From Escherichia coli (GTDB lineage Bacteria; Pseudomonadota; Gammaproteobacteria; Enterobacterales; Enterobacteriaceae): 64,000 bases of DNA. The stretch lies in NCBI RefSeq assembly GCF_003334765.1, contig NZ_QOWT01000001.1; one strand, given 5' to 3'. The notes beneath the pieces were generated by a model. That model ran no database searches, was not told the DNA's origin, and saw only the letters and a list, made by a program, of their open reading frames with translations. Of this stretch, positions 1-64,000 are shown piece by piece. How positions within the stretch are numbered: position 1 is the first letter of the stretch; every line of letters starts with the position of its first letter. The translations under genes were made by a program, and so were the position numbers.

Positions 1-25081: not shown

Positions 25082-27460
25082 ATGTCCAACAATGGCTCGT
25101 CACCGCTGGTGCTTTGGTATAACCAACTCGGCATGAATGATGTAGACAGGGTTGGGGGCAAAAATGCCTCCCTGGGTGAAATGATTACTAATCTTTCCGG
25201 AATGGGTGTTTCCGTTCCGAATGGTTTCGCCACAACCGCCGAGGCGTTTAACCAGTTTCTGGACCAAAGCGGCGTAAACCAGCGCATTTATGAACTGCTG
25301 GATAAAACGGATATTGACGATGTTACTCAGCTTGCGAAAGCGGGCGCGCAAATCCGCCAGTGGATTATCGACACTCCCTTCCAGCCTGAGCTGGAAAACG
25401 CCATCCGCGAAGCCTATGCACAGCTTTCCGCCGATGACGAAAACGCCTCTTTTGCGGTGCGCTCCTCCGCCACCGCAGAAGATATGCCGGACGCTTCTTT
25501 TGCCGGTCAGCAGGAAACCTTCCTCAACGTTCAGGGTTTTGACGCCGTTCTCGTGGCAGTGAAACATGTATTTGCTTCTCTGTTTAACGATCGCGCCATC
25601 TCTTATCGTGTGCACCAGGGTTACGATCACCGTGGTGTGGCGCTCTCCGCCGGTGTTCAACGGATGGTGCGCTCTGACCTCGCATCATCTGGCGTGATGT
25701 TCTCCATTGATACCGAATCCGGCTTTGACCAGGTGGTGTTTATCACTTCCGCATGGGGCCTTGGTGAGATGGTCGTGCAGGGTGCGGTTAACCCGGATGA
25801 GTTTTACGTGCATAAACCGACACTGGCGGCGAATCGCCCGGCTATCGTGCGCCGCACCATGGGGTCGAAAAAAATCCGCATGGTTTACGCGCCGACCCAG
25901 GAGCACGGCAAGCAGGTTAAAATCGAAGACGTACCGCAGGAACAGCGTGACATCTTCTCGCTGACCAACGAAGAAGTGCAGGAACTGGCAAAACAGGCCG
26001 TACAAATTGAGAAACACTACGGTCGCCCGATGGATATTGAGTGGGCGAAAGATGGCCACACCGGTAAACTGTTCATTGTGCAGGCGCGTCCGGAAACCGT
26101 GCGCTCACGCGGTCAGGTCATGGAGCGTTATACGCTGCATTCACAGGGTAAGATTATCGCCGAAGGCCGTGCTATCGGTCATCGCATCGGTGCGGGTCCG
26201 GTGAAAGTCATCCATGACATCAGCGAAATGAACCGCATCGAACCTGGCGACGTGCTGGTTACTGACATGACCGACCCGGACTGGGAACCGATCATGAAGA
26301 AAGCATCTGCCATCGTCACCAACCGTGGCGGTCGTACCTGTCACGCGGCGATCATCGCTCGTGAACTGGGCATTCCGGCGGTAGTGGGCTGTGGAGATGC
26401 AACAGAACGGATGAAAGACGGTGAGAACGTCACTGTTTCTTGTGCCGAAGGTGATACCGGTTACGTCTATGCGGAGTTGCTGGAATTTAGCGTGAAAAGC
26501 TCCAGCGTAGAAACGATGCCGGATCTGCCGTTGAAAGTGATGATGAACGTCGGTAACCCGGACCGTGCTTTCGACTTCGCCTGCCTACCGAACGAAGGCG
26601 TGGGCCTTGCGCGTCTGGAATTTATCATCAACCGTATGATTGGCGTCCACCCACGCGCACTGCTTGAGTTTGACGATCAGGAACCGCAGTTGCAAAACGA
26701 AATCCGCGAGATGATGAAAGGTTTTGATTCTCCGCGTGAATTTTACGTTGGTCGTCTGACTGAAGGGATCGCGACGCTGGGTGCCGCGTTTTATCCGAAG
26801 CGCGTCATTGTCCGTCTCTCTGATTTTAAATCGAACGAATATGCCAACCTGGTCGGTGGTGAGCGTTACGAGCCAGATGAAGAGAACCCGATGCTCGGCT
26901 TCCGTGGCGCGGGCCGCTATGTTTCCGACAGCTTCCGCGACTGTTTCGCGCTGGAGTGTGAAGCAGTGAAACGTGTGCGCAACGACATGGGACTGACCAA
27001 CGTTGAGATCATGATCCCGTTCGTGCGTACCGTAGATCAGGCGAAAGCGGTGGTTGAAGAACTGGCGCGTCAGGGGCTGAAACGTGGCGAGAACGGGCTG
27101 AAAATCATCATGATGTGTGAAATCCCGTCCAACGCCTTGCTGGCCGAGCAGTTCCTCGAATATTTCGACGGCTTCTCAATTGGCTCAAACGATATGACGC
27201 AGCTGGCGCTCGGTCTGGACCGTGACTCCGGCGTGGTGTCTGAATTGTTCGATGAGCGCAACGATGCGGTGAAAGCACTGCTGTCGATGGCTATCCGTGC
27301 CGCGAAGAAACAGGGCAAATATGTCGGGATTTGCGGTCAGGGTCCGTCCGACCACGAAGACTTTGCCGCATGGTTGATGGAAGAGGGGATCGATAGCCTG
27401 TCTCTGAACCCGGACACCGTGGTGCAAACCTGGTTAAGCCTGGCTGAACTGAAGAAATAA
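25082..27460 (+). CDS. ppsA: Phosphoenolpyruvate synthase
   Basis: 792-aa ORF; PEP-utilising enzyme family. Confidence 0.98.
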
Positions 27461-27467
27461 AATAAAT

Positions 27468-27492
27468 CCCCGGCGGCGTTTAGTCGCCGGGG
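27468..27492. terminator. Bidirectional hairpin between convergent ppsA and fadK
   Basis: ccccggcg-gcgtttagt-cgccgggg; A/T-rich flanks on both sides. Confidence 0.6.
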
Positions 27493-27516
27493 TTATGTGA
27501 TCCCCGAAGATGAAAC

Positions 27517-29163
27517 TTATTCAATCTCTTCACAGACATCCTGCGTTAAACGCCGCATAATATCTTTTCTTAACAAAAACTTTTGTATTTTACCTGAGGT
27601 AGTTCGCGGTAGTTTTTCGATTACCACGATATGTTCAGGATATTTATATTTTGCGACCCGTTTACGGCTAAAAAAAGCCACTACCTCTTCCAGCGATAAT
27701 GAATGATGCGGCGCTTTCAGCACGACATAAGCGCATGATCGTTCACCTAAACGTTCATCGGACATTGCAACCACACAGGCATCGTGAATTTTAGGATGCT
27801 GCAATAAAATATCTTCCACTTCACGGCTGCTAATATTTTCGCCGCCGCGGACAATAATATCTTTTTTGCGTCCGGTAATTTTTATATAGCCAGCCTCATC
27901 CATACGGCAGAGATCGCCGCTGTAATACCAGCCTTCTTCATCCAGGGCACGGGCGGTTAATTCAGGTTCATCAAAATACCCCATAAACACATTGGGGCCA
28001 CGCGAGGCTTCTTCACCTTCGCAACCTGGCGGTAAGGTCTTGCGTGCGTCATCGACCACTTTAATCTCTACACCTGCGGCAGCGTAACCATCGGTGTGCA
28101 TAAAGCGCGACAAAGGATCATCGAGATTCACCACCGCATGCGGCGAACTTTCTGTGGAACCATAAACACTTAATAATTTAATGCCGCGCTGCTGGCATTC
28201 ACGCGCCACTTTTTTGGGGATTGTGGTTCCGCCGCAAAGAAAGAAACGCAGCGCTGAAAGGTCCGCGGGTTGTTTCTCTAGTACATTCAAAAGATCATAG
28301 ACAAACGGCGTTGCGCCGAGCATACAGGTGCAACGCTGCTGCTCAAGCAGCGCGAGACACGCATCAGGAGTGAAAATATCTAACAACACGCTGCGAGCGC
28401 CAATTAAGAATGGTGCCGTTACGCCATGCAGAAAGCCCGTTGCGTGACCAAGTGGCGCAGGCATCATAAAGACATCCTGCCAGGTCAGATTCAGTCGCGC
28501 GCAATAAGCCCGCTCACTGGCGAGAATATTGTTATGCGTTAGCATCACGCCCTTTGGCAGACCCTCGGTTCCGGAGGTAAACAGCACCGCAGCTAATTCA
28601 TCGCCGTGGGTCGTTATCGCCGTGGTCAGTGAGGTATTGTCGGCGATAATCTGACTTAATGAGAGGGAAGAGGTGGCGGGAGCCAGTTTGTCCACGCCGA
28701 CAATTTGTTGTAGTTGTGGAAGCTGATTTTGCAGCGGCAGGATTAAATCTACCGGACGCGTTTGTTTAAACAACGTCGGTGCAAAGAACATTTTTGCCTG
28801 ACACTTATTGAGCACCCACACCAGTTCTGCTTCCCGCCAGGAAGGCAACAGCGGCACGGAAACTGCACCGATTTTCAGGCAGGCAAGATAGATAACGGTA
28901 AATTCACACCAGCCAGGCAGTTGAAATGCGATGCGATCGCCTGATTCAATACCCTTCGCTAACATCCAGTTTGCCAGACAGCTCGCGGCGTGATCGAGCG
29001 CGCTATAGGTGTACGATGCACCATGATTATCGACCACGGCAATTTTGTCTGGCATCGCACGAGCGGTCTGCTGCCAGTAATCGGCCAGCGAAGCATCGCC
29101 CCATAACCCTTGCTGACGATACGCCGCACGACGTTGTTCGTTAAACGTTAATGTCACTTTCAT
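27517..29163 (-). CDS. fadK: Short-chain acyl-CoA synthetase (AMP-forming), anaerobic
   Basis: ORF track 27517..29217; start at ATG 29163 (MKVTLTFNEQRRAAY...), 548 aa; AMP-binding motif TSGTEGLPKG. Confidence 0.93.
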   Translation of the reverse strand: MKVTLTFNEQRRAAYRQQGLWGDASLADYWQQTARAMPDKIAVVDNHGASYTYSALDHAASCLANWMLAKGIESGDRIAFQLPGWCEFTVIYLACLKIGAVSVPLLPSWREAELVWVLNKCQAKMFFAPTLFKQTRPVDLILPLQNQLPQLQQIVGVDKLAPATSSLSLSQIIADNTSLTTAITTHGDELAAVLFTSGTEGLPKGVMLTHNNILASERAYCARLNLTWQDVFMMPAPLGHATGFLHGVTAPFLIGARSVLLDIFTPDACLALLEQQRCTCMLGATPFVYDLLNVLEKQPADLSALRFFLCGGTTIPKKVARECQQRGIKLLSVYGSTESSPHAVVNLDDPLSRFMHTDGYAAAGVEIKVVDDARKTLPPGCEGEEASRGPNVFMGYFDEPELTARALDEEGWYYSGDLCRMDEAGYIKITGRKKDIIVRGGENISSREVEDILLQHPKIHDACVVAMSDERLGERSCAYVVLKAPHHSLSLEEVVAFFSRKRVAKYKYPEHIVVIEKLPRTTSGKIQKFLLRKDIMRRLTQDVCEEIE

Positions 29164-29219
29164 GTTGGACTCTCGAAACAGAACATCAGGCCCGAGATGC
29201 GGGCCTGTGGGATGCATGA

Positions 29220-29513
29220 TTAGCCGTAGCGAAAATCAATACCGAAGGTGCCTGCGGGATATTGCCACTGTTCGAGAATAGTGTTACCGCACAGCACCCG
29301 ACAGGTGCCGCACTCCAGACAACCGGCGGAATCAAAATGAATGTTTCCTGCGTCATCCTGCTTATAAAGTCCGGCAGGGCAGGCTTTCATTAATTTATGG
29401 AATTCATTGATATCGGGATTTTCCGCCAGAATGATATGCGGGTGGCCCTCATCAACATGGAATTTATTGACGCCTAATTTGATGTCGACGTTAACCGTAG
29501 CGTTCTGGCTCAT
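29220..29513 (-). CDS. ydiT: FixX-like ferredoxin
   Basis: 97-aa ORF with CxxCxxC cluster (CLECGTCRVLC). Confidence 0.9.
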   Translation of the reverse strand: MSQNATVNVDIKLGVNKFHVDEGHPHIILAENPDINEFHKLMKACPAGLYKQDDAGNIHFDSAGCLECGTCRVLCGNTILEQWQYPAGTFGIDFRYG

Positions 29514-30799
29514 AGCGCGGTTGCTCCCTTAATGCCATCTTTCAGCAAGTTGATCAGCCCAATTTTCTTCGCATGTCCCATGATCATTTTTCGTACCGGC
29601 TGGTTTGGTTTGCCGTCGATGGTGAACATCTCGTTCATGATGTCGGCTACCATTCGTGGGTATTGGCTAAACAGGCGCGGGTTTTCCATCAGCGCCGGGA
29701 TCTTGCGAAAATGCTGCATATCACGCATGACGCAGCTTTGTTCCAGCTCACGTTTGTATTGCGCCAGACTGCTGGCGGAGAAATCCGCGCGTTCTTTGGC
29801 GGCGATCACCGTTGTGGCGGCAGCCTGAGCCGATGCAATGGCTAAATCCATGCCGCGGACCGTAAAACCCAAATTCAGGCAGAAGCCTGCGGCGTCACCA
29901 ACGATCATCACGCCCTCGTTAACCAGTTGCGGCACCATTGCCAGACCGCCTTCCGGCACCATATGCGCGGAATATTCAAGCAGTTTGCCGCCGCTAATCA
30001 GCGGGCGAATGGCGGGGTGTTGTTTAAAATCTTCCAGCATTTGCGGCACGCTTTTTTGCGCATGGGCGATATCACCCAATCCACAAACCAGCCCCAAGGA
30101 TATGGAATCCTTGTTGGTATAGAGAAATCCCCCGCCCATCAGGCCGTCAGAAGGGGAACCGGCAAACAGCCAGGCGGCACCTTCCTCGCCCGTAATATTA
30201 AAGCGATCGTTGATCTGTTCTGGTGTGAGGCCAATAACCTCTTTAACACCAACAGCGTAATGATGCGGATCGGAAGCGGGAACCATTCCCAGCGAGCGGC
30301 CAAGCATCGAGTTAACGCCATCAGCCAGAATCACCACATTCGCTTCGAGAATATCATCCCCAGCCTGCACGCCAGTGACCTTGTTTCCTTCACGAACCAG
30401 CGCGTCGACGCGAACGCCTGGGATAAACTGCGCGCCCGCCTGCTCGGCTTGTTCCATCAACCACGGGTCCAGACGATTACGCAATACGGTATAAGATGCG
30501 TGTTGCGGAACATCTGGCTGCTCGCGGTGAAAATCGAGGGTAACGGCGCTTTCTTCGGTTAAGAAGGAGATTTTCTCGCGTGTGACCTTGCGTTCTACCG
30601 GCGCTGATACTGCAAAGCCTGGAATGATTGCTTCAAGTGTGTGGGCATAAAGACGCCCGCCGGTCATGTTTTTACATCCGGCACTGTCGCCGCGTTCTAT
30701 CACCAGGACATCCAGCCCGGCTCGTGCCATGACCAGTGCGGCAACGCTACCAGCAACGCCCGCACCGACCACAATGGCATCAAATTTGTCATCCGACAT
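29510..30799 (-). CDS. ydiS: FixC-like FAD-dependent ETF-quinone oxidoreductase
   Basis: 429-aa ORF; N-terminal GAGVAG dinucleotide-binding motif; 4-nt overlap with ydiT. Confidence 0.92.
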   Translation of the reverse strand: MSDDKFDAIVVGAGVAGSVAALVMARAGLDVLVIERGDSAGCKNMTGGRLYAHTLEAIIPGFAVSAPVERKVTREKISFLTEESAVTLDFHREQPDVPQHASYTVLRNRLDPWLMEQAEQAGAQFIPGVRVDALVREGNKVTGVQAGDDILEANVVILADGVNSMLGRSLGMVPASDPHHYAVGVKEVIGLTPEQINDRFNITGEEGAAWLFAGSPSDGLMGGGFLYTNKDSISLGLVCGLGDIAHAQKSVPQMLEDFKQHPAIRPLISGGKLLEYSAHMVPEGGLAMVPQLVNEGVMIVGDAAGFCLNLGFTVRGMDLAIASAQAAATTVIAAKERADFSASSLAQYKRELEQSCVMRDMQHFRKIPALMENPRLFSQYPRMVADIMNEMFTIDGKPNQPVRKMIMGHAKKIGLINLLKDGIKGATAL

Positions 30800-30854
30800 G
30801 CGTTATGCTCCCTTCCCGCTGCGTTTACAGCGGGAGATGTGGTTGAAAGGGGAA

Positions 30855-31793
30855 TTAGCGGCTCAACTGGCTAATCAGGGCAGGGACGACTTTGTAGATA
30901 TCGCCCACCAGACCGTAGTCGGCATAGTTGAAGATTGGCGCATTTTTATCTTTATTGATGGCGACAATCACTTTTGCGCCGTTGCCGCCAACCATATGCT
31001 GGATCTGCCCGGAGATCCCCAGCGTCAGGTAGAGATCGGATTTCAGCAACACGCCGGAGACACCGATATAACGTTCACGCTCCATCCAGTTCTCGCCTTC
31101 GGCAATTGGACGTGAACAGCCGACTTCAGCATTCAGCACCGCCGCCAGTTCGTGGACCATTTTTAGGTCATCCTGCGCCGCCAGTCCACGACCGACGCCA
31201 ACCACACGTTTTGCTTTGCTCAGGTCCACGCTGCTTGCGGCTTTCGCACGGCGTTCGCGACAGAGAATTTCATGACGCGGAGCAACATAAGGTACCGTTT
31301 CTGTCGGGCACTGATGAGAGGTATCACTGGTGCACGGTTCCTGAACACCGGGTGCAAGGGTAATGATCGCCAGCGGGCTGTTGATCTTTTCCTGAGCGAA
31401 CGCTAACCCGCCATACATCCGGTGTTCGGCGCAAATGTGACCATCGACAATATCCACCGCCGTGGCATCGTTCACCAGCGCCGCATTCAGTTGCACACTT
31501 AACCGTGCTGCCAGCGCTTTACCACGTTTCGTCGCGGCCAACAGCAACATAGCGGGGTGTTTATCTTTCAGCAGGGCAGCAATGCTTTCGGCGTAATTTT
31601 CAGTGCGTTGCAGCGCGTCGTTTTGCGCAAGAACATAAAGACATTTTGGACCATAAGGCATAACTGCCTGCGCCTGGTCGGTATTTTGTACAATGGCATA
31701 CACCTGTTGGCCCCATTGCTGAGCGCCGCCAAACAGTTCAGCATAACGTTCAGGATTATCGCTAAAGACCCAGACGCTGTTTAATTGACTCAT
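30855..31793 (-). CDS. ydiR: Electron-transfer flavoprotein alpha-subunit homologue (FixB-like)
   Basis: 312-aa ORF. Confidence 0.92.
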   Translation of the reverse strand: MSQLNSVWVFSDNPERYAELFGGAQQWGQQVYAIVQNTDQAQAVMPYGPKCLYVLAQNDALQRTENYAESIAALLKDKHPAMLLLAATKRGKALAARLSVQLNAALVNDATAVDIVDGHICAEHRMYGGLAFAQEKINSPLAIITLAPGVQEPCTSDTSHQCPTETVPYVAPRHEILCRERRAKAASSVDLSKAKRVVGVGRGLAAQDDLKMVHELAAVLNAEVGCSRPIAEGENWMERERYIGVSGVLLKSDLYLTLGISGQIQHMVGGNGAKVIVAINKDKNAPIFNYADYGLVGDIYKVVPALISQLSR

Positions 31794-31812
31794 CGTTTCT
31801 TCTCCGTAGGCT

Positions 31813-32577
31813 TCAGTTCAGGGCTTTCTTCAGATGTTCCGCCAGCTCGGCAATGGCCTCCGGCGAATCGTTATCGATAATGATGTGCTTACGTTCTGTT
31901 TGCGGCGGTACGCGAATGCCGACCAGTTCAGCAAGTGGCGCGCTCTGGCTCCAGTCAATATCACTTGCCTGCCACTGATTTACCGGTTTTTTACCCGCGC
32001 CGAGAATGGCTTTCATCGAAGGAATGCGTGGCACGTTAATATCGGAGGTGACGCAGAGCACGGCTGGAACAGAGAGTTCAATAACTTCAACATCATCTTC
32101 AAGCGTGCGTTCAATCACCAGTGTATTGCCCTGACGCTGAATAGCACTCACTGCATTAATCACCGGAAGTTGCAGAATTTCTCCGACCAGCAAGCCAACC
32201 TGCTGGGCATAAAGGTCGCCGGAACCTTCACCAAAGATCAGTAAATCGAAGCCGATCTTTTCAATTGCTGCCGCCAGCGCTTTTGCGGTATCGAGAGGCA
32301 GTGCATGTTCAAGTTGCGCATCCTGCACCAAATACAGGCTGTGCGGCCCGCGGGATAGCACGTCTTTGCGCACTTTCGAGTTCTGCAACAATGAGCCGCC
32401 AACGGTCAGCGCGGCTATCTCATCGTCATCTGTTGCGAGCTGGCTTGCAGCTTCAATGGCATTGAGATCGAACTGGCTGATTTTGGCGTCGGCATTGTCG
32501 AAATTCAGGGTGTATTCTGGAGTGACAACAATGTCCTGTTCTTCAGGCACCAGCTTAAAGCAGGTTATTATTTTCAT
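31813..32577 (-). CDS. ydiQ: Electron-transfer flavoprotein beta-subunit homologue (FixA-like)
   Basis: ORF track 31813..32676; start at ATG 32577 (MKIITCFKLVPEEQD...), 254 aa. Confidence 0.92.
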   Translation of the reverse strand: MKIITCFKLVPEEQDIVVTPEYTLNFDNADAKISQFDLNAIEAASQLATDDDEIAALTVGGSLLQNSKVRKDVLSRGPHSLYLVQDAQLEHALPLDTAKALAAAIEKIGFDLLIFGEGSGDLYAQQVGLLVGEILQLPVINAVSAIQRQGNTLVIERTLEDDVEVIELSVPAVLCVTSDINVPRIPSMKAILGAGKKPVNQWQASDIDWSQSAPLAELVGIRVPPQTERKHIIIDNDSPEAIAELAEHLKKALN

Positions 32578-32892
32578 GATTTCTCCTGTGAGTCGCATAC
32601 GGAACCATCTCCGATGGAAGGTAAAAATGGCCTGAAAATAGTGTGCGATAGCGGTGCGGGGTTTTCGACGGAGCAAGCTGTTTTCCTTGCCAACAATCTT
32701 GCAAAAAAAATGCGATCGCTAAAACAAAAGTGCAATTTGCGGCAATATAGTTATTCCATGACCGTACAATCTTGCATTCAGTGTAAATAATCTTGTTTAG
32801 CTCTCGCTAAACGCGGTTGTATAACCGCAATACACGCCGTATTTTATCCGGCATATATTGTTTTTGCTTGCTCATGGAATAGGGAGGTTGTC

Positions 32893-33804
32893 ATGTATCA
32901 ACGCTGTTTTGATAACGCCAGTGAAACGCTGTTTGTCGCCGGTAAAACGCCACGGCTTTCACGTTTTGCATTTAGCGATGATCCAAAATGGGAGTCCGGA
33001 CATCACGTTCATGACAATGAAACCGAGTTGATTTACGTCAAGAAAGGGGTTGCAAGGTTTACCATCGATTCTTCGTTATATGTCGCACATGCGGATGACA
33101 TTGTGGTGATAGAACGCGGCAGGCTGCATGCGGTGGCCTCTGACGTTAACGATCCGGCAACGACGTGTACCTGTGCGCTGTACGGCTTTCAGTTTCAGGG
33201 GGCTGAGGAAAATCAGCTACTGCAACCGCATTCTTGTCCGGTAATTGCCGCGGGGCAGGGAAAAGAAGTCATAAAAACCTTATTTAATGAGCTAAGTGTG
33301 ATTTTGCCGCAAAGTAAAAATAGCCAAACATCTTCGTTATGGGATGCATTTGCCTATACGTTAGCCATTCTTTACTACGAAAATTTTAAAAATGCTTATC
33401 GTTCGGAGCAGGGGTATATTAAAAAAGATGTTCTGATAAAAGATATTCTTTTCTATCTGAATAATAATTATCGCGAAAAAATCACTTTAGAACAGTTATC
33501 GAAAAAATTTCGTGCCAGCGTCAGTTATATTTGCCATGAATTTACCAAAGAGTATCGTATTTCCCCTATTAACTATGTTATTCAACGGCGTATGACGGAA
33601 GCAAAATGGTCACTCACTAATACTGAATTATCACAGGCAGAGATCTCCTGGCGTGTGGGTTATGAAAATGTCGATCACTTTGCCAAACTGTTTTTGCGCC
33701 ATGTCGGTTGTTCGCCCAGCGATTACCGTAGACAATTTAAAAACTGTTTTGCGGAACAAGAAATCCTATCTGAATTTCCTCAACCGGTAAGTCTTGTTGG
33801 ATAA
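32893..33804 (+). CDS. ydiP: AraC-family transcriptional regulator (cupin N-domain plus HTH)
   Basis: 303-aa ORF; C-terminal AraC HTH (ISWRVGYENVDHFAKLFLRHVGCSPSDYRR). Confidence 0.9.
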   Translation: MYQRCFDNASETLFVAGKTPRLSRFAFSDDPKWESGHHVHDNETELIYVKKGVARFTIDSSLYVAHADDIVVIERGRLHAVASDVNDPATTCTCALYGFQFQGAEENQLLQPHSCPVIAAGQGKEVIKTLFNELSVILPQSKNSQTSSLWDAFAYTLAILYYENFKNAYRSEQGYIKKDVLIKDILFYLNNNYREKITLEQLSKKFRASVSYICHEFTKEYRISPINYVIQRRMTEAKWSLTNTELSQAEISWRVGYENVDHFAKLFLRHVGCSPSDYRRQFKNCFAEQEILSEFPQPVSLVG

Positions 33805-33846
33805 ATCTGGCGGCGCAGTTTGTTAAGAAGCTGCGCCGCCTGCAGA

Positions 33847-34998
33847 TTATTTGTTCTGATAGTCTTTCAGGATCTGCCGACCTGCTACGTAAATCATAAT
33901 TTCGTCTGTACCGCCGCCGATACGTTCACAACGGACATCACGCCAGAAGCGGGAGACGCGCGCCTCATCGGTATAGCCCAGACCGCCCATGATTTGAATC
34001 GCATCATCAATGACTTCCATTGCGGTACGTGCACAGTACAGTTTTGCCAGCGCCGCGCTGGTGCGCAGTGACTGATGCTGATCGGCTTGCCATGCCACTT
34101 TCAGCACCATGTTGCGCATGTTGTCGATCTTAATCGCCATCAGCGCCAGTTTTTCCTGGATCATCTGGTTATGACCAATGGGCTTACCAAAAGCGATACG
34201 TTGGTTGGCATAGCGGGCGGCATCTTCAAAGGCGCATTCGGCAAAGCCGGTGCTGCGCGCGGCGTTGATCAGGCGCTCCATCTCAAAGTTGTACATCACA
34301 TTGAGGAAACCCATTCCTTCTTCGCCCACCATGTCGCTCTCTTCAACCTCCACGTTGTCGAGATAGACTTCGCAGGTGCTGAGCATATGCCAGCCGATTT
34401 TATGCAGCGGGTTAATCTTAATGCCGGGCTTACTGGAGTCGACCCACCACAGGGTGAAGGCTTTTTTGGGATCTTTCGGTTGCGGATCGCGCGCCAGCAC
34501 CAGCATATACGGGTACTCTTTCGCACCGGTAATAAAGGTTTTTTGTCCGTTGATGTAGACCTTGCCGTTTTTACGCGTGTAAGTGGTAGTGGCACTGTTG
34601 TTATCTGAGCCAGCACCTGGTTCCGTCAACGCCAGGGCATAGGCGGGATCACCCGTTTCCAGGGTGCTCTCTGCCGTTTTACGTAGCTGCTCTGCAGAAC
34701 CGAAACGGCGCATACTGTGAATACATTGACCGTTGGTAATTAAAAATGCCGGAGCACCGCATTTTGACACTTCCATCAGCGCCAGCATTTGGGTGACGTA
34801 ATCCGCAGGGATACCACCAAATTCTTCCGGCACGCCAAGCATGGAAATACCGTTATCCGCCAGCGCCCGCATAAACTCACGCGGATATGTCCCGTTTTGA
34901 TCGCAGGTGCGGAAATACTCTTCCGGAAAGTTAGTCGTAATCAGTTCGCGAATACTGGCCAGCAGCAGTTCTTGTTCTTCAGTTAAAGAAAAATCCAT
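33847..34998 (-). CDS. ydiO: Acyl-CoA dehydrogenase
   Basis: ORF track 33847..35052; start at ATG 34998 (MDFSLTEEQELL...), 383 aa. Confidence 0.92.
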   Translation of the reverse strand: MDFSLTEEQELLLASIRELITTNFPEEYFRTCDQNGTYPREFMRALADNGISMLGVPEEFGGIPADYVTQMLALMEVSKCGAPAFLITNGQCIHSMRRFGSAEQLRKTAESTLETGDPAYALALTEPGAGSDNNSATTTYTRKNGKVYINGQKTFITGAKEYPYMLVLARDPQPKDPKKAFTLWWVDSSKPGIKINPLHKIGWHMLSTCEVYLDNVEVEESDMVGEEGMGFLNVMYNFEMERLINAARSTGFAECAFEDAARYANQRIAFGKPIGHNQMIQEKLALMAIKIDNMRNMVLKVAWQADQHQSLRTSAALAKLYCARTAMEVIDDAIQIMGGLGYTDEARVSRFWRDVRCERIGGGTDEIMIYVAGRQILKDYQNK

Positions 34999-35011
34999 CA
35001 TTATACTCCTG

Positions 35012-36607
35012 TTAATGAGCCGCTTCAGGCAGGACAAAACCCATCGCCGCATCGATAAATAATCTTTCGTCCATCAGTTTGAGTTCTGGCGAAATCACTG
35101 GGGTGAAATCCATTTTGTCGAGAATATCTTTTTGTAAATCGACGCCAGGGGCGATTTCGATTAAATGCAGGCCGTCTTCTTTCAGCGTGAATACTGCGCG
35201 CTCAGTGATATAACGAACATCCAGCCCTCGCTCGAGAGCGATTTTTCCGCTGAAAGTAATTTCCGGTAGTTCCCGAATAAATTTCTTCACCCGTCCTTCC
35301 TGGACGATATTTAATTTGCCGTCGGTAATTTCTGTTTTTAAACTGCCCGCAGTTAATGTGCCGCAGAAAATGATTTTCTTCGAAGTGGCACTGATATCAA
35401 TAAATCCACCGGTGCCCATGATTTTACCATTGAATTTATGCACGCCGACGTTACCGTGCTGGTCGACTTCAGCAAAACTCAAATAACAAACATCCAGACC
35501 GCCACCGTGATAAAAATCAAACTGGGACGTCATATCCAGAATGGCACGGGTATTCACGTTCGCGCCAAAGGCGATCCCCTGTGAAGTAATTCCGCCAATC
35601 GGACCTGTTTCTACCGTCAGAATAAAGTCATCAGCACAACCTTCTTCTCGGGCGACCAGGCCAATGCCGTCAGCAATACCGACGCCGACATTCCCCACCG
35701 CGCCTTTACGCATTTCGAATAATGCGCGCCGCGCAACTAATTTACGTTGGTTTAGGGGCAGGCTAAGTTTGGTACTGTCATCAAGGGTGAAGTCACCAGA
35801 AATAAAGCGGTTAACCGGTGCACCGCCATACAGTTGGGTTTGATCCGGATCGACCACCACAATATCCACCAGATAACCCGGAATACGGACAGATTTAGGA
35901 TGCAGCGTGGCTTTCTTAACCATTTTCTGCACCTGCATCATCACAATACCGCCGTTATTGTGCACCGCCTGGGCAATAACCAATGCGTCGAGATACATCA
36001 CCTCATCTTCAAAAGTGGCGTAGCCTTCACTGTCGCAGGTGGTAGCGCGAATGAAGGCAATATCTGGCGCAATCGCTTTGTAATAGAGATATTCTTTGTT
36101 ATCAAACTCGACCAGTTTAATCAGGTCTTCTTTAGTGACTTCATTCAGTTTGCCGCCTTGCTGGCGTGGATCGACAAATGTCCCGATGCCAATATCACTA
36201 ATAATACCAGGCTGGTGGGCTGCGGCGGCGCGTAAGGTTTGTGTAAGTACACCTTGTGGGTAGTTATAAGCAATAATTTTATTTTGTTCTGCGAGTTCAG
36301 AAATACGCGGCGATTGTCCCCAGTGACCACATAATGCCCATTTCACCAGACCTTCTTGCGCCAGAGGACTAATACCACGGTCGGCGCGATCGCCAAGCCC
36401 TGTTGGACTAATAATCGATAAATTACGTGGTGTTTGAGTCTGTTTATATTTATCAGCAAGAGCAGTAATTAACGTGGTGGCTTCCAGAATACCGCCTCCA
36501 GCGCCTAACACACAAAGTGTTGCTTCGTCGGGAATATAATTCACCGCTTCCTGTGCCGACAGGACCGGCACTCGTCCATTAATACGAGGTGGTTTTACAG
36601 GTTTCAT
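35012..36607 (-). CDS. ydiF: Family I CoA-transferase (fused alpha/beta; acetate/short-chain acyl-CoA)
   Basis: 531-aa ORF. Confidence 0.92.
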   Translation of the reverse strand: MKPVKPPRINGRVPVLSAQEAVNYIPDEATLCVLGAGGGILEATTLITALADKYKQTQTPRNLSIISPTGLGDRADRGISPLAQEGLVKWALCGHWGQSPRISELAEQNKIIAYNYPQGVLTQTLRAAAAHQPGIISDIGIGTFVDPRQQGGKLNEVTKEDLIKLVEFDNKEYLYYKAIAPDIAFIRATTCDSEGYATFEDEVMYLDALVIAQAVHNNGGIVMMQVQKMVKKATLHPKSVRIPGYLVDIVVVDPDQTQLYGGAPVNRFISGDFTLDDSTKLSLPLNQRKLVARRALFEMRKGAVGNVGVGIADGIGLVAREEGCADDFILTVETGPIGGITSQGIAFGANVNTRAILDMTSQFDFYHGGGLDVCYLSFAEVDQHGNVGVHKFNGKIMGTGGFIDISATSKKIIFCGTLTAGSLKTEITDGKLNIVQEGRVKKFIRELPEITFSGKIALERGLDVRYITERAVFTLKEDGLHLIEIAPGVDLQKDILDKMDFTPVISPELKLMDERLFIDAAMGFVLPEAAH

Positions 36608-36749
36608 TGTTAATTCCTGATTCAGATGTGATTTTCCCTACGCCAAATGGAGAATTAGCGCACAGAGACTCACGAAATATTTTTATTAAATACGATTGAA
36701 TATATTTTTTAGTTCGGCGGGGAGGGTGTTCCCGCCGAAATATTATTGC

Positions 36750-37508
36750 TTATGCCTGGTGTAAAATAGTTAATACCGTGCGCAAATCATTTACCGAGAT
36801 TTGCCCTGGCGCAGACGCTTTTTTTACCGCACCAAAAGTTGCCGCCGAGCCAAATACTTCACCAGCCAGACGAGAAATTACGCCAGTTTTTGCCATCGAC
36901 ATCGTGATAATTGGACGATCGGCATACTGCTCCTGCATCTCCAGGGTCGCGGCAAGCAACGTCAGCACATCGCTGGTACTTTGCGGCATCAGCGCAATCT
37001 TAGGAATATCGGCGTCGAAGGATTGCATTTTGCGCAGACGGGCAATGATTTCTTCGGCTTCCGGCGTTTTATGGAAGTCATGGTTGGACATGACTACTTT
37101 CACATCATGCGCGTGGGCGTAGGCGACGGTTTCTTTAACCTGATCATCACCGGTAAATAACTCCAGATCGATCATATCAACCAGGCCGCTGTCGATGGCT
37201 GCACGATTGAGTGCAATATAAGCCTCGGTGGAAATCGCCTGCTCGCCGCCTTCTTTGGCACTGCGGAAGGTAAACAGCAGCGGTTTTTCTGGCATGGTCT
37301 CACGGAGAATTTTTGCTGCCGCCATGACAGACTCCACATTGGAGAGGTCGGCATAGTGGTCCACACGCCATTCCAGAATATCAAAGTCCGCTTCACGATA
37401 GGCGAGAGCTTCGGATTTCACGCTGGCGATATCTTTCGCCATCAGCGAGACGATGATTTTAGGTGCGCCCGTACCAATGACGAGATCTTTTACAGTTACG
37501 GTTTTCAT
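36750..37508 (-). CDS. aroD: Type I 3-dehydroquinate dehydratase
   Basis: 252-aa [30 protein letters not shown]. Confidence 0.97.
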
Positions 37509-37538
37509 TTTTTACCCTTTCTGCACGCGGTCAGCCTG

Positions 37539-38405
37539 TCAGGCACCGAACCCCATGACCTGTTTAACATATTCCAGAGGGAAATCTTTGCCAGTCCATA
37601 ATGTGAACTGTTCAGCCCCTTGCCACAACAACATGCCGTATCCATCAATCGTTTTGCAACCAGCTTGTTGCGCCTGCTGCAATAACTTCGTCATATGCGG
37701 GTTATACACGCATTCAGTGACCAGAAGTCCCGGATGTAACAGACTGATATCATTAACCAATGATTCATTCTCAAGGGGTTTCATACCCACTTTTGTGCCA
37801 TTGGTTAAAATGTCGGCGGAAGCCAGGGCTTCAGCAAAGGCTTGCTGATCGGCGAGATCGGTGACCGTGACGACACAATCGGTGTTTTCATTAACCCGCT
37901 GCGCGAAGGCGAGGGCTTTATCGAAGAACTCATCCCGACGGTTAAAGAGTTTAATTTCTTTTAAACCTTCAATTGCCCCCTGCGCGCCAATTGCCGTTGA
38001 GGCACCACCGGCCCCTAACAGCACCATCGTTTTGCCTTTGATATCAAAACCGCTCTCTTTAATGGCGCGAATATGGCCCGTGCCGTCGGTGTTATAGCCA
38101 CGCAGATAGCCATCATCATTAACGATGGTGTTGATGGCCCCCACCAGTTTGGCAGCTGGTGTTAATTCATCAACATATTCACACGCCAGTTGTTTGTTCG
38201 GCATCGATACACCAGTTCCGCGCATTTTGAGGGCTTTTAATCCTTCAATTGCTCCAGGAAAGCTATCGTTATCCACTTCGAAGGCCATATAGGTAAATGG
38301 CAATCCCGCTTTTTCTAAGGCTTTATTCTGCATTTCGGGCGATAAACTGTGGCGGATAGGATAGGCCATCAACCCAATCAATTCGTATTTTGCGGTAACA
38401 TCCAT
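37539..38405 (-). CDS. ydiB: Quinate/shikimate dehydrogenase (NAD(P))
   Basis: 288-aa ORF; AroE-like fold with GAGGAS Rossmann motif. Confidence 0.95.
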
Positions 38406-38416
38406 AATTAACTCCT

Positions 38417-39682
38417 TTAACCTCTATGCTTAATTGTGTTTAACCGGGTGCAAAATTTACGCTCGCCAAACCGCACATCATTTTCAGGAATAATGAAAAC
38501 GCGGTAATAGCGGATAAAAACAATAATTGCGGTAATCAGGGCCAGCAGCGCGAAAGTAAAATCGAGAACAATGATATATTGCAGGCCGATGTTCGACAGA
38601 TAACCGGTAATCAGTGGAATAACAAAGTTAGCCAGTCCACCCATCATCATATAAATACTGGTGACTTTGGCTTTGCTTTTGGGAAAAAACTCTGACATGA
38701 CCGAAACGCCGAGCTGTAAAATGCCGCCAGCTGCTGAGAAACCGATAACAAAGGCTCCGGCATTGCACACCAGTGGAGAAGGGTACAGGTAGATAATGGC
38801 TGCTGTTATTGTTGCCAGTGCAGAGTTAAATACATTAGCCCAGATGGGCCGGACCATTTTTTTCAGTAGTGCGGCAAAAATAAAGACACAGACCAACGAG
38901 CCCATACTGTAATAAGAGATGGTTTTTAATGCCTCAGCTTCTGACATACCAGCAAAAGCCATCGCATATTTGGGCATCCACACCACAATCACATAAAAGG
39001 TCGAGAATGCGGCTACACCGAACAGTACCGATGAAACACCTTCCAGCCAGACTAACGGTTTGCTGTTCATTTGCGGTAATTCATTAGTTACGCTGGCGTC
39101 CACCAACTGGCTGGGGAATTTGCTTTTCAACAGCATCAGCGTGATCAGTACAAATAGAATACCCGGAATAATCAGCCCATAGCCGTACCAGATATTATTG
39201 AGCAACATATAGCTCACCAGCATTGGGTAGAACATTTGCCCAAATGACACCATCGCTTTAACCAGTATGACCGCCGAACCAGAGGCTTTCGGAAAGCATT
39301 CCATGAGCGCGGGGTAGCCACCCGTATCCAGCGCTGAGTTAGCGATACCTACGCACACTGCCAGACCGTAGGCGAGAGTTAAATTCGGGCAAGCGGGAAT
39401 ACCAAAGAAGAATAGCAGATACATTATTACTGCCATTAATATCACCGCCCGACGACCAAACTTATCGGAGATCACACCGAAGAATAAAATACTGATCAAT
39501 CGCCCCAAACCGATACCGGAAATTAAGTAGGCAATGCCCGCGTTGTCAGTGGAAAACTTTTCCGCCAGAGATGACATATTTTGGGCAAGCGTAATAACAC
39601 TAATGCCGTGCAGGAAGTAGCTGAAGTAAATACAAAGAACAGCCAGGATAAATGGCGTGCTGAAAGCCTTATTTTGAGACAT
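38417..39682 (-). CDS. ydiN: MFS transporter
   Basis: ORF track 38417..39688 begins at GTG; first ATG at 39682 (MSQNKAF...), 421 aa, 12-TM-like. Confidence 0.88.
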
Positions 39683-39908
39683 TTTCACAGCTCCTTGCTG
39701 AAAGATAATTTCGTTACCGTACGTATTGTTCTCCGACGGTTTACATAATTACTATACTGAAGATGATTTTCCCTGGGTACATGGCATAAAGTTTATGTTT
39801 CCAGGAATATTGCATGTCATAGTTTGTTTTTGATCGCGATTTTCCTTAGTTAGCGCAGAAAGAGTTATTTATCCGTAAGATCTTGCATGACCTGAAAAGA
39901 ATATTGCA

Positions 39909-41123
39909 TTACCCACCCGGAGCGACATTTTCCTTTAGCGAGTGATGCCGCGTTTTTTTGCGGCTGCGTAAGCCGATAAACAGTGCCAGTAAAAAACCGA
40001 TGGCAGCGATGGCGGTATCGAACCACATAATATCGGCAATACTTCTTTGGGACAGATGAGCCGTAATCAACGGAATAGTAAAGGTCGCAATACTGCCCGC
40101 ACTGTAATAGATCCCTGTAGCTTTACCTTTAGCGTAAGGGAAACGTTCAGCCATTAACGTCAGGCCAATTTGCACAACACCTCCAGCAGAGGTAAAACCA
40201 ATGACAAAAGCAAATATTATCACCACATAAAATGTGGGATGCAGGCAGACGGTAAACAGAGCAATAAATGAGATAAAGGTGTACAGCATCAGTAATGTTG
40301 TTGGGCGAACGGTATTACGAATGAGTGGAGCGGTAATAAATACACAAAGCAGCGAACCCACGGTGTAGATACTGAGTAGTTTGATCGACATAGTGTATGA
40401 CATGCCTGCAACAAATTGTCCGTACTGTGCCAGCCACTGGCTAACCAGATAAAACGTTGCCATTGAGATATAGCCATATAAGGTATAACTGGCTAAATCG
40501 ATAATTGAACAGCGATGTTCCGTAGAGCTGGTGGTTTTCTTTATGACAGGTAAGCGACGACCCGGATGGGGTGGGAACGTACAACGGTATAAAAACAGAG
40601 CGTTAATAAACATAATGCCTGCAGCAATCATAAAGGACCAACCGAACCACAGTTCAGCCCACACTAACAGGCTAATGATTAGCGGTAATAAAAATTGTCC
40701 GCTGGAAACAAATGCTTTAATTAAAATATTGGCTGTCCCAGGTGAGCGTGGAAAAGCTTCCATCAAACTGGGATAAGTGCCTGCATCGAGAAAACTGTTT
40801 GCCATTCCCGCCAGAAAGCCAAAAACATAAGCGATAATGATGTTATTGGTCTGCAGGATGCCAAAAAAGAAGGCCATATAGCAGCACATCCCGAGCATGA
40901 TAAAAGGGCGGCGACCAAAGCGATCGGATAATAATCCTGCAAAAAGCAAGACACTTAATCGACCAATGCCCAGCGATGAGATAACTATCGAGACACCCGC
41001 GGCATTAGTCTGCCAAAGTGTCTCCAGCGAGGCCATATTCAGGCTCATCAAAAGGACGCCCATACCATGCACCAGGTAATTAAAATACAACCCAAGTGCG
41101 GTAGGGAAATAGGGATTTTTCAT
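39909..41123 (-). CDS. ydiM: MFS transporter
   Basis: 404-aa polytopic ORF. Confidence 0.9.
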   Translation of the reverse strand: MKNPYFPTALGLYFNYLVHGMGVLLMSLNMASLETLWQTNAAGVSIVISSLGIGRLSVLLFAGLLSDRFGRRPFIMLGMCCYMAFFFGILQTNNIIIAYVFGFLAGMANSFLDAGTYPSLMEAFPRSPGTANILIKAFVSSGQFLLPLIISLLVWAELWFGWSFMIAAGIMFINALFLYRCTFPPHPGRRLPVIKKTTSSTEHRCSIIDLASYTLYGYISMATFYLVSQWLAQYGQFVAGMSYTMSIKLLSIYTVGSLLCVFITAPLIRNTVRPTTLLMLYTFISFIALFTVCLHPTFYVVIIFAFVIGFTSAGGVVQIGLTLMAERFPYAKGKATGIYYSAGSIATFTIPLITAHLSQRSIADIMWFDTAIAAIGFLLALFIGLRSRKKTRHHSLKENVAPGG

Positions 41124-41222
41124 AGGTTCTACTTAGCAAAGGTGCTTTAAAAAGTGAAGCGATGTTGTGTCAGCATCCGTTCATTATTGTTGTAACAACG
41201 ACAATTCCTTTCTGTGGAAAAA

Positions 41223-41579
41223 TTAACAAAGCCGCTCCAGATCGTGTGCATATAATTCAGCAGCTACCGATTGATAGATCTTCCAGTCAATAAAATTGCC
41301 ATCAGGGTAGACTCGTTGAAATGCGGTTAAGTCGGGGAAAAAACGCATGGTGTTGTTGCCGATGCGGTTATTTATTTTCTCTATGATGGCATGAAGATGT
41401 TTTTTTCTTTGCTGACGCATAGCCAACAGTTGCTCGACTACACGATCAGGAATGGCACACTTGCCATTTTCCCACTGACGCCAGCTTTCACTGTCACCGG
41501 TCTGGGCAATCCAGGTCGCGCATTCATCAATAGTCATGGCAAAAATATGGCGGAGTGCCTGGAGTTCATAAGCGTTCAT
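41223..41579 (-). CDS. ydiL: Uncharacterised protein YdiL
   Basis: ORF track 41223..41606; start at ATG 41579 (MNAYELQALRHIF...), 118 aa. Confidence 0.8.
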   Translation of the reverse strand: MNAYELQALRHIFAMTIDECATWIAQTGDSESWRQWENGKCAIPDRVVEQLLAMRQQRKKHLHAIIEKINNRIGNNTMRFFPDLTAFQRVYPDGNFIDWKIYQSVAAELYAHDLERLC

Positions 41580-41716
41580 CGTGTAATGGCTGCATGAAAT
41601 AAACAATAAAATATAAATAACATTATCAGCCTGCTGACGGCTTGAAGAGAGTCACAGTATCTTGTGCAACATTATTGGAAAGAGTGAGGGGCGAGGTAGC
41701 GAAGCGGAAAAATGTT

Positions 41717-41822
41717 AAAAAAAAGCCCATCGTGGGAGATGGGCAAAGACTACACACAGCAATTCGTTGTTTCACTCAGGGGATTTCCATGCTTATAAAT
41801 CAATATGTTGATTTATAACCGT
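41717..41822 (-). ncRNA. rprA: RprA small regulatory RNA (RpoS translational activator)
   Basis: Reverse complement reads ACGGTTATAAATCAACATATTGATTTATAAGCATGGAAATCCCCTGAGTGAAACAACGAATTGCTGTGTGTAGTCTTTGCCCATCTCCCACGATGGGCTTTTTTTT, recognised as RprA including its terminator. Confidence 0.9.
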
Positions 41823-41875
41823 GAGCTAATAGTAGGCATACGGACTTTTTGCGTCGATCAGATTCGTCTCATTAG
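41823..41875 (-). promoter_or_regulatory. rprA promoter region (RcsB-dependent in K-12)
   Basis: Position immediately upstream of the rprA 5' end; -10-like tactat on minus strand. Confidence 0.5.
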
Positions 41876-42007
41876 TTTAAAAACTGTAAAGAATTTGCGA
41901 CAGGTACTACCAGCTGAATGGCGGTAAGCAGGAAAATATGGGGAAGAGCAAGCAAATATCAATTAGCGGTGGTTAACAATCAGGCGGCAGAGCCGCCTGA
42001 TGAGAAA

Positions 42008-43120
42008 TTACTTATTCGGTTTCTCGATTTCGCCAAGTTCTTCGAGAATTTCTTCCGGTTGGTCCGTCGGCGGCGGGACTTCTTCCACCCACGCGGCAAA
42101 CAGACGCCAGGAAACGGCTAACAGAACCGGACCAATAAACAGACCGATCATCCCGAAAGCAATCAAACCACCAATAACGCCAGAGAGAATCAGGATCAGC
42201 GGTAAATCGGCACCCATGCGAATTAACATTGGGCGGATGACGTTATCCAGCGTGCCAACCACACCGCTCCACACTAACAATACCGTTCCCCAGGTGGTAT
42301 CGCCAGTCCAGTAGAGCCAGATAATCGCCGGAATCAGTACCGGCAACGGGCCAAGCTGGACAAGGCAGGAGAGGATCATTAACACCGTTAGCAACGTTGC
42401 ATAAGGTACGCCGGATACGGCGAGGCCGATACCGCCAAGCACTGCCTGTACTAACGCCGTCACCACCACACCCAGCGCCACCGCGCGGATAGCCTGTGCC
42501 GCCAGCAGCACGGCGGCATCTCCGCGAACGCCTGCCAGACGGGTTGCAAAATGGCGAATGCCTTGTGCCACCTGTTCACCGCGCCAGTACAGCAGGGCAC
42601 TGAAGAGAAGCATCAGCGCACAATGCACCATAAAGCGCCCGATATGCGCCGCCTGCCCAACGAACCAGGTGGTGGTGGTGCCAATATAAGGGCGGACTTT
42701 CGCCATGATCGCCGTCCCCCCCATATCCAGCAAGTTGTGCCAGCCTGCATACAGCTTCGCGCCAATCACCGGAATGGTATTAAGCCACGCCAGATCGGGT
42801 AACGTCATGTCACCGCTGGAAATGGCTTTAATTAGCGGGCCGCTGCCGTCGACGATACTGTTAACCAGCAAAGCAATAGGGATGATAAACACCATCACTA
42901 ATAACAGCGTCATCACCAGAACGGCGAGAGAGCGGCGGCCAAACATGATCTTTTGCAAACGTAACAATACCGGCCAGGTGGCGATAACCACCGTACCGGC
43001 CCATGCAAAGCCGAGAATAAAGGGTTGAACAATCCACAGACATGCCACAATCATGATGGCTAAAAACAGCACCGAAAGCAGAATTTGTGCGACATCCCTG
43101 GGCTGACGAACATTTACCAT
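42008..43120 (-). CDS. ydiK: AI-2E/UPF0118-family membrane transporter
   Basis: 370-aa polytopic ORF; SD AGGTGA upstream of ATG. Confidence 0.9.
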   Translation of the reverse strand: MVNVRQPRDVAQILLSVLFLAIMIVACLWIVQPFILGFAWAGTVVIATWPVLLRLQKIMFGRRSLAVLVMTLLLVMVFIIPIALLVNSIVDGSGPLIKAISSGDMTLPDLAWLNTIPVIGAKLYAGWHNLLDMGGTAIMAKVRPYIGTTTTWFVGQAAHIGRFMVHCALMLLFSALLYWRGEQVAQGIRHFATRLAGVRGDAAVLLAAQAIRAVALGVVVTALVQAVLGGIGLAVSGVPYATLLTVLMILSCLVQLGPLPVLIPAIIWLYWTGDTTWGTVLLVWSGVVGTLDNVIRPMLIRMGADLPLILILSGVIGGLIAFGMIGLFIGPVLLAVSWRLFAAWVEEVPPPTDQPEEILEELGEIEKPNK

Positions 43121-43508
43121 AACTACTTTTCACCTTTTTTGTGCGTCAAATCGTCGACGCGACGTGAACACGCGAAACTCACCTGCATAATGATGAGCAA
43201 TTTCAGCGGTTTTTAACAGGCCGATTCTGCCCTTAATTCTGATGGGCGTGTTAGAAAAAAATGTGGTACAACAACTCAGGCAACACGCAAACGATTTACT
43301 CGTCGTATTTCAAGTTGCATGTGCTGCGGCTACGTTCGTTCACCCCAGTCACTTACTATTGTAAGCTCCTGGAGTTCACTCGCTTGCCGCCTTCCTGCAA
43401 CACGAAATCCATAGAGTAAACAAACATCACCTTTCAGTGCGCTATTGCAGCAGCCTGAAAGAATAGTGTATCGACCTACATCACAGACCGCAGGAAAGGG
43501 TCAATATA

Positions 43509-46500
43509 ATGATTCCACAGATTTCCCAGGCACCCGGCGTCGTTCAACTGGTGCTTAATTTTTTGCAAGAGCTGGAGCAACAAGGTTTTACCGGCGATAC
43601 GGCGACAAGTTATGCCGATCGTCTGACAATGTCGACCGACAACAGTATTTACCAACTTCTCCCCGATGCGGTGGTATTTCCGCGTTCAACCGCAGATGTG
43701 GCGCTGATCGCCCGTCTTGCCGCGCAGGAACGCTATTCATCGCTGATCTTTACCCCCCGCGGCGGCGGCACCGGCACTAACGGTCAGGCGCTCAACCAGG
43801 GGATTATTGTTGATATGTCCCGCCATATGAACCGCATCATCGAAATTAACCCTGAAGAGGGCTGGGTGCGCGTTGAGGCCGGGGTGATAAAAGATCAACT
43901 CAATCAGTACCTGAAACCGTTCGGCTACTTTTTTGCGCCGGAACTTTCGACCAGCAACCGGGCAACGCTCGGTGGGATGATCAATACCGATGCATCCGGT
44001 CAGGGATCGCTGGTCTATGGCAAAACGTCAGATCACGTACTTGGCGTACGCGCGGTGTTGTTGGGGGGCGATATTCTCGATACGCAACCTTTACCCGTCG
44101 AATTGGCGGAAACGCTGGGTAAATCCAATACCACAATCGGGCGAATTTATAACACGGTTTATCAACGTTGCCGTCAGCAACGCCAGTTAATTATCGACAA
44201 CTTCCCCAAACTTAACCGCTTTCTTACCGGTTACGATCTGCGTCATGTCTTTAACGATGAGATGACCGAGTTCGACCTGACGCGCATTCTGACGGGTTCA
44301 GAAGGGACGCTGGCCTTTATTACCGAAGCGCGGCTGGATATTACACGCTTGCCTAAAGTGCGCCGTCTGGTGAACGTCAAATATGACTCTTTTGACTCTG
44401 CGCTGCGTAACGCGCCGTTTATGGTTGAGGCGCGGGCGCTTTCGGTAGAGACGGTGGACTCAAAAGTGCTGAATCTGGCGCGGGAAGATATTGTCTGGCA
44501 TTCCGTCAGCGAGTTGATTACCGATGTGCCTGACCAAGAGATGCTCGGGCTGAACATTGTGGAATTTGCTGGTGATGATGAGGCGCTGATTGATGAGCGG
44601 GTAAATGCACTCTGTGCGCGGTTGGATGAGCTGATCGCCAGTCATCAAGCAGGTGTCATCGGCTGGCAGGTGTGCCGTGAGCTGGCGGGGGTTGAACGTA
44701 TCTATGCAATGCGCAAAAAAGCCGTTGGTCTGCTTGGCAATGCCAAAGGTGCCGCTAAGCCAATTCCGTTTGCTGAGGATACCTGCGTACCGCCGGAACA
44801 CCTGGCGGATTATATTGCTGAATTTCGCGCGCTGCTCGACAGCCACGGCTTAAGCTACGGTATGTTCGGTCACGTCGACGCAGGTGTCTTGCACGTCCGT
44901 CCAGCGCTGGATATGTGCGATCCTCAACAAGAGATTTTGATGAAGCAAATCTCTGATGACGTGGTGGCGCTGACTGCGAAATACGGTGGTTTGTTGTGGG
45001 GCGAGCACGGCAAAGGTTTTCGCGCTGAATACAGCCCGGCGTTTTTCGGTGAGGAACTTTTTGCAGAACTGCGCAAAGTGAAAGCGGCATTTGACCCGCA
45101 TAACCGACTCAACCCAGGGAAGATTTGCCCGCCAGAAGGTCTCGATGCGCCGATGATGAAAGTGGACGCGGTGAAGCGCGGTACATTCGATCGGCAGATC
45201 CCCATTGCGGTACGCCAGCAGTGGCGCGGTGCGATGGAGTGTAACGGCAACGGTTTATGCTTCAACTTTGATGCCCGTAGTCCGATGTGTCCGTCGATGA
45301 AGATCACCCAGAACCGGATTCATTCACCGAAAGGGCGCGCAACGCTGGTGCGTGAATGGCTGCGTTTGTTGGCGGATCGCGGCGTTGATCCACTCAAACT
45401 GGAACAAGAACTGCCTGAATCCGGCGTCAGTTTGCGGACGTTAATTGCCCGCACGCGCAATAGCTGGCATGCGAATAAAGGCGAATATGACTTCTCACAC
45501 GAAGTCAAAGAGGCGATGTCGGGCTGTCTGGCCTGTAAAGCGTGTTCGACCCAGTGCCCCATCAAAATTGATGTGCCGGAGTTTCGCTCTCGTTTTCTGC
45601 AGCTCTATCACACCCGTTATTTACGCCCGCTGCGCGACCACCTCGTCGCTACGGTCGAGAGCTACGCGCCGCTGATGGCACGCGCGCCGAAAACCTTTAA
45701 CTTCTTCATTAACCAGCCGCTGGTGCGCAAACTCTCGGAAAAACATATCGGCATGGTTGATTTGCCGCTGCTGTCGGTCCCCTCGCTACAACAACAAATG
45801 GTGGGGCATCGCTCGGCAAACATGACGCTGGAACAGCTTGAATCTCTCAATGCAGAGCAGAAAGCGCGCACAGTGTTGGTGGTGCAGGACCCCTTTACCA
45901 GCTATTACGATGCGCAAGTGGTGGCGGATTTTGTCCGTCTGGTCGAAAAATTAGGTTTCCAGCCTGTGTTACTGCCATTTTCGCCAAATGGCAAAGCCCA
46001 GCATATTAAAGGTTTTCTTAATCGTTTTGCGAAGACGGCGAAAAAGACGGCGGATTTCCTCAACCGTATGGCGAAGCTGGGTATGCCAATGGTGGGCGTC
46101 GATCCGGCGCTGGTACTTTGTTATCGCGATGAATATAAACTGGCGCTGGGCGAGGAGCGTGGCGAGTTTAACGTCTTACTGGCGAATGAATGGCTGGCAA
46201 GCGCACTTGAGTCACAGCCAGTGGCTACAGTCAGCGGTGAATCATGGTATTTCTTTGGTCACTGTACCGAAGTTACCGCCTTGCCGGGTGCGCCAGCACA
46301 ATGGGCCGCGATATTTGCCCATTTTGGCGCGAAACTGGAAAATGTCAGCGTGGGTTGCTGCGGCATGGCAGGGACTTACGGACATGAAGCGAAAAACCAT
46401 GAAAATTCGCTCGGGATCTATGAGTTATCCTGGCATCAGGCTATGCAGCGACTGCCGCGTAACCGCTGTCTGGCGACCGGATATTCCTGCCGTAGCCAGG

Positions 46501-64000: not shown

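Follow-up and report, generated by a model that had tools for sequence, protein, structure and literature searches.

A ydi electron-transfer-flavoprotein cluster of Escherichia coli is conserved with quinate/shikimate genes and may serve CoA-dependent shikimate reduction

The ydiF-ydiO / ydiP / ydiQRST-fadK genes of Escherichia coli were analyzed in a 64,000-nucleotide stretch of contig NZ_QOWT01000001.1 (the window). In other gut bacteria the ydi genes are constantly linked to quinate/shikimate genes, suggesting that shikimate reduction may be the role of the cluster. The region is best explained as the right-hand half of a longer, horizontally mobile unit, ydiN-ydiB-aroD-ydiF-ydiO / ydiP / ydiQRST-fadK (27517-39682). 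The first-pass annotation had described a ydiP-centred unit ending at ydiF, but the unit continues into aroD-ydiB-ydiN (36750-39682); that the boundaries 27517-36607 cut it is the new point of this analysis. The function we infer, a cai/fix-style, CoA-dependent reduction of the shikimate enoate driven by quinol through an electron-transfer flavoprotein (ETF), with quinate entering via YdiB and AroD, has in our judgment an even chance of being correct.

All eight genes between 27517 (final base of the fadK stop codon) and 36607 (first base of ydiF) were intact, and both their strands and the identities first given to them were borne out by annotation and NCBIfam models; the locus is the already catalogued E. 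coli set. The minus strand carries fadK (ydiD; 27517..29163), an AMP-forming acyl-CoA ligase of 548 aa (RefSeq annotation; NF004758, 1086.9 bits); ydiT (29220..29513), a FixX-like ferredoxin of 97 aa; ydiS (29510..30799), a FixC-like ETF:quinone oxidoreductase flavoprotein of 429 aa; ydiR (30855..31793), the ETF large (alpha/FixB-type) subunit of 312 aa (NF008884, 689 bits); ydiQ (31813..32577), the ETF small (beta/FixA-type) subunit of 254 aa; ydiO (33847..34998), a CaiA-like acyl-CoA dehydrogenase/enoyl-CoA reductase of 383 aa (NF008997, 786.9 bits); and ydiF (35012..36607), a fused family I CoA-transferase of 531 aa identical to PDB 2AHU/2AHV/2AHW (1188 bits). The plus strand carries ydiP (32893..33804), an AraC/XylS-family regulator of 303 aa with Pfam Cupin_2/AraC_binding (28-144) and HTH_18 (202-281) domains. 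The longest open reading frames begin upstream of the RefSeq starts of fadK (to 29217), ydiQ (to 32676) and ydiO (to 35052). Each cluster protein scored above the curated threshold of the NCBIfam equivalog/subfamily model made for it, except YdiT (143.9 bits against NF011993, FixX; cut-off 166) and YdiP and YdiF, for which there is no such model. Positions 27000-37000 were 100% identical to several E. coli chromosomes and were matched in all 5426 complete E. coli genomes, with coverage of at least 80% in 5349.

Three further minus-strand genes are proposed members of the unit: aroD (36750..37508; type I 3-dehydroquinate dehydratase, annotation and TIGR01093), ydiB (37539..38405; NAD(P)-dependent quinate/shikimate dehydrogenase, NF009390, 669.9 bits) and ydiN (38417..39682; MFS transporter). 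The unit perhaps reaches to 41123 with ydiM (39909..41123, minus strand), annotated as a second MFS transporter. The membership of ydiM is uncertain; second MFS genes about 38-40% identical to YdiM occur in two related loci, L010 (19460-20686) and L018.

Loci L008, L010, L011, L012, L014, L015 and L018, with five gene orders, were compared, and linkage was judged on loci with a YdiO homologue at least 77% identical. All such loci also carried YdiF (70-85%), YdiQ/R (44-69%) and a YdiN-like MFS transporter (46-71%), and all but L010 a YdiB orthologue (75-80%; AroE is only 26-28% identical). An AroD-like type I dehydroquinase (65-71%) lay inside every ydiF/ydiO/ydiQR cluster found. In all five orders outside E. 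coli, orthologues of YdiF, YdiO, YdiQR, YdiN and AroD form one block, joined by YdiST in four of the five and by YdiB in four of the five, and in three ydiB and/or aroD immediately follows the ETF genes. The E. coli order is common to L011. The four further orders are ydiTSRQ divergent from ydiN-ydiB-aroD-ydiF-ydiO (L012, L014 and L015), ydiN-ydiF-ydiO-ydiQ-ydiR-ydiB-aroD-ydiS-ydiT (L008), ydiN-ydiF-ydiO-ydiQ-ydiR-aroD-ydiS-ydiT-fadK (L010) and ydiF-ydiO-ydiQ-ydiR-ydiB-aroD-apbA-maoC, preceded by other genes (L018). YdiP orthologues (45-58%) are present in L008 and L011. An extra MFS gene lies beyond araC in L008.

The related loci range from 42% to 58.5% G+C and the linkage spans at least two bacterial classes. 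The substrate had been considered not evident from sequence; the conserved gene context points to quinate/shikimate. Since the loci may share descent from one transferred block, the five orders are only partly independent of one another, and since aroD also encodes the biosynthetic dehydroquinase of E. coli, its position could be historical. Failure to find ydiS or ydiT within 10 kb in L018 counts against the shikimate proposal. The YdiB- and YdiF-like proteins of L012 exactly matched database entries of Sutterella wadsworthensis, which identifies L012 with this species. Shikimate has been reported as a growth-stimulating electron acceptor of S. wadsworthensis, via enoate reduction, and has been detected in faeces (bioRxiv 10.1101/2022.12.26.521950); the many flavin reductases of S. 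wadsworthensis could equally explain the phenotype, which tells against the proposal. In E. coli, co-induction of ydiB, aroD and ydiN has been described (PMC4585142), and about 40-50 genes, including ydiQ, ydiR, ydiS and ydiT, rose in expression between growth phases of a shikimate-overproducing strain, in a comparison lacking a non-producer control (PMC4015609).

The two sides of the unit share a cis-element. Box searches of the divergent ydiQ-ydiP control region (32578..32892) revealed, read on the minus strand, two TGCAAGAT boxes (32696-32703 and 32769-32776) and a degenerate box, AACAAGAT (32790-32797); the region upstream of ydiN (39683..39908) has three minus-strand TGCAA[G/T]AT boxes (39807-39814, 39880-39887 and 39901-39908). 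The 21+73 bp spacing of the three boxes is identical upstream of ydiN and ydiQ, and their distances to the start codon are alike (116/189/210 bp against 125/198/219 bp for the ydiN and ydiQ upstream regions). Box pairs spaced by 21 bp were found again in L011 and L012, and pairs exactly 21 bp apart appeared in none of 500 shuffles. No TGCAA[G/T]AT box was found upstream of ydiF, and a scan of the control regions, at the thresholds applied, gave no consensus-like site for FadR, FNR, CRP or ArcA. The linkage, the shared boxes, the S. wadsworthensis phenotype, the expression observations and this lack of sites were counted in favour of shikimate reduction. Hairpins were found between ydiT and fadK (29187..29207, minus strand; G+C-rich and putatively terminator-like, with an 8-bp stem including 7 GC pairs), in the 42 bp that separate the convergent ydiP and ydiO (33831..33845; terminator-like but weak, with a 5-bp stem) and directly after aroD, upstream of ydiF (36713..36739; 11-bp stem). 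The last lacks a T-run on the transcribed strand and may therefore be a terminator, a processing site or a REP-like element. We infer that ydiF-ydiO may be co-transcribed with ydiN-ydiB-aroD, no more firmly than that because the ydiF upstream region is box-free and a strong hairpin follows aroD.

Five proteins bear out the resemblance to cai/fix noted earlier, a reading already in the literature, as true paralogues (YdiO/CaiA 48%, YdiQ/FixA 56%, YdiR/FixB 45%, YdiS/FixC 61% and YdiT/FixX 62% identity). YdiF does not, being a family I CoA-transferase with no relationship to the family III enzyme CaiB. FadK is 29% identical to CaiC. The two systems also share the pairing of an AMP-ligase with a CoA-transferase, divergent operons and anaerobic use. 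On the other hand, the ydi set lacks a BCCT antiporter and a crotonase-type dehydratase and has MFS transporters and YdiB/AroD instead, its regulator is the AraC-type YdiP rather than CaiF, and its substrate probably differs. An ETF-coupled enoyl-CoA reductase or acyl-CoA dehydrogenase, as first proposed, is the natural reading of these genes. CaiA is annotated as a crotonobetainyl-CoA reductase, and that the closest characterised paralogous system is a reductase pathway was taken, by analogy, to favour shikimate reduction.

Sequence features of two enzymes may favour it as well. The closest solved structures to FadK are aryl-acid adenylating enzymes, and its second-best NCBIfam model is a cyclohexanecarboxylate-CoA ligase (416.8 bits, under the cut-off of that model). 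YdiO has its catalytic Glu at the IVD/LCAD position (E241) and G361-G362-G363 where MCAD-type enzymes carry YEG, an arrangement also present in CaiA; as in isovaleryl-CoA dehydrogenase, this combination leaves room for bulky or branched acyl groups. YdiO also matches cyclohexane-1-carbonyl-CoA dehydrogenase models, below their cut-offs.

We therefore propose the following, as a working scheme. One or more MFS transporters would import quinate or shikimate, plant hydroaromatic acids, and YdiB and AroD would turn quinate into shikimate in three steps, an oxidation giving 3-dehydroquinate, a dehydration giving 3-dehydroshikimate and a final reduction, a route that would be redox-neutral for NAD. 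FadK would prime the cycle by forming a CoA thioester at the expense of ATP, and YdiF would sustain it by moving CoA from the product to incoming substrate. The resulting shikimoyl-CoA would be a cyclohex-1-ene-1-carbonyl-CoA, an alpha,beta-enoyl-CoA whose double bond YdiO could reduce with electrons that YdiS/YdiT would draw from the quinol pool and pass to the YdiQ/YdiR flavoprotein, and the saturated acid ("hydroshikimate") would be freed and exported. YdiP (cupin plus HTH, AraC) may sense the substrate or an intermediate and activate the ydiN-side and ydiQ-side promoters through the common 21-bp-spaced TGCAA[G/T]AT boxes. The quinone-reducing dehydrogenases would be the site of energy conservation, electron bifurcation being neither needed nor indicated.

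The main rival, and the current view in the literature, is anaerobic beta-oxidation of short-/medium-chain fatty acids or butyrate. FadK would activate butyrate to octanoate, YdiO would replace FadE, YdiF would shuttle CoA between short acids, and electrons from YdiO would reach the quinone pool via YdiQR and YdiST and go on to nitrate, tetrathionate or similar acceptors; FadIJ would finish the cycle and the adjacency of aroD-ydiB-ydiN would be incidental. This interpretation, which was among those offered in the first-pass annotation, is already published: ydiFO, ydiQRST and fadHIJK are filed as anaerobic beta-oxidation genes with ydiP as regulator (PMC3967523), and PMC9530198 and PMC6249985, citing Campbell 2003 and Bronner 2018, tie ydiD to anaerobic growth on fatty acids with nitrate and the Salmonella ydiQRSTD/ydiD genes to anaerobic butyrate use. 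FadK is also cited as an anaerobically regulated short-chain acyl-CoA synthetase (PMC3896788), and the RefSeq names of FadK (medium-chain fatty-acid--CoA ligase) and YdiF (acyl CoA:acetate/3-ketoacid CoA transferase) agree with it. However, YdiO is merely "suggested" as an alternative FadE (PMC3896788) and "has limited functional information" (PMC6412132). The ydi block shares fadK and anaerobic regulation with the fadI-fadJ-fadK set of E. coli and Salmonella but has no hydratase, dehydrogenase or thiolase, and its conserved partners are quinate/shikimate rather than fad genes. Fatty-acid oxidation leaves unexplained both the retention of YdiB, AroD and YdiN beside or inside the operon across five rearrangements and the operator boxes common to ydiN and ydiQ, and at the thresholds applied the control regions showed no FadR-like site. 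Most of the closest solved relatives of YdiO have a YEGT catalytic Glu that is missing from YdiO itself, a residue carried by butyryl-CoA and MCAD-type dehydrogenases; the nearest characterised paralogue of YdiO is a reductase, and oxidation of acyl-CoA (about -10 mV) by menaquinone (about -70 mV) is uphill. We consider this rival unlikely, though a serious one.

The same linkage, together with the below-cut-off FadK and YdiO matches, would also fit oxidative use or salvage of alicyclic acids from other gut microbes (hydroshikimate or cyclohexanecarboxylate derivatives), activated by FadK or YdiF and dehydrogenated by YdiO, ETF and quinone to a cyclohex-1-ene-carbonyl-CoA. The product would become shikimate/dehydroshikimate for aromatic amino acids via YdiB/AroD, or undergo hydration and beta-oxidation ring opening. 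Oxidation is classically served by an ETF with an ETF:quinone oxidoreductase (2gmh matches YdiS), but in that direction YdiB and AroD lack a coherent shared role, since the route would either stop at quinate or require only one YdiB step. The E. coli block lacks ring-hydrating and ring-cleaving genes, cai/fix works reductively and the reported S. wadsworthensis phenotype is reduction, making this explanation improbable.

The cluster had also been called possibly electron-bifurcating, a suggestion that fails the available sequence tests. In that arrangement YdiQR would hold a second, bifurcating FAD and oxidise NADH, passing one electron to the enoyl-CoA (YdiO) or quinone (YdiST) and the other to ferredoxin/flavodoxin, as in Bcd/EtfAB, CarCDE or the FixABCX of nitrogen fixers. 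The best solved matches of YdiQ are indeed small subunits of bifurcating complexes (6fah_B, 84 bits; 5ol2_B; 7qh2_B), the closest to YdiS is FixC of the bifurcating Thermotoga maritima EtfABCX (7koe_C, 239.6 bits), and the four-subunit composition is that of this complex (7KOE) and of Azotobacter vinelandii FixABCX, which was shown to bifurcate (PMC5861303). Yet YdiQ carries the family-specific motif GEGSGDLYAQQVG and departs from the bifurcating signatures, having DLYAQQ for DGDTAQ and ALPLDTAK for GADTWATS. Across 216 bifurcating ETFs the Thr of DGDTAQ is 100% conserved and the Gly 95%. DLYAQQ is present in YdiQ and all 11 relatives examined, and these proteins have (A/L)LPxxTA at the ADTWATS site, resembling the canonical xPLxVAK. 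Scores of YdiQ against canonical ETFs are only modestly lower (51-53 bits), and YdiO is no closer to Bcd/CarC (159-176 bits) than to ordinary dehydrogenases (up to 202 bits). The ydi genes are coupled to an acyl-CoA dehydrogenase rather than to nitrogenase/ferredoxin genes, and quinol-driven enoyl-CoA reduction requires no bifurcation. A bifurcating complex is thus very improbable.

Shikimate reduction by the ydi proteins would have parallels elsewhere. In CarABCDE of Acetobacterium woodii a ligase primes, a CoA-transferase cycles and an acyl-CoA-dehydrogenase-like enoyl-CoA reductase works with its own ETF. The same logic is there applied to a plant-derived unsaturated acid in caffeate respiration, and CarC, CarD and CarE (6fah) are solved relatives. 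The Car ETF bifurcates and carries an N-terminal ferredoxin domain on its large subunit, whereas YdiR lacks that domain (residue 6 aligns to CarE residue 70), YdiQ lacks the bifurcating motifs and ydi adds FixCX-like quinone-linked subunits. According to the title of Skyrud 2020 (cited in PMC13304725), shikimate is converted to shikimoyl-CoA by an AMP-ligase and passed to an FAD enzyme. The ansatrienin-type synthesis of cyclohexanecarboxyl-CoA from shikimate is similar in this order of steps, likened by description only. It is an actinomycete biosynthetic pathway with NAD(P)H reductases, and we know of no ETF or quinone link in it. The shikimate-induced flavin (UrdA-like) reductase of Eggerthella lenta is proposed to carry out the same overall conversion of the shikimate enoate to hydroshikimate, as a respiratory sink in the gut, but is a single enzyme acting on the free acid, whereas the proposed ydi route would be cytoplasmic and CoA-dependent. 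If the proposal is true, the cluster would dispose of electrons on shikimate of plant origin instead of oxidising fatty acids.

The eight genes that the first-pass annotation placed between positions 27517 and 36607 were found at those positions and on those strands both in the ORF list and in the RefSeq annotation of an identical E. coli chromosome. The minus strand carries fadK (27517-29163), ydiT (29220-29513), ydiS (29510-30799), ydiR (30855-31793), ydiQ (31813-32577), ydiO (33847-34998) and ydiF (35012-36607), and the plus strand ydiP (32893-33804). The RefSeq annotation places aroD (36750-37508) immediately upstream of ydiF and on the same strand, as are ydiB (37539-38405) and ydiN (38417-39682); ydiM (39909-41123) is next after ydiN. 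The segment 27000-37000 was 100% identical to several E. coli genomes and was matched in 5426 of 5426 complete E. coli assemblies, with at least 80% of it covered in 5349, indicating that the locus is core-genome sequence and not a strain-specific island. The products of fadK, ydiS, ydiR, ydiQ and ydiO scored above the curated NCBIfam cut-offs of their expected families, YdiT reached 143.9 bits with the FixX model (cut-off 166), and YdiP and YdiF have no NCBIfam model of their own. Beyond ydiM the block is adjoined by ydiL (41223-41579), a small YdiL/Aca2-like HTH gene, after which lies the rprA sRNA (approximately 41715-41822, mapped from the annotated chromosome).

A search with YdiO returned many proteins closer to it than CaiA. 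The contigs encoding 12 of them were examined, with the E. coli proteins mapped onto them by tblastn, so that the synteny described here is that of 12 chosen loci and not of a systematic survey of species. In one set of loci (Group A) YdiO showed 77-88% identity, and every locus also encoded YdiF (70-85%), YdiQ/R (44-69%), a YdiN-like MFS transporter (46-71%) and an AroD-like type I dehydroquinase (65-71%). All except contig L010 encoded a dehydrogenase 75-80% identical to YdiB and merely 26-28% to AroE. Contig L011 (G+C 52%) has the E. coli gene order, including ydiP and fadK, whereas in L012, L014 and L015 (57-58.5%) ydiT-S-R-Q is divergent from ydiN-ydiB-aroD-ydiF-ydiO. The order is araC (minus strand) followed by ydiN-ydiF-ydiO-ydiQ-ydiR-ydiB-aroD-ydiS-ydiT in L008 (42%), ydiN-ydiF-ydiO-ydiQ-ydiR-aroD-ydiS-ydiT-fadK in L010 (43%) and araC-MFS-MFS-ydiF-ydiO-ydiQ-ydiR-ydiB-aroD in L018 (44%). 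In three gene orders the quinate/shikimate genes come directly after the ETF genes and are read in the same direction; in L008 and L010 they separate the ETF genes from those for ETF:quinone oxidoreductase. A YdiL/Aca2-like gene is also present beside the block in L011 (19716-20072), beyond the fadK-like gene, and may travel with the ydi unit.

An adjacency of aroD and ydiB that was fortuitous or purely biosynthetic was considered and rejected, since the linked dehydrogenases are orthologues of YdiB and not of AroE; the position right after the ETF genes, in one orientation and in three gene orders, also argues against chance. Of the other YdiO homologues, P0027 (74%) is uninformative, standing alone in L009 without ETF or CoA genes, and P0035 (L017) is a truncated copy with flanking context as in L012. 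Contig L012 was assigned to Sutterella wadsworthensis by exact protein match (its YdiB-like protein is WP_046446382.1 and its YdiF-like protein corresponds to S. wadsworthensis entries), and L014 and L015 belong to other Sutterella. Although Sutterella are Betaproteobacteria, their proteins are 69-84% identical to YdiN, YdiB, AroD, YdiF and YdiO of E. coli, which suggests that the block was transferred as a unit.

The regions upstream of ydiQ (32578-32892) and ydiN (39683-39908) each contain three TGCAA[G/T]AT boxes on the coding strand, with identical spacings of 21 and 73 bp. On the ydiQ side they lie at 32790 (the degenerate AACAAGAT), 32769 and 32696, and on the ydiN side at 39901, 39880 and 39807; their distances to the start codon are 116, 189 and 210 bp for ydiQ and 125, 198 and 219 bp for ydiN. 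The extended consensus of the promoter-proximal box is TGCAAGATnnTTnGnAAnnAAAAC. In the 64-kb window the string AATMTTGCA was counted 6 times, with 2.1 expected, and four of the 6 lie within the two upstream regions. Pairs of boxes 21 bp apart were also found in L011, upstream of ydiN and in the ydiP-ydiQ intergenic region, and in the divergent ydiQ/ydiN intergenic region of S. wadsworthensis L012; none appeared in 500 shuffles of each of the three sequences. Spacing of direct repeats by two helical turns is typical of AraC-type activators, and YdiP carries an AraC_binding/cupin domain (PF02311/PF07883) at residues 28-144 and a double HTH (PF12833) at residues 202-281. We infer from the sequence that YdiP may control both the ydiQ and the ydiN sides through the shared boxes. 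Linkage of the ydi genes to ydiN, ydiB and aroD, and the box element common to the ydiQ and ydiN sides, are shown here, and we consider it likely that the ydi system is functionally tied to YdiN, YdiB and AroD. The divergent ydiQ and ydiN of Sutterella L014 are separated by a 185-amino-acid ORF without family match (4162-4719). It has no called counterpart in L012, where the box pair (4237, 4258) occupies roughly that place. The ORF could be spurious; alternatively, it may be served by the boxes.

The first-pass annotation had made its reading depend on co-regulation of the two gene sets flanking ydiP. The shared boxes favour co-regulation, but a search upstream of ydiF found no TGCAA[G/T]AT box. 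A very stable hairpin (36713-36739; 11-bp stem with 7 GC pairs) adjoins the stop codon of aroD, 105 bp short of ydiF, and is flanked on the transcribed strand by an A-run and not a T-run. It could terminate transcription of the opposite strand, serve in stabilising or processing the mRNA, or be REP-like, and it decides whether ydiF-ydiO is co-transcribed with aroD. Given this hairpin and the missing ydiF box, read-through into ydiF-ydiO from the ydiN promoter is putative. A second, G+C-rich hairpin (29187-29207, minus strand) lies in the 56-bp ydiT-fadK gap, within a longer alternative fadK ORF, and is a possible attenuator uncoupling fadK from ydiQRST. Consensus sites for FNR, CRP, ArcA and FadR (up to 2, 2, 4 and 5 mismatches, respectively) were absent from the four intergenic regions scanned, the lack of a FadR-like site being a weak negative for membership of the fad regulon, and generic sigma-70 and terminator scans revealed no enrichment over shuffles. 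Genomic SELEX has placed an FlhDC-bound fragment inside ydiP, upstream of ydiQRST-fadK (PMC9962212).

Comparison with the K-12 cai/fix locus upheld the proposed resemblance to caiTABCDE and fixABCX for the redox core, which is truly paralogous: YdiO and CaiA share 48% identity along the whole of YdiO, YdiQ and FixA 56%, YdiR and FixB 45%, YdiS and FixC 61%, and YdiT and FixX 62%. A CaiA-like reductase, a FixABCX-like electron supply and an AMP-forming ligase paired with a CoA-transferase are all present. In agreement with a membrane-associated FixABCX/EtfABCX complex, which has a FixC-type flavoprotein with a quinone-binding or C-terminal domain, YdiS matched 7koe_C at 239.6 bits and YdiT is FixX-like; YdiS orthologues carry PF21162 and PF26311. 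The resemblance did not extend to the CoA-handling pair, which is analogous and not homologous, since FadK is 29% identical to CaiC and YdiF, a family I CoA-transferase, shows no similarity to CaiB of family III. YdiF is identical to the solved structure 2AHU and has the fused alpha and beta subunits and ScoA/ScoB fold of family I, with TIGR02429 and TIGR02428 matching its two halves. No homologue of a CaiD-type crotonase dehydratase or of a CaiT-type BCCT antiporter was found in 27517-41123; their functions would be taken over by AroD together with YdiB and by YdiN and YdiM, both MFS transporters.

The ETF had been described as possibly electron-bifurcating, a suggestion that the comparisons did not support. 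Across 216 bifurcating ETFs the small subunit carries the motif DGDTAQ, with Thr conserved in 100% and Gly in 95%; 449 canonical ETFs have DDDxNQ, with Asn in 98%. The group assignment made here rests on these published frequencies (PMC8958531). When YdiQ was aligned with solved structures using HMMER, its G-D-L-Y-A-Q-Q fell on I-D-G-D-T-A-Q of CarD, Clostridioides difficile EtfB and LctB, so that DLYAQQ stands in place of both the bifurcating and the canonical (group 1) motif. In 12 YdiQ/FixA-type sequences GEGS(G/A/S)DLYAQQ was essentially invariant, apart from one DLYSQQ. The segment ALPLDTAK of YdiQ aligned with GADTWATS of the same three proteins, has Pro at the first Thr of ADTWATS and resembles the canonical counterparts EPLAVAK in Paracoccus and GPLQVAR in human ETF. 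The T94A/T97A variant of the Rhodopseudomonas palustris enzyme holds AMP in place of the second FAD (PMC8958531); these residues would map onto the ADTWATS segment, whose Thr pair, tied to the second FAD, is missing from YdiQ in the alignment to solved ETFs. Since neither signature fits, the YdiQ and E. coli FixA type appears to be a separate ETF group, and its motifs suggest that it is probably non-bifurcating. In the Garcia Costas 2017 classification of ETFs, E. coli FixAB and YdiQR reportedly form a group of their own.

YdiR lacks an N-terminal ferredoxin domain, and YdiO is no closer to the bifurcating Bcd or CarC (159-176 bits) than to many ordinary dehydrogenases (up to 202 bits). A bifurcating mechanism for the ydi system is accordingly very improbable. 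Nor is bifurcation required for quinol-driven enoyl-CoA reduction, since electron flow from menaquinol (about -70 mV) to an enoyl-CoA (about -10 mV for the crotonyl-CoA couple) is downhill (PMC5861303).

The reading of the locus as an anaerobic acyl-CoA pathway is not new. It is known from annotation, from the anaerobic beta-oxidation literature and from metabolic-engineering models that use ydiO/ydiQRST for reversed beta-oxidation; Nuccio and Baumler (PMC3967523) listed ydiFO, ydiQRST and fadHIJK under anaerobic beta-oxidation, with ydiP as the regulator. That fatty-acid oxidation is the primary role has real experimental evidence in its favour, as the published experiments concern fatty acids, mainly through fadK. 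Reviews (PMC9530198, PMC6249985) attribute to Campbell 2003 the dependence of anaerobic fatty-acid growth on ydiD/fadK, and to Bronner 2018 that of anaerobic butyrate use by S. Typhimurium on ydiQRSTD/ydiD, together with loss of the operon in S. Typhi. PMC3896788 cites FadK as an anaerobically regulated short-chain acyl-CoA synthetase and YdiO as a merely "suggested" alternative FadE, and in the y-ome paper (PMC6412132) ydiO exemplifies genes with "limited functional information". The fatty-acid experiments are, however, also compatible with a promiscuous FadK ligase, and we regard fatty-acid oxidation as an unlikely primary role.

FadK (27517-29163), though named a medium-chain fatty-acid ligase, had salicylate- and 2,3-dihydroxybenzoate-AMP ligases as its closest solved structures (266-212 bits); among its solved-structure matches no protein named fatty-acyl-CoA synthetase outranked these aryl-acid adenylases. 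Second among its NCBIfam matches came the model for cyclohexanecarboxylate-CoA ligase. Within fadK, and antisense to it, lies GCGGCACGGAAACTGCA (28851-28867, plus strand), reported as an intragenic sigma-54 binding site (PMC4591121). YdiO lacks the C-terminal YEGT Glu of the Bcd/SCAD/MCAD type, having G361-G362-G363-T where the aligned ordinary dehydrogenases 5lnx, 2dvl and 4iv6 place their catalytic Glu, within YEGT or GEGT. YdiO has a Glu at residue 241 (FEMERL), matched in the alignment by that of 2pg0 (QQERL), and CaiA has the same pattern (FDHERF, with Gly at the MCAD Glu position). In isovaleryl-CoA and long-chain acyl-CoA dehydrogenases this Glu placement goes with bulky or branched acyl groups, a weak hint that a straight C4 chain may not be the intended substrate of YdiO.

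A candidate substrate is shikimate (3,4,5-trihydroxy-cyclohex-1-ene-1-carboxylate), whose CoA thioester would be an alpha,beta-enoyl-CoA. The gene set would then form a complete cai-like cycle, in which YdiN, and perhaps YdiM, would mediate uptake and export; YdiB and AroD would convert quinate to shikimate as the free acid in a redox-neutral counterpart of CaiD dehydration; FadK would provide ATP-dependent priming and YdiF CoA recycling; YdiO would act as the enoyl-CoA reductase with electrons supplied from quinol by YdiQR and YdiST; and YdiP would be the sensor. Several observations fit this reductive model, in addition to the FadK matches. Shikimate is a growth-stimulating electron acceptor for S. 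wadsworthensis and Eggerthella lenta, which reduce its enoate, and it has been detected in faeces (bioRxiv 10.1101/2022.12.26.521950). The authors dealt solely with flavin reductases, made no mention of acyl-CoA/ETF systems and did not test E. coli. In shikimate-accumulating E. coli, ydiQ, ydiR, ydiS and ydiT are among a few dozen genes rising between growth phases, in a comparison without a non-producer control (PMC4015609), and ydiB, aroD and ydiN are co-induced (PMC4585142). The substrate, the direction and the assignment of the regulator are putative, and we give the full reductive shikimate/quinate model an even chance. An oxidative role for the same genes, acting on alicyclic acids, seems quite unlikely.

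It is possible, though we hold it somewhat doubtful, that a module for quinate/shikimate respiration, made up of ydiN-ydiB-aroD-ydiF-ydiO with ydiQRST(-fadK), has been passed horizontally among E. coli, Salmonella and Sutterella; it would convert dietary hydroaromatic acids to saturated cyclohexane carboxylates via CoA thioesters with electrons from quinol. In L018 the ydiF-ydiO-ydiQR-ydiB-aroD operon continues (15197-17125) with genes for a PanE/ApbA-family NAD(P) reductase, a MaoC-type (R)-hydratase/dehydratase and a glyoxalase-fold protein, and no FixCX-like genes were found within 10 kb; this variant hints at further CoA-level processing of the ring in some organisms.

In a second set of loci (Group B; YdiO 60-68%) the redox core has other partners. 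The clusters are those of Desulfovibrio desulfuricans (L003, 7271-17537), a Pectobacteriaceae bacterium (L005, 230-11149), an extra island between ung and trxC of Escherichia albertii (L007, 4504-15054) and a metagenome contig (L013, 1181-17232). All four retain the YdiO-like and YdiQR-type ETF genes, and all except L007 retain ETF:quinone oxidoreductase and ligase genes. YdiF, YdiN, YdiB and AroD are replaced by other parts: a different MFS transporter in all four, variably of the anion:cation-symporter type, a family III (CaiB/Frc-like) CoA-transferase in all except L005 and, in all except L013, a second, distant acyl-CoA dehydrogenase whose best model, acryloyl-CoA reductase, scored below cut-off. 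A PcaK/MhpT-like aromatic-acid symporter and a desulfoferrodoxin-like gene are found in L007, and an MBL-fold hydrolase and a dCache chemoreceptor in L003 and L013. The two groups together indicate that the redox core is a portable reductase/dehydrogenase module, coupled by different clusters to different imported acids.

In the literature searched, which covers subscription journals poorly, we found no paper proposing a link between the ydi genes and shikimate/quinate reduction; within that coverage, the extended ydi unit and the hydroaromatic substrate hypothesis appear to be new. Gut microbes have long been observed to convert quinate and shikimate towards cyclohexanecarboxylate/hippurate precursors, and the model, if true, would supply genes for this conversion. 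The genes ydiB, ydiF, ydiN, ydiO, ydiP and ydiQRST may together make up a pathway for a metabolite that is abundant in plants and microbes and has been found in faeces; this would at once give YdiB, YdiO, YdiF, YdiQRST and YdiP a physiological role and suggest a reason for the limited functional evidence for YdiO as a straight-chain enzyme. Side activities of FadK would then account for the phenotypes seen with fatty acids and butyrate, and a new interpretation would apply to Salmonella ydiQRSTD, whose loss from typhoidal serovars has been connected with butyrate use. A distinct, probably non-bifurcating ETF group would be identified, serving a further CoA-dependent enoate-respiration pathway beside cai/fix and car, and enterobacterial anaerobic respiration would gain a new organic electron acceptor.

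Follow-up and report, generated by a model that had tools for sequence, protein, structure and literature searches.

The repeated words considered here lie in a region of Escherichia coli DNA that corresponds to the ydi cluster of E. coli K-12, gene identities having been checked against RefSeq E. coli K-12; "the window" refers throughout to the whole 64-kb stretch of DNA that was analysed. Within this region, ydiQ (31813-32577, minus strand, ATG at 32577) and ydiP (32893-33804, plus strand) diverge from a 315-bp spacer (32578-32892). To the right of ydiP are found ydiO, ydiF, aroD, ydiB and ydiN (33847-39682), all on the minus strand, and to the right of ydiN lie ydiM, ydiL and rprA. An exact 11-mer, ACAATCTTGCA, occurs twice on the plus strand (32693-32703 and 32766-32776, 73 bp apart), with no further copy in the window even when one mismatch is allowed, and a shorter word, AATCTTG, is present at 32789-32795. 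As a sequence-only reading of the same DNA had reported, all three fall inside the ydiQ/ydiP spacer; that reading took AATCTTG for a partial third copy of the 11-mer, which on closer inspection was found to be a complete half-site (site 3 below). It had also pointed to a related word upstream of ydiN, ATCTTGCAT, which is real and conserved but lies at 39880-39888 rather than at 39879-39889.

Considered in a single genome, the repeat is only marginally non-random. Across the window, two matches to the 11-mer were observed at one mismatch or fewer against 1.76 expected, and this test is uninformative because the one-mismatch pattern is as frequent as chance would have it. By our own arithmetic, an exact 11-mer repeat within one 315-bp region has an expectation of ~0.01, which is nothing unusual given how many spacers 64 kb of sequence contains. 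What sets the repeats apart from chance is their conservation across genomes and a 21-bp phasing.

Orthologous loci were collected by scanning one genome per species, which yielded 40 ydiP loci from Escherichia, Citrobacter, Kosakonia, Serratia, Symbiopectobacterium, Brenneria, Dickeya, Prodigiosinella, Yersinia and other genera, with YdiP identities from 99% down to 58%. At every one of them (40/40) ydiQ is divergent from ydiP. The spacer between the two genes varies in length from 314 to 911 bp and is unalignable apart from a few blocks, among which the ATCTTG core is kept at corresponding places in 40/40 loci (one outlier, L034, was inspected separately). Conservation of the repeats in orthologous ydiQ/ydiP spacers had been set beforehand as the point on which their functional reading should stand or fall; the repeats are kept, and their loss is decisively excluded.

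Core-anchored alignments resolved the conserved blocks into four half-sites, all on the plus strand. On the ydiQ side, an aligned block of ~45 bp, CGAC..g..AAt.TGTTTT..TT.C.AAcaATCTTGCAAAAAAA, contains two of them. Half-site 1b (CCAACAATCTTGCA, 32690-32710) includes the first 11-mer, is followed by a conserved run of eight A, and is the best match in the window (21.9 bits) to a weight matrix that we built from sites 1b, 2 and 3; AAcaATCTTGCAAAAAAA is at least 90% conserved from Escherichia through Yersinia. Half-site 1a (GCAAGCTGTTTT, 32673-32684), the promoter-proximal half of this ydiQ-side composite, is of a GTTTT type, and its G (32680) precedes that of site 1b by 21 bp. Site 1a scores poorly (negatively) against the matrix and is therefore a degenerate variant; it is kept as AAt.TGTTTT in 32 orthologs in an ungapped alignment and in 7 genera.

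The ydiP-side block reads TAt.ATCTTGCA-N8-aAAtAATcTTGTTt and comprises the other two half-sites. Half-site 2 (CGTACAATCTTGCA, 32763-32776; 19.9 bits) includes the second 11-mer and forms the distal half of the pair; most of the 40 loci keep TAt.ATCTTGCA at a position about -120 relative to the ydiP ATG. Half-site 3 (TAAATAATCTTGTTTA, 32784-32799; 15.0 bits), the promoter-proximal half, is of a TTGTTT type and lies exactly 21 bp after site 2, a spacing that is constant in every lineage possessing both cores. In distant genera site 3 reads ACAATCTTGTT, which is nearer to the 11-mer than is the E. coli version. Site 1b tracks the ydiQ side of the spacer, and in most loci sites 2 and 3 are held ~100-125 bp away from the ydiP ATG. 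The distance between the two 11-mers is 73 bp only in Escherichia, C. amalonaticus and Kosakonia; the C. freundii group has 251 bp between them, and Serratia, Yersinia and Brenneria have ~330 bp. The core-anchored alignments thus assign the two exact 11-mers to separate 21-bp pairs (1a with 1b, and 2 with 3). The direct-repeat, AraC-like layout proposed from the sequence alone is supported, with the correction that the two exact 11-mers do not form a functional pair and that the relevant period is 21 bp. The half-site consensus is (C/A)AA-N-AATCTTG(C/T)(A/T), an asymmetric element of ~14-17 bp arranged in tandem same-strand pairs 21 bp apart.

The weight matrix also identified two same-strand matches 21 bp apart upstream of ydiN. 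This distal ydiN pair (39874-39908, plus strand) consists of CGTAAGATCTTGCA (39874-39887, which includes ATCTTGCAT) and AAAAGAATATTGCA (39895-39908). Nearer to ydiN lies a composite, AGTTTATGTTTCCAGGAATATTGCA (39790-39814, plus strand), with the geometry of sites 1a and 1b and a G-to-G distance of 21 bp (39791 to 39812); in E. coli the distal pair is 73 bp from this composite, the same distance as separates sites 1b and 2. For comparison across genera, 21-kb loci of six further genera were retrieved through exact look-up of their YdiP proteins, and the island fadK-ydiTSRQ / ydiP / ydiO-ydiF-aroD-ydiB-ydiN was found to be syntenic in all 7 genera. The composite is present in all 7 as nGTTTTnGTTnCCAAnnATnTTGCA, 128-252 bp upstream of the ydiN ATG, and the distal pair (TTGCA/TTGCA) is conserved in the same 7 at a spacing of 21-22 bp (22 bp in Kosakonia); the DNA upstream of ydiN is otherwise unalignable among them. 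Four of the genera (Serratia, Yersinia, Dickeya and Brenneria) carry a divergent LysR-type gene, which the distal pair faces. This gene is missing from the locus in E. coli, Citrobacter and Kosakonia, which retain all four elements: the gene has been lost in these lineages, and the distal pair remains, now abutting the ydiM stop codon.

The phasing was evaluated using a loose half-site, AT-N-TTG-[CT]-[AT], counting same-strand pairs at 20-22 bp and deriving expectations from first-order Markov resampling. Exactly one such pair was found in each of 14 spacers (7 genera at 2 loci), where 0.0006-0.0044 were expected per spacer, and none in the remaining ~182 kb of the same loci on both strands. 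The G-to-G spacing is 21 bp for sites 1a/1b, sites 2/3, the ydiN composite and the distal ydiN pair, with P<=0.0044 per spacer. A trimmed version of the matrix, used for window-wide counts, yielded two phased pairs where 0.13 were expected, one of them being the distal ydiN pair. Single matches of 8-11 bits to the trimmed matrix numbered 20 in the window against 19.4 expected; isolated matches at 3594, 24499, 40928, 51665 and 56483 were discarded, given that single matches occur at chance level. Among E. coli genomes, the ydiQ/ydiP spacer is at least 99% identical in 5,249 of 5,367, and a query that includes the coding flanks is at least 99% identical in only 2,382 of 5,369. The repeats are deeply conserved cis-elements that mark three promoter regions of the ydi cluster.

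Conserved blocks flanking the half-sites suggest where the promoters themselves may lie. On the minus strand, 32636-32669 is the probable core promoter of ydiQ, comprising AAATAGTGTGCG (32636-32647, with the -10-like words CACACT and CACTAT) and CGAC (32666-32669, with a weak -35-like TCGAAA); the distance of both blocks from site 1b is the same, without gaps, in every genus. In front of ydiP, a column block GtT.tAta follows site 3 at a fixed distance in all genera and corresponds in E. coli to GTTGTATAAC (32816-32825, plus strand), whose hexamer TATAAC (32820-32825) is probably the ydiP -10 element. If so, the G of site 3 would be near -37 and that of site 2 near -58. For ydiN, the probable -10 hexamer is TATAGT (39751-39756, minus strand), which reads TATATT, TAAATT or TACATT in other genera and, counted from the composite, falls in the alignment columns that the ydiQ block occupies. 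With these boxes taken as -10 elements, half-site centres would be near -40/-61 at ydiP and near -44/-65 at ydiQ and ydiN, and the promoter-proximal half-sites would adjoin the -35 positions, which are poor at ydiQ and ydiN. The corresponding predicted transcription starts are near 32832 (plus strand) for ydiP, 32631 (minus strand) for ydiQ and 39744 (minus strand) for ydiN. A scan for sigma-70 promoters identified no consensus promoter in the ydiQ/ydiP spacer, and in the ydiN spacer only two plus-strand matches unrelated to the half-sites. Furthermore, ydiQ is nearly silent in glucose M9 medium (baseMean ~8; PMC8464067). The lack of a predicted sigma-70 promoter and the near-silence of ydiQ both fit a dependence on an activator.

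The island itself encodes a protein of suitable architecture. YdiP is a cupin plus double-HTH protein of the AraC family, with matches to HTH_18 (E=1.6e-20, residues 202-281), Cupin_2 (7.6e-11) and AraC_binding (2.4e-10), and its orthologs in the six further genera possess the same Pfam families. NCBIfam offers no specific name for YdiP or for its LysR-type neighbour and places YdiP in no XylS, RhaS, RhaR or MelR equivalog family; the nearest named matches of the DNA-binding domain are AraC, RhaS and HpaA, all far under the family cut-offs.

Two chromatin immunoprecipitation studies have mapped YdiP in vivo. ChIP-exo with YdiP-8myc in glucose M9 reported five sites, at sdhC, uxaB, secG, cspA and yihQ; none of the listed sites is in the ydiQ/ydiP or ydiN regions, and the text gives no motif (PMC8464067). 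ChIP-seq with YdiP-FLAG3 at 15 C led to the protein being renamed CsiP, a cold-shock regulator acting via cspA/cspE; its peak list includes no peak near ydiP, ydiQ or ydiN and no motif like AATCTTGCA, and its peaks are 1-22 kb wide and lie over tRNA, rRNA, lpp, ompC, dnaK, ibpA and other highly expressed genes (PMC9283627). The ChIP-exo positions follow the older U00096.2 numbering, and offsets of +777 and ~+1,977 brought them into agreement with the genes named. Upon re-examination, 4 of the 5 ChIP-exo peaks correspond to RNAP-bound promoters, the one at cspA sits over that gene's core promoter, and the peaks share no half-site, a relaxed half-site being found within ~+/-250 bp of none of them (0/5). 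The published peaks thus look non-specific. Since both studies used C-terminal tags beside the DNA-binding domain and non-inducing conditions, and since broad peaks on highly expressed genes were obtained in one and peaks lacking a half-site in the other, the negative results at the ydi cluster carry little weight; the published ChIP data neither support nor seriously contradict the proposed operator.

Other published observations touch the cluster more loosely. A weak genomic-SELEX peak of FlhDC labelled "ydiP", situated within the first codons of that gene, has no relation to the half-sites and was set aside; a genomic-SELEX survey still counts YdiP as uncharacterised. The genes ydiN, ydiB and aroD are reported to be co-induced in a shikimate-accumulating strain (PMC4585142), and ydiQRST are among the growth-phase-dependent genes of a shikimate producer, where the direction of change is ambiguous and the observation serves as a hint only (PMC4015609). 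Our literature search found no SELEX or DAP-seq data for YdiP, no link of ydiF or ydiO to quinate, and no account of the motif or of the ydi island being controlled by YdiP.

Based on these observations, we propose that a conserved operator system serves the ydi island, with the repeats as its half-sites, and that the likeliest binder is the island-encoded YdiP, a reading to which we assign a probability of roughly two in three (0.68). Dimeric proteins of the AraC/XylS family classically occupy asymmetric half-sites in tandem, spaced by two helical turns, and each pair at 21 bp is the footprint that a dimer of a two-HTH AraC-type protein would be expected to leave. Two of the predicted operators would be composites, each joining a degenerate GTTTT half-site to a strong TTGCA half-site and adjoining the weak, putatively activator-type promoters of ydiQRST-fadK and of ydiN-ydiB-aroD-ydiF-ydiO. 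The third, on the ydiP side, would combine a strong TTGCA half-site with a weaker TTGTTT half-site, and the position of this pair upstream of ydiP implies autoregulation; the fourth would be the pair located further upstream of ydiN. Strength is divided in the same way within every element that adjoins a promoter: the half nearer the promoter, of the GTTTT or TTGTTT type, is the weaker, and the far half, of the TTGCA type, is strong. YdiP may therefore be envisaged as sitting on the strong half-sites, with a ligand, perhaps a metabolite of the pathway, allowing a second subunit to bind the weak proximal half-site and bring in RNA polymerase. The outcome would be that ydiQRST-fadK and ydiN-ydiB-aroD-ydiF-ydiO are switched on and that ydiP itself is modulated. 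One feature fits this model poorly: relative to their promoters, the composites are in the opposite orientation to the ydiP-side pair, so that the two geometries cannot work in the same way.

The most serious rival keeps the elements as genuine operators and changes the protein, the binder being the LysR-type regulator of the island (or an unlinked E. coli homolog) or a global regulator, and YdiP acting elsewhere, for example on cold-shock genes. The absence of YdiP occupancy here from both ChIP data sets speaks for it, as does the attribution to YdiP by adjacency only, and the distal ydiN pair is placed like an autoregulatory site towards the LysR-type gene, encoded between ydiN and ydiM, in the four genera that have it. 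Against this, the published YdiP peaks appear non-specific, as described above, and E. coli, Citrobacter and Kosakonia hold all four elements under clear constraint with no LysR-type gene nearby. LysR-type sites are moreover dyadic (T-N11-A), and the half-sites are same-strand direct repeats with no dyad symmetry and no coinciding inverted repeat. The persistence of the sites in genomes lacking the gene and their direct rather than dyadic arrangement both weaken the case for a LysR-type binder, and the motif shows no evident likeness to the consensus sequences of CRP, FNR, ArcA, FadR and IHF. We consider another regulator unlikely, with an appreciable chance of being correct.

The remaining alternatives dispense with an operator. 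It could be argued that the repeated words are core-promoter elements, conserved because the spacer holds several closely packed promoters: TTGCAA (32699-32704) and TTGCAT (32772-32777) each match TTGACA at 4 of 6 positions, and TACAAT (32765-32770) matches TATAAT at 5 of 6. This is improbable, as no conserved -10 box stands 16-18 bp downstream of site 1b or site 2, where conservation ends after the A-run, and conservation reaches 6-8 bp upstream of the TTG (AA-N-AATC), past the extent of a -35 hexamer. TACAAT itself is not conserved, being TACTAT, TATTAT or TGTCAT in other genera, the promoter scan found no promoter in the ydiQ/ydiP spacer, and promoters do not as such show a strict 21-bp phasing like that of the four pairs at the two loci. 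TTGCA is also the -12 consensus of sigma-54 promoters, and TTGCCA-N6-TTGCA at site 1b loosely resembles TGGCAC-N5-TTGCA; but the obligatory -24 GG is missing (GC at site 1b), the -24 region is unconserved across genera at site 2, and TTGTT or GTTTT takes the place of TTGCA in half of the half-sites, leaving sigma-54 elements very improbable. Least credible of all is a chance repeat or a hidden gene, whether a 58-aa ORF (32614-32790) or a structured RNA. The window-wide count does equal the chance expectation and the ORF does span the half-sites, but chance is excluded by the cross-genus conservation and phasing, and stop codons break the ORF in another E. coli, Escherichia sp. E1V33 and E. albertii, with no such ORF present in Citrobacter and Kosakonia. 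A search of 32400-33000 against Rfam gave no match even at E<=1.

Among known systems, the proposed YdiP operator most resembles that of AraC at araI1-I2 and araO2 in the divergent E. coli araBAD/araC region. Both systems have a cupin plus double-HTH regulator whose gene is divergent from a target operon, and both have two asymmetric direct-repeat half-sites (~17 bp in AraC) placed 21 bp centre to centre, a strong distal half-site and a weak promoter-proximal one, which at the ydi promoters, as in AraC, would probably lie beside a weak -35 element. At araI1-I2, ligand-dependent occupancy of the weak proximal site by AraC turns on transcription. The predicted half-site centres at -44/-65 and -40/-61 would be the positions that AraC occupies at araI, and the two systems also share extra sites further upstream in the spacer and sites before the regulator's own gene. 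Conversely, the half-site sequences are unrelated (AATCTTGCA in ydi, TAGCATTTTTATCCATA for AraC), the ydiQ- and ydiN-side composites are reversed relative to their promoters, and no CRP site is evident at the ydi elements.

Further likenesses extend to XylS at Pm, RhaS/RhaR and MelR, where tandem sites for dimeric activators of the AraC/XylS family serve catabolic operons and the proximal site overlaps the -35 element. XylS sites (TGCA-N6-GGNTA) share with the ydi half-sites a TGCA box and a 21-bp repeat, but no GGNTA-like second box is conserved in the latter; RhaS and RhaR use inverted repeats, unlike the direct repeats of ydi. In terms of the genes controlled, a close parallel may be caiTABCDE/fixABCX with CaiF, in which an acyl-CoA dehydrogenase, CoA-transferase/ligase and ETF/ETF-QO/ferredoxin set is likewise distributed across operons and served by a dedicated local activator. 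The Ydi proteins are presumably paralogous to CaiA and FixABCX. Unlike YdiP, CaiF is not of the AraC family and its sites are unrelated, and unlike cai/fix the ydi island also carries genes for a quinate/shikimate dehydrogenase, a dehydroquinase and an MFS transporter.

In design, the operator is of a standard textbook AraC type and brings no conceptual novelty; it is this member of the type that is undescribed in the literature searched. YdiP is among the remaining uncharacterised transcription factors of E. coli, and the 12-gene ydi island has no established substrate. The conserved operator offers exact DNA probes and point mutations for direct tests of YdiP, and a PydiQ or PydiN reporter would provide a way to screen for the inducing metabolite. 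The label "cold-shock regulator", which has already spread into later papers, is also worth re-examining. More tentatively, in a reading that we hold less likely than not, YdiP may be the ligand-sensing master switch of one ancient 12-gene island (ydiN-ydiB-aroD-ydiF-ydiO and ydiQRST-fadK, ancestrally with the LysR-type gene) and not primarily a cold-shock regulator. The predicted regulon joins "shikimate by-product" genes and "anaerobic beta-oxidation" genes, which are usually discussed apart. To our knowledge, no hydroaromatic CoA pathway of the kind this suggests has been described in enterobacteria. If the master-switch reading is true, the quinate/shikimate dehydrogenase and dehydroquinase would belong with the CoA-transferase, acyl-CoA dehydrogenase and ETF set to one pathway, for example one in which uptake of a hydroaromatic acid is followed by formation of its CoA thioester and an ETF-linked redox step.

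The spacer between the divergent ydiQ and ydiP genes carries two groups of conserved, asymmetric AATCTTG-type half-sites, candidate binding elements of the AraC-family regulator YdiP: a composite of half-sites 1a and 1b on the ydiQ side, and a pair (sites 2 and 3) on the ydiP side. The distance between these groups varies among genera, with an extra 180-260 bp or more separating them in the C. freundii group (L007-L013) and in loci L021-L031, and the largest amount of additional DNA, up to ~600 bp, found in Dickeya and Prodigiosinella. Since the composite lies 454 bp from the ydiQ ATG in Dickeya and 301 bp from it in Brenneria, long leaders or inserted elements are indicated in these two genera. 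After the A-run of site 1b in E. coli, we also identified a palindrome, GCGATCGC (32712-32719), which contains a GATC Dam site (32714-17) and whose conservation is limited to Escherichia. In the distal ydiN pair, two half-sites phased by 21 bp at 39874-39908, the first half-site (AAGATCTTGCA) overlaps with a second E. coli GATC (39879-39882).

Divergent from ydiN, a LysR-type regulator gene was identified in Serratia (L043, 17510-18409), Yersinia (L044, 17468-18370), Dickeya (L046, 18033-18935) and Brenneria (L047, 18051-18953), for whose product no naming NCBIfam family was found. E. coli possesses no LysR-type gene between 39683 and 39908, and the gene is likewise lacking in Citrobacter and Kosakonia. 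Despite this absence, the phased pair that faces the LysR-type gene elsewhere has been retained in all three; in E. coli it is now directed into the 3' end of ydiM, in antisense orientation.

Further along the cluster, a conserved block of ~40 bp was identified on the minus strand at 41640-41680, upstream of ydiL and ~97-99 bp from its ATG. The block reads AA-AATAAT(G/A)TTGCACAAGATA(C/A)TG(T/C)GACTCTCTTCAA and is kept across Escherichia, Citrobacter and Kosakonia (L042 ~18829; L045 ~18787). It includes one good half-site, scoring 15.3 bits against the weight matrix, and strong matches of equal orientation occur ~500-590 bp upstream of ydiM in Yersinia (L044, 20216) and Dickeya (L046, 20717; 20.3 bits). 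A clean partner half-site at 21 bp is missing, the TCTTC being located at ~+23. ydiL and ydiM may belong to a regulon common to the ydi half-sites; alternatively, the block may serve YdiL itself, an Aca2-like HTH protein.

YdiP has been published as the cold-shock regulator 'CsiP', with ChIP-seq peaks 0.8-22 kb wide that are centred on tRNA, rRNA and other very highly expressed genes (PMC9283627, Supplementary Data 12). Among five YdiP ChIP-exo peaks (PMC8464067), four of them RNAP-bound, we found no common motif. The label 'cold shock response' for ydiP has already been carried over into a later paper. The indole-upregulated genes tabulated for Salmonella Typhimurium include ydiP (STM1355), with values of 11 and 7.5 (PMC3405474), a possible hint at the class of inducing compound. 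A second set of genes adjoining fadK in Serratia (L043, 565-4071), comprising an acyl-CoA dehydrogenase, an MFS transporter and another AraC-family regulator, may represent a paralogous module.

Within E. coli, the ydiQ-ydiP spacer (32578-32892) varies less than the coding sequence on either side: 5,249 of 5,367 genomes retain it at ≥99% identity, compared with 2,382 of 5,369 for a 901-bp query that includes the flanks (32300-33200). In strain G5 (NZ_CP060065.1, 2163943-2165619) the ydiQ/ydiP region is split into two matching pieces with an annotated IS1A transposase between them, placing an IS1 insertion in or adjoining the putative operator region. This strain could constitute a natural regulatory mutant.

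Follow-up and report, generated by a model that had tools for sequence, protein, structure and literature searches.

A possible reductive quinate/shikimate pathway in the ydiM-to-fadK block of Escherichia coli

Described gene clusters of the qui/qsu type include qui-pca of Acinetobacter, qsuABCD of Corynebacterium with its LysR regulator QsuR, QuiC1 of Pseudomonas, and the qui operons of Listeria. E. coli has caiTABCDE and fixABCX for the reduction of crotonobetainyl-CoA, an anaerobic electron sink, and its transporter ShiA belongs to a different MFS subfamily from that of YdiM and YdiN. Lactobacilli reportedly use quinate and shikimate as hydrogen acceptors and form dihydro derivatives, in work attributed to Whiting and Coggins in the 1970s. 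E. coli is not known to use quinate or shikimate as a source of carbon for growth. Shikimate, as an electron acceptor, reportedly improves the growth of Sutterella wadsworthensis, which reduces the shikimate enoate to hydroshikimate (bioRxiv 10.1101/2022.12.26.521950).

The ydiM-ydiN-ydiB-aroD locus of E. coli is well known and fully annotated. We analyzed it within a 64-kb window, the whole stretch of DNA under study. As described in the initial annotation, two paralogous MFS genes are followed downstream by ydiB and aroD, and the four open reading frames were found at 36750-41123, all on the minus strand. These are ydiM (39909-41123; MFS transporter of 404 aa), ydiN (38417-39682 with the RefSeq start and name, the mechanical open reading frame extending to a GTG at 39688; MFS transporter), ydiB (37539-38405; NAD(P)-dependent quinate/shikimate dehydrogenase of 288 aa), and aroD (36750-37508; type I 3-dehydroquinate dehydratase of 252 aa). 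Megablast matched the 4.7-kb stretch in every one of the 5426 complete genomes of E. coli, with a query coverage of at least 80% in 5318 of them; RefSeq labels the genes ydiM, ydiN, ydiB, and aroD.

Both enzymes were identified with high scores. AroD reached 292 bits with the curated model TIGR01093 (PF01487; cutoff 139), matches Salmonella AroD structures, and has the catalytic residues E86, H143, and the Schiff-base lysine K170 in place. It is also the housekeeping dehydroquinase of aromatic biosynthesis. YdiB scored 670 bits with the quinate/shikimate dehydrogenase equivalog NF009390 (cutoff 349), matched the solved E. coli YdiB structures (PDB 1NPD/1O9B) over its full length with 646 bits, and keeps K71, D107, and the GAGGA motif. 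Published E. coli biochemistry, as summarized in PMC4585142, assigns YdiB activity on both quinate and shikimate with NAD+ or NADP+.

An alignment of YdiM with YdiN spans 385 residues at 36% identity (E 7e-86), and hence the two were correctly called paralogous. Both fall within PF07690 (MFS_1), the Pfam family recorded for the clusters holding the two sequences, and a crude hydropathy scan counted 10-11 segments against the approximately 12 helices of MFS proteins. The TCDB entries of the pair are 2.A.1.15.12 and 2.A.1.15.13 according to PMC10588857, and with the model of the aromatic acid:H+ symporter family (TIGR00895, TCDB 2.A.1.15; cutoff 418) YdiN and YdiM scored only 41.5 and 39 bits. 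Mutants without ydiM take up less copper and have less bo3 quinol oxidase activity (PMC10588857), and the gene has a published isoprenol tolerance phenotype; these phenotypes are unrelated to a hydroaromatic role.

The functional unit appears to be larger than these four genes and to include ydiF, ydiO, ydiP, ydiQRST, and fadK. On the minus strand, ydiF (35012..36607) encodes a family I acyl-CoA:carboxylate CoA-transferase according to its NCBIfam matches and RefSeq name, and ydiO (33847..34998) encodes a CaiA-like acyl-CoA dehydrogenase/enoyl-CoA reductase with 787 bits for NF008997 (cutoff 537), 452 for the crotonobetainyl-CoA dehydrogenase model, and 186 for the cyclohexane-1-carbonyl-CoA dehydrogenase model. 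The genes ydiQ, ydiR, ydiS, and ydiT (29220..32577, minus strand) encode paralogs of FixA, FixB, FixC, and FixX, that is, electron-transfer flavoprotein, ETF-quinone-oxidoreductase-like, and ferredoxin-like proteins. They exceeded the cutoffs of NF008998, NF008884, and NF007450 and of the FixA and FixC models, while YdiR and YdiT remained below those of their next-best models, FixB (321 bits, cutoff 549) and FixX (144 bits, cutoff 166). The acyl-CoA ligase gene fadK (ydiD; 27517..29163, minus strand) scored 1087 bits with NF004758; NCBI names its product a medium-chain fatty-acid-CoA ligase, and its second-best family is the cyclohexanecarboxylate-CoA ligase TIGR03208 (417 bits, under its cutoff). 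Alicyclic acyl-CoA enzymes are thus among the nearest named families of both FadK and YdiO, and a single block holds a cai/fix-like set for CoA-dependent enoyl reduction, with CoA-transferase, CoA ligase, CaiA-like acyl-CoA dehydrogenase, and FixA/B/C/X-type proteins.

We compared 75 loci from other species, including 41 from Enterobacterales and 29 from Firmicutes, for which neighboring genes were recorded within 10 kb; the counts include related genomes and hence are not independent events. The Firmicute loci were retrieved through the transporter only, yet all 29 contain a gene of the quinate/shikimate dehydrogenase family and 28 a type I dehydroquinase, so that the linkage is beyond chance. 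Linkage of transporter, dehydrogenase, and dehydroquinase is conserved across phyla, including Proteobacteria. This core lies nearly always beside a system for reducing C=C bonds, although 16 of the 29 Firmicute loci, mostly from Lactobacillaceae, lack a reductase within 10 kb. The Lactobacillaceae loci contain a LysR gene, one to three dehydrogenases, transporters, and the dehydroquinase.

The reducing system has two forms. One, present in E. coli and Sutterella, is the CoA-transferase, acyl-CoA dehydrogenase, and ETF/FixCX set of ydiF-ydiO-ydiQRST-fadK. Gene order of the whole block is the same in Escherichia, Citrobacter, Kosakonia, Yersinia, Serratia, Dickeya, Brenneria, Symbiopectobacterium, Prodigiosinella, and Intestinirhabdus, and YdiF and YdiO are encoded in 39 of the 41 Enterobacterales loci. 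Two Sutterella species, which are Betaproteobacteria, carry fadK-ydiS-ydiR-ydiQ divergently from ydiN-ydiB-aroD-ydiF-ydiO with 43-84% identity, indicating that the block moved as a unit. In a metagenomic operon (L084) the CoA system is even interleaved with ydiB-aroD on a single strand, in the order MFS transporter, CoA-transferase, acyl-CoA dehydrogenase, ETF beta, ETF alpha, YdiB, AroD, FixC, FixX, and its proteins exceed the YdiO, YdiB, and YdiS family cutoffs. Moreover, YdiF homologs with 65-76% identity adjoin genes for shikimate-dehydrogenase-family enzymes or dehydroquinases, some of them type II. The other form, a flavoenzyme of the 2-enoate reductase type, occurs in some lactobacilli as well as in Klebsiella, Erwinia, Megasphaera, and Sporolactobacillus. 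Loci lacking the CoA system encode such an Fe-S flavoenzyme (FadH/BaiCD/2-enoate reductase type) on the same strand; this holds for 12 of the 29 Firmicute loci, with measured gaps of 18-363 bp, for Klebsiella aerogenes, and for Erwinia, which has the gene after ydiL. That one position can hold either of two C=C reductases without homology to each other implies that C=C reduction is part of the pathway. As for the transporters, core transporters in Firmicutes, Klebsiella, and Erwinia match YdiM best and lie inside the dehydrogenase-transporter-dehydroquinase core, and the YdiN type lies directly upstream of the CoA-transferase form in other bacteria, its homologs adjoining the CoA-transferase gene in L084, L087, and S. 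wadsworthensis (L047). In S. wadsworthensis the block also adjoins genes for a flavocytochrome-c-type reductase, which is Tat-exported and could be the shikimate reductase, and for a two-component system belonging to it.

The intergenic gaps are approximately 226 bp between ydiM and ydiN, 11 bp between ydiN and ydiB, 30 bp between ydiB and aroD, and 142 bp between aroD and ydiF. The two shortest, free of terminator-like sites, would fit one ydiN-ydiB-aroD transcript, and the three genes are reportedly co-induced upon carbon limitation (PMC4585142). A GC-rich, terminator-like hairpin (36713..36739; -17.7 kcal/mol, z -4.3) begins 10 nt past the aroD stop codon, but on the aroD strand it runs into a stretch of A. 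Between aroD and ydiF it may act as a partial terminator, and the two halves of the block may therefore be separate transcripts. The ydiM-ydiN intergenic region (39683..39908) has no terminator-like fold in its RNA. At this position, Yersinia, Serratia, Dickeya, Brenneria, and their relatives have a divergent LysR gene, with LysR open reading frames in L031 and L036, and the gap measures 1.6-2.0 kb in loci with LysR versus 226-306 bp in the others. Orthologs of this regulator adjoin the Firmicute modules, so that an orthologous LysR protein accompanies the core across phyla. No LysR remnant was found in the E. coli window, and the regulator of the module has been lost in the E. coli lineage. 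Two other potential regulators remain. The small Aca2/YdiL-family protein encoded by ydiL (41223..41579, minus strand; RefSeq annotation) may be one; its gene lies upstream of ydiM in every Enterobacterales locus that reaches far enough (all but L012, L041, L042, and the degraded L080), and a PF08965 gene lies directly upstream of the module in Erwinia. Inside the block, ydiP (32893..33804, plus strand; RefSeq annotation) encodes an AraC-family regulator that is kept in 36 of the 41 Enterobacterales loci and has AraC homologs in L084 (45%) and S. seckii L044 (50%).

We propose, with a probability of roughly 45%, that ydiL-ydiM-ydiN-ydiB-aroD-ydiF-ydiO-ydiP-ydiQRST-fadK encodes a reductive quinate/shikimate pathway whose uptake and interconversion front end consists of the four genes. 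Apart from the enzyme identities of YdiB and AroD, we infer all five of its steps. YdiN and/or YdiM would move quinate, shikimate, or 3-dehydroshikimate across the membrane. Quinate would then be converted to 3-dehydroquinate by YdiB, to 3-dehydroshikimate by AroD, which also serves aromatic biosynthesis, and to shikimate by YdiB or AroE, a redox-neutral route from quinate to an alpha,beta-unsaturated cyclohexene carboxylate. The acid would be loaded onto CoA by YdiF, with FadK priming, and YdiO would reduce the ring C=C bond with electrons supplied via YdiQR and YdiS/T, following the logic of crotonobetainyl-CoA reduction by CaiA and FixABCX. Finally, hydroshikimate would be freed by CoA transfer and exported, perhaps via the second transporter. 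The hydroaromatic acid would thus be an anaerobic electron sink or acceptor and not a carbon source. With the odds leaning against it, we tentatively extend this to a CoA-dependent ydiM-to-fadK block in E. coli that imports quinate or shikimate released from plant material in the gut, turns the quinate into shikimate, and uses reduction of the double bond in the ring as an anaerobic electron sink or respiratory acceptor. Some lactobacilli, along with Klebsiella, Erwinia, Megasphaera, and Sporolactobacillus, would have an analogue based on enoate reductase. The reductive pathway is favored by the secure gene identities, the conserved order, the block in Sutterella and the shikimate reduction by S. 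wadsworthensis, L084, the neighbors of YdiF homologs, the swap for an enoate reductase, LysR across phyla, the alicyclic families near FadK and YdiO, and the co-induction of ydiN, ydiB, and aroD. Against it count the attribution of ydiFO, ydiQRST, and fadHIJK to anaerobic fatty-acid beta-oxidation in the literature (as summarized in PMC3967523), the NCBI name of FadK, the aroD-ydiF hairpin, the 16 Firmicute loci without reductase, the flavin reductase of S. wadsworthensis, the loss of LysR, the copper and bo3 phenotypes of YdiM, and the kinship of the counted genomes.

An alternative is a function limited to salvage or overflow, in which quinate, shikimate, or dehydroshikimate is imported or exported by YdiN, perhaps also by YdiM, YdiB and AroD connect these compounds to the aromatic amino-acid pathway or run it backwards to quinate and dehydroshikimate by-products, and ydiF-fadK is an unrelated, co-inherited fatty-acid system. 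In its favor, besides the co-induction, YdiB has been implicated in the formation of quinate and dehydroshikimate by-products (PMC4585142), deletion of ydiN raises the shikimate titer 1.3-fold (PMC8788726), deletions of ydiN and ydiB have an aromatic auxotrophy phenotype (PMC2672614), approximately 75% of YdiM/N homologs adjoin shikimate-pathway genes (PMC10588857), and the hairpin separates aroD from ydiF. We consider this explanation unlikely, as it does not account for CoA-transferase, acyl-CoA dehydrogenase, and ETF genes that travel with ydiN-ydiB-aroD into Sutterella and are interleaved with them in L084, nor for the enoate reductase in their place in Klebsiella, Erwinia, and Firmicutes, and shikimate uptake in E. 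coli is already served by ShiA.

It is less probable again that the cargo is not hydroaromatic, being copper or another metal for bo3 oxidase in the case of YdiM, or solvents and drugs in general efflux, and that the adjacency to ydiB-aroD is historical. The oxidase and copper phenotype and the low scores of both proteins with the NCBIfam symporter model (39-42 versus 418 bits) speak for such a cargo, but the authors of the copper study themselves term the link unclear (PMC10588857), and the subfamily is linked to the two enzymes not only in Firmicutes but also in Proteobacteria, including a genuine quinate/shikimate catabolic cluster in Telmatospirillum (L002/L050). There, a 52%-identical YdiN-type transporter is encoded with TetR and IclR regulators and with three enzymes, namely a dehydroquinase of type II, a member of the shikimate dehydrogenase family, and a dehydroshikimate dehydratase resembling QuiC (811 bits). 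This cluster could suggest that E. coli retains an incomplete remnant of a pathway of the soil-bacterium type for using quinate and shikimate as carbon source, which we regard as very improbable. Searching the 64-kb window with tblastn returned neither a QuiC-like dehydroshikimate dehydratase nor a type II dehydroquinase; hence it does not qualify as a catabolic cluster of the classical kind, and to call ydiB "catabolic-type", as the initial annotation did, is misleading. Within 10 kb, QuiC-like genes are absent from all 41 Enterobacterales loci and all 29 from Firmicutes, and the block is intact and universal in E. coli, unlike a decaying remnant.

Reading the four genes as an uptake-plus-conversion module holds in part. 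The linkage across phyla, the Telmatospirillum cluster, the joint induction, and the titer of the ydiN deletion strain agree with it, but the unit is larger, the 226-bp gap sets ydiM apart, and the idea is not new. As cited in PMC4585142, Johansson and Liden proposed shikimate or a by-product as cargo of YdiN in 2006; Hu linked YdiN, YdiL, and YdiM to aro genes in 2009 (PMC2672614), and Khalfaoui-Hassani published a phylogenomic link in 2023 (PMC10588857). With the connection between transporters and aro genes already published, what is new here is the context in other bacteria, in which the core is found time and again with one or the other of two unrelated C=C reductases, leading to one concrete hypothesis. 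If true, it would give a function to approximately 10 y-genes of E. coli, account for what YdiB does physiologically, and reveal the system with which Sutterella reduces shikimate. It would also mean that Enterobacterales common in the gut take part in turning over quinate and shikimate from the diet, for instance from coffee, fruit, and chlorogenic acids, and that shikimate, recently described as a respiratory acceptor, can be used by a CoA-dependent route as well.

Like the qui/qsu clusters, the E. coli locus and its relatives combine an MFS transporter with a dehydroquinase and a quinate/shikimate dehydrogenase of the shikimate dehydrogenase family, often together with a LysR regulator, but they lack dehydroshikimate dehydratase and any protocatechuate route, have a type I instead of a type II dehydroquinase, and carry a C=C-reducing system instead. 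With cai/fix the block shares a CoA-transferase, a CaiA-like acyl-CoA dehydrogenase, FixABCX-type proteins, a CoA ligase, and a dedicated putative transporter. It differs in that YdiF is of family I (Pct-like) and not CaiB-type, the transporter is an MFS protein and not a BCCT antiporter like CaiT, no CaiD-type hydratase is encoded, and two hydroaromatic enzymes are attached. The core-adjacent reductases of Klebsiella, Erwinia, Megasphaera, Sporolactobacillus, and Liquorilactobacillus resemble the FMN-FAD-[4Fe-4S] enzymes 2-enoate reductase, FadH, and BaiCD by sequence and keep CxxCxxxC...C, yet score under the cutoff of every named equivalog (469 versus 825 bits for BaiCD), and no copy is present at the E. 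coli locus. ShiA, which imports shikimate and dehydroshikimate into E. coli, is an MFS protein like YdiM and YdiN, with the same proposed compounds, but is encoded at another locus. Compared with the lactobacilli of Whiting and Coggins, most Lactobacillaceae loci here show no reductase gene within 10 kb. Shikimate respiration in Eggerthella lenta and S. wadsworthensis (Little et al., bioRxiv 10.1101/2022.12.26.521950) involves in E. lenta a flavin reductase of the flavocytochrome c family, which was implicated by its specific induction with shikimate and, unlike the pathway proposed for the ydi block, is not CoA-dependent; the reduction of the enoate to 3,4,5-trihydroxycyclohexanecarboxylate is the same chemistry as that proposed here.

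The initial annotation placed aroD and ydiB together with two paralogous MFS transporter genes on the minus strand and read them as a module for hydroaromatic uptake and conversion. Every detail of this layout was borne out by ORFs, model scores, solved structures, and catalytic residues. The genes are transcribed in the order ydiM (39909-41123), ydiN (38417-39682 with the RefSeq start), ydiB (37539-38405), and aroD (36750-37508), separated by ∼226, 11, and 30 bp. AroD scored 292 bits on the type I dehydroquinase model (cutoff 139) and matched Salmonella AroD structures, while YdiB scored 670 bits on the quinate/shikimate dehydrogenase equivalog (cutoff 349) and aligned from end to end with the E. 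coli YdiB structures 1NPD and 1O9B; the catalytic residues of both enzymes are present. YdiM and YdiN are indeed paralogous, being 36% identical (E 7e-86) and both belonging to PF07690. A sequence search of solved structures found no detectable relative of YdiN. The mechanical ORF of ydiN (38417-39688, 423 aa) begins with a GTG two codons before the RefSeq start (421 aa). One assembled contig encodes a 668-aa protein (P0007) in which YdiN (99% identity) continues into shikimate-dehydrogenase domains; rather than a natural fusion, it is probably the result of read-through or a frameshift over the 11-bp ydiN-ydiB gap.

The annotated gene order over 28.7 kb is ppsA, fadK, ydiT, ydiS, ydiR, ydiQ, ydiP, ydiO, ydiF, aroD, ydiB, ydiN, ydiM, ydiL, rprA, ydiK, and ydiJ. 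Megablast with 36600-41300 matched all 5426 of 5426 complete E. coli genomes, with query coverage of at least 80% in 5318 of them, where the RefSeq names are ydiM, ydiN, ydiB, and aroD. Coverage fell below 80% in ∼2% of the genomes; in strain HZ13 the locus is broken by IS5-like ISKpn26 insertions, and in strain MB50 the match is restricted to aroD and part of ydiB. A scan of 36400-42100 gave fewer promoter-like sites than shuffled sequence, and the only terminator-like sites of note were the aroD-distal hairpin and the RprA terminator. A stable hairpin lies between aroD and ydiF (36713-36739; -17.7 kcal/mol, z -4.3). The Rfam search found RprA alone (RF00034, 118.5 bits, gathering score 70), between ydiK and ydiL on the minus strand (41715-41822), with a terminator consisting of a GC hairpin and a T-run (41744-41725). 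Consensus searches showed no clear excess of FNR-like sites (49 versus 39.2 ± 5.5 expected from shuffles) or CRP-like sites (22 versus 29 expected), and no convincing site for either regulator in the relevant intergenic regions.

Using an alignment that combined YdiN and YdiM with distant homologs, we scanned a single genome for each species and placed homologs of the window proteins in 75 loci among the matches listed; many loci come from related genomes, so that the counts exceed the number of independent events. The core of dehydrogenase, YdiM/N-type transporter, and type I dehydroquinase comes with either of two systems, unrelated to each other, for reducing a C=C bond adjacent to a carboxyl or thioester group. 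In one of them, the partners are the CoA-dependent ydi genes. The order ydiL-ydiM-ydiN-ydiB-aroD-ydiF-ydiO-<ydiP-ydiQ-ydiR-ydiS is common to every Enterobacterales genus among the matches listed, and YdiF and YdiO are encoded in 39 of 41 Enterobacterales loci, one exception lying on a truncated contig and the other having fragmentary matches. By the annotated starts, ydiF and ydiO are 13 bp apart, a gap kept across genera; the mechanical ORF of ydiO (33847-35052, 401 aa; RefSeq, 383 aa) overlaps ydiF. Outside this order, two betaproteobacteria, Sutterella seckii and S. wadsworthensis, lack ydiM and have fadK-ydiS-ydiR-ydiQ and ydiN-ydiB-aroD-ydiF-ydiO as divergent arms, at 43-84% identity. Lookups of genomic context starting from YdiF and YdiM agreed with the scan. 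A metagenomic contig (L084) encodes on one strand an MFS transporter (69% identical to YdiN), CoA-transferase (70%, YdiF), acyl-CoA dehydrogenase, ETF beta, ETF alpha, YdiB (77%), AroD (69%), FixC, and FixX, which places both hydroaromatic enzyme genes inside the electron-transfer genes. Its proteins exceed the YdiO, YdiB, and YdiS family cutoffs, and a second transporter gene and an AraC gene similar to ydiP are located upstream. Close YdiF homologs also adjoin shikimate-dehydrogenase-family genes and a YdiO homolog (L085) or are overlapped by the gene of a YdiN-type transporter (L087). In L086 (10001-14082), from a genome of low GC content (33%), a LysR regulator precedes a YdiF homolog (65% identity), after which come a MaoC-type dehydratase, a type II dehydroquinase, a small ORF, and an ApbA/ketopantoate-reductase-like gene; this is possibly another CoA-linked hydroaromatic pathway with different chemistry.

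The second system is a flavoenzyme of the 2-enoate reductase type. Among 29 Firmicute loci (Lactobacillaceae, Sporolactobacillus, Megasphaera, and other Negativicutes), the dehydrogenase adjoins the transporter in all 29 and type I dehydroquinase is present in 28. Twelve of the 29 have a gene of ∼665-690 codons on the strand of the core, 18-363 bp away, mostly upstream of the dehydrogenase and downstream in two Liquorilactobacillus species. Its product belongs to the FadH/BaiCD/2-enoate-reductase family (BaiCD model 469 bits, under the cutoff; FadH structure 1PS9 at 2.7e-64) and keeps the CxxCxxxC...C motif. In a thirteenth Firmicute locus, from Sporolactobacillus (L075), the core is instead surrounded by genes for acyl-CoA dehydrogenase, ETF, FixC, and a FadK-like ligase, and the remaining 16 have no reductase within 10 kb. 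Klebsiella aerogenes and Erwinia carry at this site an enoate reductase, the dehydrogenase, a YdiM-type transporter, dehydroquinase, and a divergent LysR gene, with neither ydiN nor the CoA system. YdiN-type transporters pair with the CoA form and YdiM-type transporters with the enoate-reductase form. One locus (L006) was considered as a Klebsiella locus, but its 35% G+C content argues against this, and it was taken as Firmicute-like. Secundilactobacillus odoratitofui (L058, 915-11927) has three dehydrogenase paralogs, three YdiM-type transporters, and one dehydroquinase, which suggests that some lactobacilli handle several hydroaromatic compounds, as substrates or intermediates.

A 300-aa LysR protein is encoded between ydiM and ydiN, divergently from ydiN, in Yersinia, Serratia, Dickeya, Brenneria, Symbiopectobacterium, and Prodigiosinella (for example 8124-9026 in L031 and 8252-9253 in L036, two of the compared loci). 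Compared with the LysR next to 27 of the 29 Firmicute modules, this protein shows 37-49% identity, and compared with that of Klebsiella and Erwinia 63-70%; it is orthologous to both. In Escherichia, Citrobacter, Kosakonia, and Intestinirhabdus, there is no LysR gene and the ydiM-ydiN gap is just 226-306 bp (39683-39908 in the window). The E. coli lineage has therefore lost the dedicated regulator of the module, which may partly account for the absence of a known quinate/shikimate phenotype. YdiL (Aca2/YdiL family, PF08965; no match in the NCBIfam search) may act on the module as a small DNA-binding regulator. Its gene (41223-41579, minus strand) is found immediately upstream of ydiM in all Enterobacterales loci that extend so far and, in Erwinia (6365-6721 in L089), directly upstream of the enoate reductase gene.

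Several publications have already connected these transporters with hydroaromatic enzymes. A transcriptome study of a shikimate-producing strain by Johansson and Liden (2006), reviewed in PMC4585142, had ydiB, aroD, and ydiN jointly up under carbon limitation and put YdiN forward as a carrier of shikimate or its by-products. A joint role of YdiN, YdiL, and YdiM with the aro genes was predicted by Hu et al. (2009), who also reported aromatic auxotrophy of ydiN and ydiB deletions (PMC2672614), which could be a polar effect on aroD. Deletion of ydiN raised the shikimate titre 1.3-fold (PMC8788726). According to Khalfaoui-Hassani et al. (2023), ∼75% of YdiM/YdiN homologs adjoin a shikimate-pathway gene, and ydiM mutants have a less active bo3 oxidase and reduced copper uptake (PMC10588857). 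Since both the locus and its interpretation were already in print, the finding is an ordinary one as written. In the literature, ydiFO, ydiQRST, and fadK are ascribed to anaerobic fatty-acid oxidation (PMC3967523); searches of open-access papers found none functionally linking ydiO, ydiF, ydiQ, or ydiS to shikimate or quinate.

We take the non-orthologous replacement of one reductase system by the other as evidence that C=C reduction belongs to the pathway, and propose a reductive quinate/shikimate pathway, to which we give a probability of roughly 0.4-0.45. Beyond the identities of YdiB and AroD, we infer each of its steps. Caveats to this pathway are the hairpin between aroD and ydiF, the 16 Firmicute loci with no reductase within 10 kb, and the published assignment of ydiFO, ydiQRST, and fadK to fatty-acid oxidation. 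Quinate would be converted to shikimate without net redox change, by YdiB oxidation, AroD dehydration, and reduction by YdiB or AroE, which would explain why a dual-specificity dehydrogenase is paired with a dehydroquinase. As a cyclohexene carboxylate, shikimate is alpha,beta-unsaturated; 3-dehydroshikimate is an enone as well. In the CoA form, FadK would provide ATP-dependent priming and YdiF would move CoA onto the acid; YdiO would then reduce the enoyl-CoA with electrons from YdiQR and YdiS/T, and the CoA would be handed on to the next substrate molecule. Consistent with such a role, YdiO and the ETF subunits match models of the Clostridium acryloyl-CoA reductase complex. The second-best named family of FadK is cyclohexanecarboxylate-CoA ligase (417 bits, below the cutoff) and YdiO also matches cyclohexane-1-carbonyl-CoA dehydrogenase models, weak hints from family matches at alicyclic substrates. 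For a dozen E. coli genes whose function is poorly understood, the comparison offers a specific hypothesis that can be tested.

Published work on gut bacteria supports the proposal independently. Little et al. reported that shikimate as electron acceptor improves the growth of both S. wadsworthensis and Eggerthella lenta, and that both reduce its enoate group to 3,4,5-trihydroxycyclohexanecarboxylate; their transcriptomics covered only E. lenta and Holdemania (bioRxiv 10.1101/2022.12.26.521950). The ydi block is present in S. wadsworthensis DSM 14016 (L047), and immediately beside its fadK end (19-3283) are genes for a TtrS-like histidine kinase, a TtrR/FixJ-like response regulator, and a Tat-signal flavin reductase of the flavocytochrome c family (477 aa; TIGR01813, 290 bits versus 285). 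This flavin reductase could be the shikimate reductase of S. wadsworthensis instead of the ydi block. However, S. seckii lacks it at this position, and for this reason we rejected it as part of the ydi system and keep it as a caveat to the reductive pathway.

As for uptake and conversion, the reading in the initial annotation is plausible and partly supported, by the published links and by a Telmatospirillum MAG, but is not new. In that MAG, a YdiN-type transporter (52% identity) sits in an apparently true catabolic cluster with TetR, type II dehydroquinase, a shikimate-dehydrogenase-family enzyme, a chemoreceptor, and a QuiC-like protein (811 bits), which supports a hydroaromatic cargo for YdiN-type transporters. 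In contrast to this cluster, tblastn against the 64-kb window found no enoate reductase or module-type LysR, and also no QuiC-like dehydroshikimate dehydratase or type II dehydroquinase; for lack of the latter two, we rejected a true quinate/shikimate catabolic cluster for this locus. The route proposed here for YdiF, YdiO, YdiQRST, and FadK shares its logic with carnitine reduction in E. coli: on the crotonobetainyl-CoA dehydrogenase model YdiO reaches 452 bits, and YdiQ, YdiR, YdiS, and YdiT match the FixA, FixB, FixC, and FixX models.

Follow-up and report, generated by a model that had tools for sequence, protein, structure and literature searches.

Genes and boxes in the ydiM-ydiN region

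The window analysed here is a stretch of 64,000 nucleotides of Escherichia coli DNA, in which ydiM, ydiN, ydiB and aroD follow one another on the minus strand. The ydiM open reading frame occupies 39909-41123 (minus strand) and ydiN starts at 39682 on the same strand, thus the direct repeat reported in the initial annotation does fall inside the ydiM-ydiN spacer, and the RefSeq annotation of 5,325 E. coli genomes agrees with this placement. The features of the region are the following:

36750-39682, minus strand: presumed regulated unit ydiN-ydiB-aroD (open reading frames and RefSeq annotation)
38417-39682, minus strand: ydiN, MFS transporter
37539-38405, minus strand: ydiB, quinate/shikimate dehydrogenase
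36750-37508, minus strand: aroD, 3-dehydroquinate dehydratase
39897-39908, minus strand: box 1 of module A, TGCAATATTCTT, consensus TGCAAyATTnTT; holds the second repeat copy
39876-39887, minus strand: box 2 of module A, TGCAAGATCTTA, consensus TGCAAnATA; holds the third TTGCATG core
39797-39814, minus strand: box 3 of module B, TGCAATATTCCTGGAAAC, consensus TGCAAnAnnnnTGGnAAC; holds the first repeat copy
39777-39793, minus strand: box 4, putative degenerate partner of box 3, AACTTTATGCCATGTAC, conserved AAAC...AT...AyGTA
39751-39756, minus strand: predicted ydiN -10 hexamer TATAGT

The two copies of GAATATTGCAT are found on the plus strand at 39805-39815 and 39899-39909, 94 bp apart, exactly as annotated. 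The third core is present as well and spans 39883-39889; the annotated interval, 39884-39889, is off by one and encloses TGCATG only. The second copy does overlap the ydiM stop codon (39909-39911), by one base, and this overlap is incidental, since the ydiM stop lies further upstream in Citrobacter and Kosakonia. The description of the element itself had to be refined: identity of the 11-mer is specific to Escherichia, a longer asymmetric box appears to be the functional unit, and two modules with four boxes in all take the place of three copies.

Read in the orientation of the genes, which lie on the minus strand, the box core is TGCAAnAT. The boxes are asymmetric and contain no dyad: TGCAA occupies positions 1-5, further conserved positions are 7-9 and 11-14 (TT, T..G, TGG), and weaker conserved positions extend the unit out to about 14-18 bp. 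In box 1, 10 of the 12 positions carry 1.7-2.0 bits (39 distinct sequences). Box 2 has the same orientation as box 1 and lies 21 bp downstream of it, and its E. coli copy is a weak match of only 7.0 bits. Box 3, which follows box 2 at a distance of 73 bp and precedes the ydiN ATG by 132 bp, has an additional conserved patch, AAC, at positions 16-18 and is kept in Escherichia, Citrobacter, Kosakonia, Yersinia, Serratia, Brenneria and others. Box 4 stands in a 21-bp register to box 3 and shows weak similarity to the other boxes, with conserved columns AAAC, AT and AyGTA and a mean column identity of 0.87. Judging from this register and from the AACAA-type box 1' found between ydiP and ydiQ (see below), box 4 may be a half-site.

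The predicted -10 hexamer of ydiN reads TAnAnT in all genera, within the conserved columns GTAtAnTAAT, and there is no recognisable -35. A scan for sigma-70 consensus promoters on the coding strands at ydiN, ydiP/ydiQ and ydiL returned none, and the same strands contain no terminators at these three places. If the conserved TAnAnT is taken as the -10 of the predicted ydiN promoter, box 4 covers about -49 to -33.

Conservation of the boxes across enterobacteria

The ydiN upstream regions were compared in two alignments, A1 with 18 sequences from Escherichia, Citrobacter, Kosakonia and Intestinirhabdus, and A2 with 13 sequences from Yersinia, Serratia, Brenneria, Symbiopectobacterium and others; Salmonella was missed by the peptide-pattern scan and is absent from both. 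The TGCAA-AT cores of box 1 and box 2 are invariant in A1 and A2, and altogether the TGCAAnAT core upstream of ydiN is invariant in all 40 enterobacterial loci, which represent at least 10 genera, while the flanks diverge. Mean column identity is 0.87-0.95 in the boxes, compared to 0.62 in the rest of the spacer. Box 1 and box 2 stand in a register of 21 bp in 35 loci, which widens to 22 bp in the other 5, and the DNA between them is variable and rich in G+C. Where the two modules are close, box 2 and box 3 are separated by 73, 74 or 84 bp, i.e., by 7 or 8 helical turns; overall the distance from module A to module B ranges from 73 to about 370 bp. Spacer SNPs, compared across six divergent E. 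coli strains, avoid the boxes, and the sole SNP seen within a box falls on a degenerate position, position 10 of box 1 (39899 of the window).

The boxes accompany the cluster ydiN-ydiB-aroD-ydiF-ydiO-ydiP-ydiQRST even where ydiL, ydiM and a neighbouring LysR gene are missing. Among the eight lineages examined, ydiP is part of the cluster in every one; six have ydiL and ydiM next to it, and three have the LysR gene there. Two lineages, L047 and L058, have no ydiL, ydiM or LysR gene nearby, yet keep ydiP and all modules.

It was proposed in the initial annotation that the repeat may be an unassigned operator of ydiN and possibly of aroD-ydiB downstream. We found comparative support for the first part: boxes that are invariant in 40 of 40 loci, that hold a 21/22-bp register and that remain in front of ydiN when a gene other than ydiM precedes it are consistent with a protein-binding regulatory element belonging to ydiN. 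As to the second part, the gaps after ydiN are 11 bp (ydiN-ydiB) and 30 bp (ydiB-aroD), and co-induction of ydiN, ydiB and aroD was reported in shikimate-accumulating, carbon-limited cells (PMC4585142, PMC2672614). No assignment of a regulator or operator for the ydiM-ydiN spacer was found in the literature.

The same boxes at ydiP-ydiQ and ydiL

A matrix trained solely on ydiN boxes from genera other than Escherichia was used to scan 127,974 positions of the window. The best match, S0, lies upstream of ydiL, and it is followed by box 3 in second place, box 3' (ydiQ) in third, box 1 in fourth and box 2' in sixth. The element is therefore not private to ydiN and recurs in the spacer between ydiP and ydiQ and at ydiL, i.e., at three promoters of one cluster:

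32893-33804, plus strand: ydiP, AraC/XylS-family regulator, candidate binder of the boxes
32765-32797, minus strand: module A' in the ydiP-ydiQ spacer, box 1' and box 2' in 21-bp register
32786-32797, minus strand: box 1', AACAAGATTATT, AACAA-type
32765-32776, minus strand: box 2', TGCAAGATTGTA
32686-32703, minus strand: box 3' of module B', before ydiQ, TGCAAGATTGTTGGCAAG followed by GAAAAC; exact 12-mer match
41665-41676, plus strand: box S0, TGCAACATTATT, exact 12-mer match, inverted relative to ydiL

Module A' was left out of the matrix training and is invariant in seven genera (alignment A3) and in L058; it lies about 96 bp from the ydiP ATG in E. coli and about 27-230 bp from it across lineages. 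Box 3' is likewise an untrained match, the ydiQ sites having had no part in the matrix, and the block TTTTTTGCAAGATnnTTnGnAAnnAAAAC in which it sits is invariant in seven genera. It follows box 2' at 73 bp and precedes the ydiQ ATG (32577) by 126 bp, so that the distance from the second to the third box is 73 bp at both E. coli promoters, ydiN and ydiQ; the predicted -10 sits 5 bp further from box 3' than from box 3. Both modules of the ydiP-ydiQ spacer are kept in eight lineages with the 21/22-bp register, at a module distance that varies from 73 to about 350 bp, and everything else in this spacer diverges. S0 is centred about 91 bp upstream of the ydiL ATG (41579, minus strand) inside a 38-bp block (41641-41678) that is invariant in 27 loci. 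It was not in the training set either and scores best in the window, yet it is inverted and unpaired, and it was not found upstream of ydiL in Yersinia and Brenneria.

As a bare 11-mer repeat, GAATATTGCAT is weakly unusual. An exact non-overlapping repeat of at least 11 bases appears in 0.6% of 5,000 dinucleotide-preserving shuffles of the 229-bp region, and where 1.5 direct-repeat pairs of at least 11 bases within 120 bp would be expected in the window, six are present, so a reader scanning 64 kb meets one anyway. The excess over chance lies in conservation and recurrence. A motif search of K-12 DNA, which had been proposed as a check, covered 214 kb: single boxes of at least 14 bits are about as frequent elsewhere as chance predicts (4 in 150 kb, with about 2.7 expected), whereas box pairs in the 21/22-bp register were found twice in the 214 kb, at ydiN and at ydiP/ydiQ only.

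YdiP as the candidate regulator

The recurrence of the element at ydiP/ydiQ and ydiL points to YdiP. In Pfam this protein matches AraC_binding, Cupin_2 and HTH_18, with the DNA-binding domain, a double helix-turn-helix, at the C-terminus (residues 202-281). Its NCBIfam matches, AraC, RhaS and HpaA-like, are all below the cut-off; against the AraC equivalog it reaches 59 bits, where the cut-off is 208. Since the boxes are kept without ydiL, ydiM and the LysR gene, the best explanation of the layout is an AraC/XylS-style operator array, probably for YdiP, and we hold this view with moderate confidence.

The overlay with published binding data, which had also been proposed, went against this assignment: two YdiP data sets list no peak at ydiN, ydiQ or ydiL. 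ChIP-exo in glucose M9, with a strain described only as ydiP-8myc, gave five weak sites, at sdhC, uxaB, secG, cspA and yihQ (PMC8464067). ChIP-seq at 15 °C with a C-terminal FLAG3 tag listed no ydiN, ydiQ or ydiL site, its peaks being 1-20 kb wide and situated on tRNA, rRNA, lpp and ompC, and YdiP was assigned to cold-shock genes (PMC9283627, Supplementary Data 12). The growth conditions in both studies were non-inducing, and because the DNA-binding domain of YdiP is at the C-terminus, a tag at this end could impair binding. Our matrix scan of 150 kb of K-12 DNA around cspA, cspE and shiA revealed no strong box near these genes.

Discussion

Several other explanations of the boxes have to be weighed against the same data. 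One would argue that the repeat arose by chance in A+T-rich spacer DNA and has no function, given that comparable repeats occur six times in the window and that single-box matches elsewhere are at chance rate. However, cores that are invariant in all 40 loci of at least 10 genera at a fixed register, the recurrence of the boxes at untrained sites and the SNPs of E. coli that avoid them already contradict chance, and we regard its probability as negligible. It is only slightly more credible that the conserved sequences act as RNA, be it a leader, a riboswitch, a small RNA or an element of the ydiM 3' UTR. ydiM is not followed by a terminator-like site, so transcripts probably cover part of the region, either as the ydiN 5' UTR or through read-through from ydiM. 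Yet the interval 38000-43000 has no Rfam match at E <=1 except RprA, the folding energy is ordinary (z-score +0.21), the boxes are direct repeats and not complementary, the two modules are anywhere from 73 to about 370 bp apart, they lie upstream of the predicted -10, and in Yersinia another gene parts module A from ydiM. LysR-type regulators control quinate/shikimate clusters in Corynebacterium and Listeria, and a LysR gene (299-300 residues, HTH_1 and LysR_substrate domains) indeed lies between ydiM and ydiN in Yersinia, Serratia, Brenneria and Symbiopectobacterium; it is divergent from ydiN and starts 115-300 bp from module A. The boxes could then be sites of a QsuR/QuiR-like quinate/shikimate activator, and those of E. 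coli would be relics or sites used by a paralogue. This is very improbable, since the boxes are just as invariant where the gene is absent, i.e., between ydiM and ydiN in Escherichia, Citrobacter, Kosakonia and Intestinirhabdus and in L047 and L058; blastn with the Serratia gene found no DNA homologue in 5,426 E. coli genomes, the protein scores below every NCBIfam equivalog cut-off, a conserved interrupted dyad of the T-N11-A type is missing from the boxes, and the same modules stand at ydiP/ydiQ, far from the LysR gene. To our knowledge, the sites of TyrR, PurR/LacI-type regulators, ARG, mar/sox/rob, RcsAB, LytTR, FeaR and sigma-54 (-24/-12) do not fit the boxes, be it in conserved positions or in spacing.

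Two further candidates are YdiL and CytR. YdiL, encoded upstream of ydiM in a gene that adjoins the cluster in 6 of 8 lineages, is a full-length member of the Pfam family Aca2_YdiL and a homologue of the DNA-binding repressor Aca2 (PMC8434428), and the top-scoring box of the window, S0, belongs to the ydiL promoter and to its 38-bp invariant block. It could thus autoregulate its own gene via S0 and control ydiN and ydiQ via the other boxes. We find this unlikely: every module persists in L047 and L058, where no ydiL was found in the 5-7 kb upstream or the 10 kb downstream, S0 is missing in Yersinia and Brenneria although they carry ydiL, and the modules are situated in the control region of ydiP and not around ydiL. 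Moreover, Aca2 dimers bind short inverted repeats, TTCG-N6/8-CGAA (PMC6765145), whereas the boxes are asymmetric direct repeats 21 bp apart, and S0 lies upstream of the predicted ydiL -10 and not over it, unlike an operator of the Aca2/YdiL type. Less probable still is that the boxes are operators of CytR, which would counteract CRP-dependent activation of the ydi promoters. The CytR consensus is TGCAA-N2-3-TTGCA or the octamers GTTGCATT/AATGCAAC, direct as well as inverted arrangements with spacers of one to three helical turns are possible, direct repeats with spacers of up to two or three turns being tolerated in vitro, and conservation is high among orthologous sites, with a weak consensus from gene to gene (PMC3454398). 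The ydi boxes resemble this in having TGCAA pentamers in boxes 1-3, 2', 3' and S0; box 1 of E. albertii and Serratia is AATGCAAC, a CRP-like site, TGTGACTCTCTTCAAG, adjoins S0 at class II distance, and ydiN, ydiB and aroD rise under carbon limitation. Nevertheless, a CytR operator would be expected between or beside two cAMP-CRP sites, to which CytR binds cooperatively with CRP; this single CRP-like site is confined to the ydiL promoter, and at ydiN and ydiQ neither module A nor module B has conserved TGTGA/TCACA pairs, the mark of tandem CRP sites, on its sides. The extensions ATTnTT, TGGnAAC and AAAC are not CytR-like, the AA 5' of the octamer is not conserved, and the top-scoring sites gather at one cluster that has a regulator of its own. 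The ydi genes have no evident functional link to nucleosides, and they do not appear in the comparative study of the CytR regulon (PMC3454398).

Returning to YdiP, we infer that a ligand-responsive dimer of an AraC/XylS-family protein, most likely YdiP, would occupy each box pair with one subunit per box. When bound at boxes 3 and 4, it could recruit RNA polymerase to the weak promoters of ydiN-ydiB-aroD and ydiQRST-fadK. Module A may serve as an auxiliary upstream site which makes cooperative contact with module B or is joined to it by DNA looping. Module A' at ydiP overlaps the promoter region of the regulator's own gene and might in this way provide autoregulation. The effector would probably be a hydroaromatic acid, for instance shikimate or quinate, or a derivative. 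Such an operator of YdiP would link shikimate/quinate genes to genes for acyl-CoA metabolism and electron transfer.

If YdiP does bind the boxes, they may define a new regulon in which ydiN-ydiB-aroD, ydiF-ydiO, ydiQRST-fadK and ydiL-ydiM form one inducible anaerobic pathway of the cai/fix kind; we put this forward as a tentative proposal that is rather doubtful at present. In such a pathway ydiN-ydiB-aroD would serve to take up quinate or shikimate and to oxidise or dehydrate it, ydiF-ydiO and ydiQRST-fadK would contribute a CoA-transferase, a CaiA-like acyl-CoA dehydrogenase, FixABCX-like electron-transfer proteins and a CoA ligase, and enterobacteria would activate a hydroaromatic (cyclohexene-carboxylate) acid to its CoA ester and then reduce it. 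For a dozen or so neighbouring E. coli genes (ydiL, ydiM, ydiN, ydiB, ydiF, ydiO, ydiP, ydiQRST, fadK) neither a physiological role nor a regulator has been established. A common and deeply conserved operator offers a concrete and cheap experimental handle on them and predicts one pathway for the ydi genes. Some genes of the cluster are of practical interest: ydiB, aroD and ydiN are relevant to strains that produce shikimate, and the engineering of reversed beta-oxidation makes use of ydiO and ydiQRST. The boxes also allow the one function published for YdiP, the regulation of cold-shock genes, to be checked against sequence, and the binding data behind that claim include none of the ydi boxes. 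Should the YdiP regulon be true, the published cold-shock assignment (csiP) misses the primary targets of YdiP.

Comparison with known regulatory systems

A close parallel is AraC at araBAD-araC, with its sites araI1-I2, araO1 and araO2. AraC at araI1-I2, like XylS at Pm, uses direct repeats in a 21-bp register with the proximal repeat over the -35. In common with the AraC system, the ydi boxes are asymmetric units of about 17 bp that form direct repeats in a 21-bp register, the promoter-proximal pair would extend to the -35 position of the predicted promoter, which has no good -35 of its own, and an extra upstream pair stands at a variable distance from the proximal pair, as would be expected for looping. 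The gene for the regulator is divergent from a target operon and the sites lie in the shared spacer; YdiP also combines a cupin ligand domain with a C-terminal double helix-turn-helix. The differences are that the box sequence is another one, that YdiP is only a candidate binder, and that sites are found at two target promoters 7 kb apart and, in addition, at ydiL.

XylS at the Pm promoter of the TOL plasmid recognises the half-site TGCA-N6-GGNTA in direct repeats 21 bp apart. The ydi boxes likewise start with TGCA and have a second conserved patch about one helical turn further on (TGG in box 3, T/G in boxes 1 and 2), and they too are direct repeats in a 21-bp register whose proximal repeat would lie over the predicted -35. 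The effectors of XylS are aromatic carboxylic acids, and the ydi cluster handles hydroaromatic acids. Unlike in XylS sites, the second patch is found at N6-8 and reads TGGnAAC instead of GGNTA, there is an extra upstream module, and the cluster is chromosomal and enterobacterial.

In gene content, the cluster of an MFS transporter, a quinate/shikimate dehydrogenase and a dehydroquinate dehydratase resembles those controlled by QsuR in Corynebacterium and QuiR in Listeria, and a LysR gene adjoins ydiN in Yersinia and Serratia. Contrastingly, the boxes are not dyads and also serve ydiQ, and E. coli does not have the LysR gene. A further parallel is the cai/fix system with its activator CaiF. There, as would be the case here, a dedicated activator joins two operons that encode a transporter, a CoA-transferase or ligase, an acyl-CoA dehydrogenase or reductase and FixABCX-type proteins. 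The regulator families differ, and the quinate/shikimate enzymes have no counterpart in cai/fix; the second-best model matches of YdiO, YdiQRST and FadK are CaiA, FixABCX and CoA-ligase, respectively.

The repeat and its conservation upstream of ydiN

The window is E. coli DNA, and the repeat lies in the spacer between ydiM and ydiN, among the following genes:
39909-41123, minus strand: ydiM
38417-39682, minus strand: ydiN
37539-38405, minus strand: ydiB
36750-37508, minus strand: aroD

Both exact copies of GAATATTGCAT reported in the initial annotation were confirmed, at 39805-39815 and 39899-39909, and the second does share one base with the ydiM stop codon. A third core, TTGCATG, is present too, but at 39883-39889 instead of 39884-39889. 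Read in gene orientation, the copies are ATGCAATATTC, CATGCAAGATC and ATGCAATATTC. An exact repeat of at least 11 bases appeared in 0.6% of shuffles of the 229-bp region. However, six pairs of such repeats within 120 bp were observed in the whole window against 1.5 expected, therefore the repeat alone is insufficient for a claim. Four further exact direct repeats of 11-12 bases within 120 bp were noted (CACTTTGGGTA, CTGAATGCGCGT, GTGCTGCTCGA and AGTTGGCGTAAA; window positions 4569/4611, 13462/13498, 15015/15111 and 16436/16454).

Scanning a species-representative genome collection with YdiN yielded 44 loci. Wherever a locus extends into the upstream region (40 loci), box 1 (TGCAAyATTnTT) and box 2 (TGCAAnATA), which form module A, occur in like orientation; their separation is 21 bp in 35 of these loci and 22 bp in 5, across a spacer that is variable and G+C-rich. 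Module B consists of box 3, in its extended form TGCAAnAnnnnTGGnAAC, and a putative, degenerate box 4, AAAC...AT...AyGTA; TAnAnT follows at a fixed distance. When 18 sequences from Escherichia, Citrobacter, Kosakonia and Intestinirhabdus are aligned, three TGCAA-AT cores and several other patches prove invariant and a -10-like GTAtAnTAAT is conserved, all amid diverged sequence; 13 remoter sequences (Yersinia, Serratia, Brenneria, Symbiopectobacterium, Prodigiosinella and others) follow the same pattern. Column identity ranges from 0.87 to 0.95 within the boxes, versus 0.62 in the remaining spacer, and the sole in-box SNP among six divergent E. coli strains falls on the degenerate position of box 1. 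The identity of the two 11-mer copies is specific to Escherichia; in other genera box 1 and box 3 diverge past position 8. In Escherichia, Citrobacter, Intestinirhabdus and Kosakonia the separation of modules A and B is 73, 74 or 84 bp, equivalent to 7 or 8 helical turns; in distant genera it is 260-370 bp.

The neighbours of ydiN vary. Yersinia, Serratia, Brenneria and Symbiopectobacterium have a divergent LysR-type gene separating ydiM from ydiN:
1479-2378, minus strand: LysR-type gene, locus L022
1124-2026, minus strand: LysR-type gene, locus L024
8124-9026, minus strand: LysR-type gene, locus L046

In two lineages (loci L033/L047 and L034/L058) no ydiM, ydiL or LysR gene was found nearby. 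Whatever the neighbours, both modules remain upstream of ydiN in every case; they therefore go with ydiN rather than with ydiM, whose stop codon is overlapped only incidentally. The earlier proposal of an operator-like element tied to ydiN agrees with modules that track this gene even without ydiM, and they may be regarded as its candidate operator.

Some of the assemblies call for comment. A 285-bp contig labelled Alkalicoccobacillus porphyridii (L045) matches the N-terminus of E. coli YdiN with 100% identity, and the assembly of L033/L047 bears the alphaproteobacterial name Martelella alba but has a ydi cluster of the enterobacterial type; both cases probably reflect contamination or mislabelling in public assemblies. 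The ydiP of L047 (13506-14425) is split into two ORFs of 240 and 66 residues, yet every box is kept, and fragmented matches were seen for ydiN in L035 and for ydiM and ydiN in L044. Frameshifts, pseudogenes or assembly errors could account for these cases.

Recurrence at ydiP/ydiQ and ydiL

Three exact copies of the 12-mer TGCAANATTNTT lie in the window, one in box 1 and two at other sites:
41665-41676, inverted: copy upstream of ydiL (S0)
32692-32703: copy between ydiP and ydiQ

The ydiP-ydiQ spacer carries both modules, with AACAAGATTATT-N9-TGCAAGATTGTA in the 21-bp register and TGCAAGATTGTTGGCAAGGAAAAC 73 bp beyond this pair and 126 bp upstream of the ydiQ ATG (box 3 lies 132 bp from the ydiN ATG). 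They are invariant in E. coli, Citrobacter, Kosakonia, Serratia, Brenneria, Yersinia, L047 and L058; the remainder of the spacer varies in length and is not alignable across those lineages. A matrix trained on non-Escherichia ydiN boxes only, and scored over 127,974 window positions, placed S0 at the top, followed in order by box 3, box 3' and box 1, with box 2' in sixth place (primes denote the ydiP-ydiQ counterparts); the background model expects about 0.3 matches of at least 16 bits per window. The motif search suggested for K-12 gave a divided answer: lone boxes elsewhere are no more frequent than chance predicts, so that a genome-wide single-motif count would resemble chance, but the composite of two matches in 21/22-bp register is specific, being found at exactly two places in 214 kb of K-12 DNA, ydiN and ydiP/ydiQ.

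A moderate match of 11.5 bits, AGCAATAATATTTC, lies in the aroD-ydiF spacer (36737-36750, minus strand), immediately past the aroD stop codon, and could be a weak additional site or chance; Citrobacter and Brenneria also have box-like sequences there, but in differing positions and orientations. The 15.4-bit lone box TGCAACATTGTTTT in the citC-dpiB spacer (NC_000913.3 652229-652242, L061), 6 bp ahead of the dpiB start, has no registered partner and is probably due to chance.

Upstream of ydiL, a 38-bp block (41641-41678), invariant in 27 loci, holds S0 and the following site:
41641-41656, upstream of the minus-strand gene ydiL: CRP-like site TGTGACTCTCTTCAAG

The centre of this site is 29.5 bp upstream of TGtTATTTA (41614-41622), which is the arrangement of class II CRP promoters that have an extended -10. 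The sequence CACAAGATAC, which overlaps S0, resembles a forward box. In Serratia and Brenneria a shikimate-kinase (SKI) gene directly follows ydiL (L050 5847-6731; L051 5540-6472), another tie between the ydi cluster and shikimate.

The candidate regulator

The order ydiN-ydiB-aroD-ydiF-ydiO-ydiP(-)-ydiQRST-fadK is kept in 8 of 8 lineages inspected, and of the three regulators encoded in or beside the cluster ydiP alone is never missing. It is transcribed divergently from ydiQ, the two genes sharing a spacer that contains both modules, and its product combines an AraC-type cupin with a C-terminal double helix-turn-helix. No consensus sigma-70 promoter was found on the coding strand of the ydiN, ydiP/ydiQ or ydiL regions, a result that fits activator dependence. 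Published work reports that ydiN, ydiB and aroD are induced together in carbon-limited cells that accumulate shikimate, and also on shikimate (PMC4585142, PMC2672614).

Several other readings of the boxes were considered. As CytR operators they would share the TGCAA pentamer, and CytR tolerates direct repeats with long spacers (PMC3454398); however, neither ydiN nor ydiQ has the tandem flanking CRP sites that define such operators, and the boxes differ from them in their conserved extension. YdiL (41223-41579, minus strand) is a full-length Aca2/YdiL-family helix-turn-helix protein (PF08965; PDB 1s4k), a chromosomal relative of the phage anti-CRISPR-associated repressor Aca2, and S0 lies within the ydiL promoter; nevertheless, Aca2 binds short inverted repeats, and the boxes are retained where no ydiL is nearby. 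The LysR-type regulator is encoded beside the boxes in some genera, but its gene is missing in E. coli (no DNA homologue in 5,426 genomes) and in most box-keeping lineages, and it reached no NCBIfam equivalog cut-off. Action of the boxes as an RNA element is unsupported.

The overlay of ChIP data proposed in the initial annotation speaks against YdiP. ChIP-exo (ydiP-8myc, glucose M9) gave five weak sites, all of them outside the ydi cluster (PMC8464067), and ChIP-seq of YdiP-FLAG3 at 15 degrees C, read as cold-shock regulation, likewise gave no peak there (PMC9283627). The ChIP-seq peaks are 0.8-22 kb wide and mostly cover tRNA, rRNA, lpp, ompC, dnaK, ibpA and rpsL (PMC9283627 Supplementary Data 12), a pattern that has the look of highly expressed, hyper-ChIPable loci. 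The FLAG3 tag is at the YdiP C-terminus, beside the DNA-binding domain, and the 8myc tag possibly likewise. Because of the tag position, the non-inducing conditions and the hyper-ChIPable look of one data set, we give these negatives limited weight; because of them, we hold YdiP to be a somewhat probable candidate, and not a firm one, for the protein acting at the boxes. The matrix scan found no strong box near cspA or cspE, and the cold-shock assignment of YdiP (csiP) may need re-examination. An FNR site predicted from ChIP-chip for 'ydiP/ydiQ', TTGACGTAAATCAA (PMC1802558), is located at 33028-33041 (minus strand), within the ydiP coding sequence and outside the ydiP-ydiQ spacer.

The second-best NCBIfam matches (27517-36607) are CaiA for YdiO, which also matched cyclohexanecarboxyl-CoA dehydrogenases, FixA/B/C/X for YdiQRST and cyclohexanecarboxylate-CoA ligase for FadK. 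By these matches ydiF, ydiO, ydiQRST and fadK look like a cai/fix-type reductive CoA pathway adjoining the quinate/shikimate enzymes. We put forward only tentatively, as a rather doubtful extension, that the boxes define one YdiP regulon joining quinate/shikimate genes with the CaiA-, FixABCX- and CoA-ligase-like genes in a cai/fix-like anaerobic pathway for a hydroaromatic acid.

Comparison with known operators

In the literature searched we found no operator or regulator assigned to ydiN or ydiQ. AraC at araI/araO and XylS at Pm provide the textbook operator geometry, and the boxes resemble it in four respects: they are asymmetric, they are direct repeats in a 21-bp register, an auxiliary pair lies upstream, and the proximal pair would reach a predicted promoter that lacks a -35. 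Judged by these features, the element would work like an AraC/XylS operator, and the boxes are a candidate novel instance of this type.

Follow-up and report, generated by a model that had tools for sequence, protein, structure and literature searches.

The small RNA gene rprA in the ydiK-ydiL interval of a K-12-like Escherichia coli chromosome

The element on the minus strand at positions 41717..41822 of a 64,000-nucleotide stretch of Escherichia coli DNA (the whole of which is referred to here as the window) is almost certainly the chromosomal rprA gene of a K-12-like E. coli, that is, a free-standing unit for an RcsB-driven, Hfq-dependent and trans-acting small RNA (sRNA) that works by the published mechanism. 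Its minus-strand sequence, ACGGTTATAAATCAACATATTGATTTATAAGCATGGAAATCCCCTGAGTGAAACAACGAATTGCTGTGTGTAGTCTTTGCCCATCTCCCACGATGGGCTTTTTTTT, is identical at 106 of 106 positions to the ncRNA rprA of E. coli K-12 MG1655 (b4431, 1770372..1770477), and the MG1655 106-mer has one exact match in the window, at 41717..41822 (-), with both ends agreeing base for base. When the whole window was scanned against Rfam 15 at gathering thresholds, four matches were obtained, of which RprA (RF00034) was the best, with 118.5 bits (gathering score 70), an E-value of 1.6e-16 and an untruncated alignment of model positions 1-108 of 108 at 41822-41715 (-). The initial annotation had proposed a minus-strand match to RprA over about 105 nt and had named alignment to the Rfam model as a check; the match is borne out and the alignment passes. 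Furthermore, the 23-nt RprA core occurs once in the window with an expectation of 0.00 even allowing three mismatches, so that the match lies far beyond chance.

The surroundings of the gene are equally close to the reference. The 4501 bases around rprA are 100% identical to MG1655, and the 64-kb window as a whole aligns to MG1655 1748194-1812193 (reversed) with 99.96% identity, 15 mismatches and one 9-bp gap, the latter lying near window position 53299 (about MG1655 1758895), at the sufE/ldtE end. The window copy of rprA thus departs from the reference nowhere. The gene was described in 2001-2002, has its own Rfam family and is annotated routinely; rprA as found here is already known and ordinary, and it adds nothing new to biology. 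The features of the locus, in window coordinates, are as follows.

41717..41822, minus strand: rprA, a 106-nt small regulatory RNA gene with +1 at 41822 and the 3' end at 41717 (from the MG1655 identity and RF00034)
41858..41871, minus strand: RcsB box TGAGACGAATCTGA at -49..-36, an exact match to TN(G/A)GAN4TC(T/C)NA
41829..41857, minus strand: core promoter with the -35 hexamer TCGACG (41857..41852), a 17-bp spacer and the -10 hexamer TACTAT (41834..41829, -12..-7), read relative to +1
41793..41818, minus strand: 5' stem-loop, RprA nt 5-30, an 11-bp AU-rich hairpin UUAUAAAUCAA-CAUA-UUGAUUUAUAA in the minimum-free-energy and centroid folds
41760..41791, minus strand: central pairing region, RprA nt 32-63, defined by complementarity to the rpoS leader and covering the published narP and csgD site II regions
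41742..41764, minus strand: 23-nt core AAUUGCUGUGUGUAGUCUUUGCC, RprA nt 59-81, which holds the seed against csgD site I and the first part of the terminator stem (exact-match search, duplex)
41717..41763, minus strand: processed short form, the last 47 nt, RprA nt 60-106 (placed from the literature only)
41717..41744, minus strand: intrinsic terminator with stem GCCCAUC/GAUGGGC, loop UCCCAC and U8 (terminator scan)
41980..42000, minus strand: 9-bp GC-rich hairpin TCAGGCGGC-TCT-GCCGCCTGA, which begins 8 nt past the ydiK stop (read from the sequence)
42008..43120, minus strand: ydiK, AI-2E family transporter, 370 aa, the upstream neighbour (ORF list and annotation of identical DNA)
41223..41579, minus strand: ydiL, DUF1870, 118 aa, the downstream neighbour (annotation of identical DNA)

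On the strand that it shares with both neighbours, the gene is separated from the ydiK stop by 185 nt and from the ydiL start by 137 nt, and its site between these two genes, as first proposed, is confirmed by the ORF list and by the annotation of identical DNA. Within the species, the 106-nt sequence is present in 5424 of 5426 complete E. coli genomes, with at least 99% identity in 5422 records. The earlier expectation that an ORF-based annotation would miss such a feature holds insofar as the element is non-coding, but not as regards its being missed, as current RefSeq/PGAP labels rprA in the E. coli records listed. Some E. coli carry an IS1 element between the rprA terminator and ydiL with rprA itself intact, for example strain F829 (NZ_OY754443.1; locus L004, 980-1677).

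Beyond E. coli, homologues were collected through exact matches to the 23-nt core (AATTGCTGTGTGTAGTCTTTGCC), with each species represented by one genome; the core was found in at least 120 stretches of genomes across the Enterobacterales, including Escherichia, Salmonella, Citrobacter, Enterobacter, Klebsiella, Pantoea, Erwinia, Dickeya and Pectobacterium, as well as Serratia, Yersinia, Rahnella, Hafnia, Providencia, Moellerella and others. Since the loci were retrieved by exact match, the core is necessarily invariant in their alignment, and the real evidence for its conservation is the breadth of taxa that carry an exact copy. Of the 109 loci with enough flanking sequence among the matches listed, 107 have a ydiK homologue immediately upstream in the same orientation, and the other two are promoterless partial copies of rprA. 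The gene ydiL, by contrast, follows rprA in only 8 of 106 loci among the matches listed, mostly from Citrobacter, with Escherichia albertii and Intestinirhabdus in addition. The conserved address of the gene is therefore "after ydiK", and the ydiK-rprA pair is a conserved unit, whereas ydiL as the gene on the other side is a feature of Escherichia and its near relatives alone. A length variant was observed in Pectobacterium sp. CFBP8739, where rprA (locus L104, about 10814-10923) contains a 14-nt tandem duplication in which GAGTTAGTAACGAA occurs twice; the duplication ends within the first two bases of the core and would lengthen the central pairing region.

The promoter region of the window copy carries the box expected for RcsB. 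The RcsB homodimer box consensus was defined by Huesa et al., and the Salmonella rprA promoter 23-mer that was co-crystallised with RcsB contains the same 14-nt box as the window (PMC7913699). This box, at -49..-36, directly abuts the -35 hexamer. The consensus pattern has four matches in the window against 2.3 expected and is not enriched, so that the meaning of the box rests on its position and on its conservation in homologues. The latter is considerable: a box was found at the equivalent distance in 106 of 112 homologous loci among the matches listed, from other Enterobacterales, compared to 0 of 112 control regions, when a box was counted if it started 85-125 nt upstream of the conserved core and a same-sized region downstream served as the control. 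The commonest start among the matches listed is -107 or -108 from the core, as in the window.

The -35 and -10 hexamers each agree with the consensus at 4 of 6 positions (8 of 12 together), and the rprA promoter falls below the threshold of the consensus promoter scan and was not called. Such weak hexamers beside an RcsB box fit a promoter that would depend on an activator. The same scan made two promoter calls at 41962-41933, upstream of the RcsB box, which are no more than chance predicts and were set aside. Induction of rprA by the Rcs phosphorelay via RcsB is documented (PMC3465796, PMC6298664, PMC7913699), and phosphorylated RcsB, the output of this envelope-stress phosphorelay, would bind the box and turn rprA transcription on. 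The gene has the layout of a free-standing transcription unit, with a weak sigma-70-type promoter abutted by the RcsB box at one end and a strong intrinsic terminator at the other.

The same arrangement bears on the reading that the RNA has no gene of its own and is a fragment of the ydiK mRNA 3'UTR, made by read-through from ydiK and subsequent processing. The constant presence of ydiK directly upstream on the same strand (the 107 of 109 loci among the matches listed) would suit this reading, as would the hairpin that follows the ydiK stop, which lacks a T run and was not called by the terminator scan. However, the RcsB box and the -35 and -10 hexamers are correctly spaced from the mapped 5' end, with the box retained in 106 of 112 loci among the matches listed, and rprA transcription is described as strictly RcsB-dependent, the RNA being undetectable without RcsB (PMC6298664). 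In addition, the RNA is separated from the ydiK stop by a 185-nt gap that contains the 9-bp GC-rich hairpin, and this hairpin, judged by its sequence, probably marks the end of the ydiK transcript. An origin in the ydiK 3'UTR is thus very unlikely, and an independent, RcsB-driven rprA gene is the preferred reading.

At the 3' end of the gene, the terminator consists of a 7-bp stem and a 6-nt loop at 41744..41725, followed by eight T to position 41717. The terminator stem and U8 tail put forward in the initial annotation are accordingly present, as GCCCATC-TCCCAC-GATGGGC and then exactly eight T, and in a terminator scan of 41200-42300 this was the only terminator-like site. The 106-nt RNA as a whole folds with -25.8 kcal/mol (z-score -2.5; 2 of 200 shuffles equal this value) into a 5' hairpin, a loosely structured middle and the terminator hairpin. 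The long 5' hairpin is the form depicted in published work, where it is the largest of three stem-loops and has been proposed as the duplex seen on RNase E in a co-crystal (PMC6202311).

This fold was compared with an alignment of 109 distinct homologues among the matches listed, aligned without reference to structure. When the minimum-free-energy structure is laid on the alignment, 88% of cells are paired, versus 35-41% after a shift of the 3' partners by 1-3 columns; 15 base pairs show changes on both sides, and the observed covariation was reached by none of 500 shuffles. In the 5' hairpin, 78-81% of cells are paired and 10 of the 12 pairs show both-side changes. The terminator stem is paired in 99.6% of cells and shows compensatory changes in three of its seven pairs; four of the stem pairs lie outside the search pattern, and it is three of those four that show the compensatory changes. 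The small middle helix lies inside the 23-nt core, which is invariant in the alignment, and is hence uninformative for covariation. Taken together, the 5' hairpin and the terminator hairpin are supported by compensatory changes across the 109 Enterobacterales homologues among the matches listed. Within alignment columns 12-49, helix 1 of the RF00034 consensus (4 bp, nt 2-5 with 19-22) is paired in 67% of cells and shows fewer compensatory changes than the long hairpin at nt 5-30, and the RF00034 consensus structure may therefore be suboptimal at helix 1 compared to this hairpin.

A strong terminator upstream of a co-directional gene could also be read as a regulated stop, making the element a cis-acting leader or attenuator for ydiL. 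The gene ydiL does begin 137 nt past the terminator on the same strand, and the promoter scan found no promoter-like site between rprA and ydiL. Against this, ydiL is the downstream gene in just 8 of 106 loci among the matches listed, whereas the RNA, promoter box and terminator are kept order-wide, and IS1 separates rprA from ydiL in some E. coli. The terminator is strong (7 bp and U8), and no alternative, anti-terminating pairing was seen in the fold. Action in trans on rpoS, csgD, narP and hdeD has moreover been established by compensatory mutations (PMC3465796, PMC9262595, PMC5861431). A leader function for ydiL is consequently extremely improbable compared to that of a trans-acting sRNA.

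That the locus encodes a small protein, instead of or besides a regulatory RNA, has a vanishingly small probability: a sense-strand ORF of 49 codons (GTG at 41775 to 41626) and a 4-codon AUG ORF from RprA nt 33 can be found, but the former, the sole sense ORF of at least 40 aa, starts at nt 48, meets no stop before the 106-nt RNA ends and continues past the terminator, which means that the RNA cannot express it, the homologues vary by 1-2-nt indels with substitutions that keep base pairs and not codons, and other chance ORFs of 40-67 codons overlap the intergenic region on both strands, all of which upholds the earlier description of the feature as non-coding.

As a trans-acting sRNA, RprA would act together with Hfq by base-pairing with several mRNAs. 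Evidence from Northern blots exists for RprA in K-12 (PMC3465796, PMC9262595), its binding by Hfq has been studied biochemically (PMC3708529) and the RNA has been called Hfq-dependent (PMC9262595); transcription, Hfq binding and processing are taken for the present strain from work on K-12 and Salmonella. Candidate Hfq features in the sequence are the terminator hairpin with its U8 and a U-rich stretch, UAGUCUUU, preceding the terminator, and we infer that the U8 tail and this stretch may together form the Hfq-binding module.

For rpoS, the MG1655 leader from -200 to +30 was scanned against RprA nt 32-78 with a 30-nt sliding window. The best duplex joins leader positions -118..-93 with RprA nt 32-63 at -23.1 kcal/mol, an energy equalled by 30 of 200 shuffled RprA cores, so that only the position of the site is informative. 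This position falls in the leader region where the rpoS-activating sRNAs pair. A whole-length RNAduplex calculation of RprA against the rpoS leader was rejected, as it returned a structure across both RNAs with huge loops and without meaning. In the published mechanism, RprA at about nt 32-63 would pair with the upstream arm of the inhibitory rpoS leader hairpin, freeing the ribosome-binding site and raising RpoS synthesis (anti-antisense).

The computed region overlaps with known sites of repression. Published pairing regions of RprA comprise nt 31-69 for narP and nt 28-45 for csgD site II (PMC3465796, PMC9262595), and compensatory mutations have demonstrated that RprA uses the central region to repress narP and hdeD (PMC9262595, PMC5861431). 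Targets of repression by RprA also include dgcM/ydaM and, via sites I and II, csgD (PMC3465796). The best duplex with the csgD 5'UTR joins -120..-83 with RprA nt 59-98; it has an energy of -37.4 kcal/mol and contains 15 consecutive pairs. The published csgD site I, validated by mutation, comprises -119..-84 with RprA nt 60-97 (PMC3465796). The computed duplex thus coincides with the published site, which shows that the core found order-wide is the anti-csgD seed. By pairing with the csgD 5'UTR through nt 28-45 and nt 60-97, RprA would lower CsgD, and pairing with dgcM (ydaM), hdeD and narP would lower their products; together, the lowered CsgD and the lowered dgcM, hdeD and narP products would tie envelope stress to less curli and biofilm.

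RprA also occurs in a shorter form. The processed RNA has been given as RprA60-105 (PMC3465796) and as the "last 47 nts" (PMC9262595). An RNase E site that releases a shorter RprA form has been described (PMC6202311), and the short 3' form keeps some activity (PMC3465796, PMC6202311, PMC9262595). Cleavage by RNase E would accordingly leave about 47 nt from the 3' end, in which the conserved core, the terminator and part of the activity are retained. A further account by Papenfort et al. from 2015 (PNAS) reportedly deals with ricI and the processed RprA form.

The core is unchanged from Providencia and Yersinia to Escherichia (at least 120 stretches). Apart from the known csgD/dgcM pairing, Hfq binding and termination, the processed 47-nt form may have some further partner or role whose conservation accounts for this, a possibility that we consider rather unlikely. 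The processed form does have an effect on the narP 5' end without an identified direct partner (PMC9262595).

Partial copies of the 3' segment were encountered in a few genomes. In Phytobacter massiliensis (NZ_HE578945.1), the full rprA after ydiK is followed, at a distance of about 8.1 kb, by a promoterless duplicate of just its 3' ~70 nt, the copies being at about 815-920 of locus L050 and about 1205-1284 of the contiguous locus L051. The segment between them encodes a tape-measure-like ORF (phrog_24, E 3.9e-15) and a Ner-like repressor (phrog_769, E 6.8e-30), and no integrase was seen there among ORFs of at least 90 aa. The arrangement resembles a decayed prophage or island for which the 3' part of rprA served as the attachment site. 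Orphan 3' copies were also seen in a Citrobacter metagenome-assembled genome (locus L097, with a full copy on L098) and in E. coli CH468, on the 89-kb record H37 (nt 60-106, 95.7%). A search of 50,697 phage records (INPHARED) gave no match to the RprA sequence, and none of these phages has it as an attachment site. Neither the invariance of the core nor the 3' duplications mark anything unusual in the window copy.

The other three Rfam matches in the window are as follows. The sRNA rydB (RF00118, 81.6 bits) matches at 47426-47486 (+), and MG1655 b4430 maps to 47414-47481. The RcsB-box pattern occurs here as TGAGATTATTCTTA at 47410-47423, on the annotated rydB start; this is probably a coincidence, since 2.3 matches are expected by chance and the pattern overlaps the start instead of lying upstream of a -35 hexamer. 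STnc540 (RF02082, 67.4 bits, gathering score 38) matches at 16883-17041 (+), spanning the 3' end of ihfA (CDS 16642-16941) and the ihfA-btuC spacer, including a hairpin AAAAAGGCCGC...GCGGCCTTTTTT. The MG1655 annotation table has no RNA feature at this place, and the match is possibly an sRNA derived from the ihfA 3'UTR. Finally, Phe_leader (RF01859, 75 bits) at 12918-13042 (+) is the pheM leader/attenuator of the pheST-ihfA operon, as expected in this K-12 region.

The 428-bp gap between ydiK and ydiL is thus not empty and holds a stress-responsive regulator that ties the Rcs envelope-stress system to RpoS, to the control of curli and biofilm and to nitrate-response regulation. For the window itself, rprA matters only as a correct annotation.

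Compared to known systems, the window copy is alike RprA (RF00034; b4431) in sequence, in the full-length match to the model, in its position after ydiK, in the RcsB-box promoter, in the stem-loops and terminator, in the complementarity to csgD site I and in the position of the best rpoS-leader duplex. The sRNAs DsrA and ArcZ resemble RprA in that they are Hfq-dependent and open the rpoS leader hairpin at the same upstream arm by the anti-antisense mechanism (PMC3465796, PMC3937726). Their genes, however, are unrelated to rprA, are found at other loci and answer to other signals, whereas RprA is driven by RcsB. The signal is low temperature for DsrA and aerobic growth, via ArcA/ArcB, for ArcZ. 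The effect of RprA on RpoS is comparatively weak, with csgD and dgcM being stronger targets (PMC3465796). Like RprA, OmrA/OmrB and other csgD-targeting sRNAs repress csgD via its long 5'UTR, but OmrA/B bind to the long stem-loop of csgD, whereas RprA binds to the non-overlapping sites I and II, which include the translation initiation region (PMC3465796).

Follow-up and report, generated by a model that had tools for sequence, protein, structure and literature searches.

Results

Organization of the ydiK-ydiJ intergenic region

The window analyzed here is a 64,000-nucleotide stretch of Escherichia coli DNA in which ydiK, encoding an AI-2E family transporter, and ydiJ, encoding a D-2-hydroxyglutarate dehydrogenase, are annotated back to back on opposite strands (Table 1). 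The gap between the two genes is exactly 43121-43508 (388 bp), as given in an earlier reading made from the sequence alone (the sequence-only reading), and is 100% identical to that of E. coli K-12 MG1655 and many other strains. No annotation lies under the gap among the matched RefSeq E. coli records listed.

The sequence-only reading had also described the gap as unusually long, and for this locus that is the case. By scanning one genome per species with YdiK, we obtained 80 loci, of which 79 carry ydiJ divergently upstream. Orthologous gaps from these 79 related genomes have a median length of 213 bp (quartiles, 205 and 287 bp) and reach at least 388 bp in only 11.

We derived the anatomy of the gap by comparing a long E. 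coli allele (the one in the window), a short E. coli allele and outgroups, revealing two conserved blocks that flank a variable insert. The first block, of 176 bp, holds the mapped main start of ydiJ and that of ydiK and aligns over its entire length at 80-88% identity to Citrobacter and Salmonella and at 95-99% identity to other Escherichia species. The second, of 27 bp, carries the ydiJ ribosome-binding site and is 96-100% identical in Citrobacter and Salmonella. Conservation analysis, which had been proposed as a check on the sequence-only reading, therefore found sequence kept across genera at both ends of the gap and an Escherichia-specific insert in the middle, consisting of a 126-bp repeat element and a 61-bp unique segment.

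Table 1 Features of the ydiK-ydiJ region and of ERIC copies at orthologous loci (window coordinates unless a locus is named; mapped 5' ends from PMC3415461).
Feature	Position	Strand	Details
ydiK	42008-43120	-	Annotated; AI-2E family transporter
ydiJ	43509-46565	+	Annotated; D-2-hydroxyglutarate dehydrogenase; ATG at 43509
Conserved divergent-promoter block	43121-43296		176 bp; both the main ydiJ and the ydiK mapped starts inside
CGTCGACG palindrome, 8 bp	43152-43159		In putative ydiK leader
ydiK transcription start	43182	-	Genome 1767036; only 2 reads; 62-nt leader
Candidate ydiK promoter	-35 TTAAAA 43211-43216; -10 CATTAT 43187-43192	-	Start at 43182; block conserved in relatives
40-codon ATG frame, not a gene	43242-43364	+	Including stop
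Main ydiJ promoter, extended -10	43264-43272	+	TGgTACAAC; start at 43280
Main ydiJ transcription start (G)	43280	+	Genome 1766938; 49 reads; 229-nt leader
ydiJ 5' untranslated leader	43280-43508	+	229 nt; holds PurR box, ERIC and 61-bp segment
PurR operator (predicted)	43285-43300	-	AGTAAATCGTTTGCGT; +6 to +21 of the ydiJ transcript
ERIC/IRU/RU-1 miniature inverted-repeat element	43295-43420	+	126 bp; same orientation as published consensus
ydiK-assigned 5' end	43350	-	Inside ERIC; 3 reads
Single-copy segment	43421-43481	+	61 bp; always with ERIC in E. coli
Second ydiJ 5' end	43429	+	Genome 1766789; 25 reads; 80-nt leader; 9 nt past ERIC
Hairpin in 61-bp segment, 7-bp stem	43431-43437 with 43455-43461	+	CTTTCAG with CTGAAAG
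Conserved ydiJ ribosome-binding block	43482-43508	+	27 bp; Shine-Dalgarno AGGAAAGGG at 43492-43500
ydiK-assigned 5' end	43637	-	Within ydiJ coding sequence, antisense; 4 reads
Variable site in orthologous gaps	Directly after ...ACGCAAACGATT		From alignment
ERIC, Enterobacter sp. JUb54 (L041)	2213-2341		Clean TA duplication versus empty site of L028
ERIC, Enterobacter genomosp. O (L048)	2203-2328		Opposite orientation
ERICs, L050 (two copies)	2090-2215 and 2329-2456		One beside PurR box, one between ydiK start and promoter block

Transcription starts and promoters

Transcription starts were taken from Table S1 of Kim 2012 (PMC3415461), a single study under one growth condition (M9 glucose) in which 5' triphosphate ends were mapped by exonuclease (TEX)-enriched 5' RACE-seq. 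Genome positions (g) were converted to window positions (w) as w = 43509 + 1766709 - g, and the conversion was verified against the printed upstream sequences. These data place starts on both strands, including two for ydiJ (43280 and 43429) and a weak one for ydiK (43182). The remaining low-count minus-strand ends, one inside the repeat element and one within ydiJ, are probably noise.

The main ydiJ start is served by an extended -10 promoter whose motif, ATGTG[AG]TAnAnn, was found in 67 of the 79 orthologous gaps. On the other strand, we infer a weak ydiK promoter that lies outside the insert. A consensus scan for sigma-70 promoters returned none in the gap, and this result is uninformative because the mapped extended -10 promoter was missed as well. 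The Cappable-seq and Rend-seq supplements contain no entry for the ydiK-ydiJ locus, and Adams 2020 reports only a 3' end here, inside ydiK.

A perfect 7-bp inverted repeat, GCGTGTT (43246-43252) with AACACGC (43282-43288), brackets the ydiJ core promoter and start, with its right arm overlapping the PurR box described below. Inverted repeats of 7 bp number 2 in the region, compared to 0.62 expected.

An ERIC element in the ydiJ leader

The dominant feature of the gap, absent from the sequence-only reading, is an imperfect palindrome of 126 bp with 25-nt arms that are 76% complementary. It is a bona fide ERIC (also IRU or RU-1) element, as indicated by its identity to the consensus, its dispersal, its alignment with other copies, its match to the ERIC2 primer and a hairpin supported by compensatory changes. 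Elements of this kind are reportedly the subject of Sharples & Lloyd 1990, Hulton et al. 1991 and Wilson & Sharp 2006. According to two reviews, ERIC is a MITE-like repeat that was described in 1990-91 (PMC2229807, PMC3184786).

Using the reference sequences in Table 1a of PMC2759123, we aligned the copy end to end with the 127-nt E. coli consensus (102/127 positions, 80.3% identity, with a single 1-nt deletion) and with SeRU-1 (108/127, 85.0%). It also aligns with E. coli copies at ubiV-yhbW, iscX-pepB, narK-narG and ybhI-ybhJ and with copies at five loci of other genera. The ERIC2 PCR primer finds a match at 2 mismatches, while ERIC1R has no match at up to 3 mismatches because of the 1-nt deletion. 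ERIC copies are present in all 5,426 of 5,426 complete E. coli genomes, at a median of 12 places per genome. When folded as RNA, the element reaches -39.2 kcal/mol on the plus strand (z = -4.4 versus shuffles) and -56.1 kcal/mol on the minus strand (z = -6.8), and compensatory changes are seen in 14 of 35 hairpin pairs across the 11 copies compared. Its termini read GATT-TAC...GTA-AAC, with an internal TA at both ends and TT and AA as the outer dinucleotides; no clean E. coli empty site was found.

Because the mapped start at 43280 precedes the element by 15 nt, ERIC is co-transcribed within the ydiJ leader, where it occupies +16 to +141 of the main transcript. The four other E. coli copies named above begin 8-10 nt past the upstream stop codon, between co-directional genes, and share one orientation relative to transcription, which is also that of the ydiJ-leader copy.

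We folded 259 nt from the main start (229 nt of leader followed by 30 nt of ydiJ). Both the ERIC hairpin and the small CUUUCAG/CUGAAAG hairpin of the 61-bp segment form, and the centroid fold of this stretch contains no pairing between ERIC and the ydiJ Shine-Dalgarno sequence. A weak start-codon hairpin is found in the long leader, in the leader beginning at 43429 and in the short allele. Sequestration of the Shine-Dalgarno sequence by ERIC was considered and rejected, as the leader folds give no sign of it.

Long and short alleles

The 61-bp segment occurs once per genome in 4,256 E. coli genomes, which is the number that carry the long allele. The short allele, recognized by a match to the first 176 gap bases only, was found in 1,168 of 5,424 complete E. 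coli genomes (about 22%). ERIC together with the 61-bp segment also occurs in E. albertii, E. whittamii and a further Escherichia species. The insert is thus Escherichia-specific, polymorphic within E. coli and absent from most related genera, and it is therefore dispensable.

The gap of one short-allele E. coli genome measures 213 bp, and relative to K-12 the 185 bp at 43297-43481 are replaced by 10 bp. Because 185 bp correspond to 10 bp and there is no clean empty site, the insertion history is not that of a simple, single ERIC transposition; the polymorphism may reflect an old polymorphism, recombination or deletion. The short allele, in which 10 bp (1677-1686 of L001) stand opposite 43297-43481, is colinear with Citrobacter, yet its flanks are about 100% E. 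coli.

The first 20 nt of the 61-bp segment resemble a 62-nt insert at the same site in Salmonella arizonae/diarizonae, with 0.3-1.3% of shuffles reaching the same score. Because of this resemblance, the segment may predate ERIC. Beyond these 20 nt there is no similarity to the Salmonella insert, and none was found to the inserts of Citrobacter.

A predicted PurR operator at the ydiJ start

We built a position weight matrix from 28 PurR operators in Cho 2011 (PMC3159470) and scanned the window (about 128,000 positions). The sequence AGTAAATCGTTTGCGT ranks first at 18.3 bits (random-sequence p about 5e-7), compared to 12.1 bits for the next best site, and falls within the range of the training sites (11.8-24.8 bits, median 20.0). 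In the same study, ChIP-chip for PurR gave a region (1766545-1767225; log2 ratio of 1.08 in the presence of adenine) that was attributed to ydiJ/ydiK, and no motif is given for this peak (PMC3159470). Converted to window coordinates, the peak covers 42993-43673, is about 680 bp wide and spans the predicted box.

A box of at least 12 bits recurs in 66 of the 79 relatives, placed as here about 24 nt past an ATGTGnTAnAA motif, and the proximal half-site CGTTTGCGT is nearly invariant among the orthologous gaps. Since box and extended -10 element are conserved at fixed spacing (66-67 of 79), PurR control of ydiJ looks ancestral. The earlier suggestion that the gap offers a regulator-binding platform therefore finds partial support in the ChIP-chip peak and the conserved, high-scoring box; the extra length, on the other hand, is ERIC plus the 61-bp segment and not regulatory space.

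ERIC insertions beside the predicted operator

Within the box, the distal half is rich in AT and includes the TA at which ERIC sits; in K-12 the six distal bases of the box (TTTACT, 43295-43300) overlap the ERIC terminus. Independent ERIC insertions are found 0-4 nt from the box in each of four lineages, namely Escherichia, Enterobacter sp. JUb54, Enterobacter genomosp. O and L050. Without and with the element, the operator scores 12.3 (short allele) and 18.4 bits in Escherichia, 18.3 and 10.6 bits in Enterobacter sp. JUb54, and 19.9 and 12.1 bits in Enterobacter genomosp. O. Because the effect on the score is inconsistent, the pattern fits an insertion hot spot in a tolerant leader better than it fits selection for an improved operator.

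The L050 sequence (CACSKA010000003.1) is titled Chryseobacterium sp. 18061, and its YdiK and YdiJ are 83% and 88% identical to those of E. coli and its ERICs are enterobacterial; the assembly is probably mislabelled or contaminated. Unrelated inserts are found at exactly the corresponding position of the leader, past the PurR box and ahead of the Shine-Dalgarno block, in Salmonella arizonae/diarizonae (62 nt; L016 and L019) and in Citrobacter (about 100 nt; L009, L022 and L023). Judged from these alignments, this position is a hot spot for indels in general.

Discussion

We interpret the ydiK-ydiJ gap, with high confidence, as a compact and conserved pair of back-to-back promoters that has been lengthened by insertion of a mobile element, ERIC, into the ydiJ leader beside a predicted PurR operator. 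Every kind of element in the gap is already known, and known in the K-12 genome itself, and the gap contains no hidden gene.

Two alternative readings follow from features singled out by the sequence-only reading, and both are extremely unlikely. One sees in the gap a small-protein gene that has escaped annotation, or else the gene of an independent small RNA. An ATG frame without a Shine-Dalgarno sequence does exist, although it has 40 codons rather than the 39 first counted and extends to 43364 with its stop; open frames are known from ERIC elements (PMC2759123), and a few low-count minus-strand 5' ends (43350 and 43637) could be taken as signs of transcription. The ATG, however, precedes the mapped ydiJ start by 38 nt and hence falls outside the transcript, codons 19-40 consist of ERIC sequence, the short allele cuts the frame off after 18 codons, and the canonical ERIC frame (Delihas, PMC2759123) is broken here by the 1-nt deletion. 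The idea of a small transcript fared no better: the gap has no terminator-like site and no annotation in the RefSeq records listed, and no Rfam family reaches threshold within it, with sub-threshold matches falling only on ERIC. The other reading takes two short repeats as protein-binding sites that explain the long gap. Both repeats are present, the perfect CGTCGACG palindrome one base away from where it had been placed (43152-43159, not 43151-43158) and the ctatt/aatag repeat at 43442-43446 and 43462-43466, but both occur at chance frequency. Shuffled versions of the region contain a mean of 1.5 palindromes of 8 bp and at least one in 78% of cases, and the window as a whole averages 1.25 per 388 bp, with 4 occurrences of CGTCGACG in the 64 kb; for five-bp inverted repeats, the count is 11 compared to 10.1 expected. 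Citrobacter and Salmonella read CGTTGACG at the CGTCGACG site, which is not palindromic, so that the palindrome is a single-base Escherichia peculiarity, and ctatt/aatag lies within the 61-bp segment that 22% of E. coli genomes lack.

The sub-threshold Rfam matches, to V_AS5 (a Vibrio antisense RNA, RF02818) and Ysr49 (a Yersinia sRNA, RF02766), cover 43299-43421 on the minus strand, exactly on ERIC, and score 36.9 versus 96 bits and 27 versus 95 bits. We rejected either identity for the gap sequence, as the matches are below threshold and reflect ERIC-like sequence; the two families may themselves have been built on ERIC-like repeats. The only family to pass in the scan was rprA (RF00034, 118.5 bits versus a gathering score of 70), at 41715-41822 on the minus strand, downstream of ydiK and outside the gap, and this is the real small RNA of the neighbourhood.

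Within the preferred reading of promoters lengthened by ERIC, PurR bound to hypoxanthine or guanine would repress ydiJ from just downstream of its start. A repressor at +6 to +21 would block early elongation or promoter escape, and purine control would thereby reach D-2-hydroxyglutarate dehydrogenase, an enzyme with a link to SerA and serine synthesis. Some characterised PurR operators, for example at purB and purR, are likewise located downstream of the start. ERIC itself would form a long hairpin within this leader. Given that the element is missing from a fifth of E. coli genomes and from most relatives, we consider it most likely to be a passenger that is tolerated and that affects mRNA stability or processing modestly at most.

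The 25-read 5' end just past ERIC is a hint that the element may have some activity, and this end is either a weak promoter or a processing product. The promoter version, which we consider a tentative possibility, holds that the right end of ERIC and adjoining sequence form a second, PurR-independent ydiJ promoter (P2), partly uncoupling ydiJ from PurR. It is consistent with detection of the end in a library enriched for triphosphate ends, with a TAAACA hexamer at -12 to -7 that has the critical -11 A, and with the distance to the PurR box, about 130 nt upstream, from where a repressor would be unable to block initiation. Yet the hexamers (TAAACA and CTGCAA, with a 16-nt spacer) are weak, at 3/6 each, the consensus scan gave no promoter-like site in the gap, and among the starts listed from the Kim 2012 table no other has an ERIC right arm upstream. 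The poor hexamers speak instead for the processing version, in which ERIC would be a working cis-regulatory RNA whose hairpin directs endonucleolytic processing of the leader, so that 43429 would mark a processed, differently stable ydiJ mRNA. This we regard as rather unlikely. RNase E prefers AU-rich sequence, and the context of 43429 (AUC/ACC) is unlike that preference. In favor of processing are the co-transcription of ERIC with ydiJ, the abundance of the second end (25 versus 49 reads) 9 nt 3' of the element, an orientation relative to transcription shared with the four other co-transcribed E. coli copies, and the analogy to Yersinia, where, according to reviews, ERICs co-transcribed with genes change mRNA stability in an orientation-dependent, RNase E-linked manner (PMC2229807, PMC3184786). 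Against it stand the exonuclease treatment of the Kim 2012 library, which is directed at processed ends, the lack of the element in 22% of E. coli genomes and in most relatives, and a ribosome-binding site that takes no part in the ERIC fold.

A further and more speculative proposal, which we think unlikely on present comparisons, is that ERIC inserts recurrently into the TA-rich distal half of the ydiJ PurR operator and that in Escherichia the ERIC terminus was co-opted as the distal half-site. If so, purine control of D-2-hydroxyglutarate dehydrogenase would not be the same with the long as with the short E. coli allele, and the locus would be a natural case of a MITE end rewiring a transcription-factor site.

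Most of what lies in the gap is not new: ERIC/IRU was described in 1990-91, the PurR ChIP-chip peak was published in 2011 and the ydiJ starts in 2012. What is mildly new is the placement of a predicted PurR operator under a peak published without a motif, together with the recurrent insertion of ERIC beside that box in several lineages, which marks the ydiJ leader as an apparent insertion hot spot. The analysis also removes a false lead, namely a small gene or regulatory platform, and the long and short alleles provide a natural pair that bears on whether an ERIC in a 5' leader alters expression.

Comparison with known systems

The predicted ydiJ box resembles the operators of the purine regulon, which are 16-bp palindromes of the form ACGNAAACGTTTGCNT, in its perfect proximal half-site CGTTTGCGT, its central CG and a score in the validated range. 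Like some characterised PurR operators, it overlaps the early transcribed region; it also lies under a broad ChIP-chip peak, one listed without a motif. It differs from other PurR operators in that terminal bases of ERIC make up part of the distal half-site, and repression of ydiJ is a prediction from the site and the peak.

The element shares with ERIC/IRU/RU-1 its length (126 versus 127 bp), identity to the consensus over the full length, terminal inverted repeats and a long imperfect hairpin, as well as an intergenic position, dispersal (about a dozen copies per E. coli genome) and co-transcription with a neighbouring gene. Unlike the four other E. coli copies compared, which are found just past a stop codon, it resides in a 5' leader between divergent genes. 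It further departs from the canonical element in its terminal TA dinucleotides (TA...TA in canonical flanks), which have drifted to TT and AA, and from the usual one in its reading frame, broken by the 1-nt deletion. In contrast to a clean ERIC insertion, it is accompanied by an extra 61-bp unique segment, and its presence/absence polymorphism is not clean.

Finally, Correia/NEMIS elements of Neisseria belong to a different family with unrelated sequences; promoter activity and processing by RNase III have been described for Correia and are hypothetical for the ydiJ-leader element. Like Correia/NEMIS and other leader MITEs, the ydiJ-leader ERIC is a small inverted repeat upstream of a gene that is transcribed into a hairpin, and it has a comparable potential to add promoters or processing sites (PMC2229807, PMC3184786).
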